From: an uncultured cyanobacterium
Lineage (GTDB): Bacteria; Cyanobacteriota; Cyanobacteriia; Cyanobacteriales; CAWUOF01
Reading direction: 5' to 3'
Length of the DNA: 64,000 nt
Assembly (NCBI GenBank): GCA_963744145.1
Contig: CAVUSO010000001.1
Location: forward strand, 6,912,001 to 6,976,000
The notes beneath the pieces are model-generated. The model saw only the letters and a list, made by a program, of their open reading frames with translations, made no database searches and was not told the origin of the DNA. Positions 1 to 64,000 of this stretch are shown in pieces. The position numbers were made by a program, and so were the translations under genes. The first letter of the stretch is position 1, and every line of letters starts with the position of its first letter.

Positions 1-470
1 TCCACCAAAAACCTATGCCTAAAGGAAAACACAGCCGACTGCAAATCCGGTTAGCTACCGAAATTAATCGTGTGGGTGAACTCAATCGTTTAGCTTTTGC
101 TTTTCCAGAGTTGCGCTGTACCTTTGGTGGACGTTCAATTGTCCCAGATATAACAGTTTTCTCCTGGGAGAGAATCCCTGTTGATGCGAATGGAGAAATC
201 GAGAATGAATTTGAAATTCACCCAGATTGGACTATAGAAATACTGTCACCAGAACAAAGTTCAACTCGCGTCATTAACAAAATTTTATTCTGTTTGAATC
301 AGGGAACAGAGCTAGGCTGGTTTCTCGATCCAAAAGAGCGTCTAATTATGACTTTCCAACCAGGAAAACAACCTGAAATTAAGCAAGAGCAAGATATTTT
401 GCCAGTTTTAAGCTCTCTAACTGATTTACAGTTATCAGCTCAAGAAGTATTTAGTTGGCTAAATCTTTAA
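1..470 (+). CDS. Uma2 family endonuclease (5' end outside window)
   Basis: KPMPKGKHS...ELRCTFGGRSIVPDI...PDWTIEILSPEQS motifs; paralog of 2343..2909, which shows the missing N-terminus. Confidence 0.9.
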   Translation, partial: HQKPMPKGKHSRLQIRLATEINRVGELNRLAFAFPELRCTFGGRSIVPDITVFSWERIPVDANGEIENEFEIHPDWTIEILSPEQSSTRVINKILFCLNQGTELGWFLDPKERLIMTFQPGKQPEIKQEQDILPVLSSLTDLQLSAQEVFSWLNL

Positions 471-735
471 TTTAAGGGTGGTCAAATATGTTTGATATCT
501 TCAAAAATCGGTTAGAAATAACAGGAACTCTCTGGACTGTAACGGCAATTCGGATTAGTGTGGGTCGTTCTACTGAGCCAATTGGTTCTGATTTACCCGT
601 GATTAAAGATGCTTTGGGACATCCTTTAATTCCGGGTTCGAGTTTTAAAGGAGCTTGGCGATCGCGCTTAGAAAGTTTCCTACGTGGTATTGATTTGAGT
701 TTAGCAGAAGATCCAGCTAATTTTAAAAGTCCAAC
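150..735 (+). repeat. Direct repeat copy 1 (Uma2 3' part + RAMP gene 5' part); copy 2 at ~2590-3176
   Basis: Near-identical nucleotide sequence at both places (acagttttctcctgggagaga ... gatccagctaattt). Confidence 0.9.
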
Positions 736-970
736 CAGAGCTCATCAAATCAAAACCTTAAAAGAACAGTACAAAGACGATGACTTTGCTTTGACAAAAA
801 TAGAAGGATCTTCGCACATACAGAAGTTTAACGAAGTTCTAAAAAAACATTGGCAAAGGTGGGGAGAAATTTTGGGCAATCTCACTCTAGAAAATCGCAC
901 TTATTTCACCCTAGATTTGCAATCAGACGCTATTTTAACGGCTACGGCGCTCGTCATCTTAAATATTTGA
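488..970 (+). pseudogene. Chimeric type III RAMP remnant: Csx7/Csm3-like N-terminus fused in frame to a Csx10-like fragment
   Basis: MFDIFKNRLEITG...DLPVIKDALGHPLIPGSSFKGAWRSRLE (Cas7-group RAMP N-terminus), then FNEVLKKHWQRW...YFTLDLQSDAIL (Csx10-like); no G-rich C-terminal loop. Confidence 0.7.
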
Positions 971-1004
971 GAGATGGTAAATAGTTCCATAGAAGGAGAA
1001 ACTC

Positions 1005-2325
1005 ATGCCTAGTATTCTGATAGTTACAGTCGGTGGTTCTCATCAACCTATTGTCACTGCTATTTGTAGCCTCAACCCCGATCGCGTCGTTTTTATTTGT
1101 TCGACTGGCAAGAAAGGTAGTGAATCACAAGTTATAGGAGATGGTACTCCCTGTGAAGTGAGGAAAGGACAAGAGCTGATTGAAAAATTGCCTAATATTC
1201 CCACACAAGCAAAGTTAGGATATCGTTTTGATGCCAATCGAGACTTAATCAAAATTCAAGAACCTGACGATCTCTCAGAATGCTATCAAAAAGCTGTATT
1301 AGGTATTCAAAATATCCAAGCAGAATTGCCTGATGCTCAAATTATGGCTGACTACACAGGTGGAACAAAAACGATGTCTGTAGCTTTAGCAATAGCTGCA
1401 CTCGATCATCGGGTTGAGTTATATCTGACTACAGCTGATCGCTCAAACATTATTAGAGTAGAAAGAGGAGAAATGACTTCACAAGCAATTGTCGCTCCTT
1501 TAGTTGTACAACGCACGATCGAGCAATTTCTACCGATAGTTTTACAGCAGTACAATTATCCAGCAGCGATCGCAGAACTCAGGCGACTTTTACCATCGAG
1601 GGAATTACCACATGAAACTAAACGAAAAATTCAAACTTTATGTACTGTTTGTTCTGGGTTTGACACTTGGGATAGATTTGAACACAAAGAAGCATTACTG
1701 TGTTTAGAATCTTACATGAGCAAATCAGAAATTCAGCCATTAGCTTTATTTCTTAAGCGCGTAATTAGTAGTCGTGGCAAGATTGATGAGAAATTTGATG
1801 CAAGTAGCGGAACCAAAGGTCATTCTTATGAAATTGTCCAAGATTCTACTACTTAACGCTGAACGACGTGCTAAACAAGAAAGATATGATGATGCAGTTG
1901 GTAGACTCTACAGAGCATTAGAACTATTAGCTCAAATTAGACTGTTAGTTACCTATGACATCAAGACAGGTGATGTGGACATTGAAAAATTACCAGAACC
2001 TTTGCGAAATGAGTATGAAAAAATGCGTTCTCCAGACAAAGGAAAAATACAATTAGCTTTGAAAAAGAGCTACGAACTTTTGGCAGAATTTCCTAACGAT
2101 CCGATAGGAAGACTTTACCAAGAAAATGCAAATCGAATTATTAATGCACTTGAAACCCGTAATAATTCATTATTTGCTCACGGATTTCAACCTATCACAG
2201 AGAGTGATTATCAAAAGGTTAGTGAAGTTTTTGTCAATTTCATTGAAACTTGTATTACTGCTGTTGTTCCAGCTAAACTAAAGTCACAGCCTCCCCAGTT
2301 TCCTACGAACTATACCCTTGAATAA
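1005..2325 (+). CDS. CRISPR-associated CARF protein (TIGR02710-like) with C-terminal HEPN-like RNxxxxH motif; split by a +1 frameshift at ~1845
   Basis: ILIVTVGGSHQPI, DYTGGTKTMS CARF motifs; LLLNAERRA...YDDAVGRLYRALEL...RNNSLFAHG; removing one T in gaTTcta restores QDLLLNAERR. Confidence 0.85.
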
Positions 2326-2342
2326 TCCCATTAATAATTACC

Positions 2343-2909
2343 ATGATTTCATCAGTGCAATCTCCTCCCCAACTTTCTTTAGCAGATTTCCTAAAACTGC
2401 CAGAAACTAAGCCAGCTAGTGAATATATCGATGGTCAAATCTACCAAAAACCCATGCCTAAAGGTAAACATAGTTCAATCCAAAGTTTGTTAACTCCTGC
2501 TATTAATCAAGTAGGTATGCCCAAAAAGATAGCGCGTGCATTTACAGAATTACGCTGCACTTTTGGAGGTCGATCGCTCGTTCCAGACATCACAGTTTTC
2601 TCCTGGGAGAGAATCCCTGTTGATGCGAATGGAGAAATCGAGAATGAATTTGAAATTCACCCAGATTGGACTATAGAAATACTGTCACCAGAACAAAGTT
2701 CAACTCGCGTCATTAACAAAATTTTATTCTGTTTGAATCAGGGAACAGAGCTAGGCTGGTTTCTCGATCCAAAAGAGCGTCTAATTATGACTTTCCAACC
2801 AGGAAAACAACCTGAAATTAAGCAAGAGCAAGATATTTTGCCAGTTTTAAGCTCTCTAACTGATTTACAGTTATCAGCTCAAGAAGTATTTAGTTGGTTA
2901 AATCTTTGA
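2343..2909 (+). CDS. Uma2 family endonuclease
   Basis: LSLADFLKLPETKPASEYIDG...PDWTIEILSP. Confidence 0.92.
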   Translation: MISSVQSPPQLSLADFLKLPETKPASEYIDGQIYQKPMPKGKHSSIQSLLTPAINQVGMPKKIARAFTELRCTFGGRSLVPDITVFSWERIPVDANGEIENEFEIHPDWTIEILSPEQSSTRVINKILFCLNQGTELGWFLDPKERLIMTFQPGKQPEIKQEQDILPVLSSLTDLQLSAQEVFSWLNL

Positions 2910-2925
2910 TTTAAGGGGGGCAAAT

Positions 2926-3186
2926 ATGTTTGATATTTTCAAAAATCGGTTAGAAATAATAGGAACTCTCTGGACTGTAACGGCAATTCGGATTAGTGCG
3001 GGTCGTTCTACTGAGCCAATTGGTTCTGATTTACCCGTGATTAAAGATGCTTTGGGACATCCTTTAATTCCGGGTTCGAGTTTTAAAGGAGCTTGGCGAT
3101 CGCGCTTAGAAAGTTTCCTACGTGGTATTGATTTGAGTTTAGCAGAAGATCCAGCTAATTTCACAAGTCCAACCAGAACTATTTGA
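2926..3186 (+). pseudogene. Csx7/Csm3-like RAMP N-terminal fragment (second copy)
   Basis: Same N-terminus as 488..970, stops after 86 aa. Confidence 0.8.
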
Positions 3187-3196
3187 TGAGGTAAAT

Positions 3197-3817
3197 ATGA
3201 GTTTCAGTAGTTATAAAGACATCGGTGAAGTTCTCCAAGAATTTCAGATCACCTACATCGAAGATAATTTTATGGGTGAAGTAGAATTTAGGGTATCTGA
3301 ATATTTCCGAGAGGATTTACAAACCATTATGCAGGACGGAGTACCTAATGCTTCCGAGTTTTCAATTTGTGAAAATTTAATTTATCCGATTTTGAAAGAA
3401 GTCTGGAAATTTTATCGTAGCAAATTCGTTTTATGGGGACATAAGTCCCTTACTTACGATGAAAATATTTCGGGTTTTCCTGAATATATTTTGGCTAGAC
3501 GCTCTCCTTTAGGGAAAGTTGTTTTTGATCAGCCATATTTTTTATTAGTGGAAGCAAAGCAAGACAAATTTGAAGAAGGATGGGCGCAGTGTTTAGCTGA
3601 AATGATTGCAGCACAACGGCTTAATGAGCAACTGCCAATCATCATATTTGGGATCGTTTCTAATGGCAAAGTATGGCAATTTGGCAAACTTGAAACCAAT
3701 AGTTTCACCCGCAATAAAACCTTCTATACTATTCAGGAATTAGATCGGCTATTCGCTGCCGTTAATTATGTTTTCCAACAATGTGAAACGCAGCTTAATG
3801 AGTTAGTAGCTGCCTAG
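3197..3817 (+). CDS. Restriction-endonuclease-like (HsdR N-terminal-like) hypothetical protein
   Basis: LLVEAKQDKFEEGWAQCLAEMIAAQ...IFGIVSNGKVWQF, a common cyanobacterial PD-(D/E)XK family. Confidence 0.7.
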   Translation: MSFSSYKDIGEVLQEFQITYIEDNFMGEVEFRVSEYFREDLQTIMQDGVPNASEFSICENLIYPILKEVWKFYRSKFVLWGHKSLTYDENISGFPEYILARRSPLGKVVFDQPYFLLVEAKQDKFEEGWAQCLAEMIAAQRLNEQLPIIIFGIVSNGKVWQFGKLETNSFTRNKTFYTIQELDRLFAAVNYVFQQCETQLNELVAA

Positions 3818-3845
3818 TTTCAATTATTTATCTACTTACTTAAAT

Positions 3846-4097
3846 ATGCACAAACGAGGTTCTGTAGCAGTTGGTTCTTTTAATTATCAAGTGTGTGCTG
3901 ATGGAGAATTCAAAACTAAAATTCATCTCAAAAATTTTACCTTAGCTCAGTTAGGTTTAATCGGCTTAGTTTTGCGAGATTTGAATGATGGCTGGTTGGG
4001 TTTAGGTTTTGCTAAATCTCGCGGTTTGGGTACAGTAACAGTTAATCTACCGATCGCGAACCTCCCTCTGGAATGTATTAATCATGGTTATGAATGA
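3846..4097 (+). pseudogene. Csm3-like RAMP gene with a large internal in-frame deletion
   Basis: MHKR start joined directly to GSVAVG...KIHLKNFTLAQLGLIGLVLRDL...GLGFAKSRGLG (RAMP G-rich loop). Confidence 0.75.
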
Positions 4098-4498
4098 CAC
4101 TTTAGTAGAATCTTTGACAGAAACTCAATGGCATCAAAACCAAGCAGCAGATGCTCCTACTCTACTGCAAATTCTAGGTTGGTCTGCACCGTTGATGAGA
4201 TTATTATAAAGAAGGAGGTGCGATCGCAGAAAGGACAGCATCAATTGCCGAATCAACTCGTCAAGTGGAAATTGCTGTAAACGCTAATACTCATAACTTT
4301 GCAATTGGTCAAATTTTGGAAGCCAAGGTTACTGCGATCAAGGGTAATAAGGTAACTTATGAAATTTTAGGTAATATCAAGCTGACGGAAAAAGAACCAA
4401 AAAAAGCACAAACCCTATCAGAAGGACAGACGGTTAAGGTAGAAATATTAGACTTGAAGGAAGAGGGTAGTATCAAAAAGGTTAAATGGGTTGAATGA
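4084..4498 (+). pseudogene. Remnants of further type III-associated genes (short MVMND... ORF 4084-4209; C-terminal S1/OB-like fragment 4265-4498)
   Basis: FAIGQILEAKVTAIKGNKVTYEI...GQTVKVEI resembles S1-like tails of cyanobacterial RAMP proteins; operon context. Confidence 0.5.
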
Positions 4499-4516
4499 AA
4501 CGTGCTATTGTTTGTC

Positions 4517-4610
4517 ATATAGCCAGCCTAAATGAGTTATGTAATGAAAATGGGCTAAATGCTTGTCCAGCAAGATTGGCCATACTCTAAATGATTTAGG
4601 CTTGCTATAT
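4517..4610. mobile_element. MITE-like element with TATAGC(C/A)AGCCTAAAT terminal inverted repeats
   Basis: atatagccagcctaaatga ... gatttaggcttgctatat. Confidence 0.65.
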
Positions 4611-4809
4611 AGCTTATCTTAAGCTTAAGATAGAATACGCTAGCAACAGTCAATTCGATGAGGTTGCTAATCCTGATACCTTCTAGGGAGTTGTATATGT
4701 ATGCAGACACGCCAAAATTCCTACTTCACCACTGAACTAACTTTTCAAGCCTCAACTAGAGCATCTGAATCAACTTTTCAACCATCAGATAGAGAGTATT
4801 TTGTAAATA

Positions 4810-5181
4810 ATGGAGAAAGAAATGACCTGGGAAGTTAGGTTTACAGAGGAGTTTGAGCAAGAGTTCGCAAACCTTGATCCAGAAACCCAAGACAAAATTA
4901 TTGCGCGAGTAATACTACTTAAAGAAAAAGGCCCACATCTTCGGGTTCCTTACAGTTCAGGTATCAAAGGGTCTCGTTTTGGACATATGCGAGAACTACG
5001 AGTACAACATAGCGGGAAACCGTATAGAATCTTGTATGCTTTTGATCCCCGCAGGGTTGCAGTCCTTCTGTTAGTAGGTAACAAGGCTGGTAACGACCGC
5101 TGGTATGAAGAGAATATACCACAAGCAGATGAGCTCTACGCTGAATGGCTAGGAGGGCTTGGGCTAAGAGTGCTTGAGTAA
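4810..5181 (+). CDS. RelE/ParE (HigB/Gp49-like) toxin
   Basis: GPHLRVPYSSGIKGSRFGHMRELRVQHSGKPYRILYAFDPRRVAVLLLVGNKAG. Confidence 0.9.
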   Translation: MEKEMTWEVRFTEEFEQEFANLDPETQDKIIARVILLKEKGPHLRVPYSSGIKGSRFGHMRELRVQHSGKPYRILYAFDPRRVAVLLLVGNKAGNDRWYEENIPQADELYAEWLGGLGLRVLE

Positions 5182-5219
5182 TAAGAGCGATAACACTATG
5201 AAATTGGACACAAGTTGAA

Positions 5220-5879
5220 ATGAAAACAAAGCCTTTTAGTGAATTGCTAGAACAGTTGACACCAGAGAGAAGAGCAAAGATCGAAACTCACGTTCAACTC
5301 GCGTTGCTTCATCATAACCTTCTAGAACTTCAAGAATCATTGGGCATAACTCAAGAGGATATGAAAAAAAACCATAACGTTGTTGAGTTGGCTTTGTCCG
5401 AATGGGAAAATCACGATGATATTCAAGTTTCTACTCTCTCTGGGTACATCAAAGCTCTTGGTGGAAGTCTCAAATTAGTTGCTCATTTTCCTGATAAGGA
5501 GGTTGTAAATAAGGAAAAAAAAATGTGGGAAATTGAGTATACAGACGAATTCGAGCAATGGTGGCTAACACTTGATGCAGCAACACAAACTTCTATTGAC
5601 ACAGTTGTAAAGTTGCTTGAAAAAAGGGGGCCGAATCTTGGTGATCCCTACAGTTCAGATATCAAGGGATCTCGTCACACAAACCTACGGGAACTGCGTA
5701 TACAACATAAAGGAGATCCAATACGGATCTTGTATGCGTTCGATCCCCGTAGAGTTGCTGTACTTCTTATAGGAGGTAACAAAAAGGGTAACGATCGCTG
5801 GTACGAAGAGAATGTACCCAAAGCAGATCGGCTCTATCACGAACTCTTGCAAGAACTTGAGGATGAAGGGTCAATATGA
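5220..5879 (+). CDS. HTH (HigA/XRE-like) antitoxin fused in frame to a second RelE/Gp49-like toxin (toxin ATG at 5523)
   Basis: MKTKPFSELL...STLSGYIKALGGSLKLVAHFPD followed by MWEIEYTDEF...RELRIQHKGDPIRILYAFDPRR. Confidence 0.85.
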   Translation: MKTKPFSELLEQLTPERRAKIETHVQLALLHHNLLELQESLGITQEDMKKNHNVVELALSEWENHDDIQVSTLSGYIKALGGSLKLVAHFPDKEVVNKEKKMWEIEYTDEFEQWWLTLDAATQTSIDTVVKLLEKRGPNLGDPYSSDIKGSRHTNLRELRIQHKGDPIRILYAFDPRRVAVLLIGGNKKGNDRWYEENVPKADRLYHELLQELEDEGSI

Positions 5880-5951
5880 AGAAAAAGCATTTGAGTCAGT
5901 TAACAACCCACCGTCCTTATGATAACAGAACAAAATTGAACACAAGTTGAT

Positions 5952-6257
5952 ATGAAAACAAAACCTTTTAGTGAATTGCGAAAGCGAATGACACCTGAGC
6001 AAAAAGCAGAGAGTGAAACTCGTTTTCAACTTGCATTACTCCATCTCACCCTGACAGAATTACAAGAGTCATTAGGAGTTAGTCAAAATGGCACAGAAAA
6101 AAATTCCAATGTAGTTCAGTCTGCTTTATCGGAATTGGAGAACGAAAACGATATTCAAGTTTCTACTCTCTCCAAGTACATCAAAGCTCTTGGTGGAAAT
6201 CTCAAATTAGTTGCTCAATTTCCCGACAAAGATGTAGTTATTTCTCAATTTCAGTAA
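5952..6257 (+). CDS. HTH (HigA/XRE-like) antitoxin
   Basis: DIQVSTLSKYIKALGGNLKLVAQFPD; paralog of the 5220 N-terminus. Confidence 0.88.
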   Translation: MKTKPFSELRKRMTPEQKAESETRFQLALLHLTLTELQESLGVSQNGTEKNSNVVQSALSELENENDIQVSTLSKYIKALGGNLKLVAQFPDKDVVISQFQ

Positions 6258-6259
6258 AG

Positions 6260-6297
6260 AGATAGCTTGACTTTTTCCCCAAGTCAAGCTATCTTTT
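6260..6297 (+). terminator. Intrinsic terminator after TA cluster
   Basis: agatagcttgactt/aagtcaagctatct inverted repeat followed by T's. Confidence 0.75.
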
Positions 6298-6332
6298 AAA
6301 AGACTAGAGGATTTAAGTTTCCCAAAAAAAAT

Positions 6333-6433
6333 TGAATTTTTTAAATTCCCCGTAAGGGGATAGAAACACGCCTCTAGTATGGTGATTGAATAGTTGATTC
6401 AGTATCACCACTTCCCCGCAAGGGGATTTTTAC
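6333..6433 (+). CRISPR. Degenerate two-repeat/one-spacer CRISPR mini-array (type III-associated TTCCCCG.AAGGGGA..GAAAC repeat family)
   Basis: ttccccgtaaggggatagaaac (6346-6367) and caccacttccccgcaaggggatttttac (core 6412-6433), period 66 nt, next to cas remnants. Confidence 0.7.
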
Positions 6434-6615
6434 TAAACCTGACACCTGATTATACTTTTCTCAAAGTGCGATCGCCCAATCTTTAGTTAAAGAAGAGACA
6501 GATATTAATTAGTTGGGAAAAGGGGTGGATTTTGAGCAGTTGTCGATCAGGAGCAAACCTCTGGTAGGACAGGCATCTTGCCTGTCAATTACCCTGCTTT
6601 TTTCTAGTGAGGAAT

Positions 6616-7242
6616 TTAGCCCAAAGTAAATAATTGGGCTAGCCGTTTTAACACCTGCAAAACTGTATAGATGTCATCACCTCTATCAAGGGAAAACAAA
6701 TAAGACATGGCATATTTTGGCTTGTCTTCTCTAGTCAGTTTCAAAAACCTAAACTCACTACCGTTAGTAATAAATCCAAAGGCGGTTTGATCTGGATTAG
6801 GATTACCCAGCATATAAGCTAATGCTTGAGGTATTCCTGTTTCTAAAGATAACTTTGCCCTTTTTGATTCAACTACAAGTATCCAAAACTCTGGCGTAAA
6901 AACCAATATATCTAACCTTCCTGTTATGATAACTCCCTCATCTTCAAAAGCAATTCTTACTTCCTTTTCCGCCGAAAGGTAAAAAGGTGGACGATAAAAC
7001 CCAGCTAATTTTAACAATGGAGAAAGCACTACCATTTTAACGATCGGTTCTAGCATCGGATACTCAGCCAAGTGAAAATAATCCCGCTTTACATCGTCTA
7101 ACGCTTGTTTTTCCAAATCCGAAAGTTCCGGCAAATTATCTTGCCATTCTCGAAAAAATTGCTCATCCTCAATACGTTGCAGACCAAAATTTTCGATTAA
7201 ATCATGCAATTCAATAGTCTGTGCTGTAATTGTTTCAACCAT
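6616..7242 (-). CDS. Type I restriction enzyme R N-terminal-like protein
   Basis: [20 protein letters not shown]...GRLDILV...VVESKR...GIPQALAYM...[12 protein letters not shown]; likely start MVETIT. Confidence 0.8.
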
Positions 7243-7555
7243 AATTCTCTTTCCTTTCACTACTTACAAATGGACTGATATTTGTCAAGTAAATTAAGAT
7301 GCCTTTATCAAGATAAGCAGAAATCCCAGCTAGAAATATAAATGTAAGAGCGCATAAATGAGTGATCCATCTAGTCAGAAATAAAAATTCATTAGTTTTG
7401 GTCAAATCAGTCGCACGAAAATTCATTTTCGTCAAAAAATCTCTCACATGATCTAACACCATTAACACCATGACGAATCCCCGTAAAATATCTATTGATA
7501 GGATTCGTTTAGTTGGTGTTTTTTCTGTGCTAGTCATCGGTATTATTAAATTCAT
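7235..7555 (-). pseudogene. Truncated DUF1624/heparan-alpha-glucosaminide N-acetyltransferase-like membrane protein
   Basis: [24 protein letters not shown]...[21 protein letters not shown], then ends early. Confidence 0.7.
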
Positions 7556-7565
7556 ATTTAATTGA

Positions 7566-9512
7566 TTAGGCTAATTCTTGATGGGCTTTAAAATCTCGGT
7601 GAACTTGGTAGTACAAAGTATGATCATCTCCCTTAAATCCCAACACACTGTAAAGCTTGACCACACCACTACGTCCCTTTACTTCCTGTTCTCCGACAAA
7701 TAGGACATCTATTTCTTCAGCAATCAGATCGTAGAGAGATTGAGTAATCAATAAATCCGTAACATATTGCTTGGTTAAACCCTCTACTCGGCTGGCAACA
7801 TTTACCGCATCGCCAATTACAGCATACTCCCGTCGCCGGCGGGAACCAATATCCCCAGCAATTAATTCCCCATAGTTAATCCCAATACCATGAAAAAGCG
7901 GCTCTTGACCATTTTTCTGCCATTGTTCGCGGAGGTTCGCTAATGCTGCTCGCATTCCTAGGGCTGCTCGGATGGCGTTAAGTGCATCATTTTTTGCTCC
8001 CTGAGACAAGGGAGATCCAAATTCTGCCATAACCGCATCACCGATGAACTTATCGACCGTACCACCAGCTTCTAAAATTGCCTCCACCATACCATCTAGG
8101 TAGATATTTAACTGTTCCACTAAGGGTTCGGGTTCAAGGTGGGAGGAGAGGGTGGTAAAACCTCGAATATCAGAAAAAAGGATAGCAGCTTTAATCTTCT
8201 TACCCTTGAGTAGAGCATTATAATCATCGGGAGCCTTGAGAATTTCCCGCACTACTGGGGCAGCCACGTAACGTTCTAGGGTATTCTGAAATCGGCGTTT
8301 TTCGATCTGATCTTGAATTACTCCAATAGTGAAGTAAGAAAAACCACTCAAGAATATACCGATTACAGGTATGGCGGTAGGTAGAATCAGAAATTGGTAG
8401 GTAAAAAGTTCATAACTCGCGATCGCCCAAAAGCCGCTTAATCCTAAACTCCAAAACAATCGATCGCTAGTCCGTCTAGTTGCCTTGACTAATAGGATAT
8501 TTGTTACCCCTACCATAAAAAAGACAAATAAACCCTGCCCGAAGGGACTAGTAATACCAGGATTAATAACTCGATTTTGCATCAGAGTAGCAATGGAGTT
8601 GGCATGAATTTCTACCCCTGGCATAGTTGGACCAAAGGGAGTTGGAAAAAAGTCCTTCAAGCTTTCCGCAGTAGTCCCAATTAAAACAATTTTGTCCCGG
8701 AACTGGTCTTTATAGGCATCCCATTTGTTGGGGGCAAGAACGCTAAAAGGCAAGGTCGTGAAAGTCCGAGCCGGACCATAGTAGTTAATATCTGCTTTCA
8801 CGCTTGAGCCTTGGACATCAGAGTAGGGTCTTTGGGCAGCTTGGAGAGTAGCTTCGGCTAAAGAGGGTATTTCTGGCAGTCCCCGAGGACGAACTACCTG
8901 TTGACGGTAGTTACTGGCCAGTTGATGGATTCGACCATTCACCTCTAGAGGAGGATAATTAACAAAGCCTAGGGCCACTCCCGTATTCTGTAAAGTGAGA
9001 TTAGGTTTAGAGAGAGTAATGGTTAATCCTTCCGGTGCAGGACTTTCATCGTAGCTAGCTGCTAAAACTACTTGAGAGGAATATTTCTTCAGAACAGCCG
9101 CAAATTGCTGGTCATCCTTAACTCCATACCTGCTGGGGAGAGCAAAGATTAGGTCTAGGGTGACAGATTTTACCCCCACTGCCATGAGCTGTTCGATCGC
9201 TCTGCCATAAGCTACCCGTTGCCAAGGAAAACTTTCCATCGGCTGGAGGTAATCTCGCATCGCTGGTAAATCCCGATACAATTGCGCGGCGGCGATCGAC
9301 TCATCATCAATTGCTAAGATCATAATCTCTGAAGGTGGTTTTACCCTACCCCTTCTTTCTAAAAACTGGACTTGGAGTTGACGATTCAGCCACTGGACAC
9401 CCGGAGTTTCGTAGATGGTTAAAACGGTGGGAACGATCGTCCATAAAGCTAAGGACAGATAATTTCCTACTTGTAGCCCCAGTCGAGTTAAATTAATTTT
9501 CTGAATTTTCAT
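7566..9512 (-). CDS. CHASE2-domain adenylate/guanylate cyclase
   Basis: [17 protein letters not shown], 3 TM segments, [34 protein letters not shown]. Confidence 0.93.
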
Positions 9513-9526
9513 CGGATCGCTTCAAC

Positions 9527-10339
9527 CTACCAGCCCGGAATCCTTGGAGTCGGAATGCTCGGAGTTGGAATGCTCGGAGTTGAGATTGAGTGTACTGGGT
9601 TAGGTAAAGAAATCCCTGGAAATAATTTTTGCAAAGATTGCTGCAATTTGTCTGCTCCTGGCAACTTTCGGCTATACCCAGAAAAGAAAGACCCTTCGAG
9701 GATGGTCTTAATTTCCTCAAGAGTAATGCTCTGGGGTTTACCAATCTGCCCATCTTCAGAAATAGAAACTTTTTTCCCCTGTTCGAGAATCAATTTTGTT
9801 GGAGACTCAGACGAAGAATCGCTTTTCACTTTATTATCTTTAGGGATATTGGTTATTTCCACACTACCTTCTAATACCTTGCACCCATAAGTTTTATTTT
9901 TATCTAACTCCATCACAAAGGTTGTACCCTGAGTAGCGGCTCGCACGGAACCAGTACAGGCATTCGTAGGACCGCTAGCCAGAATACTTCCCCGATCAAT
10001 TGTGATACATTCCCCAATCACTAGAGAAGTATTCGGTCCGAGTCGTCCTGCTGCTCCATTATTGAATTCGAGTCCAGCACGGGAGTTTCCGGTACGGACT
10101 TGTTGCCCTGATTTAGCCACCTCATTTACCGGCACCATATTATTGTCAATAAATACCTCATTACCATCCAGAATCTCTGTCACGGTAGCTTGAGTGATAT
10201 CATCAGCTTGAACAGGATTTAGCCAAACTCCCAGAAATACAAATAGACAGAAGCTAACTATGAATACATAGACGATTTGCCGAAATTGCTTGTGTTGCCA
10301 TCTGTACATAAAAACCTCATGGAGCATCTCTATTTCCAA
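9527..10339 (-). CDS. FecR-domain secreted protein with Pro-rich (PSIPT) tail
   Basis: Signal peptide, VRTGNSRAGLEFNNG...GRLGPNT, ATQGTTFV; start may be 10309. Confidence 0.75.
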   Translation of the reverse strand: MEIEMLHEVFMYRWQHKQFRQIVYVFIVSFCLFVFLGVWLNPVQADDITQATVTEILDGNEVFIDNNMVPVNEVAKSGQQVRTGNSRAGLEFNNGAAGRLGPNTSLVIGECITIDRGSILASGPTNACTGSVRAATQGTTFVMELDKNKTYGCKVLEGSVEITNIPKDNKVKSDSSSESPTKLILEQGKKVSISEDGQIGKPQSITLEEIKTILEGSFFSGYSRKLPGADKLQQSLQKLFPGISLPNPVHSISTPSIPTPSIPTPRIPGW

Positions 10340-10589
10340 TCTATGATGAGGGGTCAGACATCCCCATAAGCTAATTATGCTCCAATAATACCCATGATGC
10401 TAGGATTTCTGCTTTATTTCCCTGGGGGAATAAGGGAAATATAAGGAAGCTATTTTACTACTTAAGAATGAAAAATAAATAACTTGATGATTTGGTTCGT
10501 AGTCAGCGCTCTCTTCGCTCTAATTGCCTACTAAAAGCAAACAAATTATTTAATTTTTATTCCTTACAAGCAAGTCGTAATTGGTGGGT

Positions 10590-10873
10590 GAGACTTTATT
10601 AAGAATGGAAGATCAACAGGAAGCGATCGCTAATTTACAGAAAGCCGCTAATTTATTTCAAGCTCAAAGAAAAAATTAAGATGCTAAAAAAGCTTTAGAA
10701 ATAATTGAGCAACTCCAAGAATAGACAATCAGACATAAAAAACCTAACCTAACATTTTTTACAATTTTATCCTGTTCACATCCCCTTTGCCCTGGGCTAT
10801 TTCTGCATCCAATTGATCGACCAAATCAATCAAGAGTTGAAAAATTGTCGCGGGATTTGGGTGAAGCATTTCC
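10590..10873 (+). repeat. Degenerate duplicate of the 3' end of the trypsin-TPR gene and downstream repeat region (15915-~16390)
   Basis: gagactttattaagaatggaa...gagcaactccaa.aatagacaatcagacataaaaaacctaacctaacatttttta is shared, plus one 34-mer and REP remnants. Confidence 0.85.
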
Positions 10874-10888
10874 TGATTATTATCGCTA

Positions 10889-12349
10889 CTATATACCATG
10901 AGACCTTAATAGAATTGCGCTAATGGGAGGGATGTTTAAGGTGGCAATTCCCACGTTACTGACTGGGTAAGTCTGACCTGGAGCAGCAATCCAGCTACCA
11001 TCAGCATTGATTGGCGCACCGTTCAGCAATTGGCCACTTGTACTCAGCAGAGATGGTCCAGTTAAAGTCAGTGCTTGTAAACCCTCAGCTTGAATACCTA
11101 GATTCAGATTGGCTGTTACGGTCGTTGTTTGGTCTTTATTAATGAGTACAAAATTGACCCCACCATCATTTCGCATGACTCCATAAGCAGTGAAGTTAAT
11201 GTTTCTGTCCAGTGCGATCGCTGTGGGAACAGCTCTACCTTGTGCCGCTTTGGCAAATAAGGTGATGCCATAAAATTCCGGACGTGCGCTCTCAATCTTA
11301 CCATCGATGTCTGCGATGGGGGTATAGCCATTGCTATTACCGCCTCCATGAAAATTAACGCCACTACAGCCATTGATAGCACAGATAAATAGGTAATCGA
11401 GTGCCCACAAGGCAGTACCATAGGTATTGCTAATATTGGGCGCACCATTATTATAGAAAGAATTACATTCCCCCATCCTGAAGCCGAACGGTAGGTGATT
11501 ATCTTTGGCCACCATACTTATTTTCTTGACCCAGGCTGGTAATCCTGGATCAGCTTGCAATAACAAATCCAGCGTCGAACTGGGAAGCTGACCATTAGCC
11601 CGGTAATAATGATGTGTTAACATCACCGTCTGGCTGGCTGTATCATGGGCAAAGGGGATCGAATAGGTGGGATCGTAGGCCGCAGCTGGACCAATAAAAT
11701 TTGCATTGGGTAGTTCTGTGCGAATTGCCCTGACTATTTCCTGCCACTCTCTGAGGAAGTCGGCGTAACTCCAGTTTTTCGGGCGATCGCCGCTTGACTT
11801 ATACAAGTCAGGTTCGTTACCGATTTCAAAGCCCATTAAATTGTCGCCTAGCTGATTTGCCACATACTTAGCTTCAGCGACAGCATTGCTTACCGTGTTT
11901 TTGGCTAGATTTATGCCATAAATTATTTTCCAACTAGTGGCTTGTGCAAAACTCGCCAGCGCATCAATACTAGATGGTGTAATGGCCGGCAATCCGCCAA
12001 CTACACCGTTCCAGCTAGTGTGATCGACTTCATAGGCACTGATGCGTAAAACACTGGGTCCCAAGAGCCCGAACAGATTGATTAATGCTGTATTTGTGTT
12101 GGTGAATAAAGGAACCTGTAGTTTATTTTTTTCGTAACTTAGCCCTGCAAATTGGCTGTCGATGAGTGAACCAGGACTAGCTGTTAATAAGCTGATTTTT
12201 GCGTTGACTATAGAGCGCGGAGTGGTCGAAGTTGATGGTGTTTGCTTTGACAGTGCTACACCGAAAGGTATTAACAGACCCCAGCCTATTGCTTTAATTA
12301 GTGTTCGGCGCTGCTGGAAAAATAGGGGTACTTCTAATTTGTGTGGCAT
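10889..12349 (-). CDS. Glycoside hydrolase family 79-like protein with Tat-like signal
   Basis: RRTLIK signal, FAGLSYE, FEIGNEPDLY, RMGECNS, GTALWALDY, GVNFHGG, RPEFYG. Confidence 0.85.
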   Translation of the reverse strand: MPHKLEVPLFFQQRRTLIKAIGWGLLIPFGVALSKQTPSTSTTPRSIVNAKISLLTASPGSLIDSQFAGLSYEKNKLQVPLFTNTNTALINLFGLLGPSVLRISAYEVDHTSWNGVVGGLPAITPSSIDALASFAQATSWKIIYGINLAKNTVSNAVAEAKYVANQLGDNLMGFEIGNEPDLYKSSGDRPKNWSYADFLREWQEIVRAIRTELPNANFIGPAAAYDPTYSIPFAHDTASQTVMLTHHYYRANGQLPSSTLDLLLQADPGLPAWVKKISMVAKDNHLPFGFRMGECNSFYNNGAPNISNTYGTALWALDYLFICAINGCSGVNFHGGGNSNGYTPIADIDGKIESARPEFYGITLFAKAAQGRAVPTAIALDRNINFTAYGVMRNDGGVNFVLINKDQTTTVTANLNLGIQAEGLQALTLTGPSLLSTSGQLLNGAPINADGSWIAAPGQTYPVSNVGIATLNIPPISAILLRSHGI

Positions 12350-12501
12350 TGTGATTAGGACACCTACAGCAATAAACTTTTGTCCTATTATAGGATATCA
12401 AGTTTTGCCAACAAAATCGCATTGGCCAATTTCTCACAATAAATGCTATTTTATCTTTGGCAGTTTTAGCATTTATTTCCATAGAAACAAGAGTTTAGGT
12501 T

Positions 12502-13974
12502 TTATTTGCTGCTACCATTCACAAACCACAAAGCATCATCTGGTGGCAAGTTTTTCTCGATTTTTCCCAATACATCTACATAGGTTTGCCCCGAAGTTGG
12601 GTGATCTTCTTTAAGCACATGATCATCTTGAGTATTTGAGGAAATACTAAGAGCAAATTCATTCAACACAGCTTTAGCTGTTAATGGATTACTAGCATTT
12701 TCTCCTGTGAGTCTAAAAAGTATATTGCTGTGATCACAATCGTTGTCTTTTCCTCTGACCAAACAGATCACGGGATTATTGTTTACCACACCATTAGTAA
12801 AATACAATTCTTCCCAAGTATTTACACCATATTTCTCGATCAGTTCGTTCAAGCGATCGGTAGCTTGCTCACACCGTTTGTAAGGTGTCAAGGTTTCATC
12901 TGGAGAAAGTTGGATTGAGCGTGTCCAATTTACTAATGTCTGTGTCTTAGTAGAATTAACTCTAGCGACAACTGTGGCAAAACTATTTCCCTCTGCGGAT
13001 TTACAGATAAAATATGGTAAATTATTGTTGGGATTATTAGGATCATTAGCTGCATACCTAGTATTTTGAGCAGTAACATTAAAGGGTTCTTTTTGAAAAT
13101 TATTGTTCGCTGCAATATTTGGTTTTGCTTGCGCTAAGTAGACAAGATCATTGTCGGTATTCTGGTCAAAAGAGTTGTGCTGGATAGTCGGACTAGCAGT
13201 TTGAGTAATGACGATACCAATTCGGTTATCTTGAATTTGGTTATTGTCGATTAATGGGCTAGATGCTCCCGCGATCGCGAGAGCATAACCTGTATGATGG
13301 AACTGATTACCACGAATTTCTCCTCTAGCGGAACCACCGACAGCAATACCATTACCGTGATTGTTACTAAAGATATTATTATTAATTTTCGCCACAGCAT
13401 TACCGCTCAGAAAAATTCCTTCCCGATCGTTATTGATAAAGGTACTATTGCGAATAGTAGGATTACTATCTTCTACCCAAATCGCAGTTCCTCTTGTTTC
13501 AGAGTTAGTGACAGTAACACCAAGGATTTGACTATTTCCCTCTGGCACAATAGTTACGTTTTGGCTAAAATAGAAACGACTAAGATATGCACCACTTCCT
13601 GCGATCGTTACTCCGTTACCTTGTTCATTTTCATTACCGATCACAGTTACACCGCTTTTTATTATCAGAGGAAATTTTTCACCTTGAGCATAATGTCCTG
13701 GTGCCAGCACAATAGTTGTACCAGATGTAGCGTTTTGTAAAGCCATACTAATCGTAGAAAAAGCATTTGCTTCGCTTTGTCCGCTATTTGAGTCATTTCC
13801 AGTTTGAGGATTGACATATATAGTTTGCTGTAACTCATGCTGGGTAACTATCATACTTGATGAAGCTGGGATAGTTTTCGGTTGAATGGGTGCTGCTGCT
13901 ACACCTGAAATGGGAATCAATCCACACAAACTAATCCCCAATAATGCTACTTTAGACTGGATTTTAGTTGTCAT
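12502..13974 (-). CDS. Secreted DUF1565/right-handed beta-helix protein with C-terminal COP23-like domain
   Basis: IYVNPQTGND...F.TI..AL, GEKFPL, parallel beta-helix repeats; C-terminal FIC...TPYKRCEQ...NGVVNNNPVICL...C...LFRL. Confidence 0.8.
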   Translation of the reverse strand: MTTKIQSKVALLGISLCGLIPISGVAAAPIQPKTIPASSSMIVTQHELQQTIYVNPQTGNDSNSGQSEANAFSTISMALQNATSGTTIVLAPGHYAQGEKFPLIIKSGVTVIGNENEQGNGVTIAGSGAYLSRFYFSQNVTIVPEGNSQILGVTVTNSETRGTAIWVEDSNPTIRNSTFINNDREGIFLSGNAVAKINNNIFSNNHGNGIAVGGSARGEIRGNQFHHTGYALAIAGASSPLIDNNQIQDNRIGIVITQTASPTIQHNSFDQNTDNDLVYLAQAKPNIAANNNFQKEPFNVTAQNTRYAANDPNNPNNNLPYFICKSAEGNSFATVVARVNSTKTQTLVNWTRSIQLSPDETLTPYKRCEQATDRLNELIEKYGVNTWEELYFTNGVVNNNPVICLVRGKDNDCDHSNILFRLTGENASNPLTAKAVLNEFALSISSNTQDDHVLKEDHPTSGQTYVDVLGKIEKNLPPDDALWFVNGSSK

Positions 13975-14181
13975 AATAACCTCCGAAATATCTACAAATT
14001 TAGCTTTTCAAAGCTAGTTGACTTTATTGATTTTCAATGCTTTTGATTCAAGCTATCAGTTGAGAACTAATATCTTATTTTCTTACTTCCACCGCATTAT
14101 TTTGGTTATCAAAATAATAGCACAATATTTATTTGTCTATTTTCGATATTTCAATAATAATGTCTGCATTATGTGGAACAT

Positions 14182-14217
14182 AAATGTCGGAAATGTCGGA
14201 AATGTCGGAAATGTCGG
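14182..14217. promoter_or_regulatory. Four tandem 9-bp AAATGTCGG repeats in a divergent intergenic region (candidate operator)
   Basis: Perfect 4x repeat; the same motif occurs at 19299-19325. Confidence 0.5.
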
Positions 14218-14286
14218 ATTTTGACATTCGGAGGATAATATTCAGATAATATATAAATTTAATTTTTGTCTATACTATTCATAAGA

Positions 14287-14506
14287 TGGCTGTTTCGTTT
14301 TCTCCAAAAATAGTTTGACCTCTCCCCCAACCCCTCTCCTAAGAGGAAAGGGGAGCAATGATTTAATAGCATTACTCCTCCCATTCCTCTCCTAAAATGC
14401 GAGAGAAGCAATGATTTACTAGTATTAATTACTCCCCATTCCCTTGTAGGGAAGGGGGTTGGGGGGTTAGGTTTTAGGATTTAGAAGCGAGAATCAAACA
14501 GTCCTG
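14287..14506. mobile_element. MITE/REP-like element (GGCTGTTT..AAACAGTCC ends, internal CCCCCAACCCC/GGGGTTGGGGG palindromes)
   Basis: Imperfect terminal inverted repeats and C/G-rich stem-loops. Confidence 0.5.
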
Positions 14507-14549
14507 TTATTCACAATGGATCAAAATACTCCTAACGAGCCAATATTTT

Positions 14550-16049
14550 ATGAAAGTACGTTACCATTTTCTTAGTAGCATCTTAGCCAGAATAATAACA
14601 CTAGCAACATTAATTCTATTTGTACCTATAGTAGTTTTTGCTACCGGTTCACCAGGAAAGGAAATAAAAACAGAAAAAGAAATTAAGGCTTTTGCTAATT
14701 TAGTTACTGTGAAAATCTATCGAAAAAAAGCTGAAGGTTCTGGATTTATTATTGCTAAAAAAGGTAATACATATACTGTGGCGACAGCTAACCATGTTTT
14801 TGATGATAAATCCGCAACTTATCACATTCATACTTATGATGGAAAAGAATATCAAGCAACTATTGTCAATCTGCAAAAAAAAGACAATATTGATGTAGCA
14901 ATTGCAACATTTGAAAGTACAGAGTCTTATCAAGTTGCAACTTTAAGTGATTCTTGTCCTGATGGCAAAGTTTATGTTTCTGGATATTTATATGGTGATA
15001 TACAGTTTACATCCGGTGGTGTTACTAATAGCAAGAGTAATTGTCTCTCAATGGATGAAAAAGAAAATGGTTATAACTTAAATTACGGTGCTCCTACCGC
15101 TCCAGGGATGAGTGGAGGACCTGTATTTGATGAAGAAGAACGAGTCGTTGCTATTCATGCAGAAGGGATTACATCTAATTCTGAAGTAAAAGGTATTACT
15201 AAAAGTTTTATAGGTTCAATAGGTTCAGCCGAAATGCTGACCGGATTTAATGTGGGAATTCCTATTAATATATTTCTCAAAAAAATATCAGAGAATGGGT
15301 TAGATCCTTCTGGAATTGTGGTAGATAAATCTCCTGTCAATCCTAATTTATCTCCCAATCTCAATCACCCTAATGACGCTAAGAGTTATTATCTTAGAGG
15401 TTTAACTAAACTTGATCAAGGTGATTTAGACGGTGCGATCGCAGATTTTAATGAAGCAATTCAAAAACAATCAGATTATGATGCTGATGCTTATTTTTAT
15501 CAAGGTATTGCTTATTTATATAAGGGAGATTTACCAAATAGTATGACTGACTTTAACCAAGCGATCACTTTAAATGCAAGTTATACTAATGCTTATTTTA
15601 ATCGGGCGCTAATTCATCAAGCAATGGGGGATAAAAAAAGTGCTATTGATGATTATAATCAAGTAATTCGTTTAGATGGATATTTGGCAGAAGCTTACAA
15701 TAATAGAGGACTGATATTTTCAAGTTTAGGGTATCAGGAACGAGCAATTAATGACTTTACTAAAGCTCTCGAAATTAATCCAGTTCGAGCTAATACTTAT
15801 TATAATCGAGGATTAGCATTTTTCCGTAGTCATCAATATCAACAAGCTTTAGCTGATTATACTCAAGCGATTATAATTAATCCTAATTATGCCAAAGCTT
15901 ATGCTAGTCGAGGAGAGACTTTATTAAGAATGGAATATCAACAGGAAGCGATCGCTAATTTACAGAAAGCCGCTAATTTATTTCAAGCTCAAGGAATGAA
16001 TGAAGATGCTAAAAAAGCTTTAGAAATAATTGAGCAACTCCAAAAATAG
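14550..16049 (+). CDS. Secreted trypsin-like serine protease with C-terminal TPR repeats
   Basis: GSGFII, TANHV, DVAI, GMSGGPV triad motifs; AYNNRG/YYNRG TPRs. Confidence 0.93.
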   Translation: MKVRYHFLSSILARIITLATLILFVPIVVFATGSPGKEIKTEKEIKAFANLVTVKIYRKKAEGSGFIIAKKGNTYTVATANHVFDDKSATYHIHTYDGKEYQATIVNLQKKDNIDVAIATFESTESYQVATLSDSCPDGKVYVSGYLYGDIQFTSGGVTNSKSNCLSMDEKENGYNLNYGAPTAPGMSGGPVFDEEERVVAIHAEGITSNSEVKGITKSFIGSIGSAEMLTGFNVGIPINIFLKKISENGLDPSGIVVDKSPVNPNLSPNLNHPNDAKSYYLRGLTKLDQGDLDGAIADFNEAIQKQSDYDADAYFYQGIAYLYKGDLPNSMTDFNQAITLNASYTNAYFNRALIHQAMGDKKSAIDDYNQVIRLDGYLAEAYNNRGLIFSSLGYQERAINDFTKALEINPVRANTYYNRGLAFFRSHQYQQALADYTQAIIINPNYAKAYASRGETLLRMEYQQEAIANLQKAANLFQAQGMNEDAKKALEIIEQLQK

Positions 16050-16102
16050 ACAATCAGACATAAAAAACCTAACCTAACATTTTTTAAAATTTTATCCCCT
16101 CT

Positions 16103-17310
16103 GTAGGGGCAAAGCATTTCGGCGAAAAAATCATGGCTTTAACACCGAAAACTATGACCGAAATGCTTTGCCCTCGGCCATTTCTGCCTCCAAGCGATCA
16201 ACCCAATCAACCAATTTCTGCCTCCAACCGCGATCGATCAAATCAACCAATTTCTGCCTCCAATCAATCGACCAAATCAACCAATTTCTGCCTCCAATCG
16301 ATCGACCAAATCAACCAATTTCTGCCTCCAATCGATCGACCAAATCAATTAATAGTTTGAGAATTGTCGCGGGGGCTGGGCGAAGCATTCCCCAATTAAA
16401 TTTATCCATAATCTGATCAGTGATCGTGGGGAATGCTTCGCCCCTACAGCGATCGCCTGAATAGCTCCATCAACCTGAAACAGCATTTGAGCCATCTTTG
16501 TAGGGGCAAAGCATTTCGGCGAAAAAATCATGGCTTTAACACCGAAAACTATGACCGAAATGCTTTGCCCTCGGCCATTTCTGCCTCCAACCGATCAACC
16601 AGATCAACCAATTTCTGCATCCAATCAATCGACCAAATCAACCAATTTCTGCCTCCAATCGATCGACCAAATCAACCAATTTCTGCCTCCAATCGATCGA
16701 CCAAATCAACCAATTTCTGCCTCCAAGCGATCGACCAGATCAACCAATTTCCGCCTCCAAGCGATCGACCAAATCAACCAATAGTTTGAGAATTGTCGCG
16801 GGGGCTGGGCGAAGCATTCCCCAATTAAATTTATCCATAATCTGATCAGTGATCGTGGGGAATGCTTCGCCCCTACAGCGATTGCCTGAATAGCTCCATC
16901 AACCTGAAACAGCATTTGAGCCATCTTTGTAGGGGCAAAGCATTTCGGCGAAGAAATTATTGCCTTAACACCGAAAATTTTGACCGAAATGCTTTGCCCT
17001 CGGCCATTTCTGCCTCCAACCGATCAACCAGATCAACCAATTTCTGCATCCAATCGATCGACCAGATCAACCAATTTCTGCCTCCAATCGATCGACCAGA
17101 TCAACCAATTTCTGCCTCCAATCGATCGACCAGATCAACCAATTTCTGCCTCCAATCGATCGACCAAATCAACCAACAGTTGGAAAATTGTCGCCGGGGC
17201 TGGGCCAAATATTTCCTGATTGTCAATTGTCGCGGGGGCTGGGCGAAGCATTCCCCAATTAAGTTGATCCATGATCTGATCAATTGTCGTGGGGAATGCT
17301 TCGCCCCTAC
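16103..17310. repeat. Three composite units (starts 16103, 16500, 16929): REP-like hairpin + 5/6/5 copies of a 34-bp repeat + second REP-like hairpin
   Basis: gtaggggcaaagcatttcgg..ccgaaatgctttgccct; (atttctgcctccaatcgatcgaccaaatcaacca)n; gggcgaagcattcccc..ggggaatgcttcgcccctac. Confidence 0.95.
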
Positions 17311-17403
17311 GGTTATTATGGATATTATTGTCAATGGTGTTGCTGATTGATCACTTGTTATAATTAGGATAAATTCACCCGAAATAATATCTCAGGGATA
17401 ACT

Positions 17404-17718
17404 ATGACAGACGAAGACTTAAAAAAACTGGTAGAAAGTAATGCTCGTTCTATTCAAGCACTTACTGATAATATTAATTCCTTTGCTGATCGAATGTCTC
17501 AATTAATGGAACAAGCACAAGCAGAACGACAAGAACTCCGTCAAGCAATGATCCAATCGCAAGCAGAACAGCAAGAACTTCGTCAAGCGACCATAGGAAT
17601 TGCTAACCTGCTTGCGGCTCTTGACCAAGATCGTCCTACAATACTCAAACGTTTAACATCGATTGAGAACAAAATAGACCAAATTTTGGAAAAAAATCAA
17701 TTTGGCAATAATGAATGA
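17404..17718 (+). CDS. Small coiled-coil hypothetical protein
   Basis: MTDEDLKKLVESNARSIQAL..., heptad pattern. Confidence 0.75.
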   Translation: MTDEDLKKLVESNARSIQALTDNINSFADRMSQLMEQAQAERQELRQAMIQSQAEQQELRQATIGIANLLAALDQDRPTILKRLTSIENKIDQILEKNQFGNNE

Positions 17719-17777
17719 AAATCAGTTGCTATAGTCTGCTTTATCGTCAACCCGCCCTGACTATAGCACCATTCCTA

Positions 17778-18560
17778 TTAAAAATTCACAGTCAACAACA
17801 CAGTACGTCGAGGCTGATTTTCCCCCTCCATTGTAAATCGAACTCGACCAAATCCTCCAGCTCCAGGTTTAATTAACTTATACTCAGAAGTCACATATCC
17901 AGTCGCTGTATTATATTCAGCAAAAACTCCACCTGGTTTTCTACCTACAGGACCATCTGCATCACCATCCCAAGTACCCCAATCATCATTAAGAGTAGAT
18001 AAGCGCGTTGGTACGAGGGAATCAACAATTTCTTTGGGAGTTAGTCGCAGATCAGCTAAAACTTGTTGAGCGTTATGAATCCCACACATAGTTGGTCCAG
18101 AAATCTTGTGAGCATTGTAGCGACTGTTAGTCATTTCCACAAAACCAAAACCAACATTAGGACCTAAATTATCCTGTTTGTTTCTACCCCAGAGTCTACT
18201 AATATTGGCATTCTGTTTAATCCCAGTACCAGTTACACCTAATTCAGTAGGTTGAATAAAACCACGGTTAACAAATGATTCATCTGCTGTGCGAATTAGG
18301 TTAGCCACATCTTCATCTACATAAGAACTAGCATAATTGTTTCCTTGTAATATTCCTGATAATGCTCCAGGTATAGGTCGGGCAGCACAATAGGTTTGAA
18401 AAGCATTAAAGACTTGATTCGCGGAGAAATTATTGAGGTTAATGTCTAAGGAGTATGCTTCAGCAGGTTTTGGGAAAAATATTCCTGATGTTGTTGAAGC
18501 GGTAAAAGAAGCTCCACCCCAGATAATCATGCGATTAAATTGACGACGTGTTATATTCAT
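17778..18560 (-). CDS. Tat-exported hypothetical protein
   Basis: MNITRRQF twin-arginine motif, PKPAEA cleavage site. Confidence 0.75.
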   Translation of the reverse strand: MNITRRQFNRMIIWGGASFTASTTSGIFFPKPAEAYSLDINLNNFSANQVFNAFQTYCAARPIPGALSGILQGNNYASSYVDEDVANLIRTADESFVNRGFIQPTELGVTGTGIKQNANISRLWGRNKQDNLGPNVGFGFVEMTNSRYNAHKISGPTMCGIHNAQQVLADLRLTPKEIVDSLVPTRLSTLNDDWGTWDGDADGPVGRKPGGVFAEYNTATGYVTSEYKLIKPGAGGFGRVRFTMEGENQPRRTVLLTVNF

Positions 18561-18573
18561 GATTTATCTGTGA

Positions 18574-19209
18574 TCAAAAAGATGTTGACTTTGGTATAAT
18601 ATCAAACCATGAAAATTCATACGGATGTGATCCACAACCTGTTTCTCTAGCACATTGCATATCTATGGAAAGACTACTACCATTACTAATATCTGTTTCC
18701 ATCGTATTTATCTTTCCATATTCACCCGTTTTTTTATCGACTAAATTTCCATCCACATAAACCTGGATCTCTAAAGGAGGTAACCCGCTAGCATCATCCA
18801 TCGCATACTGTATTTTCAGAATAGCAGGACCACCTGGAAGTTTACAAGTAAAACTACTTAAACCACTAACAGCGATTCCATGGTGACCAGTAAATATTTC
18901 TCTACCTACAGAAATATCTGCACCGCCCGGGTAAAGAAGATAATTACTGGATCTGGTAACGCACTTGAGGTTAAATACATATGTAGAGCCAGATTCAGGT
19001 ACTTCTTGGCCTAAATTATTCGATGGTGTCGATGTTGGAGAAGGAGTAGAATATGGTTGAGGGGATTGCATGGCTTTTTGTATATTGTGCAAAATACCCC
19101 ATGCGTAAGTATTGGACTGGGCTTGTGCTACACTAATATCGATCGCCTCCATAACCACCGAAATGGCACTAGCACATAGTAACTGACTAACTAACCTTAG
19201 CTTTTTCAT
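18574..19209 (-). CDS. Secreted protein with NPCBM/galactose-binding-like C-terminal domain
   Basis: Signal peptide (AQA), P/S/T linker, IQVYVDGNLV...DISNGSSLSI. Confidence 0.6.
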   Translation of the reverse strand: MKKLRLVSQLLCASAISVVMEAIDISVAQAQSNTYAWGILHNIQKAMQSPQPYSTPSPTSTPSNNLGQEVPESGSTYVFNLKCVTRSSNYLLYPGGADISVGREIFTGHHGIAVSGLSSFTCKLPGGPAILKIQYAMDDASGLPPLEIQVYVDGNLVDKKTGEYGKINTMETDISNGSSLSIDMQCARETGCGSHPYEFSWFDIIPKSTSF

Positions 19210-19264
19210 AAAAATATCCTGAAAACACCTCAGTGACATAAATATAATCGGTAACTTATCCGAG

Positions 19265-19325
19265 AAATGTCTGGAATTTGGTCAGACAATTCAATGACAA
19301 ATATCGGAAATGTCGGAAATGTCGG
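19265..19325. promoter_or_regulatory. AAAT(A/G)TCGG x3 plus an upstream AAATGTCTGG between divergent genes (candidate operator)
   Basis: aaatatcgg aaatgtcgg aaatgtcgg at 19299-19325. Confidence 0.5.
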
Positions 19326-19362
19326 ATATAATAGGGAAACAATATTCTCCCATCCCTAAGCT

Positions 19363-20748
19363 ATGGACGTTAATGAAATCTTAAAACTTACAGATGAGCT
19401 AGTTTTTACCAAGATGGGGAAGCATTTAGATTATCTGCAAAAAGCTATATTAAAAGGAACTTTGCTAAATCAGACCTACTCGAAAATTGCCGAAACTACT
19501 TATACAAGCGAAGGTCATGTTAGGGATGTGGGAGCAGAATTGTGGAAGATACTTTCAGAGGGATTGGGAGAAGAGGTAAGTAAAACAAATCTTAGAACAA
19601 TTTTAGAAAAAATAGAATTCAACAATTTTTCATCAGCTATTATTAGTGGTAATGTAACAGTTAATAACGTTAATTTTTGCGAAGAAAAAGCGCCTAAATT
19701 TCCTGAAAACCACCACCAACCAAAAACTAAACCCCATATAGACTTAGGAGAAGCACCCGAAATAGTTAGTTTTTACGGACGGACTGAGGAACTGACTAGA
19801 TTAGAAAATTGGATACTGGAAGAACACTGTCGCTTTGTGACAATATTGGGAATTAATGGGATCGGAAAAACAGCTCTTTCTATTCGTCTAATCGAGCAAA
19901 TAAAAACTCACTTTGATTACGTTATTTACCGAAGTCTACGTTTTGCACCTACCCTAGATTTAACTCTAAACAACCTGTTGCAAATATTCTCTTATCCATC
20001 TAAAAATTCTGCGCTCAAAAAATCAACTTCTGACCATATTGATATCCTAATTTCTGAACTAATTAAACACTTCCGACAGAATCGCTGCTTGATCGTATTA
20101 GATGATGCTCAAGCACTTTTTAGTAGTAAACAACTAGCCGGACAATACAAGCGTAATTATGAAAATTATTATCTTTTTTTTAACTTAATTATAGCAACTT
20201 CTCATCAAAGTTGTTTGCTATTAAATAGCAGGGAAAAGCCTAGAGAAGTTGTGAAAGTAAAAAAAGAAAACAATCCTTTGCGTTGTTTGGTATTAGCAAG
20301 TTTAGGAATAGCAGCTAAAGAAATTTTACAAGAACAGCAGTTAACCGATGAAACAACCTGGGAAAAATTAATTAATATCTATCAAGGTAATCCTCGATGG
20401 TTAGAGTTTACTACAACTATGATCCAAGAGGTATGTGGTAGTAGTGTTGCTAACTTTTTGCAATACGATATGCCAATTTTAGCTGAACCATTACAAGTAG
20501 ACTTAGATCAACATTTTCAGCGTTTAACTCCGCAAGAACAAGCGATAATGATTCAGCTCACCAAAGAGAGTGAACCGATTACTTTACTGCAATTGATGGA
20601 AAAAATCAATTTATCTTCTTCTGAATCACTGAATGCTATGCAATCTCTAGGACGCCGATTTTTATTAGATGGAATTCAGCAGGAGAATGGATTTTTTTTC
20701 ACTTTGGAGACAGTGATCAAACAGTATGTGAAAAATCGGTATTTGTAA
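19363..20748 (+). CDS. STAND ATPase: N-terminal HTH (vWA-MoxR-associated type) + NB-ARC, no C-terminal WD40/TPR sensor
   Basis: LDYLQKAILKG...TYSKIAE...ELWKILSE; FYGRTEEL; Walker A GINGIGKT; Walker B LIVLDD; YQGNP. Confidence 0.85.
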   Translation: MDVNEILKLTDELVFTKMGKHLDYLQKAILKGTLLNQTYSKIAETTYTSEGHVRDVGAELWKILSEGLGEEVSKTNLRTILEKIEFNNFSSAIISGNVTVNNVNFCEEKAPKFPENHHQPKTKPHIDLGEAPEIVSFYGRTEELTRLENWILEEHCRFVTILGINGIGKTALSIRLIEQIKTHFDYVIYRSLRFAPTLDLTLNNLLQIFSYPSKNSALKKSTSDHIDILISELIKHFRQNRCLIVLDDAQALFSSKQLAGQYKRNYENYYLFFNLIIATSHQSCLLLNSREKPREVVKVKKENNPLRCLVLASLGIAAKEILQEQQLTDETTWEKLINIYQGNPRWLEFTTTMIQEVCGSSVANFLQYDMPILAEPLQVDLDQHFQRLTPQEQAIMIQLTKESEPITLLQLMEKINLSSSESLNAMQSLGRRFLLDGIQQENGFFFTLETVIKQYVKNRYL

Positions 20749-20956
20749 GTAAGTTAAGGAATATATTTCAGTCTGTCAAGAAAATAGCATCAATTTTTAC
20801 TACCAAATTAGGACACAATACGGTTCATTTAAGGATATTTTGAGGGATCTGGGCGTAGAACTGGGTAACCTTTCGAGCGATCAATTGGATATATTCCCAA
20901 AATCGTTAATCATTTTTGAGTTACTCTAAAGATATAGTCGATCAGGTAACCTGGTT

Positions 20957-21205
20957 ATGAGTGTCATCATCTCAGATGAAATCCTGCACGCATCTCAACT
21001 TACAGCAAGCGAGTTTCGTCAAGAAATAGCATTATATCTTTTTCAGACAGGCCGTTTAACATTGGGCTATGCTAGTAGATTGGCAGATTTACCCATAGAT
21101 GCTTTTCGCCAACTTTTGAAGCAGCGAAAGATTGCACTTTATTCCTATGCTGTTGAAGATTTTGAACTGGATGTGAAGAATCTAAGGGAGTTGGGACGAT
21201 TTTGA
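20957..21205 (+). CDS. UPF0175 family antitoxin
   Basis: EFRQEIALYLFQTGRLTLGYASRLA. Confidence 0.85.
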   Translation: MSVIISDEILHASQLTASEFRQEIALYLFQTGRLTLGYASRLADLPIDAFRQLLKQRKIALYSYAVEDFELDVKNLRELGRF

Positions 21206-21360
21206 TTGTCATTAGCGATACCTCAGTCATCACAAATTTGGCGGCAATTGACTATTTAAAACTTCTACCTGTTCTCTATGAACAAATCACGATTCTAAAG
21301 GAATATATTTTAGCTTGGATTAGATTGCTCGCGATCGCTATAGTTACGATGAGAGGGTAA
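21202..21360 (+). pseudogene. DUF3368/PIN-like toxin N-terminal fragment
   Basis: TTG overlapping the antitoxin stop: (M)IVISDTSVITNLAAIDYLKLLPVLYEQI, truncated. Confidence 0.75.
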
Positions 21361-21379
21361 AATTAGGGCGGTAATATAT

Positions 21380-21616
21380 ATGTTACAAACAATTGAAGGA
21401 ATCTATAAAAACGGTACAATTGAGTTGACAGAAGTTCCCCAGGGAATTTTTGAAAGCCGGGTGATTGTGACGTTTCTATCGGGACAACCAAAGCTGACCG
21501 CCAGAGCAATAATGCACTTTGGGATGTTTGCTGGAGCTAACCAATCGACAACGGAGGAGGATTTTCAATTGGCAGAGTTTCAAGGAGATGCAGCAGATGG
21601 TTTGGATTGGTCATAG
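21380..21616 (+). CDS. Small putative antitoxin (DUF104-like)
   Basis: MLQTIEGIYKNGTIEL...VIVTFL; lies upstream of a VapC fragment. Confidence 0.7.
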   Translation: MLQTIEGIYKNGTIELTEVPQGIFESRVIVTFLSGQPKLTARAIMHFGMFAGANQSTTEEDFQLAEFQGDAADGLDWS

Positions 21617-21622
21617 GTGGTT

Positions 21623-21706
21623 ATGAGATTTGTCGTCGATACTCATGCTCTAATCTGGTTTCTAGAGGGAAATTCTCGGTTAGGTCAAACAGCAGCTCTT
21701 CCCTGA
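21623..21706 (+). pseudogene. VapC/PIN toxin N-terminal fragment
   Basis: MRFVVDTHALIWFLEGNSRL, cut off at the junction with the iscB remnant. Confidence 0.75.
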
Positions 21707-21783
21707 TTCAACAACAGCCGTGCTTGTGCTGGATGAACAGGATTAATTGGGCGCTTGTTGGTATCGATTACAAAAACTTGCAT
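21685..21783 (-). pseudogene. iscB: IscB N-terminal (PLMP/RRXRR-domain) fragment
   Basis: MQVFVIDTNKRPINPVHPAQARLLLNQGRAAV*. Confidence 0.85.
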
Positions 21784-21799
21784 TAGACATAATTGAAAC

Positions 21800-22029
21800 T
21801 CTGATTTCTCAGGTAATTTTTTCCTCGTCAATGTTACTTAGGCTTGTTTGGCTCAACTCACTTCCTTAGCTAAATAGGGATGTTTAAAGTTGAACGGCAG
21901 AGCTACAAGCTGGAAAGCACTTGTAGGTGCCATGACCCAAGTAACGTAGTCCAATTAAGAACTGAGACTGGCCATCTCTACACTTTATGTACTGGTTGTC
22001 CAGATCTGAAAGCGTGTTTAGCGGATAGC
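21800..22029 (-). ncRNA. HEARO/IscB omega-RNA scaffold
   Basis: Minus strand gctatccgc...ccagtctcag...ctacgtt...ggtcatggcacctacaagtgctttccagcttgtagctctgccg...ttaaaca...aaggaagtg...caagcc..taacattgacgaggaaaaaattacc directly upstream of the iscB start. Confidence 0.85.
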
Positions 22030-22051
22030 TAGGCAAGAAATAATTTATTTT

Positions 22052-22357
22052 TTATTTACCTCCATAATAAAAAGCAATTTCTTTATCTTTAAGAGGAGCA
22101 AAGTCAGCATCTTTGAGCTTTTGATTAAGTTGTTCTAAGGGAAGATGTTTAGCACCAATCCGGACAATGCGCGATCGCATGGTATTTGAGACCCCACTGC
22201 GTTGCCGTCCCGCTTCGATGGCCATTACTTCATGATATAATTCTAATTTAGCCTGGGGGATGGGGGTGCCATCAAAGTCAATTCCTTGGGCGATCGCTTC
22301 ATCGATCGCATCAGCACCTGTAGTGCTTTGTGTAACTGAGCTAGGTTCAATAGTCAT
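22052..22357 (-). CDS. DUF4090 family protein (Ssr1528-like)
   Basis: GADAIDEAIAQGIDFDGTPIP...RQRSGVSNTMRSRIVRIGAKH. Confidence 0.85.
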   Translation of the reverse strand: MTIEPSSVTQSTTGADAIDEAIAQGIDFDGTPIPQAKLELYHEVMAIEAGRQRSGVSNTMRSRIVRIGAKHLPLEQLNQKLKDADFAPLKDKEIAFYYGGK

Positions 22358-22414
22358 AGGAAATTCAAAAAAGTTTATTACCGAATTTTACCAGTAGATA
22401 GGAAAAGAACATTT

Positions 22415-23422
22415 TTATTCTTCCATCCGAATCATCTCACCAATTTGGGCAGAGCGACGGGCAGCATCAGCAATTTTGAGAGTATATAAGCTCTCCCCAG
22501 GTGTAATATATAAAGGTGTACCTGCGGTTAAATAATCTAAAATCATTTTTGTTTCTTTAGCAAACAGACCTTGACGACTAGCAACTGCGATCGATCGCTC
22601 CTGTTCTTCCCTAATTAATTTACCAGTTTCAGGAGTAAAAATCAGATTACCCCCATCTCCATAGACGATAAAAGTTTGTTCTTTTTGCCAAAAAGTTTCC
22701 CCTTTACCATAAACAACTTCTCCGATCACACCATTAGTAAAGCCTAATTGAGCATGGCACCAACAGGCTCGATAAAAATCTGTTTCTGGAACATCCCAAT
22801 ATCTTTCAACACAATTCACACTTGTGACTTGACCAAATAAATCGATCAAACGGTGGAGACGGGAAAGGGCACCAATTAAAGGAAAACCAAATAATTCTCG
22901 TTGATAAGACCATTTCTGGGGTGCTGGTCGTTGAGGACTGATGGTCACATAACGGGCAAAGAACGCTGATCCAATTGTGGGTAAGGATTGTTTGAGTGCT
23001 TGATGTAAACCACCGAGGAGTTCAATATGGGCAACATGAAGTAATAGTTGACTTTGAGTCGCTAAAGTAATCAGCTCTTGGGCTTCAACTACATCTAAAG
23101 CAAGAGGATATTCAACTACAATATGCTTACCCGCTGCCAGAGCGGCTCGGGCGATCGCTCCGTGTTCGTAACTAGCACTACAAATTATGATCAAATCCAG
23201 ATCAGTCCTAGTCACCAAATCGAGCCAGGGATGATCCATTTCAAGCTGATAGGTTTGAGCAAAAACTTGCGTGTGGGCTAGATCATGACCAGCAACAGCT
23301 AGTAAAAGCGATCGGGGGTCAGCTTGTAAAGCTTGGGCTCGATGTTGCGCTACATAACCAGTTCCTACCAACCCAACCCTAATTGGCACATTAACACCCC
23401 GAACAAAAAAATTATTGATCAT
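22415..23422 (-). CDS. bvdR: Gfo/Idh/MocA oxidoreductase, probable biliverdin reductase
   Basis: RVGLVGTGYVA, GKHIVVEYPLA, HIELLGGLHQ, FGFPLIGALSRLHR. Confidence 0.75.
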   Translation of the reverse strand: MINNFFVRGVNVPIRVGLVGTGYVAQHRAQALQADPRSLLLAVAGHDLAHTQVFAQTYQLEMDHPWLDLVTRTDLDLIIICSASYEHGAIARAALAAGKHIVVEYPLALDVVEAQELITLATQSQLLLHVAHIELLGGLHQALKQSLPTIGSAFFARYVTISPQRPAPQKWSYQRELFGFPLIGALSRLHRLIDLFGQVTSVNCVERYWDVPETDFYRACWCHAQLGFTNGVIGEVVYGKGETFWQKEQTFIVYGDGGNLIFTPETGKLIREEQERSIAVASRQGLFAKETKMILDYLTAGTPLYITPGESLYTLKIADAARRSAQIGEMIRMEE

Positions 23423-23596
23423 GTCATCAGCTCAATTTATTGATTTTTCAGCCTATTTATTGGCAGATCTAGTGACCCTAACTTGATCGACATCCGCTTA
23501 TGTATAAGTAATTGGGATATAATTAGACATTTTTATAACTAATACGATTCAAAATATCTATTGATCAGACGTTGCAAGACTTTACTTTTCCCGTAG

Positions 23597-24001
<405 letters not shown>

Positions 24002-24085
24002 GATTTGTAACCAGTGACAGTTGGTGAAAAACCCGATAACTGGCAATATCGGCTATTGCTCTTGCATCCCTTCAAGCAAATCTCC

Positions 24086-24221
24086 AAAGTAGCCACCGAC
24101 TCAATTGAGCAAGTGGGTAGCGGGTTGCTGACTAACCCTTTAAGAAAAAAGCTTTGGACGGATTTATCCTCAAAAGCTTTTCCTTAAGAATCCCCGCGTC
24201 TTTTAGACTAGGGAGTGTCAA
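24086..24221 (+). mobile_element. IS200/IS605-family remnant: tnpB C-terminal codons and right end (omega-RNA region)
   Basis: KVATDSIEQVGSGLLTNPLRKKLW...* then aagaatccccgcgtcttttagactagggagtgtcaa, a typical cyanobacterial IS605 right-end hairpin ending TCAA. Confidence 0.7.
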
Positions 24222-24251
24222 CTCATGTTAACATTTAGAGAGGATAACTAA

Positions 24252-24551
<300 letters not shown>

Positions 24552-24566
24552 GGTCTGAATTGAATC

Positions 24567-24606
24567 AGTCAGGAGATAAATTTTATGACCATTCTCCTGA
24601 CTTTTT
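24567..24606 (+). terminator. Putative terminator after second petF
   Basis: agtcaggaga/tctcctgact stem + T tract. Confidence 0.55.
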
Positions 24607-24620
24607 CCCAGCAAGTTAGA

Positions 24621-26327
24621 TTAATGAGTTGGAGATGTGGGAGGACGCCAAAATACGATGGAGTTATTTAAAGATTGAACTTGAGTACCGGGATAATAAA
24701 AACTGAGAATCCGACTACTTGACCAACCCAGGTCAGCTAATTTGTAAGAACCGATCTGACTTAATCCTATTCCATGTCCATATCCACCACCGACAAAGGT
24801 ATAGCCCTTGAGAGTTTTCTGATCTTCGTAAATCGGCTCTAAGTAAAAAAGGGTGCTAATTGGTGGCTCAAAAGCATTACGAATATCATCTTTATTAATT
24901 TCAATTGGACCTCGATCGGTTTGCACAACCACTTGCAAAACTCGTCCTGATTTACTGCGTTGTCGGATTTGGATCTCTTGGATCGATTGAAAATTAGCTA
25001 GAGGACTTTGCCTTTTTTGCAGAAATCGTTTGAGAAATTCTGTGATTGCTGGTAGAGTTGCACTCTCTTGCCAGCGAAAAAGATCTGAGTCTGACTCATT
25101 AAATCCCTTTTTTAAACTCATGAAACGACGAAAGGTTTTTTCATCAGCCAAATTTTCTTGTGATAAATCCCAGACCTGGTCTACCGCGTCCAATCTTGAG
25201 GATAGATAAGGACGTTCTGGTCCATTCCAAATATCGTTAAAACTAGCCGTGATGCCCCCAGTTGCAGCAGAATAAAGAGCATCAACTAATTCGTTTTGAT
25301 AGGTGAGTACCTGTTTATTAGTAGCCGCGATCGCCTGATCTGCTAGCTCCGATGTGCCATTAAGTCCTTCATATACCTGGCAATCGGTACTAGCACACAT
25401 TTCATAGTCATCAATGAGAAACCTGCGTAAGTTACGCAACGCATAAGTACGAGCAAGAATTGTTTGAGCTTCGATCGCTGCATAAGGAGCAGCACCAATT
25501 TCATGGGGTACTACTCCCCGCAAATAGGTTTCGACGGGGACTTGGTTAACTAAAGTATAGGTGCCGTAAGCATTAGGCTGTAATTGGAAAAAACCACCAT
25601 AAATACCATTTGCCTGACTATCTTGATTAGGATTATGGCTAATTTGCATGATCCCTTGACCAGAGGTGATTTTTAATTGGTTGCGATTGTACCGAAAACC
25701 ATTAATTACCCAATTGGCTTGTGGTTTTTGCTGCCAGATTTTACTATCTAAATAAGCAGTGGTATTGCCATTAGTCCGCAAACTATCCAACAACATTCGT
25801 CTCAGCAAGGGTGTTCGATAAATATCACGTTTAGCCCAAATTTGCCAGCGATCGGGCTGGGCGATTTCCACTTCTATTCCTTTACTGCGCCATTGTTGGG
25901 TATTATTTTCTGCACCTTCAAAGCTGCGATAGGTACCAAGCACTACTCTTTCTTCCAGCCTTGGAGGATCTAATGGTTTCATCGCTATTTCTAACTTAAC
26001 ACTATCAGTGCTAAGGTTTTGAGGCTGAAAATTACCACTCAAAAATTGTAAGGTTAGGCGATCGCCCGGGAGCGCTTTAAAAATTATTTGGTCTGTTGGT
26101 TTCTCTCCAAATCGCTGTACTACCCCGACTTTAATTTCTAAATCCGCCGCATTTTGAGCCGATGTTTCGACTTCGCTCAACACAAGTGTTTCGACTTCGC
26201 TCAACACAAGTCCTGCTTTAGTTGTCAGTGCCAAAATCCAGGTTAGACCTAGTAAACTCCCCCAGATCACTCTGCTAATGCTAGGGTTGGGAGTAATTTG
26301 CTCAGTCTGTTTAATTTTAATTTGCAT
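24621..26327 (-). CDS. SpoIID/LytB domain protein (amidase enhancer)
   Basis: ETYLRGVVPHEIG, AQTILARTYAL, CQVYEG, GGGYGHGIGLSQ. Confidence 0.92.
   Translation of the reverse strand: MQIKIKQTEQITPNPSISRVIWGSLLGLTWILALTTKAGLVLSEVETLVLSEVETSAQNAADLEIKVGVVQRFGEKPTDQIIFKALPGDRLTLQFLSGNFQPQNLSTDSVKLEIAMKPLDPPRLEERVVLGTYRSFEGAENNTQQWRSKGIEVEIAQPDRWQIWAKRDIYRTPLLRRMLLDSLRTNGNTTAYLDSKIWQQKPQANWVINGFRYNRNQLKITSGQGIMQISHNPNQDSQANGIYGGFFQLQPNAYGTYTLVNQVPVETYLRGVVPHEIGAAPYAAIEAQTILARTYALRNLRRFLIDDYEMCASTDCQVYEGLNGTSELADQAIAATNKQVLTYQNELVDALYSAATGGITASFNDIWNGPERPYLSSRLDAVDQVWDLSQENLADEKTFRRFMSLKKGFNESDSDLFRWQESATLPAITEFLKRFLQKRQSPLANFQSIQEIQIRQRSKSGRVLQVVVQTDRGPIEINKDDIRNAFEPPISTLFYLEPIYEDQKTLKGYTFVGGGYGHGIGLSQIGSYKLADLGWSSSRILSFYYPGTQVQSLNNSIVFWRPPTSPTH
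26163..26210. repeat. Tandem 24-bp small dispersed repeat inserted in frame in SpoIID (LVLSEVET x2)
   Basis: tgtttcgacttcgctcaacacaag x2. Confidence 0.85.
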
Positions 26328-26369
26328 ACTTTTCTACAATTTAGCTGGAGCAAGTTTACCGAAAAATAT

Positions 26370-26648
26370 ATGGCCAACCAAACTCCTCGCGATCGCTATC
26401 AAGCTACTCCCACCCCTAAAAAATCTCAATATGCCCGCTTAAAAGCCGAAGCTAAAGCACCCTATCGCGGTTTACGAAAATTTATTTATGTCGCTTTTGC
26501 TGCTTCTGGTGGAATTGGTGCCCTGGTTTTTGTCACTCAATTAATTGCTGGTCGCGAAGTTGATTCTGCCTTACCTAATTTTGCACTCCAACTGGGATTA
26601 GTTGTCTTGATGATTTGGTTATTTCGTGTAGATCAATCCCAGTCTTAA
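26370..26648 (+). CDS. DUF3493 protein (LPA1-like)
   Basis: RLKAEAKAPYRGLRKFIYVAFAASGGIGA. Confidence 0.85.
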   Translation: MANQTPRDRYQATPTPKKSQYARLKAEAKAPYRGLRKFIYVAFAASGGIGALVFVTQLIAGREVDSALPNFALQLGLVVLMIWLFRVDQSQS

Positions 26649-26658
26649 AGCGACAGAA

Positions 26659-26683
26659 GCTTGGCCAAAAAAACTGGCCAAGC
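26659..26683. terminator. Hairpin between convergent genes
   Basis: gcttggcca..tggccaagc. Confidence 0.5.
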
Positions 26684-26725
26684 CTGGTTTGGTTTATAAT
26701 CAACTGGAGCAATCGCGAAAACTAA

Positions 26726-28360
26726 TTAGGGACTTGTCACCAAATAGGGGGAAGAAATGGCACTTGCTTTACCAGCATTAACTAAAGCTTGATAGACAAA
26801 GGCGGCCACATCAGCTCGAGTTGCTTGTTGACTAGGATTTAATTGATTAACTTGGGGATAATTAATCACCAATTGTGAGGTGACCGCACCAGCGATCGCG
26901 GTAGTTGCCCAACTCGGAATTTGATTAGCATCAGTAAATACTGATAGCACCCCTGTATTATTAGAGCGCAGATTTAATCCACTTACCAACGCCACTAGTA
27001 CCTGTACCCTGGGAATCGCTTGATTGGGTAAAAACGTCCCATCCGTATAGCCGGATAGGAAACCACCCTGACAAGTATCTTTAATTGCTTGATAACCCCA
27101 AAAACTACTGCTGACATCGGGAAAATCACTGCAAGATTTCTGGGATGTGGGAACAAAAGCTTTATCAATAATCGCTGCAATTTGGGCTCTGGTGACTGGA
27201 TCATTGGGACGATAGGTGCCATCTGGGAATCCAGCAATAATCCCTTTTCCCGATAGCGCTCGGATATAAGCTTCAGCCCAGTTCCCAGTAATATCAGTTA
27301 AACTACCTGATGGTACTTGAGCCGCTACAAAGTTCACCCGACCCGATATGCGACTTTGGTTAATATCATTGCCAACGGCTGAAATAGTTATATTCGAGGT
27401 GGCATTATAAACATCATAATTGCCATTATTGCGAATCAGATTTTGACCTGGAGAAGTGCCATTTCCTAAATCAGGTTGAGCATTACTAATCGCAATCACC
27501 CCGTACTGAGTATTTCCTTGAATGACATTATTCCGCAATACTGGTTGGGCTGAATTAGAAACGACTATTCCATCTACGTTTTGAGTGATTTGGTTATTGC
27601 TAATTAAGGTTGAACTATTGTCACCCACCGCAATCCCATATCCAGTGTTTTGAAATACATTATTCTGAATTGTTCCCGCCGAGGATCTGGTTAAAGAAAT
27701 ACCATTACCACTATTTTTGGTGAAAATATTATTGGTGATGAGCGGAGCCCCTGTACCAGTCACAAAAATCCCTTCTCTGGCACTGTTAGAAAAGGTATTA
27801 TTCGCGATCGTTGGGGTAGTTGATTCCACCCACAGTCCTGTCCCACGAGTGTTGGGATTAGAAATGGTTAGTCCTCTCACTTCACTGCTAGAATTGGCTA
27901 CAATTGTGACACTTTGACTCGCAAAGCTAGGGCTAATATAAGTACCCCCACCAGTCACAATTGTGGTTTGACCTTTCGTGGATTCATCACCTTTTAAAAT
28001 TACTCCGGATGGGACTGTTAAAGGAAAGGTCTCCTGGGTGTATTGACCAGGAGCTACCTGCACCACTGCACCAGGTTGGGCTTGACTAAGCGCGTTGGTT
28101 ATAGTTTGATAAGGGCTGGTTTGACTACCGTTTCCAGAACTATCGCTGCCATTGCTCGAGTTTACATATATAATCGTACCGGTTTGAGCTATTTTTACTG
28201 TGGGTAAAGTCGGATTTGCTTGCACTGGGGGTAGAATTACTCCATTAGTGCAACCTAAGATTATACTCAGACTCGCTCCAAAAAATAGGAGATTTTTGTT
28301 ACTCCGACGGCTCGAACTAGTCTGAGATAGTTTGTTGGTAAAATCCTGGTTAATCATCAT
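26726..28360 (-). CDS. DUF1565 beta-helix protein with three SLH domains
   Basis: IYVNSSNGSD, beta-helix repeats, GIIAGFPDGTYRPNDPVTRAQ, ATRADVAAFVYQAL. Confidence 0.92.
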   Translation of the reverse strand: MMINQDFTNKLSQTSSSRRSNKNLLFFGASLSIILGCTNGVILPPVQANPTLPTVKIAQTGTIIYVNSSNGSDSSGNGSQTSPYQTITNALSQAQPGAVVQVAPGQYTQETFPLTVPSGVILKGDESTKGQTTIVTGGGTYISPSFASQSVTIVANSSSEVRGLTISNPNTRGTGLWVESTTPTIANNTFSNSAREGIFVTGTGAPLITNNIFTKNSGNGISLTRSSAGTIQNNVFQNTGYGIAVGDNSSTLISNNQITQNVDGIVVSNSAQPVLRNNVIQGNTQYGVIAISNAQPDLGNGTSPGQNLIRNNGNYDVYNATSNITISAVGNDINQSRISGRVNFVAAQVPSGSLTDITGNWAEAYIRALSGKGIIAGFPDGTYRPNDPVTRAQIAAIIDKAFVPTSQKSCSDFPDVSSSFWGYQAIKDTCQGGFLSGYTDGTFLPNQAIPRVQVLVALVSGLNLRSNNTGVLSVFTDANQIPSWATTAIAGAVTSQLVINYPQVNQLNPSQQATRADVAAFVYQALVNAGKASAISSPYLVTSP

Positions 28361-28805
28361 GGTAGTTTTCCTCCTGGTTTGGTTCTGGGTCAGGTGAGGA
28401 TTGTTCTTGGTCAGAAATATTTCACCAATAAAAATCCTTTTCTAGAAAATATAGCCGATTAACAAAGTATTAAAGTTTGCACAACTTAGGGATAGAAATT
28501 CAATAATTTGCTTGCTTGTAGTAAGTGATGAGAACGCTCAATCGCTTACTACGAACAAAATCATCAAGTTATTTATTTTTCATTCCTTAGATATTTTTAT
28601 CAAAAATCCTTGCCAATTAGTGAAGTTAAATTTCTCCACTATCTCTGATTTTCTGATCCAGACTCAGCAATTTCATGCAAGTTTATTCCTGGTTAGTGTT
28701 TTCCATTCATTGGAATGATATAATACTTTAGTCGCTCGCGATCGCAACTAAAATCACATTTTCATCCTTTCTGCTCGAAATCACCCACCCGGAAATTTTT
28801 CCCAG

Positions 28806-29477
28806 TTATGAACTTAGGCTCAGAATCGCATTTTTAGCTTCTTGGGCTACTGGCTCGCTTTCGTCTTGGGTGAGTAGCTCTAAAGTATGACGAGCTACAT
28901 CACCTCCCAAATGTGTTAGTGCTTGGACTAATCTGTAGCGAATTTGCCAATCCGCATGATCAGCATAGGGAATTAACAGGGCAACCGCAGCCACATTACC
29001 CAATTCACCAAAGGCACCAATGGCAATAGTTTGGATTAGATCATTAGAAGATGCTAAAGCATTTTCTAAAATGGTAAAAGCTCGAGGTTCACCCATTTCA
29101 CCTAAAGCAGCAATAATACTCATCTTAATTAGCCATTCTGAGGTGCTGTAGTAGAGTTTCTCTAGGTCATCGAAAGCTTGGGTGAGTTTCAATGCACCTA
29201 AAGAGTCAGCCGCAGCCGCAACTACATCAGTTTCTGGATCGTGATACAAGCGATCGCGCAGTAAGCTCAGAGCTGTATCTAAATTTTGATGACCGAGGGT
29301 AGCTAGCTGACTCACTGCGACATAGCGGATACGGGCATTTTGATCCTCAAGGGCAATTTGGGCTAGTTCAAAAGCACTAGCTGGTTCTAATTGGCGTAAT
29401 TGGTTGACAGCTCGGAAGCGATCGCCTAAATCCTCCGAACCGAGTAATTTTCTGATTGAATCAGGAGTTATGCTCAT
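28806..29477 (-). CDS. nblB: HEAT-repeat phycobilisome degradation protein
   Basis: MSITPDSIRKLLGSEDLGDR...AAADSLGALK...DWQIRYRLVQAL; adjacent CBS gene. Confidence 0.8.
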   Translation of the reverse strand: MSITPDSIRKLLGSEDLGDRFRAVNQLRQLEPASAFELAQIALEDQNARIRYVAVSQLATLGHQNLDTALSLLRDRLYHDPETDVVAAAADSLGALKLTQAFDDLEKLYYSTSEWLIKMSIIAALGEMGEPRAFTILENALASSNDLIQTIAIGAFGELGNVAAVALLIPYADHADWQIRYRLVQALTHLGGDVARHTLELLTQDESEPVAQEAKNAILSLSS

Positions 29478-29549
29478 GCTGCGATCCCGATGGTATAATA
29501 ATGCTTATTGAATCACAAGTTGATCCTGCTGTCCTGATTTTTTTGATGA

Positions 29550-30014
29550 TTAATCTGTTTCTGCGGCCATAGCCCGGACAATATCCCCACGAGTAATAAT
29601 CCCAATCACTTTACCAGAGGAATCTAATACGGGTAATCGATGTACACTACGTTTGTGCATCAGACCTGCTGCTTCTGCTACAGATTTTTCTGAGGTGATC
29701 GTAATCGGATCTCCACTCATCACTTCTCCCACGGTTTGTCCTAGGGCTTTGTGTAGTTCTCGCTCGTAGCGATGGGGATTTTCCAAATAAATTACGCTAT
29801 CGAGCAACATCATATAGGCCGGTGGCTCTACTTCGGTGGCTCTCCACATTAGGTCAGTTTCCGAAATCACCCCGACTAAATTGCCTGAATCATCGACTAC
29901 GGGCAGACCGCTAATGCGTTTTTCTGCCAAAATTTTAATAGCCTCTTTTAAGGGTGTTTGAGGTTGGACTAAAATTGGCTCACGGCTCATGATGTCGGCG
30001 ACAGTTTTAGGCAT
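29550..30014 (-). CDS. CBS-pair protein
   Basis: RISGLPVVD...GVISETDL; VHRLPV...GIITRGDI. Confidence 0.92.
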   Translation of the reverse strand: MPKTVADIMSREPILVQPQTPLKEAIKILAEKRISGLPVVDDSGNLVGVISETDLMWRATEVEPPAYMMLLDSVIYLENPHRYERELHKALGQTVGEVMSGDPITITSEKSVAEAAGLMHKRSVHRLPVLDSSGKVIGIITRGDIVRAMAAETD

Positions 30015-30105
30015 AGTTACTTAATACCTTTGATTGGCTTTCTGGGATCATCATAACCCTTGAGCAGACACAGCTTGAAAAAATTTGGATGGCGATTTGA
30101 TTACA

Positions 30106-30411
30106 ATGCCAGAAACTGATTCTCTCACTAAGTGCGTGATGGTGTGCCAACACCGTTCTTGTCTGCAAAACGGTTCGGCTGATGTTTTAAAGGCTTTTGC
30201 AACTGCAAAAATTCCTGGCTATGAAGTTAAAAGCAGTGATTGTCTATGTCAGTGTAGTTCTGGACCAACAGTCAGGATTACTCCAGAGGAAACTTGGTAT
30301 TGTCGGGTTAAACCAGATGCAGTACCTCTGATTATTGAACAACATCTTCAAGGTGGTAAACCAGTGGAAGCTTTACTTAATCCTCGAATCCATTTACGTT
30401 TTTCTATTTGA
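30106..30411 (+). CDS. Thioredoxin-like (2Fe-2S) ferredoxin
   Basis: VMVCQHRSC...CLCQCSSGPTVRI.PEETWY. Confidence 0.85.
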   Translation: MPETDSLTKCVMVCQHRSCLQNGSADVLKAFATAKIPGYEVKSSDCLCQCSSGPTVRITPEETWYCRVKPDAVPLIIEQHLQGGKPVEALLNPRIHLRFSI

Positions 30412-30853
30412 ATGTGGTTAATCAAGAATTTTGATGGATTATAGTATTTCCGAGAACTGTTAAGACCTCAGCCGTGGAAAGATGCTAATCAATTAACTAA
30501 AGAGTTAATACTTAGATTGGCTAAGTTGATTGGTTCTATTATTAATCCTAGCAAAATTGAACCGCTAAAAGTCTATGGTAAAGAACAATTTATTTTGCAG
30601 TTAAATTTAGAGCCGACTTTGAGCAAAAACCATCCCAATTACTTGTACGGGCGTATTCTTACGCCCCTTCAACCCTGGACTGGTGATGGCAGTTTAATTT
30701 TGTTCGGAGTATTGAGTTAGGAGACTTCAAATAATGGTAAAATATGCTAAACGGTTAGTTAAAAAACATCTTTGCTGAGATAACAATAAAATTATGCTGA
30801 TTTTGATTTCGGCCCTAGCTGACCCAAAATAACTAAAGTTAAGGAAAATTCCT

Positions 30854-32062
30854 ATGCACACAGGTTGGAGGATTGGGTCTTTGTTGGGAATTCCTATGTT
30901 TTTAGACCCTTCCTGGTTTATTATTTTAATCTTGTTTACTATTGCTAATGAACAAGTTTGGCAAATGCTCTACCCAAAATGGGGGTTAGTTCTCACTTGG
31001 AGTGCTGGACTGCTGATTTCTCTGTTAATGTTTGTTTCTGTGGTACTCCATGAACTTGGTCATAGTTTGGTAGCGCGATCGCAAGGAATCAAAGTCACCT
31101 CGATTACCCTATTTTTATTCGGTGGGATCGCTGCTATCGATCGAGAATCAAAAACACCAGGTGAAGCTTTACAAGTAGCGATCGCTGGACCAGTAGTAAG
31201 TTTGACTATATATGCTCTCCTAACTTTATTGGTTCAATTGATTCAATTACCAGAACCAGTTAGGGTTTTGACCAGAGATCTAGCTGATTTGAACCTGGTG
31301 TTAGGGATATTCAACCTAATTCCTGGTTTACCCTTAGATGGTGGTCAAGTTTTAAAAGCAATTGTTTGGAAAATCACTGGTAATCGTTTTCAAGGTGTAC
31401 ATTGGGCAGCTAGATCAGGTAAAGTTTTAGGTTGGGGTGCAATTTTAAGCGGACTAGGTGCATTTTTCCTAGGAGGTCGAGATGGTGTCGGTGGGTTATG
31501 GGTGGTCTTGTTAGGATGGTTTGCTGTTCGTAATGCTAATAATTATGACCATCTGACCGATCTCCAAGAAGCTTTGTTAAAATTAACAGCAGCCGAGGTA
31601 ATGACTCGCGATTTTCGAGTAGTAAATGCTAATTTGACCTTGCGGGAATTTGCCGATAATTACCTGTTAGAAGCGACTAAACCTCAAGTTTATTTTGCTG
31701 CTGCGGATGGTCGTTATCGTGGTCAAGTTTCAGCCCTAGATTTGCAATCAATTGAGCGGAGTCAATGGGAAATTCAACACTTACATCAGATTGTACATAC
31801 TTTAACGGAAATTATTAGTGTTTCTGAAAAAAATACCCTGGTTGAAGTAATTAATCGGATGGAAACCCATCAACTACGTCAAATTACAGTTCTTTCTCCT
31901 GCTGGTACGGTAGCTGGGATTATTGATCGGGGAGATATTGTGCAAGCTTTAGGAAATGACCTGGGAATGGAAATTTCGACCGTCGCGATCGCTCAGATTA
32001 AAAGTGAAGGGACTTATCCACCTGGATTACAACTCAATGCGATCGCTAAATCTTTGGAGTAA
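30854..32062 (+). CDS. Site-2 (M50) protease with CBS domains
   Basis: HELGH, NLIPGLPLDGG. Confidence 0.93.
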   Translation: MHTGWRIGSLLGIPMFLDPSWFIILILFTIANEQVWQMLYPKWGLVLTWSAGLLISLLMFVSVVLHELGHSLVARSQGIKVTSITLFLFGGIAAIDRESKTPGEALQVAIAGPVVSLTIYALLTLLVQLIQLPEPVRVLTRDLADLNLVLGIFNLIPGLPLDGGQVLKAIVWKITGNRFQGVHWAARSGKVLGWGAILSGLGAFFLGGRDGVGGLWVVLLGWFAVRNANNYDHLTDLQEALLKLTAAEVMTRDFRVVNANLTLREFADNYLLEATKPQVYFAAADGRYRGQVSALDLQSIERSQWEIQHLHQIVHTLTEIISVSEKNTLVEVINRMETHQLRQITVLSPAGTVAGIIDRGDIVQALGNDLGMEISTVAIAQIKSEGTYPPGLQLNAIAKSLE

Positions 32063-32832
32063 ATTGGCGAATTTGCTCCCATTCTTGCTCTGATAAAGGC
32101 TGAGGAATTAGTTCGATCTTAAAACAATCTGCTGCGGCTAAAATTAGGGTATCGATTACAGTCGTAAACAGAGCATCTCCAGATAAAGATAAGGGTAATT
32201 TGAGGGGAATTTCCGTTTCTCCAAAAACTTGATGAAATAGTTCAGCATCTGGCTCTAACCGCAGTGAACCATGTTGTAAAATTGCCTGACCATGTTTTAA
32301 TTGAGCGCTCCCAATTAACTTAGAGCCATTCCCTAAGACTAAATCTGCTCCTGTAGCAGTACCAAAACAATTGGGATTGTGAATATAGTTTCTTTGCTCA
32401 GAACCATAATGTAATTCTAATCCTAATCTTAAACAACCTTGAATTAAAAACTCACAGATCTGTTGATATACTTGAAGGCGATCGCCACTAAATTGGGAAG
32501 TAATCACTGCGTAGGTTAAATCACCCTGGTGTAGTACCGCTCTACCACCAGTCGGAACGTTTAACCAGATCAAGCAATTGACCTTGCCAAGTTAAATTTT
32601 GCCAAAAATCGGGCCATCGATGTTGATGATAGCCTAAAGAAATTGCTGGTGGAGACCAGGTATAAAATCTTAAAATCGAGGGCTGATCTCCCTGGAGCTG
32701 CTGGGTAAATAACCATTGGTCGATCGCCATCTGGATTTTTCCGGGCGATCGTAACCAAGGAATCAAACGCCACACAGATTGTGATGGGGAACTACTGGGC
32801 AAATTCTGCTTGGAGAAGATCATCATTATCAT
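32046..32832 (-). CDS. Lipoate-protein ligase A family protein, split by a +1 frameshift at ~32557
   Basis: QMAIDQWL...LRFYTWSPPAISLGYHQ; KR(t)PTGGRAVLHQG; KLIGSAQ...ILQHGS. Confidence 0.85.
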
Positions 32833-33262
32833 CAGCGATCGTCGCTACTACGGTAATCGCTCGGGAAATTTCCCCTAAACTCAAATCAGCTACTGAGCGA
32901 GTTGAAATCACGACTACTTGCTGATCAACAATAGCAAATCGAGATTCAAAGGTATCTGACCAGTTCATTGATAATAATTTTCGCATTAATCGAGGTTCAT
33001 CTTTAGCGGGTAGGGAGAGAACTTTAGCCCAAACTGTCAAATTATCTAGATCCGTTGGACCTGTTAGTTGGACAAACACTTCCACGCTACCATATTGGAA
33101 CTTCCACAGATAACCACCATCGTTCTGACCCACCATCACCTTTTGGTCGAGTGCTAAACTAGCAATAATGGTCTCGATGTCTTCTGCTAGTTTAGTGGTA
33201 GCGACATCGGTGAGCTGTTCGTTGGTAATTACTTCTTCCGGAGACAGGTTTTGAGTAGACAT
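32792..33262 (-). CDS. YbjN domain protein
   Basis: LWKFQYGSVEVFVQLTG...EISRAITVVATIADDND. Confidence 0.85.
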   Translation of the reverse strand: MSTQNLSPEEVITNEQLTDVATTKLAEDIETIIASLALDQKVMVGQNDGGYLWKFQYGSVEVFVQLTGPTDLDNLTVWAKVLSLPAKDEPRLMRKLLSMNWSDTFESRFAIVDQQVVVISTRSVADLSLGEISRAITVVATIADDNDDLLQAEFAQ

Positions 33263-33500
33263 TATGATTTTTTAGCTCACACTACTGGGTGATATCATTT
33301 TACAATGCGTCGGGTGTCATACCAATTTTTGATGAGGGTGCAGAGAATTGATCCCCTCAACCCCCAGCAGGGCTGTTTCATGCCTTAAGAAAACCTCTCC
33401 TCCAACCCCTCAAAACAACTTCGCATCGGACTGAGAACGGTGAGGAGCGGCTCAGATGTTATTCAGTTGATAAAGTAAAGGAAAAAGATATCGATCGAAT

Positions 33501-34397
33501 ATGGAAGAATCAGAAGTACGAAGATTAATTCTCAGTTACTCAGATAGGACAGAAGTTAATCTAATGGGTAGAGGGTTGACTAATTTGCCAAAAGAGATAG
33601 GACTGCTATGTGTTTTGAGAAAACTTAATCTGTCTCATAACCCATTAAAACTTCTACCAGAAGAGATCGGGCAACTTCATTCCTTGACCCATCTCTCTCT
33701 TGGTTGGAACACACTAACAAGCGTACCAGCAGAGATCGGGCAACTTCATTCTTTGACCCATCTCTATCTGGATAGTAACCAGCTAACAAGCATACCAGCA
33801 GAGATCGGACAACTTCATTCCTTGATCCATCTCTCTCTTAGTTGGAACCAACTAACAAGCGTACCAACAGAGATAGAGCAACTTCATTCCTTGATCCATC
33901 TCTCTCTTAGTTGGAACCAACTAACAAGCGTACCAACAGAGATAGGGCAACTCCATTCTTTAAAAGCGCTTTCTGTCGATCGTAACCCCATTGAAGATTT
34001 ATCTATTTTGGCTAATCATCCCAATCAAGATTTGAATGTTTACTGTTTTGGCGTCAATTTACCACGTCGCTACTGGACGCATTTAAACCAGTGGAAAGCT
34101 GAATGGTTACTTACAGAAGAAAATGCTGGAATTCGGAGAATTTTGATTCGGCAGCTAGGATACGATCGCATCATTGAAGAATTAAAAGCAATCGAAATCG
34201 ATCACTATCGAGAATATACCCTCCTCAAGATTGATGCAAATATTGATATTGAACCCATCCATTTACTAAAAATGACTTGTCCAAGTACAGATCATATTCA
34301 TGTCCTGCGTGTTCCACCTGTTCTTGATTCAGCTAGAGAAGCAATTCGCTGGGTTAACTGGGATGTTGACCCTGAATCTTTTGCTACGGAAACTTGA
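33501..34397 (+). CDS. Leucine-rich repeat protein with C-terminal DUF6745-like domain
   Basis: 23-aa LRRs (EIGQLHSLTHLSLxxNxLTSVP); WLLTEENA.IRR...LLKMTCPST...LRVPP...AREAIRWVNW. Confidence 0.85.
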   Translation: MEESEVRRLILSYSDRTEVNLMGRGLTNLPKEIGLLCVLRKLNLSHNPLKLLPEEIGQLHSLTHLSLGWNTLTSVPAEIGQLHSLTHLYLDSNQLTSIPAEIGQLHSLIHLSLSWNQLTSVPTEIEQLHSLIHLSLSWNQLTSVPTEIGQLHSLKALSVDRNPIEDLSILANHPNQDLNVYCFGVNLPRRYWTHLNQWKAEWLLTEENAGIRRILIRQLGYDRIIEELKAIEIDHYREYTLLKIDANIDIEPIHLLKMTCPSTDHIHVLRVPPVLDSAREAIRWVNWDVDPESFATET

Positions 34398-34559
34398 ATT
34401 ATTTATGGCGATCGTATTATTTTTCTTGGGAGAGCGATCGCTATCCCCATAAAGCCCCATGGCAAGTGGCCAAATATCAGACTCGCGATCGCTCCCAATC
34501 CAGCAAACCTTTAATCAACTTGCTAATGGGATTTAAGAATAGCGATCGCCATCAAACAA

Positions 34560-35324
34560 TCAATTCTCAACCAACACAGCATCAAGTAGCTCCCAATCAG
34601 TATCAACCCAGAATGTACCATCACTGAGGATTAACACATCATTAGGGGTTATTCCTGGAAGTACGGGGTTAGGTGTAGGTATAGTGGGCAAATCTTTAGC
34701 TTTGCATATTAATAACATCACTCTTATTAGTGCTGCTACTGAATCTTTATTAGCTAAATTTCCTATTTTATTCCAATTGACTCGACAAACTTCTCCATTT
34801 TCATCTTCTTCCATGTACAAGGGAATTGGTATTTGGGAAACGATAATATTTTTATCAGGAATATTAAAAACAGGAGTAGGAGGTATAATTCTGGCTAGTC
34901 TGCCAAAACCTTTATTAGCAAATTTATCAAAAATAGATGAAAGTGGTACTGTAAAAATTGCTAGGTTTTGTTGGGTAATATACCAATCAAAATCTTTAAG
35001 TTCAAGAGTGTAATTTGTGTTATTCCCATTAAGTCTATTATCTTCATTAATCTTTTCTACATAATCTTTAAATCGTTGGTCTTCTAATAAGTATAGATAC
35101 TTTTGTGCATCAAAGTCAAGATAAGAAATATCTAGTTGTACTTTTATCGCTATATCTAGCTGATCAGATCCATCTCCTACATAAATAGGTTCTGAACAAA
35201 TATAGGCTTTTTTTCCAAAATATAGATGTTTACGATCGGCAATGGTAATTTCGTCTCCAATATCAGGGACTGTTAAGGGTATAAATTTTGTAGTTTTATT
35301 TTTAGACTTGCGGTTCTTCCCCAT
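34560..35324 (-). CDS. Hypothetical protein (AT-rich)
   Basis: 254-aa ORF, no recognisable motif. Confidence 0.6.
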   Translation of the reverse strand: MGKNRKSKNKTTKFIPLTVPDIGDEITIADRKHLYFGKKAYICSEPIYVGDGSDQLDIAIKVQLDISYLDFDAQKYLYLLEDQRFKDYVEKINEDNRLNGNNTNYTLELKDFDWYITQQNLAIFTVPLSSIFDKFANKGFGRLARIIPPTPVFNIPDKNIIVSQIPIPLYMEEDENGEVCRVNWNKIGNLANKDSVAALIRVMLLICKAKDLPTIPTPNPVLPGITPNDVLILSDGTFWVDTDWELLDAVLVEN

Positions 35325-35394
35325 TTTCTTGTTCCTATCTTATGCTCAATATTATATTTTACCATATGGCTGAAACCTCAGTATTGAGTAGCTT

Positions 35395-35460
35395 AGAAAC
35401 CGGGTTTCTTAGTCAACTCTGGGTGAGTCTGTCTTAATTATAACAGAAACCCGGTTTCTT
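35395..35460. repeat. AGAAACCGGGTTTCT palindromic REP-like pair
   Basis: agaaaccgggtttct ... agaaacccggtttct; related copy near 36082. Confidence 0.7.
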
Positions 35461-35526
35461 GACCCAGATTGCGTTCAATTATGGAATATATTACACTTAT
35501 GTGTAGAGAAAAGGGGGTCAAATAAA

Positions 35527-36024
35527 ATGACAACTATCAAATCAATACCAACTGCAATAACATCTCTTTATGAACAGGATTTTTATCTGTGGTTACAGAC
35601 AATTATCAACTTATTAAAAGAGGGAAAATTTGCCGAAATAGATTTAGAAAACTTACTAGAGGAACTGGAAAGTATGGGGAGCAGCGATAAAAATGCTTTA
35701 AAGAGTAATTTGAGGGTACTTCTCATGCACTTACTCAAGTATAAATATCAGCCGGAAAACCGAACAAATAGTTGGCATTACACCATTATAGAACATCGTA
35801 AACGCATCCGAGATACCTTCAAAACCAGTCCGAGTTTATATCGTTTTTTTGAAGAGATTTTTAATGAATCTTATCAAGATGCTAGGGAACTCACCGCAGG
35901 TGAAACAGGTTTATCTATTGTGATATTTCCCCCAGAGTCTCCCTTTACTGGAGAAGAAGTTCTTAATCCTGATTTTTTACCGACTGACAGCGATCTACCT
36001 GAAAATCCTGAAAATATTGAATAA
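35527..36024 (+). CDS. DUF29 family protein
   Basis: LYEQDFYLW...DLENLLEELESMG...LLMHLLKYKYQP...SPSL. Confidence 0.92.
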   Translation: MTTIKSIPTAITSLYEQDFYLWLQTIINLLKEGKFAEIDLENLLEELESMGSSDKNALKSNLRVLLMHLLKYKYQPENRTNSWHYTIIEHRKRIRDTFKTSPSLYRFFEEIFNESYQDARELTAGETGLSIVIFPPESPFTGEEVLNPDFLPTDSDLPENPENIE

Positions 36025-36178
36025 TTGAATCAGATATCCTTCTTTAGTAATTGCTTTTTTCAATGTTTTAGGACTTACGCAAAGAACCCGGGTTTCTGGG
36101 CTGCGGTTTCTAGTTATACCACTTCAAAACTTTGATAGTCCCTAGAAACGAGAGTTAATGAGTTGAATAGTTTAATAA

Positions 36179-37903
36179 TTATTTTTCTGCTAATTTATCG
36201 AGTTTTTCCTTAACTGCTAAATCTAATAGTGAACGTAGTAAGATTAAAAACCATAATCCTGAGAAACTAAATGCTGCTGTTGCCCAAAATTTATATTTTC
36301 CTAAAAGTAAAACTGTCCCCGCTAATAAGGTAAATCCAGTTATACAAGCATAAATTAAACTTTTAATTGCTAAGTTAATTCGCTTTAAAGTCCGATCATT
36401 ATCTTCTGATTTCACTCGGAAAATAATTTCTCCCCGTTCTAGTCTTTCTTCTACCCGTTGAATTAAGAGTTCCGATCGCGTCGGTTGTTGTAATTTATAT
36501 TTAATAAAATCTCTAGCTTGTCTACTAATTTCTACAATTAAATTTCCCTGTCCTTTTAGAGTTGTTAGACTTTTGACAAAAGGTTGGGCACAAGCAACGG
36601 GATTATATTGAGGATCTAAAGTGCGAGCAATTCCATCAAGAGTAGTTAAAGCTTTTAACACATAAGTCATTTGAGCTGGTAAGCGAAATGGTTGTTGCTC
36701 GAACATTGTATATAGTTCATTGCTCATTTCCCTAAAAGCTTTTAAATCTATTGGTTTTTCAGTAAATTGATCTAAGGTAAACTTTAATAGTCTTTTGACT
36801 GGTGCCAGATCAGACACGGGTACAATTAATCCCATCTCGATTAAAGCATCAAGAACAGCATCTGAATCTTTCTTTAAAACTGCAAAAAAAGTTTCAATCA
36901 TCTGTTCTTTTGTTAAAGATTTTATTTCTACCATCATGCCAAAATCGTAAAAAATTAAGCTGCCATCTTGACGGACTGCCATATTGCCTGGATGGGGATC
37001 GGCTTGAAAAAAACCATCTAGTAATAATTGTTTTAGATAACAGCAAATCCCCAGTTTATTCAGTTCTGTGATATCGATACCACAAGCTTCTAAAGTTGGG
37101 CGATCGTCTACTTTAATCCCTGGTAAATACTCAATAGTCAACACTTTGCTCGTGGTATATCGCCAATAGGTTTTGGGGATAATTATGCGCGGATAATCTT
37201 TAAAATTTTCGGCGAATCGTTCCGCATTTTTAGCTTCTTGCACATAATCAATTTCTTGATATAAGATTTTGAAAAATTCATCATAAATCAATTCTAATTC
37301 ATATTTCCTTGTCCAGGAAAAATAGTGCTGACAAAATCGAACCAGTTTACCCAACGCTTGAAAATCTAGATTGAATAACTTGTCTAAACCAGGACGTTGC
37401 ACCTTAACAATAACTTCTTCACCGCTATGGAGTCGGGCTTTATGTACTTGTCCTAAACTAGCAGCAGCGATCGGAAATCGTTCAAAATCTCGATAGAGAG
37501 CATAAAGAGAATTTCCTAATTCTGATTCCACTAGAGCGATCGCTTCTTCGGAACTAAATGCAGGTACACGATCCTGTAACATTTCTAATGCTTCGATATA
37601 CTCTAAAGGTAATAAATCAGCCCGAGTAGATAGGGACTGTCCAATTTTAATAAAAGTTGGTCCTAAATCAAGTAGTGTATTCAGTAACCATTGAGCGCGA
37701 CGTTTTTTTTGCCAAGTCGAATTATTTGCAAATATATCATCCCACCACAAATAAAACATCCATGTTCCTGCTGATCTAAAAACTTCCAGCTGACGTGCTA
37801 GAGGAGAAGATGCAAATTTTTGCCACCGTAATGGTTTGGATGCTGCTGGTTTGAGCATATTTTTATTGAGCTTATATGTTGATACTCCTTTAATTCTATT
37901 CAT
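36179..37903 (-). CDS. ABC1/AarF/UbiB atypical kinase
   Basis: LGPTFIKIGQ, AAASLGQVH, VKVQRPG, ADPHPGN, YDFGM. Confidence 0.93.
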   Translation of the reverse strand: MNRIKGVSTYKLNKNMLKPAASKPLRWQKFASSPLARQLEVFRSAGTWMFYLWWDDIFANNSTWQKKRRAQWLLNTLLDLGPTFIKIGQSLSTRADLLPLEYIEALEMLQDRVPAFSSEEAIALVESELGNSLYALYRDFERFPIAAASLGQVHKARLHSGEEVIVKVQRPGLDKLFNLDFQALGKLVRFCQHYFSWTRKYELELIYDEFFKILYQEIDYVQEAKNAERFAENFKDYPRIIIPKTYWRYTTSKVLTIEYLPGIKVDDRPTLEACGIDITELNKLGICCYLKQLLLDGFFQADPHPGNMAVRQDGSLIFYDFGMMVEIKSLTKEQMIETFFAVLKKDSDAVLDALIEMGLIVPVSDLAPVKRLLKFTLDQFTEKPIDLKAFREMSNELYTMFEQQPFRLPAQMTYVLKALTTLDGIARTLDPQYNPVACAQPFVKSLTTLKGQGNLIVEISRQARDFIKYKLQQPTRSELLIQRVEERLERGEIIFRVKSEDNDRTLKRINLAIKSLIYACITGFTLLAGTVLLLGKYKFWATAAFSFSGLWFLILLRSLLDLAVKEKLDKLAEK

Positions 37904-39948
37904 GCTTTAGATCGATCGACTAAATGGGGTAAACAGAGAGTAAAACAGGTTTCGTAAGATGAAGAATTTTCTAAAGGATTACTGGTGACTGTAATTGTAC
38001 CATTTAAGTGCTGGACTAAACACTTGACTAGTGCTAGTCCTAACCCAGTACCTTGAATTGCTTGTTTAGTAGCATCTTTACCGCGACGAAATTTATCAAA
38101 AATATGAGGAAGTTCTGTGGGAGCAATCCCCTGTCCAATATTGGTTAAGCTGATCACCATTTGATTAATTTGTTCATCAACTTGGTGAATTGCTTTTAAA
38201 ATCACAGTTGTCCCGGGATCAGAGTATTTACCAGCATTAGTTAATAGTTCTAAGAGGAGACGAGTTAAACTGTCCCGATCGGTTTGGATTTTTAGCGATC
38301 GGGTGGGAACATCTACGCACAAGCTGATCCCATTTTCCTGCCATTTTTGGATTAATGGAATAGTGATTTCCCGGATTAAATCTTTTAATTCTAAAGTTTC
38401 TATTTGGATCTGTGCTTGCTGAGATTCAAATTGTTGCAGTGCTAGTAAATCATTGACTAGATTGATTTCTTGGTTGCATTGTTGTTCGAGAATATCCAAA
38501 TATCTCATTGTTCGTTCTGGTGAAATTCCGGGCTGACGTAACATTCGGATTGCCAAATTCATGCTGGTTAAAGGTGTTCGCAATTCGTGACTCATGGTGC
38601 TGACAAATTCATCTTTAAGTTGATTTAATTGCCGGAGTTGGTCAACTTGTTGGCGAACTTTTTCATATAATTTTGCCTGGACTGCTAGAGAACCTTGCAA
38701 CTGAATAGTACGATCTTCAACTAAAGCAGAAAAGTGTCGATTGGTTTGATTATGGATAATCGCGATGCTAATTAGAGCTGCTACTAATTTAACAAATTCT
38801 AATTCTTCCGTTTGCCACGGACGGGGTTGACTTTGTTGCCATGCTAAAAATCCTAGCACTTTACTTTGTCCTGAACCGGAATTAATTCCTCCTAGGAGTG
38901 GGATCAGCAAGATGATGGGCATAAGTTCCCAAGTAAAAATATCAGCAATTTTAATTTCTGGCTCAGTGGTAATCAGTTCTTGTTGATCAGCGATCGCGAC
39001 AGGAGTTGAGGGATCACTAAATACTGTTTTACATAGATGACATTCTGATAACCAAAAGGATTTGTTCTGGTTTTGGTATTGTTTTCGTTTACCAACTGTG
39101 GCTGTTTTTACATTTTTTGACCATTCCTGGGCAACGGTTACCTTCGCATGAGGAATTAGTGATGAAGAAAACACAGTTTCGTTATACTTTAGCATTAAGA
39201 GTAAGCTGCGTTCTACTTCTAGTGCTGTAGCTGTACCATCAATTGCTAAGGTAAAAATTTGATTTAAGTCCTCAGAATTGAGAATTGCCCTGGTTAACTG
39301 CCCAATCATTTGTTGGTGTTGTCTAGATGAGTGTAATTTTTGTTCAGCCTCAGCGATCGCTTGCTTTTGCACTACTGGTAAAATTGCCAAAGATACTTGA
39401 TTAGTAAGGTGTTTGAGTTGTTTTTTTTCTAATTCCGTCCACTCTCTGACTTGGTTTTTTTGAGAACTTTTGCGACTACGGGAATTTTTCCTACCCAAGT
39501 CAACTCCCCGACTCAGCATCAAGAAAATTCCCCCATTTATTTTACTTAAAAAACGAGTGGCACTACCTAAAATTCTTCTAATTGGTAAATTAGCCCCACA
39601 TTCTAATCTAAAATCCGCGATCGTGGTAGTTTTGAGATCATTAACTTCCCATAGCTCATGGTCGAGTTCGGGATTGGTTATTAGCATAGTGAGGAGTTGC
39701 TGTCCCAATTCAGAAATTTGTAACCATGACATCTGGTCTACCTGAAGGGGTGATGGCCAACCAACTATTTGAGTAGTGGTGCAAATTAGACAATAGTCTA
39801 CCTGAAAAGCTGATCCTAACAGCTCGGCAATTTTGAGCAAGATTAGTTCTGAGTCAGGGTTAGTGAGGACTATTTGGGTAATCTGTTGCTCTAAGTGAGT
39901 GATTTCTAGCTGGGACTTCATCCTTGGCACCGATAGTCGTGAGCACAC
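37900..39948 (-). CDS. GAF-domain sensor histidine kinase
   Basis: FVSTMSHELRTPL, ELLTNAGKYS, IFDKFRRG, GTGLGLALV. Confidence 0.92.
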   Translation of the reverse strand: MCSRLSVPRMKSQLEITHLEQQITQIVLTNPDSELILLKIAELLGSAFQVDYCLICTTTQIVGWPSPLQVDQMSWLQISELGQQLLTMLITNPELDHELWEVNDLKTTTIADFRLECGANLPIRRILGSATRFLSKINGGIFLMLSRGVDLGRKNSRSRKSSQKNQVREWTELEKKQLKHLTNQVSLAILPVVQKQAIAEAEQKLHSSRQHQQMIGQLTRAILNSEDLNQIFTLAIDGTATALEVERSLLLMLKYNETVFSSSLIPHAKVTVAQEWSKNVKTATVGKRKQYQNQNKSFWLSECHLCKTVFSDPSTPVAIADQQELITTEPEIKIADIFTWELMPIILLIPLLGGINSGSGQSKVLGFLAWQQSQPRPWQTEELEFVKLVAALISIAIIHNQTNRHFSALVEDRTIQLQGSLAVQAKLYEKVRQQVDQLRQLNQLKDEFVSTMSHELRTPLTSMNLAIRMLRQPGISPERTMRYLDILEQQCNQEINLVNDLLALQQFESQQAQIQIETLELKDLIREITIPLIQKWQENGISLCVDVPTRSLKIQTDRDSLTRLLLELLTNAGKYSDPGTTVILKAIHQVDEQINQMVISLTNIGQGIAPTELPHIFDKFRRGKDATKQAIQGTGLGLALVKCLVQHLNGTITVTSNPLENSSSYETCFTLCLPHLVDRSKA

Positions 39949-40317
39949 TGGTTCAATTGATCGGGGCTTTTCAGATGTTAAAGACTATGACATAGTTACT
40001 TCAATTACGTGGTAGCAAGGTTTTTGCTGGCACACCGAACCGAGCGTAACTATATTTTGATGATTTTTTGCTTTGCTTGTATTAGTGGAAATGCGGAGAT
40101 TTCAAATCCACTTTACCACGGACGATTTGATAGCCCTAAATCCTATAACCTTCTCCTTTTTATCATAAGTTTTCTGATTAGCTACCAATCAAAGATGAAG
40201 AAAAAATGTCTGGGAATTTCCAGCAATTTATGATTTTTTTGGGTTACCTTTTTTTTTCTTAGTTACCCATGATGGGCAAATGTAATAATTTATACTTATA
40301 GTCCTTAAAGTCTAGAC

Positions 40318-41207
40318 TTATTCCCGTTGAGAACGCCGACGCTGGGCTTCCTGTTGAGCAGTTTCACTATTTTGACTGTAAATTTTCATCCGATTTTGTG
40401 CAGTCTCATAGCGTTCATCTTTACTAGATATACTTGCCATTAAATCAGAAGCCTTTTGCCATTTAGCAGCGATCGCTAACCATTCAGCTGAAGATTTAGC
40501 ACTTTTACCTTCTTTACTAGCTTGTTCAGCCATTCCTACCGCTTGAGCAAAATAATCTGTCGCAGTGGTTAAAGTGGGCTGAGGCTTTTGACTTTTTGGT
40601 AAATTAGTCTCAACTGCTGGAGTTTTTGCGGGTTGATTACCTTTCCACCATGAGGTCAGCCCAGCATAAACTAACCAGCCCAGCAAGACAACGACCAAAC
40701 TCACACTAGCACCACCGATAATACCTCGCCAAAACTGACGCTGTTCCCGCACCGAACGGGCTGAAGCAGTTTTGGGTAAATCTCGTTTATGGGATTGGTT
40801 TTTGTGTTGTTGCCAATCTTGAGCGAGACGGTGAAAAAAATTAGGTTTAACTAAGATAATTTCTTGGCCCATAACAACTGTTTTTCTGGTTCGCGACTAA
40901 TTTCTTCGAGCCAAAGGAGCTGCTGTTCACGGACAATCCGACTGTTAATTTTTACTCGTCGAATATGACGGGGAGCGAGCCACTCCAGAATTTCGCGGAC
41001 CCGTTCCACCAAAAAAGATTGTTCCAAATGAGAAACGCTCGACGCTTCGCACAAAAGTTGCAGAACACCATCGGCAAACATTGCTCTAGTTCTGACTCCA
41101 GCTTCTGCTAGCTTTTCATTCAGAACTTGAATAATGGCAGCAACGCTCCCTTGGCGTGCTTGCTGAACGATATCATCCATTGGATCTGTCATGTTTGCTT
41201 GCTTCAC
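40318..41207 (-). CDS. Conserved cyanobacterial hypothetical protein, split by a -1 frameshift at ~40870
   Basis: QARQGSVAAIIQVLNEKL...REQQLLWLEEI continues as QEIILVKPNF...WLAIAAKWQKASDLM if one base is added. Confidence 0.75.
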
Positions 41208-41404
41208 GCAGTAACTAGATAGTTCTGACTTTTAACCTGATTTTTCATTTAGAATATCAGTTTTTGGCTTGGTTCAGTTGTTCTGGGTAGTAATTCTTGA
41301 GCTAGTTGATCTTGATTGGTGTATTTACCAGGTAAAATACAATTATTGGCCAAAGTTAGGATTTCCGGAAAAAGTAACATATTTTCACAAAAAAGAGAAC
41401 TAAC

Positions 41405-41962
41405 ATGACGGGAAAAATTATTCGCGGGTTAATTTTTGTAGTTGAGGACAATATTGATACTGATCAAATTATCCCGGCTGAATACCTGACCCTGGTTCCC
41501 TCTAAACCAGATGAGTACGAAAAACTTGGTAGTTATGCTCTGATCGGTCTGCCCGATCGCTATGGGAAATTTATTGTCCCTGGATCGCTGAAAACGCTCT
41601 ATCCTATTATTGTGGCTGGGGAAAATTTTGGCTGTGGATCTTCCCGCGAACACGCTCCCATTGCTCTGGGTGCTGCTGGTGTCCAAGCAGTAGTCGCTCA
41701 GTCCTATGCTCGGATCTTTTTCCGCAATTGCGCTGCTACTGGTGAACTTTATCCCTGGGAATCGGTGGGCAGATTATGCGATCGCTTTCATACTGGAGAA
41801 GAAGTATCAATCGACTTTGCCCAAAACCAACTGATTAATCATTCCCTCAATCAAGTATTTGATTTGAATCCGATCGGAGAAGTTGGACCAGTAATTGATG
41901 CTGGTGGGATTTTTGACTATGCCCGTCAAACTGGCATGATTGCTCAAAAAATGGCAAAATAG
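41405..41962 (+). CDS. leuD: 3-isopropylmalate dehydratase small subunit
   Basis: DNIDTDQIIPA, GENFGCGSSREHA, SYARIFFRN. Confidence 0.88.
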   Translation: MTGKIIRGLIFVVEDNIDTDQIIPAEYLTLVPSKPDEYEKLGSYALIGLPDRYGKFIVPGSLKTLYPIIVAGENFGCGSSREHAPIALGAAGVQAVVAQSYARIFFRNCAATGELYPWESVGRLCDRFHTGEEVSIDFAQNQLINHSLNQVFDLNPIGEVGPVIDAGGIFDYARQTGMIAQKMAK

Positions 41963-42019
41963 TTGTCTTGCTGGCAGTTAAACGCCAGAATAGGGATTAT
42001 TCACAAGTTATTTCCTCCT

Positions 42020-42364
42020 ATGCTATTGAAATCTACCACTCGTCATGTCCACATTTTTGCCGCTCAAGTCGTCAATAACGAGCTAATTGAAAGCGATCGC
42101 GTTTTGACCCTTGATATCGATCCAGATAATGAATTGAACTGGAATCAAGACTCTTTGCAAAAGATTTATCGGAAATTTGATGAACTGGTAGCATCCTACA
42201 ATCAAGCAGATTTAACCGAATATAATTTGCGTCGGATTGGATCAGACCTTGAGCATCTCGTCCGTGCGCTCCTGCAAAATGGTGAAATTAGCTACAATCT
42301 CAACAGCCGAGTAGTCAACTATAGTATGGGATTACCCCAAGTAGTTGCTAAAAATGGAAACTAA
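42020..42364 (+). CDS. ndhM: NDH-1 subunit M
   Basis: MLLKSTTRHVHI...LTLDIDPDNE...YNLRRIGSDLE...NYSMGLP. Confidence 0.95.
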   Translation: MLLKSTTRHVHIFAAQVVNNELIESDRVLTLDIDPDNELNWNQDSLQKIYRKFDELVASYNQADLTEYNLRRIGSDLEHLVRALLQNGEISYNLNSRVVNYSMGLPQVVAKNGN

Positions 42365-42590
42365 CCAATCCTCAAGTCCCCAACCAACCCGCTCCCCCTG
42401 GAATGATAAACCTTGGTGGTGTCAACCTTGGTCGGTGTTATTGACCGGGATCAGTGCGATCGCTGGGAGCTGGTGGTTGGCTAAAATGATCTGGTTAACA
42501 ATTATTGTGGCGATTCCCATATTGACCTGGATGGGTTTCTTTTTATTAATTTGGCCAAAATTGATGATGGATTACCCTGATCACAGCTAA
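42354..42590 (+). CDS. DUF6737-like small membrane protein
   Basis: KPWWCQPWSVLLTG. Confidence 0.8.
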   Translation: METNQSSSPQPTRSPWNDKPWWCQPWSVLLTGISAIAGSWWLAKMIWLTIIVAIPILTWMGFFLLIWPKLMMDYPDHS

Positions 42591-42825
42591 TCAATAGCAA
42601 ATTGCGACAGAATTATGATGTAAGAACTGGATCTAATCAGAATTACATCACATCAGAAAGTTGAGTATTATGTAGCTCAACCTCATATAGGGGGTAAAAC
42701 TTTCTAGGTAATATGGTAGAAAAAGTTTCGTTATCGTTGTTGAGGTTAACGAAAACAAACGTCACATCAGCAATCACACCTACCTTTGCTCACTCGCAAA
42801 TTGCTGATCGACGCGAGGAAACCCC

Positions 42826-45141
42826 ATGCAAAATGCTCAGTCCATATTATGTTGTTCTAACCCGAACTGTCAGGTAGTCAATCCTCCGAGTTCTAAATTT
42901 TGTCAAAAATGTGGTACTTTGTTGCCTAAACGCTACTTGTGGCCGATCGGCAAAAGCATAGAAAGTTATAAAAGTGGTGACACGATCGCGAATCGCTATT
43001 TGGTCACCAAAGAGCGATTGCTGCTTGACCTCAACCCCATTCTTAGTCCCCATATTGTCGCCGATTTACCCTCAGCGATTACTACCTATCTCAAACTATT
43101 TCCCTACCGATTACACGTTCCCCAAGTGTACGGAATTCTGCCGCGTGAACAGGGAAAAAAATCCTCAGATATTTGGCTCCTAGAACAAATCCCGGTAGAC
43201 CCGAATACAGGAAAACTTACCCCAGAATTAGCTAGCGTATGGAAAGGTACTTCCACCATGCGTCAGCTCAATTGGTTATGGCAAATTGCCCAACTCTGGG
43301 AACCCCTAGCTGCCCAAAATGTGGCTTCTAGTTTACTCGTTCCACGTATAATCCGGGTAGAAGGTCCGATTGTGCGGTTATTGGAGCTGGTTTCTGATCA
43401 AAAAACGCCCCAGTTAAGTCAGTTAGGTGAGTTATGGTGGCAATGGATTAAAAATTCTCCATCAACGCTTCCCAGTTATTTAGAGCAAATTTGCCAAAAA
43501 TTAATTCACAATGAAATCCACTCATCAGAACAGTTGCTCGAACTGTTAGAACCAGGATTAAATGCAGTTGGGCAATTATCATCTCGGCAAATAAATATTG
43601 CTACTCAAACTGACCAAGGACCCAGTCGTCGTCGCAATGAAGATGCTTGTTATCCTGAATCAGGGACAATTATCGCAAAGTCTCCCGGAAGTGATGCTTT
43701 AGCGATCGTCTGTGATGGAATTGGTGGACATGAAGGAGGCAATGTTGCTTCAAATTTGGCCATTAAAACTGTCCAGCAGCAAGTTGAAAATTTAGAATTA
43801 ACTGATATAGCTCCTGATAATTTAATTAGTGAGTTAGAAGAGTCAGTCCGTCAAGCAAATGACTTAATTGCCCAACGCAATGATGCAGAGCAAAGACAAG
43901 CTCGTCAACGGATGGGAACTACCCTGGTGATGGCGTTAGCTCATCATCATGAAGTTTATATTACTCACATAGGTGATACAAGGGCTTATTGGATTACTCG
44001 GACTGGTTGCTATCAAATTACTCTAGATGATGATGTGGCTAGTCGAGAAGTACGTCTAGGTTATGCAATCTATCGAGAAGCTCTCCAACAAGCAACTGCG
44101 GGTTCTTTAGTTCAAGCATTAGGGATGAATTCTTCCAGTATGTTACATCCCACAGTCAGTCGTTTTGTGATTGATGATGATTGTGTTTTTCTATTATGTT
44201 CTGATGGATTAAGTGATAACGATCGAGTTGAACAAAATTGGGAAACTGAAATTTTACCAGTTCTGAATGGAAGTGTTACTGTCGCAACAGCAGCAGCAAA
44301 ATTAGTGGAAATTGCTAATCAGCAAAATGGTCATGATAATGTGACTGTGGCTTTAGTTCATTGTCAATTGACTCCAGCTGGAAATGATCAGATTAATTTA
44401 GAAGCTTTATTTACACAATTAGGATTGGTATTTTCTCCATCAGCAAATAGTGCGATCGCTCATCATGAATCAGTTCATGATCATCGGAGTTCTTCCCGTT
44501 TAAAAACACAATTAATTCAGGATGATCGTCCCCAACTAGGACTCACTGGTCTGTTAATCAGAATGGTGATTTTGTTAGGGTTGGGTGGATTATTGGTTTA
44601 TTTACTGACACCTTCACTAGGAGAAAAAATTAAGACTCTGCTCCGCATGAATCCGATTTTGAATCCTAGCTCCGTAGAAAATGGCTCTACCAATCCGACA
44701 GTCACTCCTAGGTCATCTTTAGAGGTGAACAATGTATTTAAAATTAAATCTTCTATTCCCACAGCTCAGTTACAGTTGTTGTTAAATCTAGAAAAGTCTT
44801 CTCCTAGTATAATAGTAGCAGATGGTACTATTTTAAAGCTTGAACAGAAACAAGGTAAATCTGAGACTTGGTTGAAATTAAAGGTTTGTAAAATTCCTAA
44901 TCCATCAAACCCAAATTCTCCAGAAACAGCTAGTTCGCGATCGCTTCGAGCAGGAGATTCGGGTTGGATTGAACAAACCAAATTTATCCCTTTTATTAGT
45001 GCTGATTCTGTGTCAGAAAGTGAATGTGGTGTGGGGATTGATCCGGTTAAATCTGTTTCACCTCAATCATCTCCTGAAACTCCTCATAATGATCTGAACA
45101 AACAAAATTCCGATAAACGGGATTTTAAAAAGAATTCATAA
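42826..45141 (+). CDS. PP2C-family Ser/Thr phosphatase with N-terminal zinc ribbon and TM segment
   Basis: CSNPNC..FCQKCG; TDQGPSRRRNEDA, CDGIGGH, MGTT, CSDGL, GHDNVT. Confidence 0.92.
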   Translation: MQNAQSILCCSNPNCQVVNPPSSKFCQKCGTLLPKRYLWPIGKSIESYKSGDTIANRYLVTKERLLLDLNPILSPHIVADLPSAITTYLKLFPYRLHVPQVYGILPREQGKKSSDIWLLEQIPVDPNTGKLTPELASVWKGTSTMRQLNWLWQIAQLWEPLAAQNVASSLLVPRIIRVEGPIVRLLELVSDQKTPQLSQLGELWWQWIKNSPSTLPSYLEQICQKLIHNEIHSSEQLLELLEPGLNAVGQLSSRQINIATQTDQGPSRRRNEDACYPESGTIIAKSPGSDALAIVCDGIGGHEGGNVASNLAIKTVQQQVENLELTDIAPDNLISELEESVRQANDLIAQRNDAEQRQARQRMGTTLVMALAHHHEVYITHIGDTRAYWITRTGCYQITLDDDVASREVRLGYAIYREALQQATAGSLVQALGMNSSSMLHPTVSRFVIDDDCVFLLCSDGLSDNDRVEQNWETEILPVLNGSVTVATAAAKLVEIANQQNGHDNVTVALVHCQLTPAGNDQINLEALFTQLGLVFSPSANSAIAHHESVHDHRSSSRLKTQLIQDDRPQLGLTGLLIRMVILLGLGGLLVYLLTPSLGEKIKTLLRMNPILNPSSVENGSTNPTVTPRSSLEVNNVFKIKSSIPTAQLQLLLNLEKSSPSIIVADGTILKLEQKQGKSETWLKLKVCKIPNPSNPNSPETASSRSLRAGDSGWIEQTKFIPFISADSVSESECGVGIDPVKSVSPQSSPETPHNDLNKQNSDKRDFKKNS

Positions 45142-45229
45142 CTTGATTAACTTTTAGGTTTAATCTGGGTTAAAGTTAAATTAGTTTAACCTGTTAATCA
45201 TTTAATCTTGATAGAGAATATATTGCCAT

Positions 45230-45958
45230 ACGGTTCAGTTAACTGTAGGGGCGAACGCGAGAGCGTGCCGGAGGCATAGCATTCGGGCGATAATTCATCA
45301 CTTAAACCTTTACCCTGAGCGTAGTCGAAGGGCATTAATTTTAGATCCGAATGCTTCGCCCGGTTTTTCGCCGAGATCTCCAAAAACATTCTTAACTGAA
45401 TCCTATTGTGCTATAGGCGATCGCTTTGATGCGTAAATGGCCGAGGGCAAAGTATTTCAATTATGGTTCTATGGTTTGATTGAGGTTCACTATAATTTCA
45501 TCGCTTTGATTTATAAATGGCCGAGGGCAAAGTATTTCAATGATGGTTCTATGGTTTGATTGAGGTTCACTATAATTTCATCGCTTTAATGCGTAAAAAG
45601 GTCCGAGGGCAAAGCATTTCGGTCATGGTTCTCTGGTGTTAGACAATTCTGATCTGCCGAAATGCTTTGCCCCTACAAATCCGGACTGAAAATATAATCC
45701 GGTTCGGTTAACTGTAGGGGCGTTCGCGTAGCGTGCCGTAGGCATAGCATTCGGGCGATAATTGATCACTTAAACTTTACCCTGAGTTTACCCTGAGCGT
45801 AGTCGAAGGGCGTAGTCGAAGGGCAGTTAATTTTAGATCCGAATGCTTCGCCCGGTTCTTCGCCGAGATCTCCAAAAAAAAATCTTGACTGAATATAATT
45901 TAATATAAAGTTGATCTGTTGGCTTGCGAGAACCCCTACGGTTAACTGAACTGTATTG
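45230..45958. repeat. Mosaic of MITE/REP-like elements, 80-bp tandem repeats (45421-45600) and nested small dispersed repeats
   Basis: cggttcagttaactgtaggggcg...ccgaatgcttcgccc twice; inverted copy of the 16.1-kb REP hairpin (45605-45676); ccctgagcgtagtcgaaggg inserts. Confidence 0.8.
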
Positions 45959-46309
45959 GAATATACTACTCATTCCTCCGTGACTGAGTGGAGCAGCATT
46001 AAGCTCTTAAATTTTGCGAATATCTAAATTAAATGCTGATCAGCTTATGGTCAAAATACACATTATTAATTAGGTCATTATAAAATCTATGATCAAGATG
46101 GAAAATTGTGAGAGTAGCCTGATAAACTTTGGTCAATATCATGATTATAAATTCGGCAAAGATCTGATAGCTAATTTACCAGAAAACGCAGTAAGAGTAA
46201 TTGTCAACATATATAAAGTTTTGTATCAAGATTTAACATTTCTGCAATTTAGCTTAATATTGATATTGAATTGGTATTACAAGTAGCGAAAATCAAGTGG
46301 AGCAAAAAC

Positions 46310-47398
46310 ATGAAACTTTCTATTTCTAAAACCCTACTCGGAATCAGCATTGCAACATTAAGTTTATTGGTAGTAACTGGACAAGCCAAAGCCGCAATGT
46401 TAACCACTGGAACTACATTCAGTATATCGACTGAGGATATGTGCGATAGCATGGGCTTGATCGTTAACGATACTGATGCAAACCACACTACTGACAGCAA
46501 TACAGGTTGGCAGTATACATCGAATCCAGACAGTAATGGGGTAGATGGTTTCTATTGGTTAAATCCAGGACCTGATGGAATAAACCACTATCAAATGAGA
46601 GGCGTTGCTGTTCTAGAAACTGCTACTAGCATTATTGTGGCTTTAAATGCTAATATGCCATTAGGTGGAGCTCCTGACCCTAATTTTTGGCATACAGTCA
46701 CAGGTAATCAAATAGGATGGGGTGACTTATTCTTCAACTTCAAAGGTGAAACCTTTGATCAAGCTCAAGCCGCAGGAGATTTGTTTGGAATTCGTTTTTC
46801 TTCAGCTAATGCTTCTACTGTAGGTGTTGGTCTTTATAGTGATGTAAAAGCTCAGACTTTGACTGACCAAAAAGACGGTTATACTGTTGCTAATTTTGGT
46901 GGGATTGATGGTGGACTCAATTCTTACGAAAGCCAAGTAATAGAGGGTGGTGGTAAAGTAGACTTCGGCGATGTCGATACTAACTACTTTACTAATAACG
47001 GCACAGACAATACATTTAACCTGGATTCGATCGCAACAGGAACATTACTCTCACCAATTTCTTTCTTATCAACAGGTTCTGTGACTCAAGCATTACTAGA
47101 TACTGGATATAATGCTAGTCTATTTAATGGTCTAAATAATCAAACTATTGGTACAAACACCATTGCTTTCGAGTTTAATAAATCTGCGATCGCTAATAAT
47201 GCTCAAGCAGCAGCAGCAGCTAACATTATACCAACTACATCAAGTCAAGTACCTGAATCTACTACATCCGATGAAGTACCTGAACCTACTACATCAGAGC
47301 AAGTACCTGAACCTACTACTATTGGTGGGATACTGTTAGGCGGTTTATTACTGAAGAAAATGAAAGCTAACCGCAAATTGAATAATGTTGCTCAGTAA
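46310..47398 (+). CDS. PEP-CTERM exosortase-dependent surface protein (XDD3-like)
   Basis: Signal peptide, IGWGDLFFNF, VPEPTTIGGILLGGLLLKKMKANRK C-terminus. Confidence 0.88.
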   Translation: MKLSISKTLLGISIATLSLLVVTGQAKAAMLTTGTTFSISTEDMCDSMGLIVNDTDANHTTDSNTGWQYTSNPDSNGVDGFYWLNPGPDGINHYQMRGVAVLETATSIIVALNANMPLGGAPDPNFWHTVTGNQIGWGDLFFNFKGETFDQAQAAGDLFGIRFSSANASTVGVGLYSDVKAQTLTDQKDGYTVANFGGIDGGLNSYESQVIEGGGKVDFGDVDTNYFTNNGTDNTFNLDSIATGTLLSPISFLSTGSVTQALLDTGYNASLFNGLNNQTIGTNTIAFEFNKSAIANNAQAAAAANIIPTTSSQVPESTTSDEVPEPTTSEQVPEPTTIGGILLGGLLLKKMKANRKLNNVAQ

Positions 47399-47415
47399 TT
47401 AACAACTAAAATTAT

Positions 47416-47549
47416 GGTTCCTCCGCACTTGTGATGGAAAATCCCGTTTTAGGGCAGATGGCGAGGGGCAGAGAGCAGGGAAAAAGCTTACTACATAAGC
47501 TTTGTAAATTCAATAATTTTTACTGATCACCACAAGTACAGGGGAGCCA
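47416..47549. mobile_element. Possible MITE with imperfect ~21-bp terminal inverted repeats
   Basis: ggttcctccgcacttgtgatg vs reverse complement of caccacaagtacaggggagcc. Confidence 0.4.
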
Positions 47550-47555
47550 TCTTTT

Positions 47556-50500
47556 ATGAAGAGTATAAATATTTATTTAAGTATTATTCCTATAATTGTA
47601 ACAGTTACTAATAACAGTATTATTATAGCCCAGACTATCATACCAACTGCCAATAGTACAGGTACAATAATCAAATCAGTAGGCAATCAATATAACATCC
47701 AAGGCGGTAAATTATCCGCAGATAGAACAAACTTATTCCACAGTTTTGATAAATTTGGACTGAATACAGGTCAAATTGCTAATTTTATTTCTACTCCACA
47801 AATTCGTAACATTTTAGGAAGAGTAACGGGAGGAGAAGCCTCTATTATTAATGGTCTAATTAAAGTAACTGGTGGAGATACTAACTTATTTTTAATGAAT
47901 CCAGCAGGAATTGTATTTGGAAATAATGCGAGTTTGAATGTTACTGCATCATTTACTGCCACAACTTCTACAGGAATTGGATTCAATAATAATCAATGGT
48001 TTAATGCTGTTGGTAATAATAATTATAGTAATTTAATGGGAAATCCATTCCAATTTGCCTTTGATTTAACTAAGTCAGGAAATATTATCAATTCCGGAAA
48101 GTTAACCGTATCAATGGGAGAAAATTTAACATTATTAGGCGGTAACGTAATTAATACAGGGGAACTGACAGCACCTTCGGGTAATATTACTATTACTGCT
48201 GTCCCAAATCAGAATGTTGTAAAAATATCGCAACCTGGAAATATTCTAAGTCTAGAAATCGCACCACCACGAGATAATAATGGGCAAATATTACCAATAA
48301 ATTCTGTAGATTTACCAACTTTGCTAACAGGAACAGCTAAGAATGTAGATACAGGATTGAGTGTCAATACATTTGGTAATGTGCAATTAAATCAGTCAGG
48401 AATGATTTTACCAAATGAGCAAGGGGTAGCAATTACAGCAGGGAATATTTCAGTAGCAGGAATAAAGGGAAATTCAGTAGGTGGAAATGTAAATATTTTA
48501 GGTGACAAAGTAGGAGTATTTAATAGCAATATAGATGCTTCTGGTGTTGCTGGAGGGGGAACAGTAAGAATTGGTGGAGATTATCAAGGAGGGGGAATTT
48601 TACCTCATGCCACCCAAACTATTGTTGCACCCGATGCTAGTATTACTGCTAATGCAACAGGAATAGGAAATGGCGGCAAAGTAATAGCTTGGTCTGATAA
48701 TTTAACTCAATATTATGGCAATATAACTGCCCGTGGTGGTGTGAATGGTGGCGATGGCGGATTAGTAGAAACTTCAGGAAAAGACTTACTGATTTTTACA
48801 GGTGGGGTAGATGCGGGTGCAACATTAGGAAAACCAGGAACTTTACTCCTTGATCCCAAAAATATTACTATTACGGCTAGTTCACCCCTAACTACTATTT
48901 TTAACCCCAATACATCAGGTAGCTATTTTGGCTATTCAGTAGCCACAGATGGAAGCAACCTACTGGTTGGAGCATATCAGAACACATCGGGGGGAGTCTC
49001 ACAAGCAGGACAAGCCTTTTTGTTTAATACCAGTGGGTCGCTGTTGCAAACTTTCAATAACCCCAATCCTGTAACATCTGGCTGGTTCGGCAATTCAGTA
49101 GCTATATCAGGAAGCAACCTACTGATTGGGGCACCAAATAATACATCGGGGGGAGTCTCACAAGCAGGACAAGCCTTTTTGTTTAATACCAGTGGGGGGC
49201 TGTTACAAACTTTCGATAATCCCAATCCTGTAACACCTGGCAACTTCGGCTGGTCAGTAGCTATATCAGGAAGCAACCTACTAATTGGGGCAAATGGTAA
49301 CACATTGGGGGGAGTCTCACAAGTAGGACAAGCCTTTTTGTATAATACCAGTGGGGGGCTGTTGCAAACTTTCAATAACCCTAATCCTGTAACAGGTGGC
49401 AGCTTTGGCAGTGGAGTAGCTATATCAGGAAGCAACCTACTAATTGGGGCAGGAGGTAACACATCAGGGGGCGTCACATTTGCAGGACAAGCATTTTTGT
49501 TTAACACCAGTGGGGGGCTGTTGCAAACTTTCAATAACCCCAATCCTGTATTATTTGGATTATTCGGCAATTCATTAGCTATATCAGGAAGCAACCTACT
49601 AATTGGGGCAGGAGGTAACACATCGGGAGGAATCCAATTTGGAGGACAAGCCTTTTTGTTTAATACCAGTGGGATGTTACTGCAAACTTTCGATAACCCC
49701 AATCCAGGACCAACTGGCTTCTTCGGCTTGTCTGCAACTGCTATATCAGGAAGCAACCTACTGATTGGAGCAGCACTTAACACATCGGGGGGAGTTTCAG
49801 CAGCAGGACAAGCCTTTTTGTTTAATACCAGTGGGGGGCTGTTACAAACTTTCGATAATCCCAATCCTGTAGTAGGTGGCGAATTCGGCTTTTCTGCAGC
49901 TATATCAGGAAGCAACCTACTGGTTGGGGCACTAAATAATACATCGGGAGGACAAGCATTTTTTGGTAGTCCAACCTATCCAGGAGTATTATCTTTTAGT
50001 GATAATCCTAGTGCTTCAGTTAATGTTAATCCTACTGATATTACTAATGTTACCAATACAGGTACTAATGTGGTACTCCAGGCACATAATGATATTACGG
50101 TTGCCCAATCAGTTATCACCTCTGCTGGGGGAAATGGTGGTGCACTTACACTGCAAGCAGGACGCAGTATTTTAGTTAATGCCAATATCACTACCGATAA
50201 TGGAAATTTAACTCTAGTAGCGAATGAAACTGCCGCTAATGGAGTGCTAAGTCAATATCGAGATCCCGGTTTTGCTAATATTACCGTTGCACCTGGAGTC
50301 ATACTTAATTCTGGTACAGGTGATACGACAATTCGCATTAATACTGGTGTGGCTACAGGTAGTGGTGGTAATATTAGTTTGCAAAATATTATTGCTAACA
50401 ATCTGCTCGTCGAGAACTTAGGAGCTAGTAACAGTAACATTATTTTAAATACTCCCTTGACTTTGACCGGAAATATTACTTTAAATGCGAATGGAGATGT

Positions 50501-53454
50501 AATTACTCAATCGCTGACAACTCCGAAGAATAGCATTAGTATTACGAGCAATTTAGGTCAAATTGATACAACTAACGGCCCGCTTGATACTAGCTCAACT
50601 GGTGCGGGGGGAGATGTAACTTTAACAGCAAATCATCTCGGCATTATGACAGGTAATATTAATAGTAATTCTACCGGAAGTGGTAAAGGAGGAAATATCA
50701 CTATTACCAGTGGGGATGCGATCGATACCACTCTAGGAACTTTGAATTCTAGTTCAATGACAGGTCAAGGTGGAGATATTACCTTGAATGCGAATAGCAA
50801 TATAAAAATCGCTAATCTCAATACAAATAGCAATCTTAGTAGCGGAGCCGGAGGAAATATTACTCTCACTAGTAATGGCGGCTTAATTACTAATGTAGCT
50901 GGGACGATTAATGCAACTGCAAATTCAGGTAATGGCGGAAATATATCCCTAATGAGTACCAGCGATATTATCATCAATAATAATATCAATAGCAATTCTA
51001 ATGGGACGGGGAAAGGAGGAGATATTTCTTTAAATAGCACTCAGGGTGCGGTGCAGATTAATTCTCTCAATTCAACTTCAGCTTTTGGAAATGGTGGCAA
51101 TTTAACGATTAATGCGGCTCAGGATATTAAAGGATTGCTGCTCTTTGCTGATGCGACTAAAGGTCAGGGAGGAAATATTAGTTTCACTAGCACTAATGGA
51201 GCAATTAACATTAGTTCTCTCAGTGCTAATTCTCATAATTCTCAAGGTGGAACCTTATTTCTCCAAGCGAATGGCAATATCACCACGGGAGATTTAAGTG
51301 CTAAAGGGATTACGGGCATTAGTCAAGGTGGTCAGATTTCTATTATTAGTAAAAATACCGCGATCGCTGTAGGCAATATTACCACAACTGGTACAACAAG
51401 TGGGGGAAATATATCGTTACAAGCGAGTACCCAAATTACTACTAAACAAATTGATTCTAGTAGCATTAATGGAGCAGGTGGTAATCTCCTGATTAACTCC
51501 ACGGGAGATGTACAAGTGAGTAATATTAATACTTCTGGTCAGACAACGGGAGGTAATGTAGATATTACCGCAGATACATATTTGCGAGTAAATATACCCC
51601 TAACTATAGCTAATTGTGGCACAGTGAGTATTTGCACGATCGATAATAGTCAAGGAGGGAATATATTTCTCAGACATGGTGGTGATGGGGTGGTTCCATT
51701 TATCGTGGGAGATGCAACGCTCAATGGTACAGCAAGTGCAATATATAAAGGAAATGGGACAGAACAAAAGATTACGAGCGGTTCCTTCTTAGGAACTCAA
51801 GTGCAAGATAACGGGACACTGGGAATTATTACTAAGACCCCTGCTATATCCACCCCAACACCTGCTCCAACATCAACATCGACATCAACATCAACCTTTG
51901 CAACATTTGTACCAACACCAATACCAACACCAATACTAACACCAATACCAACCTCTGCTCTCACATTAACACCAACACCAACACCAACACCAACATTAAC
52001 ACCAACACTAACACCAACATTAACACCAACACTAACACCAACATCAACATCTGTACCAATAGAGGAGCATCAGAATAATTTAAATATCAATCCTGTGGAT
52101 TTAACTAAATTACCAGATCACCTAGATTCTTCCTCATTGTTCCAAGATGATACTTCTCAAAATTTGACCATTGATAAATCAATGAGTCAAGAATATACGA
52201 AGTATTTTGAGTCTAGCTGATATGGCAGAATTAAATACTAATAAAATCCGAGAGTCTCTGACTAATATTGAAAGACATACTGGGATTAGGCCCGCAATTA
52301 TTTATGTATTTTTTGCGCCTAGCACAATTACTCCTGTCCCTATCAATCATGATCTAAAAATTAATGAAAATACCTTAAAAGAACGAAATTTAGGGTTGTT
52401 AAGAGCGGGAATACCGGAAACCCAAGATCATTTAGAATTAATTTTAGTCGCAGCAGGTTCTCACCCAATTCGCAAGTCCTTAAATGTGACTAGAACTGAA
52501 GTTCTCGCGACTGCTAAAAAATTTCAGGATGCCATAGCTGACCAAAAAATCACGCGAGAATATGTAGTGCCAGCTCAACAAATGTATCAATGGTTAGTCG
52601 CTCCTTTAGCCAGGAATTTACAAGAATTGAATATTCAAAATTTGGTCTATATCATGGATCAGAAACTGCGGACTCTACCTTTAGCAGCGATGCAAGATGG
52701 TAAAGGTTTTCTGATTGAACACTATAGTGTGGGATTAATGCCAAGTTTTGCCCTGACTGACCCCAGTTATCAGGATATTCACCAGGCTCAATTATTGGCA
52801 ATGGGTAGCACTAATTTCTCGGAAGTCTTCCATCTCGGTACTTTACCATCAGTCAAAGCGGAAGTAAATTTGGCGCATCAAATTTGGGGAGGTAAATCTT
52901 TTCTGAATGACGAATTTACCCTGGAAAACTTAAAATCTCAACGGGAACATCATCCCTTTAGAATTGTCCATTTAGCTACCCATGCTGACATTGATCCAGG
53001 TACAGCAGACGACTCTTATCTTTATTTTACGAAGGAAAGATTATCTCTGCCTAATTTGCGTTCAATTAAGTGGAATAATCCCCCAGTGGAACTATTAGTT
53101 TTAAGTGCTTGTCAGACCGCAGTAGGAGATGAAGATGCAGAATTAGGTTTTGCGGGATTAGCAGTCCAATCTGGGGTGAAATCAGCCTTAGCTTCCTTAT
53201 GGCATATTTCCGATGAAGGTACTCTGGGATTAATGACGGAGTTTTACGAGCAACTGAAAACAGCACCAATAAAAGCCGAAGCTTTACGTCGCGCTCAGTT
53301 AGCAATGATGCGAGATAAAGTGCGCTTAGAAGCAGGAAAGTTAGTCACCAGTCAGCAATCTTTTCCCTTACCTCCTGAGTTAGTTGAGTTGCATCACCAA
53401 TTCAGTCATCCTTATTATTGGAGTGGGTTTACCATTATTGGTAATCCTTGGTAA
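47556..53454 (+). CDS. FHA-like (TPS N-terminal) beta-helix + 7 FG-GAP-like repeats + PT linker + CHAT protease, copy 1 (+1 frameshift at ~52209)
   Basis: NLFHSFDKF, NLFLMNPAGIVFG, GGLVETSGK, LLLDPKNITI; 53-aa repeats; HLATHA/LSACQTA; HPYYWSGF; one extra base versus copy 2 (tttgagtcta vs tttgggcta). Confidence 0.88.
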
Positions 53455-53505
53455 ATTCACCGACTCGATCGATCTTGGTCTTTGGACCATCCCCAATGGT
53501 AACCT

Positions 53506-56500
53506 ATGAAACATTTCCTCCAGATTATTAACGGGTGTTTAACAATTTTCCCTGTAGGGATGATATGTGCTAATATTTGTCCTGGGTTAACACAATCCAT
53601 TATTCCTACTCGCAACGCTACGGGGACCTTAGTTACACCTGTAGGTAATAAATATAATATTAATGGCGGTACTCTTTCGGGCGATCGCACCAATTTATTC
53701 CACAGTTTTGATAAATTTGGACTTTCCACAGGTGAAACCGCCAATTTTATCTCTAGTCCAGGAATTCGCAATATTTTAGGGAGAATTAGCGGGGGAAATC
53801 CTTCCTTAATTAACGGATTAATTCAAGTAACGGGAGGGAATTCTAACTTATTTTTAATCAATCCTGCGGGCATTGTCTTTGGCTCTAATGCGAGTTTAAA
53901 TGTGCCCGCATCTTTTACCGCAACCACAGCGACAGGAATTGGATTTAGTAATAATCAATGGTTCAATGCGATCGGCAATAATAACTATAACAACTTAATC
54001 GGAACACCATCGCAATTTACCTTTGATTTCGCCAAATCAGGAAATATTATCAACGCGGGAAACTTAACCGTACCAGTCGGAGCAAATTTAACCTTACTGG
54101 GTGGTAATGTAATTAATACTGGACAATTGACTGCTCCTGCGGGAAATATTACTATTAATGCTGTGCCAAATCAGAATGTAGTAAAAATCTCGCAACCCGG
54201 ACATATATTAAGTTTAGAAATTGCACCTCCACGAGATTCTACTGGGCAAATATTGCCGATCGCACCTGCCGATTTACCTACTTTACTAACAGGAACAGCA
54301 AAGAATATAGATACAGGGTTGAGTGTTAATGCCAGTGGTAATGTGCAATTAAATCAGTCGGGCATAATTTTACCAAATAAGCAAGGTTTAGCAATTACAA
54401 CAGGGAATATTTCGGTAGCAGGAATAAGTGGAAATTCAGTAGGGGGAAATGTAAATGTTTTAGGAGATAAATTAGGAGTATTTAATAGCAATATCGATGC
54501 TTCTGGCGCTACGGGAGGAGGAATAGTAAGAATAGGTGGAGATTATCAAGGAGGAGGAACTTTACCCCATGCTAGTCAAACAATAATTGCGACCGACTCT
54601 AGTATTAATGCTAATGCCACAGAGACAGGAAATGGTGGAAAAGTAATAGTCTGGTCAGATAGTTTTACCAGTTATTATGGCAATATCACTGCTCGTGGAG
54701 GAGTCAAAGGTGGGGATGGTGGTCTAGTTGAAACTTCAGGCAAAAACTTACTAATTTTTACTGGAGGAGTAGATGCGGGAGCAAATTTAGGTAAACCAGG
54801 AACATTATTGCTTGATCCGAAAAATATCACCATTACTAATGTTAACTCACCCTTAGTTACACTTACCAACCCCAACCCTGTAGCAGGTAGCTTCGGTCTT
54901 TCAGTTGCAGTAACGAATGACAACAAGCTCTTGGTTGGTGCTTACCTTAACACATCGGGGGGATACACAGCAGCAGGACAAGCTTTTTTGTTTAATAGCA
55001 GCGGTGGACTGATCACAACTTTAGACAATCCCAATCCTATAGCAAATGGACAGTTCGGGTCTCAAGTTGCCGTAACAAGTAACAACAACCTGTTGATCGG
55101 CGCTCCTTCCAACCAACAATCGGGGGGGAGTATCATAGCAGGACAAGCTTTTTTGTTTAATAGTAGCGGTAATCTGCTCCGAACTTTAGACAATCCTGTT
55201 CCTTCAGGAGGATTCTTCGGATGGTCAGTAGCTGGAGTGGGCAGTAACTTGTTGATTGGAGCACCTTACAACCAACAATCGGGGGGGAGTACCATAGCAG
55301 GACAAGCCTTTTTGTTTAATAGTAGTGGTAATCTGCTACAAACTTTAGATAATCCCAATCCTGTAACAAATGGAGGATTCGGATGGTCAGTTGCCGCAGC
55401 AGGTAATAACCTCTTGATCGGCGCTCCTTACAACACATCGGGGGGATTACCATCTGCAGGACAAGCGTTTTTGTTTAACAGTAGTGGTAATCTGCTGCAA
55501 ACTTTAGACAACCCTAACCCTGTCTATGCTGGAGAGTTCGGATATTCAGTTGCCGGAGTAGGTAACAACCTGTTGATCGGAGCGTGGAACAATACATCGG
55601 GAGGATTACCATCTGCAGGACAAGCGTTTTTGTTTAACAGTAGTGGGACACTGTTGAAAACTTTAGATAATCCTAACCCTTATACGCCTGCAATGCTTGG
55701 AAATTTCGGAAATTCAGTTGCCGGACTAGGTAGTAATCTGTTGATCGGGGCCTATCAAAACACATCGGGGGGATTTACCGGAGCAGGGCAAGCTTTTTTG
55801 TTTAATAGCAATAATAGTAGTATTAATAATGGGCTACTACAAACATTTGATAATCCTAATCCTGCAACAAATGGCAACTTTGGTGCTTTCGTTGCCGCCG
55901 CAGGTAATAACCCGCTGGTCGGAGCTATTGGTAATGGAGTCTCAGGAGCAGGACAAGCGTTTTTGGTTAGTCCGACCTATCCAGGAGCATTATCTTTTAA
56001 TGACAATCCCAGTGCTTCAGTTAATGTTGATCCGATTAATATTACTAATGTTACTAATACGGGCACTAATGTCGTACTTCAAGTACATAATGATCTGACT
56101 GTTGCCCAACCAGTGATTACCTCTGCGGGAGGACATGGTGGAGCGATTACCCTGCAAGCAGGACGCAGTATTTTAGTTAATGCCAACATCACTACCGATA
56201 ATGGAAATTTAACTCTAGTTGCGAATGAAACTGCGGCTAATGGAATTCTAAGTCAATATCGAGATCCCGGTTTTGCTAATATTACCGTTGCACCTGGAGT
56301 CATACTTAATTCTGGTACAGGTGATACGGCAATTCGCATTAATACTGGTGCGGCGATCGGCAGTGGTGGTAATATTAGTTTGCGAAATATTATTGCTAAC
56401 AATCTCCTAGTCGAGAATTTAGGAGCTAGCAACAGCAACATTATTTTAAATACTCCCCCGACTTTGACCGGAAATATTACTTTAACTGCGAATGGAAATG

Positions 56501-59431
56501 TAACTACTCCGTCGCTGACAACTCCGGGTAATAGCATTAGTATTACGAGCAATTTAGGTCAAATTGATACAACTGGGGGCACTATTGATAGTAGCTCAAC
56601 TGGTGCGGGGGGAGATGTAACTTTAACAACAACTAATCTCGCCATTATTACAGGTAATGTTAATAGTAATTCTACTGGGAGTGGTAAAGGAGGAAATATC
56701 ACTATTACCAGTGGGGATGCGATTGATACCACTCTAGGAACTTTGAATTCTAGTTCAATGACAGGTCAAGGTGGAGATATTACCTTGAATGCGAATAGCA
56801 ATATAAAAATCGCTAATCTCAATACAAATAGCAATCTTAGTAGTGGAGCTGGGGGAAATATTACCCTGAATAGTAATGGCGGTTTAATTACTAATATAAC
56901 TGGGACGATTAATGCAACTGCAAATTCAGGTCATGGGGGAAATATATCCCTAATGAGTACCAGCGATATTATCATCAATAAGAATATCAATAGCAATTCT
57001 AATGGGACTGGGAACGGAGGAGATATTTCTTTAACTAGCACGAGTGGTGCGGTGCAGATTAATTCTCTCAATTCAACTTCAAAGTTTGGGAATGGTGGAA
57101 ATTTAACGATTAATGCTGCTAATAATATTAAAGGATTGCTGCTCTTTGCTGATGCGACTAAAGGTCAGGGAGGAAATATTAGTCTCACTAGCACTACCGG
57201 AGCAATTAATATTAGTTCGCTGAGTGCTAATTCTAATAATGCTCAAGGTGGAACCTTATTTCTCCAAGCGAATAGCAATATCACTACAGGAGATTTAAGT
57301 GCTAAAGGGATTACGGGGATAAGTCAAGGTGGTCAGACTTCTATTATTAGTAAAAAAGCCGCGATCGCGATTGGTAATATTACCACAAATGGTCCAGCAA
57401 GTGGAGGAAATATCTCCTTACAAGCTAGCACCCAAATTACGACTAAACAAATTAATTCTAGTAGCATTAATGGAGCAGGTGGTAATGTGCTAATTGACCC
57501 TACGGGAGATGTGCAAGTGAGTAATATTAATACTGCTGGTCAGACAACAGGAGGAAATGTGGATATTACCGCAGGTACATATTTGCGAGTAAATGTACCT
57601 CTAACTACAGCTAATTGCGGTACAGTGAGTATTTGCACAATTGGTAATAGTCAAGGAGGGAATATATTTCTCAGACATGGGGGTGATGGAGTAGTTCCAT
57701 TTATCGTGGGAGATGCAACGCTCAATGGTACAGCTAGTGCAATATATAAGGGAAATAGTTCAGAACAAAAGATTAATAGTGGTTCCTTCTTGATGACTCA
57801 ATTGCAAGATAACGGGACACTGGGAATTATTACTAAGACCACTGCTATACCAACACCAACACCTGCACCAACATCAACATCAACATCAACATCAACCCTT
57901 GCAACATTTGTACCAACACCAGTACCAACATCTACTCTAATACCAATACCAACACCAACACCAATACCAACACCTGCACCAACACCAATACCAACAACAA
58001 CACTAATACCAACACCTACTCCAACACCTGTACCAATAGAGGAGCATCAGAATAATTTAAACATTAATCCTGTAGATTTAACTAAATTACAAGATCATCT
58101 AGATTCTTCCCTATTGTTCCAAAATGATACTTCTCAAAATTTGGCAATTGATAAATCAATGAGTCAAGAATATACTCAATATTTTGGGCTAGCTGATGTG
58201 GCAGAATTGAGTGTTAGTAAAATCCGAGAGTCTCTGACTAATATTGAAAAACATACTGGGATTAAGCCCGCAGTTATTTATGTATTTTTTGCGCCTAGTA
58301 CGATTACTCCTGTCCCTATTAATAGCGAAGTAAAAATTACTGAAAATCCCTTAAAAGAACAAAATTTAGGTTTGTTAAGAGCGGCAATACCGGCAGCCCA
58401 AGATCATTTAGAATTAATTTTAGTCACAGGAAGTTCTCACCCAATTCGCAAGTCCTTAAATGTGACTAGAGAGGAAGTTCTTGCGACTGCTCAAAAATTT
58501 CAGGATACAGTAGCTGACCAAAAAATGACGCGAGAATATCTGGTGCCATCGCAAAGAATGTATCAATGGTTAGTCGCTCCTTTAGAACAGAATTTACAAG
58601 CATTGAATATTCAAAATTTGGTCTATATCATGGATCAGAAACTCCGCACTCTTCCTTTAGCAGCAATGCGGGATGAGAAAAGTTTTCTGATTGAACGCTA
58701 CAGTGTGGGATTAATGCCAAGTTTTGCCCTGACTGACCCCAGTTATCAGGATATTCATAGTTCTCAATTATTAGCAATGGGTAGCACTAATTTCTCGGAT
58801 GTCTTCCATCTCAGTGCTTTACCATCCGTGAAAGCGGAAGTAAATTTGGCGCATCAAATTTGGGGAGGTAAATCTTTTCTGAATGATCAATTTACCCTGG
58901 AAACCTTAAAATCTCAACGGGAACATCATCCCTTTACAATTGTCCATTTAGCTACCCATGCTGACGTTAATCCGGGTACAGCCGATGACTCTTATCTTTA
59001 TTTTACGAAGGAAAGATTACCTCTGCCTAATTTACGTTCAATTAAGTGGAATAATCCCCCAGTAGAACTATTAGTTTTAAGTGCTTGTCAGACCGCAGTA
59101 GGAAATGATAATGTGGAGTTAGGTTTTGCCGGATTAGCAGTCCAATCTGGGGTGAAATCAGCTTTAGCTTCCTTATGGCATATTTCTGATGAAGGTACTC
59201 TAGGATTAATGACGGAGTTTTACGAGCAATTAAAAACAGCACCAATTAAAGCCGAAGCTTTACGTCGCGCTCAGTTAGCTATGATGTCACCATGAAGTGC
59301 GTTTACAAGCAGGAAAGTTAGTCACCAGTAAGCAATCTTTTCCCTTACCTCCTGAGTTAGTTAATTTGCATCACCAATTCAGTCATCCTTATTATTGGAG
59401 TGGGTTTACCATTATTGGTAATCCTTGGTAA
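53506..59431 (+). CDS. FHA-like/FG-GAP/CHAT protein, copy 2 (+1 frameshift at ~59287 removes the last ~47 aa)
   Basis: 1929-aa ORF; HPYYWSGFTIIGNPW is encoded in the shifted frame to 59431. Confidence 0.9.
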
Positions 59432-59482
59432 ATTCACCGACTCCATCGACCTTGGTCTTTGAACTCTCCCAAATGGTAACCT

Positions 59483-59717
59483 ATGAAACATTTACTCCAG
59501 ATTATTAACGGGTGTTTAACAATTTTCCCGCTAGGGATGATATGTACTAATATTTGTCCTGGGTTAGCACAATCTATTATTCCTACTCGCAACGCTACGG
59601 GCACCTTAGTTACACCTGTAGGTAATAAATATAATATTAATGGTGGTACTCTTGCGGGCGATCGCACCAACCTATTCCACAGTTTTGATCAATTTGGACT
59701 TTCCGCAGGTGAAACCT
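59483..59717 (+). pseudogene. FHA-like/CHAT copy 3, 5' fragment
   Basis: Matches the copy 2 N-terminus up to SAGET, then foreign sequence. Confidence 0.85.
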
Positions 59718-59744
59718 TCTGCTGCCAATCTGCAAAAAATTACG

Positions 59745-59891
59745 CTAAGGATTATGAATCCATTCGTCATGAATTAAGTTAGTCCATTTAGCTCTAAAGA
59801 GATCGGCGATCGCTAATTGAATGAGAATATCTCTAAGATAGTTAGAATAAAGGACACAGGCATCGTATATTACTGTAAATTTGCTAGTCAT
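59745..59891 (-). pseudogene. PIN-domain toxin N-terminal fragment
   Basis: MTSKFTVIYDACVLYSNYLRDILIQLAIADLFRAKWT...HDEW*, overlapping the stop of the upstream HTH gene. Confidence 0.8.
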
Positions 59892-60339
59892 ATAGTCCTA
59901 ATTCTTCAGATATTACCACAATCTCATCTAAAACTTTGCTTCTGGCGGCATCAATATTGGTTTTGTATTCCATTAAGTCGGTAAAGCGGATGCGTCGATG
60001 TTTGCCGACTTTGTGATAGGGAATTACACCTTCTTCTAGTTGTTTGATTAGGAAGGGGTGCGAGACGTTGATTAAATCTGCGGCTTCTTGGGTGGTGAGT
60101 TCGGCATGGATGGGGATGATCGTTACGGCGTTGCCTTGGGACATCTGGGTTAAAATATCTATAAATAGGCGATAGGCGGCGGCAGGGATTGTGGCTGTCT
60201 CTTCACTGCCATCGGCTTCTACGATTTTGAGATGACGGACACTTTCGCTAATGTGCGAGGCAAGAATACGGCTGCTTTCTTTAGAAATTTCGGTTTCTTC
60301 TTCGGTGGGAATATGTAGAGACTGGTTTAGGGCAACCAT
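59884..60339 (-). CDS. Excisionase-type HTH (HTH_17) DNA-binding protein/antitoxin
   Basis: ELTTQEAADLINVSHPFLIKQLEEGVIPYHKVGKHRRI. Confidence 0.88.
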   Translation of the reverse strand: MVALNQSLHIPTEEETEISKESSRILASHISESVRHLKIVEADGSEETATIPAAAYRLFIDILTQMSQGNAVTIIPIHAELTTQEAADLINVSHPFLIKQLEEGVIPYHKVGKHRRIRFTDLMEYKTNIDAARSKVLDEIVVISEELGLYD

Positions 60340-60689
60340 TGGGCAACCTCAGATAGTTTTGTTTTTAGATTGCTGGAAATTGTTTGAATTTTGCTCAAAG
60401 TCTAGCATATTAAAACGCAATAAACGAAATAGTGACAGTGCAAGCGAGGGAAGCGATCGCACTTGGAGCAGATCAAGCCGTTGGTGCTTGGGGTGCTGAG
60501 TAAAGCAGCGCGGTATAATTGACTGTTGCCAAATTTTAGATCTATAAAGTCCGTGCCATTGAATTACCATTATTTTATGGTTATTTTCGGTGGCCCAAGT
60601 ACCTGCCTGCCGTCTTAGCCTTAGCAGATCAGATTTACAGCACATTAGACTGGTGGACTACCCCGCTACGAAGTGCGCCGGGAATACGA

Positions 60690-61082
60690 TCGCAACCAAA
60701 ACTAATTGCTTCAAGGTAAAATCGACAATAAATATCCAATCTTGGCGATATTCTTTTTGACGATTAAGCTCATATAATCCAATCCGTCCTAGCCATTTTA
60801 AAAGTGCAAGTAAAGCTGGGAGTTTTCTGTTCTTCTAAGTTATTAAACAATTCTAAGGTTTTTTCTATTCCTCTAAAACTGCTCCCCCATTTAATTAAAA
60901 GTTGGATAGTTTTTTCTGCTTTTCTAAAGCTTTTTCTTTCCAATTATCTCGACCTGCACAAAATAACCGCGCTAATCTGCTAGGTGGGCTCTTGAACTCT
61001 GACATTAACTTTTACCTTTTCAAGTAAATGTGACACAGTTATTGCATGAATAATATCACTCAAAAACCCACAAAGTCAACAG
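60690..61082 (-). mobile_element. Degraded IS transposase remnant
   Basis: Minus strand MSEFKSPPSRLARLF..GRDNWKEKALEKQKK and, with frameshifts, SFRGIEKTLELF..TPSF..GLYELNRQKEYRQDWIFIVDFT resemble a cyanobacterial transposase family. Confidence 0.55.
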
Positions 61083-61083
61083 C

Positions 61084-61170
61084 CTACCTCCTGAGTTAGT
61101 TCAATTGCATCACCAATTCAGTCATCCTTATTATTGGAGTGGGTTTACCATTATTGGTAATCCTTGGTAA
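61084..61170 (+). pseudogene. FHA-like/CHAT copy 3, 3' tail
   Basis: LPPELVQLHHQFSHPYYWSGFTIIGNPW*. Confidence 0.85.
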
Positions 61171-61221
61171 ATTCACCGACTCGATTGACCTTGGTCTTTG
61201 GACTCTCCCAAATGGTAACCT

Positions 61222-64000
61222 ATGAAACATTTCCTCCAGATTATTAACGGGTGTTTAACAATTTTCTCGCTAGGGATGATATGTGTTAATATTTGTCCTG
61301 GGTTAGCACAATCCATTATTCCTACTCGCAACGCTACGGGGACTTTAGTGACCCCAGTAGGTAATAAATACAATATTAATGGTGGTACTTTTTCGAGCGA
61401 TCGCACCAACCTATTCCACAGTTTTGATCAATTTGGACTTTCCACAGGTGAAACCGCCAATTTTATCTCTAATCCCCAAATTCGGAATATTTTAGGGAGA
61501 GTTACGGGAGGAAATCCTTCCTTAATTAATGGATTAATTCAAGTTACGGGAGGAAATTCTAACTTATTTTTAATGAATCCTGCGGGAATTGTATTTGGCT
61601 CTAATGCGAGTTTAAATGTGCCCGCATCTTTTACCGCAACCACAGCAACAGGAATTGGATTTAGTAATAATCAATGGTTCAATGCGATCGGCAATAATAA
61701 CTATAACAACTTAATCGGAACACCATCGCAATTTGCCTTTGATTTTGCCAAATCAGGAAACATTATCAATGCGGGAAACTTAACCGTACCAGTCGGAGCA
61801 AATTTAATCTTACTAGGTGGTAATGTAATTAATACTGGACAATTGACTGCACCTTCCGGAAATATTACTATTAATGCGGTGCCAAATCAGAATATAGTAA
61901 AAATCTCGCAACCCGGACATATATTAAGTTTAGAAATTACACCACCAAGAGATCCTACTGGGCAAATCTTGCCGATCACTCCGGTTGATTTACCGACTTT
62001 GCTAACAGGAACGAATAATATAGATATAGGTTTAAGTGTTAATACCAGTGGTAATGTGCAATTAAATCAGTCAGGGATAATTTTCCCAAATCAGCAGGGT
62101 TTAGCAATTACAACAGGGCAGATTTCCGTAGCCGGAATAACCGGAAATACAATAGGTGGAAATGTCAATGTTTTAGGAGACAAAGTAGGAATATTTAATA
62201 GTAATATAGATGCTTCAGGTACTACGGGAGGAGGAATAGTAAGAATCGGTGGTGACTATCAAGGAGAAGGAATTTTGCCCCATGCTACTCAAACTATTGT
62301 TGCAGCAGATGCTAGCATCAATACTAATGCTACAGCAACGGGAAATGGTGGCAAAGTAATCGTTTGGTCTGATAATTTTACCAGTTATTATGGCAATATC
62401 ACTGCCCGTGGAGGTAGAAATGGTGGGGATGGTGGTTTAGTTGAAACTTCAGGCAAAAACTTACTAATTTTTACTGGAGGAGTAGATGCAGGAGTAACTT
62501 TAGGCAAACCAGGAACTTTACTCCTTGATCCTAAAAATATCACTATTACTAACGTTAACTCACCACTAGTTACACTTGTCAACCCCAATCATGTAGCAGG
62601 TGGACAGTTCGGTATTTCAGTTACAGCAACGAATGACAACAAGCTCTTGGTTGGTTCTTACTATAACACATCAGGGGGGGTCTCACAAGCAGGACAAGCT
62701 TTTTTGTTTAATAGCAACGGTGGACTGATCACAACTTTAGACAATCCCAATCCTATCATTAATGGACAGTTCGGGAATCAAGTTGCCGTAGCAAGTAACA
62801 ACAACCTGTTGATCAGCGCTCCTTACAATACATCGGGGGGGGTTATAGGCGCAGGACAGGCTTTTTTGTTTAATAGTAGTGGTAATCTGCTCCGAACTTT
62901 AGACAATCCCAATCCTGTAGTAAATGGAGCTTTTGGATGGTCACTGGCTGGAGTGGGCAGTAACTTGTTGATTGGAGCATATGGAAACACATCATTGGGA
63001 GGAATCCCAGTAGCAGGGCAAGCCTTTTTGTTTAATAGTAGTGGTAATCTGCTCCGAATTTTAGATAATCCCAATCCGATCATAACTGGTGGTGGCGCTT
63101 TCGGATGGTCAGTTGCCGCAGCAGGTAATAACCTCTTGATTAGCGCTCCTTACAACACATCGGGGGGGTTCACCCAAGCAGGACAAGCGTTTTTGTTTAA
63201 CAGTAGTGGGACGCTGATGCAAACTTTAGATAATCCTAACCCTGTAGTGAATGGACAGTTCGGATATTTAGTTACCGGAGTAGGTAACAACCTGTTGATC
63301 GGCGCTCCTTACAACACATCGGGGGGGTTCACCCAAGCAGGACAAGCGTTTTTGTTTAACAGTAGTGGGACGCTGATGCAAACTTTAGATAATCCTAACC
63401 CTGTAGTGAATGGAAGTTTCGGAATTTCAGTTGCCGGAGTAGGTAGCAATCTGTTGATCGGGGCGTATGGAAATAAATCGGGGGGATTGACTGGAGCAGG
63501 GCAAGCTTTTTTGTTTAATAGCAATAATAGTCATATTAATAATGGGTTACTACAAACATTTGATAATCCTAATCCTATAGCAGGTGGCAGCTTTGGCATT
63601 TCCGTTGCCGCAGCAGGTAATAACCTGTTAATCGGAGCTAATAGTAATGGAGTCTCAGGAGAAGGACAAGCGTTTTTGATTAGTCCGACCTATCCAGGAG
63701 TATTATCTTTTAATGACAATCCTAGTGCTTCGGTTAATGTTGATCCGATTAATATTACTAATGTTACCAATAGGGGTACTAATGTCGTACTCCAGGCACA
63801 TAATGATCTGACTGTTGCCCAACCAGTTACTACCTCTGCGGGGGGAAATGGTGGCGCACTTACTCTCCAAGCAGGACGTAGTATTTTAGTTAATGCCAAC
63901 ATCACCACCGATAATGGAAATTTAACTCTAGTTGCGAATGAAACTGCTGCTAATGGAGTGCTAAGTCAATATCGAGATCCGGGTTTTGCTAATATTACCG
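61222..64000 (+). CDS. FHA-like/FG-GAP protein, copy 4 (runs off window; CHAT domain presumed)
   Basis: ATG at 61222, same N-terminus, 7 propeller repeats at ~62580-63680, frame consistent to window end. Confidence 0.88.
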   Translation, partial: MKHFLQIINGCLTIFSLGMICVNICPGLAQSIIPTRNATGTLVTPVGNKYNINGGTFSSDRTNLFHSFDQFGLSTGETANFISNPQIRNILGRVTGGNPSLINGLIQVTGGNSNLFLMNPAGIVFGSNASLNVPASFTATTATGIGFSNNQWFNAIGNNNYNNLIGTPSQFAFDFAKSGNIINAGNLTVPVGANLILLGGNVINTGQLTAPSGNITINAVPNQNIVKISQPGHILSLEITPPRDPTGQILPITPVDLPTLLTGTNNIDIGLSVNTSGNVQLNQSGIIFPNQQGLAITTGQISVAGITGNTIGGNVNVLGDKVGIFNSNIDASGTTGGGIVRIGGDYQGEGILPHATQTIVAADASINTNATATGNGGKVIVWSDNFTSYYGNITARGGRNGGDGGLVETSGKNLLIFTGGVDAGVTLGKPGTLLLDPKNITITNVNSPLVTLVNPNHVAGGQFGISVTATNDNKLLVGSYYNTSGGVSQAGQAFLFNSNGGLITTLDNPNPIINGQFGNQVAVASNNNLLISAPYNTSGGVIGAGQAFLFNSSGNLLRTLDNPNPVVNGAFGWSLAGVGSNLLIGAYGNTSLGGIPVAGQAFLFNSSGNLLRILDNPNPIITGGGAFGWSVAAAGNNLLISAPYNTSGGFTQAGQAFLFNSSGTLMQTLDNPNPVVNGQFGYLVTGVGNNLLIGAPYNTSGGFTQAGQAFLFNSSGTLMQTLDNPNPVVNGSFGISVAGVGSNLLIGAYGNKSGGLTGAGQAFLFNSNNSHINNGLLQTFDNPNPIAGGSFGISVAAAGNNLLIGANSNGVSGEGQAFLISPTYPGVLSFNDNPSASVNVDPINITNVTNRGTNVVLQAHNDLTVAQPVTTSAGGNGGALTLQAGRSILVNANITTDNGNLTLVANETAANGVLSQYRDPGFANIT

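Follow-up and report, generated by a model that had tools for sequence, protein, structure and literature searches.

Two-partner secretion exoproteins (TpsA proteins) such as EtpA of ETEC, HMW1 of Haemophilus and FHA of Bordetella carry an N-terminal TPS domain, NPxG-type motifs and a beta-helical passenger, and are known as adhesins and toxin carriers. In the TpsA protein CdiA, two helical regions flank a variable module that binds the receptor, and an enzyme forms the C-terminus; contact-dependent inhibition (CDI) is marked by a C-terminal toxin that is polymorphic and has its cognate immunity gene behind it, and by a VENN-type pretoxin boundary. CHAT proteases such as separase, Craspase, HetF and DdvA serve as switches inside the cell or in the periplasm. 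Integrins bind ligand by a face formed from the 4-1 and 2-3 loops of the propeller, and some of their blades hold Ca2+ sites in Asp-rich, DxDxDG-like hairpin loops. In the accessible part of PMC11506125, DdvA is described as a periplasmic TPR-CHAT protein that, according to the proposal made there, cleaves a flexible linker within itself in response to a signal; in that of PMC9457339, PatU3 is described as cut by HetF at a single site, after Arg117.

A tandem gene array of an uncultured cyanobacterium was analyzed within a 64,000-nt stretch of contig CAVUSO010000001.1 (the window) and followed into the rest of the genome. Four head-to-tail units lie on the + strand of the window: c1, c2, the remnant c3 and the start of c4. 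A reading made from the sequence alone (the sequence-only reading) had reported four head-to-tail paralogs, which holds for the window; the real size of the array, eight units plus a terminal 110-nt scrap over 42.8 kb (window coordinates 47556-90404, C1:6959556-7002404), had been missed. Seven of the eight units are full (c3 is gutted), and each of these runs in the order TPS domain, short beta-helix, seven 53-residue FG-GAP_2 blades, long beta-helix, Pro/Thr linker and CHAT protease. TPS, FG-GAP_2 and CHAT all scored above the family cut-offs in array units in a Pfam scan. Compared with the TpsA exoproteins above, the array proteins have an additional seven-bladed propeller set into the helix and, behind a Pro/Thr tether, a CHAT domain at the C-terminus; they occur as eight tandem paralogs and have no adjacent TpsB gene.

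Unit c1 (47556-53454, + strand, as are all units) is split as assembled into two ORFs (47556-52220 and 52207-53454). It comprises a putative signal peptide and a TPS secretion domain (47556-48275; PF05860 E 1.3e-39; TIGR01901 E 4.6e-21; NLFHSF at 47730-47747, NPAGI at 47898-47912), the conserved beta-helix point LLLDPKNITI (48843-48872), a propeller of seven FG-GAP_2 blades and a closing strand inserted directly after that point (48873-49988), a Pro/Thr-rich linker (51831-52076) and a CHAT region (52207-53454; PF12770 E 1.8e-67; His motif 52969-52986, Cys motif 53101-53118). The insertion point was placed by motif coordinates and by comparison with a propeller-less paralog, in which LLLDPKNITI runs directly into the post-propeller helix. 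Blade frameworks in the c1 propeller are near-identical in DNA, and the hypervariable codons differ. A 51-nt spacer (53455-53505), near-identical to those at c2/c3, c3/c4 and c4/c5 (51-54 nt), leads to c2 (53506-59430), whose main ORF (53506-59295) encodes 1929 aa and whose last ~45 aa of CHAT lie in another frame, to 59430. Its propeller of seven blades, the part modeled by AlphaFold, occupies 54835-55989, its Pro/Thr-rich linker 57829-58059 and its CHAT domain 58546-59430 (PF12770 E 2.7e-56; His motif 58945-58962, Cys motif 59077-59094). The c3 remnant (59484-61170) retains the first ~78 codons of a unit (59484-59717; weak TPS match at C1:6971594-6971719) and the last ~28 codons of a CHAT domain (61083-61170). 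In place of its body stands ~1.37 kb of unrelated DNA (59718-61082), unique in the genome, with a minus-strand HTH_17 ORF of 150 aa (59884-60339). The first 926 codons of c4 lie in the window (61222-64000; propeller 62548-63702), and in the genome its 1970-aa frame is intact, ending at window coordinate 67131. Spacers across the array measure 51-138 nt, with the next unit starting straight after each, and so leave no room for an immunity gene between units. Neither promoter-like sites (62 vs 53.6 ± 7.8 in shuffles) nor terminator-like sites (7 vs 14.5 ± 3.9) were enriched in 45100-64000. A gene for an exosortase-dependent PEP-CTERM surface protein lies just 5' of the array.

PF05860 matched array units at 137-148 bits (cut-off 33.5; E 1e-39 to 6e-43) and TIGR01901 at 74-83 bits (cut-off 29.1), and the N-terminus matched by profile the solved TpsA adhesins EtpA (8vba, E 2.7e-43) and HMW1 (2odl). 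It is hydrophobic and ends in ...GLAQ/S (by eye), a putative cleavable Sec signal peptide. On these sequence matches the units were classed as TpsA-type exoproteins, for which TpsB-dependent secretion is predicted. A TpsB partner had been reported as absent from the window, and no ShlB/TpsB match was found there. Elsewhere in the genome two TpsB genes (POTRA_2 + ShlB) were located (C1:7081393-7082331 and C1:827480-828430), neither adjoining the array, and no TpsB gene was counted within 100 kb of it; the genome holds 56 TPS matches against only these two good TpsB genes. Both points weigh against the explanation favored below. In three related loci (L030, L032, L040) a TpsB gene is divergently adjacent to propeller-bearing family genes; all four modules are visible in L030, and contig ends truncate L032 and L040. 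As FhaB would suggest by analogy, the C-terminal domain may remain periplasmic and never arrive at the surface.

Exactly seven blades of ~53 aa follow LLLDPKNITI in each of the seven full copies (PF14312, FG-GAP_2, E 1e-25 to 1e-28), the number previously counted in every readable copy, and 38 of 54 blade-bearing homologs gave seven blade matches. The AlphaFold model of the c2 propeller (pTM 0.80; pLDDT mostly >90 over residues 50-425, <50 in the low-confidence flanks) contains, at high confidence, ~28 strands in seven sets of four and is a closed propeller fold. Its best Foldseek matches were integrin alpha propellers (E ~1e-16, probability 1.0, TMq 0.61 as computed with ~100 disordered flank residues in the query). 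The model thus supports a seven-bladed integrin-alpha-type propeller, in agreement with the fold first proposed from the sequence. The array blades share with the integrin alpha subunit seven four-stranded blades and the FG...GA motif; they differ in being only 18-20% identical to it, in being near-identical to one another in framework, and in lacking Asp-rich Ca2+ loops, none of which (DxDxDG-like) was seen on inspection of the blade alignment. Other TpsA proteins carry different repeat modules at the same insertion point, which fits the ‘exchangeable heads’ of the sequence-only reading.

Eight positions of the 53-aa blade are near-randomized (1, 2, 9, 10, 34, 35, 37 and 40). All map by DSSP to the long loops S4-to-S1' and S2-to-S3, and both of these loops were assigned to one propeller face from strand topology. 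In 54 blades taken from 19 proteins of other cyanobacteria, entropy was highest at the same eight positions. The blade framework is conserved between copies, synonymous sites included. For c2/c4, the youngest pair, amino-acid identity was 13/48 at the hypervariable positions vs 237/269 in the framework, and pN at the former was 0.51, compared with 0.19 for pS in the latter. Comparisons between blades of one copy, with positions defined without the tested copy, gave a dN/dS of 6.3, 3.4, 2.2, 1.3 and 0.87 at the hypervariable positions and 0.08-0.35 in the framework; the hypervariable values are based on ~31-34 synonymous sites, and the weakest were those of copy c5 (0.87) and of the pair c5/c6 (0.34). 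Variable codons differ at all three bases. A diversity-generating retroelement was rejected as their source, given the wrong codon pattern and the distance of RVT_1: the genome contains only 3 RVT_1 matches, the nearest ~1.87 Mb from the array start, and the ORFs scanned in the window included no reverse transcriptase. Eight variable positions per blade, variable across genera and set in a scaffold homogenized by gene conversion, have the look of a diversified recognition surface. TAL effector and lamprey VLR repeats are similar by analogy only, as tandem near-identical units that differ at a few specificity positions; their folds and ligands are unrelated to those here, and no assembly or rearrangement mechanism is implied.

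Propeller DNA was 65-75% identical for most pairs of copies, and most other parts were 81-94% identical. The propeller had earlier been singled out as the module that differs, which describes most pairs but not c2 and c4, whose propellers are 84.9% identical, like the rest of the unit; divergence is also seen at the TPS end of c1 (~75%) and, in c6 and c8, in the linker and CHAT-N (62-73%). The likeness of helix, PT linker and CHAT between the first two copies was borne out (helix 2, PT linker and CHAT 85-93% identical in DNA between c1 and c2). Nearest-neighbor copies are incongruent between modules, and the gene-conversion mosaic between copies had gone unremarked. Propeller dS was ~1.0-1.3 vs 0.2-0.5 in the flanks; since the former is near saturation, much of this difference is explained by ancient divergence that was sheltered from gene conversion. 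Propeller-wide dN/dS between copies was only 0.19-0.25 (0.65 for c2/c4), and dN/dS between copies indicated purifying selection in all modules. When checked for uniformity along the genes, divergence was found to be non-uniform, centered on the propeller and there at eight loop positions per blade.

PF12770 scored 228 bits in c1 and 192 bits in c2 (cut-off 24). The motifs HLATHA and LSACQT are intact in both, as had been read from the sequence, and the His and Cys columns H281, H285 and C328 are invariant in 30/30 aligned sequences. Between copies, CHAT domains were 83-93% identical in DNA with a dN/dS of 0.14-0.29. A CHAT model (pLDDT 88, pTM 0.91) matched Csx29/TPR-CHAT best in Foldseek (E 2.9e-15, probability 1.0), and also separase, DdvA, SAVED-CHAT, gingipain and caspases; by sequence, no solved structure matched the CHAT region at E up to 1, relatives being found only by fold. 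The model and alignment support a caspase/separase-type domain whose dyad is intact and invariant and which is under purifying selection, and the earlier assignment as a caspase-fold protease stands, with activity predicted. The array proteins resemble Csx29/TPR-CHAT (Craspase), separase, HetF and DdvA in fold, in the His/Cys dyad and in having a repeat-type module in the same protein that, by analogy, would be a sensor; they differ in that this putative sensor is a beta-propeller on a predicted secreted beta-helix, not TPR repeats. As far as the accessible parts of the two papers describe, DdvA is further alike in placing an extracytoplasmic CHAT domain beside a flexible linker, its proposed cleavage target (PMC11506125), and HetF is a cyanobacterial precedent for a single-site CHAT protease (PMC9457339). 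No precedent for two-partner secretion of a studied CHAT protease was found, as far as literature searches reach. The genome contains 85 CHAT matches, mostly in TPR-type proteins, and elsewhere in it separate TPS, TPR-CHAT, CHASE2 and DUF928 genes are clustered; together with the TPS-CHAT fusions, the clustering of separate TPS and TPR-CHAT genes points to a functional link between TPS proteins and CHAT proteases.

We consider it somewhat probable that the array encodes tandem TpsA exoproteins that combine a surface-displayed, diversified binding head with a specific CHAT protease. From the observed domain identities, folds, dyad, mosaic and variable positions we infer secretion, surface display, ligand binding, protease activity and a coupling of activity to binding. 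Of the extracellular ligand-sensing proteases with exchangeable heads proposed in the sequence-only reading, the propeller, the protease fold and the uneven divergence are thus supported; sensing, ligand control of the protease and self/non-self recognition are candidate functions. The locus would be a tandem TpsA-type family of a filamentous-type cyanobacterium. Each protein would cross the inner membrane by Sec and then probably be threaded through an Omp85-type TpsB pore encoded elsewhere. At the surface it would present a beta-helical stalk with the inserted seven-bladed integrin-alpha-type propeller, and the propeller face built from two long loops per blade (~56 hypervariable residues, 8 per blade) would be the ligand-binding head. 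With paralogs differing mainly at the head, the array would amount to a repertoire of binding specificities, its constant parts homogenized by gene conversion between copies and between blades and its loop-codon differences preserved or driven by selection. A flexible Pro/Thr-rich tether would link the stalk to the C-terminal CHAT domain, probably a conserved, catalytically competent, single-site-specific cysteine protease of caspase fold. This domain would most likely be the output, either cleaving the tether region of the same protein, for release or maturation, or acting on a protein that the head has drawn near.

CDI-like delivery, in which the propeller would be a receptor-binding domain and the CHAT domain a toxin carried into neighboring cells, appears quite unlikely. 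The order TPS, helix, variable module, helix, linker and C-terminal enzyme does parallel CdiA, the binding module varies between paralogs, and TpsB dependence is likely; however, the array differs from CdiA in having no immunity genes, for which the spacers leave no space, and in a C-terminal enzyme that is conserved (at the DNA identity and dN/dS given above) rather than polymorphic. No Fil_haemagg (FHA-type repeat), pretoxin or VENN match was found in Pfam at E up to 0.01, and the many CHAT matches of the genome, mostly in TPR-type proteins, also speak against a toxin. A structural adhesin, sheath or matrix protein of a filamentous, mat-forming cyanobacterium, its propeller binding polysaccharide or neighboring filaments, its CHAT domain serving only intramolecular maturation or release, and its loops varying to escape phages or grazers that take it as their receptor, is unlikely, though less so: among solved structures, the N-terminus is closest to the adhesins EtpA and HMW1, the family is centered in mat- and bundle-forming genera, and the PEP-CTERM surface protein gene lies just upstream. 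In addition, the accessible part of PMC10811720 lists a mutated TPS-domain protein, classed as cell surface, for a phage-resistant Nostoc 7120 substrain. Phage escape alone, however, gives no reason for eight paralogs with different heads, nor for the same eight variable positions across genera. The intact dyad fits a role in maturation as well as one as effector, and therefore does not separate this explanation from a binding head coupled to a specific protease.

Frame integrity bears on whether the array functions at all. In the assembly neither c1 nor c2 is one uninterrupted frame, and the sequence-only reading had overlooked their frameshifts. Four of the seven full copies are frameshifted, each by exactly one 1-nt indel and with no further stop in ~1970 codons (c1 read through with one X showed no other stop). 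In c1 a 1-nt insertion at ~52210 detaches the CHAT part, and in c2 one at ~59287 removes the last ~45 aa from the main frame; the indels of c7 and c8 fall beyond the window, at window coordinates ~82989 and ~86177, and c4, c5 and c6 are intact. One run of public DNA reads contains the stretch, as short-read contigs of depth 2-20. In this run a contig that otherwise matches c1, not its paralogs, omits base 52210 and so restores the c1 frame; at the c2 indel site no difference was listed, with contig coverage of that base unconfirmed. A public contig also joins c4 to c2 (63018 to 55303). This joint was rejected as a real variant, the simplest explanation being a graph path through 35 letters common to the paralogs. 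Phase variation by the four indels is unlikely, as the sites lie outside repeats and long homopolymers. Other genes of the assembly also appear split (GH116 at L089:11499-13926, Csm6 at 1005-2325). Given the four frameshifted copies and the gutted unit, part of the array may be dead. It is very improbable that the whole is a repeat family in decay or wrongly assembled, made up for the most part of pseudogenes or produced as an artefact when near-identical repeats were joined, and serving no function today: those same interrupted units, the terminal scrap, the split GH116 and Csm6 genes and the c4-to-c2 joint would suit it, but single indels in otherwise open frames, purifying selection in all modules, three intact copies, an independent short-read contig without the c1 frameshift, and full-length homologs common in other genomes all argue against it.

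The combination of TPS, propeller and CHAT is common in public cyanobacterial annotations, a spread missed by the sequence-only reading, and the family occurs mainly in genera that form mats or bundles (e.g., Coleofasciculus, Symplocastrum, Microcoleus). Literature searches found no paper on the TPS + FG-GAP propeller + CHAT architecture, and nothing pairing a CHAT domain with two-partner secretion or a cyanobacterial filamentous hemagglutinin, a TPS domain with FG-GAP, or DUF928 with CHAT.

A bolder version of the binding head coupled to a protease, which we regard as rather unlikely, is that the array provides a multicellular bacterium with a germline-encoded repertoire of receptors at its surface, in which a non-self ligand (phage, predator, competitor or foreign filament) bound on the propeller face would switch on the tethered caspase-like protease. 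The ~56-residue face would stand on a near-identical, TALE- or VLR-like scaffold and be reshuffled by recombination between blades and copies. The protease, active at the cell surface or in the periplasm, would cut a specific substrate, and the cut would start a defense or cell-fate response, perhaps via the CHASE2 sensors and DUF928 proteins whose genes cluster with TPS and CHAT genes. If true, bacteria would possess a caspase-type pathway that is extracellular and coupled to recognition. The class of protein encoded by the array joins the CHAT protease and TpsA kinds in one polypeptide, and is widespread in cyanobacteria yet unstudied. The eight defined hypervariable positions per blade, on what strand topology indicates to be one propeller face, offer a concrete handle on it, and the class may be part of the reason why filamentous cyanobacteria carry very large sets of TPS, CHAT, CHASE2 and DUF928 genes.

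The sequence-only reading had counted four head-to-tail units. This holds for the window (c1–c4, + strand) but not for the array, which comprises eight units over 42.8 kb; the contig continues into c4–c8 and a terminal scrap (coordinates above 64000 extend the window numbering). The host genome (7.70 Mb, 4 contigs, 39% G+C) is cyanobacterial in content. Copies c1 (47556–53454, +) and c2 (53506–59430, +) are full length with one frameshift each. Copy c3 (59484–61170, +) is a gutted remnant, the first ~78 and last ~28 codons of the unit flanking 1.37 kb of unrelated DNA that is single-copy in the genome and carries a minus-strand HTH_17 ORF. Copy c4 (61222–67131, +; 1970 aa) is intact and extends past the window end; c5 (67186–72039; 1618 aa) is intact, its second helix being shorter by ~350 aa; c6 (72162–78068) is intact; c7 (78207–84123) and c8 (84233–90174) carry one frameshift each; and a 110-nt helix fragment follows (90294–90404). 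An antisense 312-aa open frame inside the c1 propeller repeats (48977–49915, –), itself repetitive, most likely reflects the codon make-up of the repeat rather than a gene. Upstream of the array, the window holds an NdhM gene (41963–42364) and a gene for a 771-aa protein whose N-terminus carries a zinc ribbon and which further has a PP2C phosphatase domain, a membrane segment and a long tail rich in Ser and Pro (42826–45141, +). Encoded 157 nt upstream of c1 on the same strand is an exosortase-dependent surface protein of the XDD3 family (46271–47398, +) that carries a PEP-CTERM sorting signal; it is a second type of exported surface protein adjoining the array. The window also encodes a TPR-repeat protein with a fused trypsin-like peptidase (14550–16049, +) and a STAND-type NTPase (19363–20748, +; NB-ARC/nSTAND matches), both of types that occur in bacterial conflict systems.

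Units of the window matched Pfam TPS (E 1e-39 to 6e-43), FG-GAP_2 (E 1e-25 to 1e-28) and CHAT (E 1.8e-67 and 2.7e-56), as well as the NCBIfam filamentous-hemagglutinin N-terminal domain. Among solved structures, EtpA (E 2.7e-43) and HMW1, both TpsA adhesins, were matched by a profile of the family. The seven blades of ~53 aa reported directly after LLLDPKNITI were present in all seven full copies, where the propeller ring could be closed by a last strand of GQAFL type. The helix accommodates the propeller as a discrete insert at a conserved site, since a propeller-less paralogue in the same genome passes from LLLDPTNINI through ~25 residues into the post-propeller segment of the array units. 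In Proteobacteria, DUF5650 repeats come after this helix site, and in a verrucomicrobial TpsA FG-GAP_2 and DUF5649 do so, without CHAT.

The propeller was modelled from c2 residues 400–880 with a 30-row alignment. The model showed seven four-strand sets (pLDDT mostly >90 over residues 50–425, pTM 0.80; flanks <50), and Foldseek against the PDB returned integrin alpha propellers on top (E ~1e-16, probability 1.0, TMq 0.61), so that the proposed integrin-alpha-type fold is supported at the level of prediction. The modelled last 440 residues of c4 (pLDDT 88, pTM 0.91) matched Csx29/TPR-CHAT of Craspase first (E 2.9e-15), followed by separase, the periplasmic TPR-CHAT of DdvA, SAVED-CHAT, gingipain and caspases, consistent with the caspase fold assigned earlier; a sequence-only search of solved structures had found no CHAT relative. 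The putative catalytic His (HLATHA) and Cys (LSACQT), noted as intact, were invariant in 30/30 aligned paralogues and homologues.

DNA identity was computed per module for all 21 pairs among the seven full copies. Propellers were 65–75% identical (c2/c4, 84.9%), helix 2 81–91% and CHAT 83–93% (neither with exceptions), TPS 83–94% (c1, ~75% to all others), and linker plus CHAT-N 62–92%, with copy groupings that conflict with those of TPS. The noted similarity of beta-helix and CHAT at the DNA level was thus borne out. The propeller was the differing module in most pairs, but not in c2/c4, and the c1 TPS and the linker/CHAT-N region of c6 and c8 have diverged as well. Because module groupings disagree (c7/c8 are 94% identical in TPS and 67.5% in the linker), the copies are mosaics. 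Values of dS were ~1.0–1.3 in the propeller versus 0.2–0.5 in helix 2 and CHAT; the constant modules are undergoing homogenisation, and the propellers are either old or protected from conversion. Whole-module dN/dS was 0.19–0.25 for the propeller (c2/c4, 0.65) and 0.14–0.29 for CHAT.

The blade consensus was xxNTSGGVxxAGQAFLFNTSGGLLQTFNNPNPVxxGxFGxSVAISGSNLLIGA. Among the 26 of 48 blade segments of exactly 53 aa, entropy was ≥2.0 bits at positions 1, 2, 9, 10, 34, 35, 37 and 40 and mostly <1.2 bits elsewhere. Within c1, framework DNA was almost identical between blades, including synonymous sites, and variable codons differed at 2–3 bases. Blade-to-blade dN/dS at variable positions, defined for each copy from the other copies, was 6.3 in c1, 3.4 in c6, 2.2 in c7, 1.3 in c4 and 0.87 in c5; framework values in these five copies were 0.08–0.35. 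In the youngest pair, c2/c4, position-matched blades shared 13/48 amino acids at variable positions versus 237/269 elsewhere, and pN was 0.51 at variable positions versus a framework pS of 0.19; the variable-position dN/dS of c5/c6 was 0.34, although such pairwise ratios are rough, with just 31–34 synonymous sites. Blade matches were present in 54/117 homologue clusters (exactly seven blades in 38 of the 54), and the eight highest-entropy positions in other genomes (54 ungapped blades, 19 proteins) were the same eight, which lends independent support. Mapped by DSSP, positions 1, 2, 9 and 10 fall within the long loop that connects strand four to strand one of the following blade, and 34, 35, 37 and 40 fall within, or at the end of, the other long loop, which connects strands two and three; the remaining two connections are short conserved turns (NTSG and SGSN). 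Alternate loops of an up-and-down sheet point to one side, and the variable residues should therefore all occupy a single propeller face, as judged from strand topology and not from model coordinates. A genome search found no reverse transcriptase closer than ~1.87 Mb to the array start.

PF05860, PF14312 and PF12770 occurred together in 56 of the best 120 clusters listed, whose sources are Coleofasciculus, Spirulina subsalsa, Symplocastrum, Microcoleus and Pleurocapsa; the architecture is common, and databases name these proteins only 'CHAT domain-containing protein' or 'filamentous hemagglutinin family protein'. The full TPS–propeller–helix–CHAT order was found at 23 of the first 40 loci in named genomes, with 8 more cut by contig ends. 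These loci were mostly single genes; a second unit or an extra TPS/CHAT match lay nearby at three (L018, L036, L042), and a divergently adjacent TpsB gene at L030 (POTRA_2 + ShlB), L032 and L040. Among 30 genomes of the same order, 5 had a propeller match, only one of them in a frame of comparable size. TPS matches number 56 and CHAT matches 85 in the window's genome; of its two good TpsB genes, the nearer lies 105 kb past the window end, and none is in the window, as noted. One TpsB gene adjoins a TPR-CHAT gene. Separate TPS genes elsewhere in the genome are grouped with genes of the TPR-CHAT, CHASE2-sensor and DUF928 types, a neighbourhood recurring at G000:C1:350001–370000 and G000:C1:7034001–7054000; the CHASE2 sensor is a histidine kinase or CHAT-fused, with 1–2 DUF928 genes and 1–5 TPS genes of ~830 aa. 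Beside the second locus lie a transposase and another TPS–propeller–CHAT gene. Fusion in the array and neighbourhood elsewhere link TPS exoproteins to CHAT proteases. The window has a gene for a CHASE2-adenylate/guanylate cyclase (7566–9512, –), 38 kb before the array begins, and the same gene type directly follows the closest named homologue, in Floridaenema fluviatile (L012:17006–18964). Table 1 of PMC10811720 gives, for a phage-resistant Nostoc 7120 substrain, a mutation in a TPS-domain protein classed as cell surface, which hints that cyanobacterial TPS-domain proteins are exposed and can matter in phage infection.

In the assembly, a single 1-nt indel interrupts each of c1, c2, c7 and c8, never at a long homopolymer. 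Reading across the break with an X revealed no other stop in the ~1970 codons of each copy, so the indels must be either very young or errors of assembly. In a public DNA run (43% of sampled words of the stretch present), a short-read contig lacked base 52210 and had a C instead of the T at 52212, so that the frame of c1 is restored; the contig was otherwise identical for at least 43 nt on each side, at a depth of only 4.6, and represents the c1 locus or an allele, since every paralogue differs from c1 there. At the c2 site the run listed no indel, with contig cover of that base uncertain. A contig of the run joined c4 (63018) to c2 (55303) over 35 shared letters, probably an assembly path through the repeat, though it might instead reflect a recombinant or a variant in copy number. 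Elsewhere, the 6H and HEPN domains of a Csm6 lie in overlapping frames (1005–1856 and 1774–2325, +) next to a RAMP fragment (488–970) and Uma2 endonucleases, which looks like another single-base frameshift, real or erroneous. The N-terminal and catalytic parts of a GH116 glycosidase likewise fall in two overlapping frames (L089:11499–12860 and 12853–13926; G000:C1:7083499–7085926), one more apparent frameshift of the assembly outside the TPS/CHAT families. Both splits fit assembly indel errors without proving them. That the array itself is dead or mis-assembled is very improbable, given purifying selection in all modules.

We propose that TpsB would export the protein and that its stalk would be displayed on the surface, bearing the diversified propeller head as a putative binding part. 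The Pro/Thr linker would tether this stalk to an active, specific CHAT protease, and the protease would cut the tether region or a protein held by the head, through a coupling that we infer. For DdvA, an extracytoplasmic TPR-CHAT, cleavage of its own flexible linker upon signal has been proposed (PMC11506125), and HetF cleaves PatU3 once, after Arg117 (PMC9457339); both precedents support the proposed mechanism. A CdiA-like toxin delivery system is quite unlikely, since the array has no immunity genes and its C-terminal enzyme is conserved. An adhesin with a maturation protease is somewhat less improbable, though still doubtful.

A literature search covering few subscription journals, in which absence is not proven, returned no publication about TPS-CHAT or TPS-FG-GAP proteins. 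The domains themselves are not new, and databases already annotate the architecture; what is new is the size of the array, its gene-conversion mosaic and a defined hypervariable face common to several genera.
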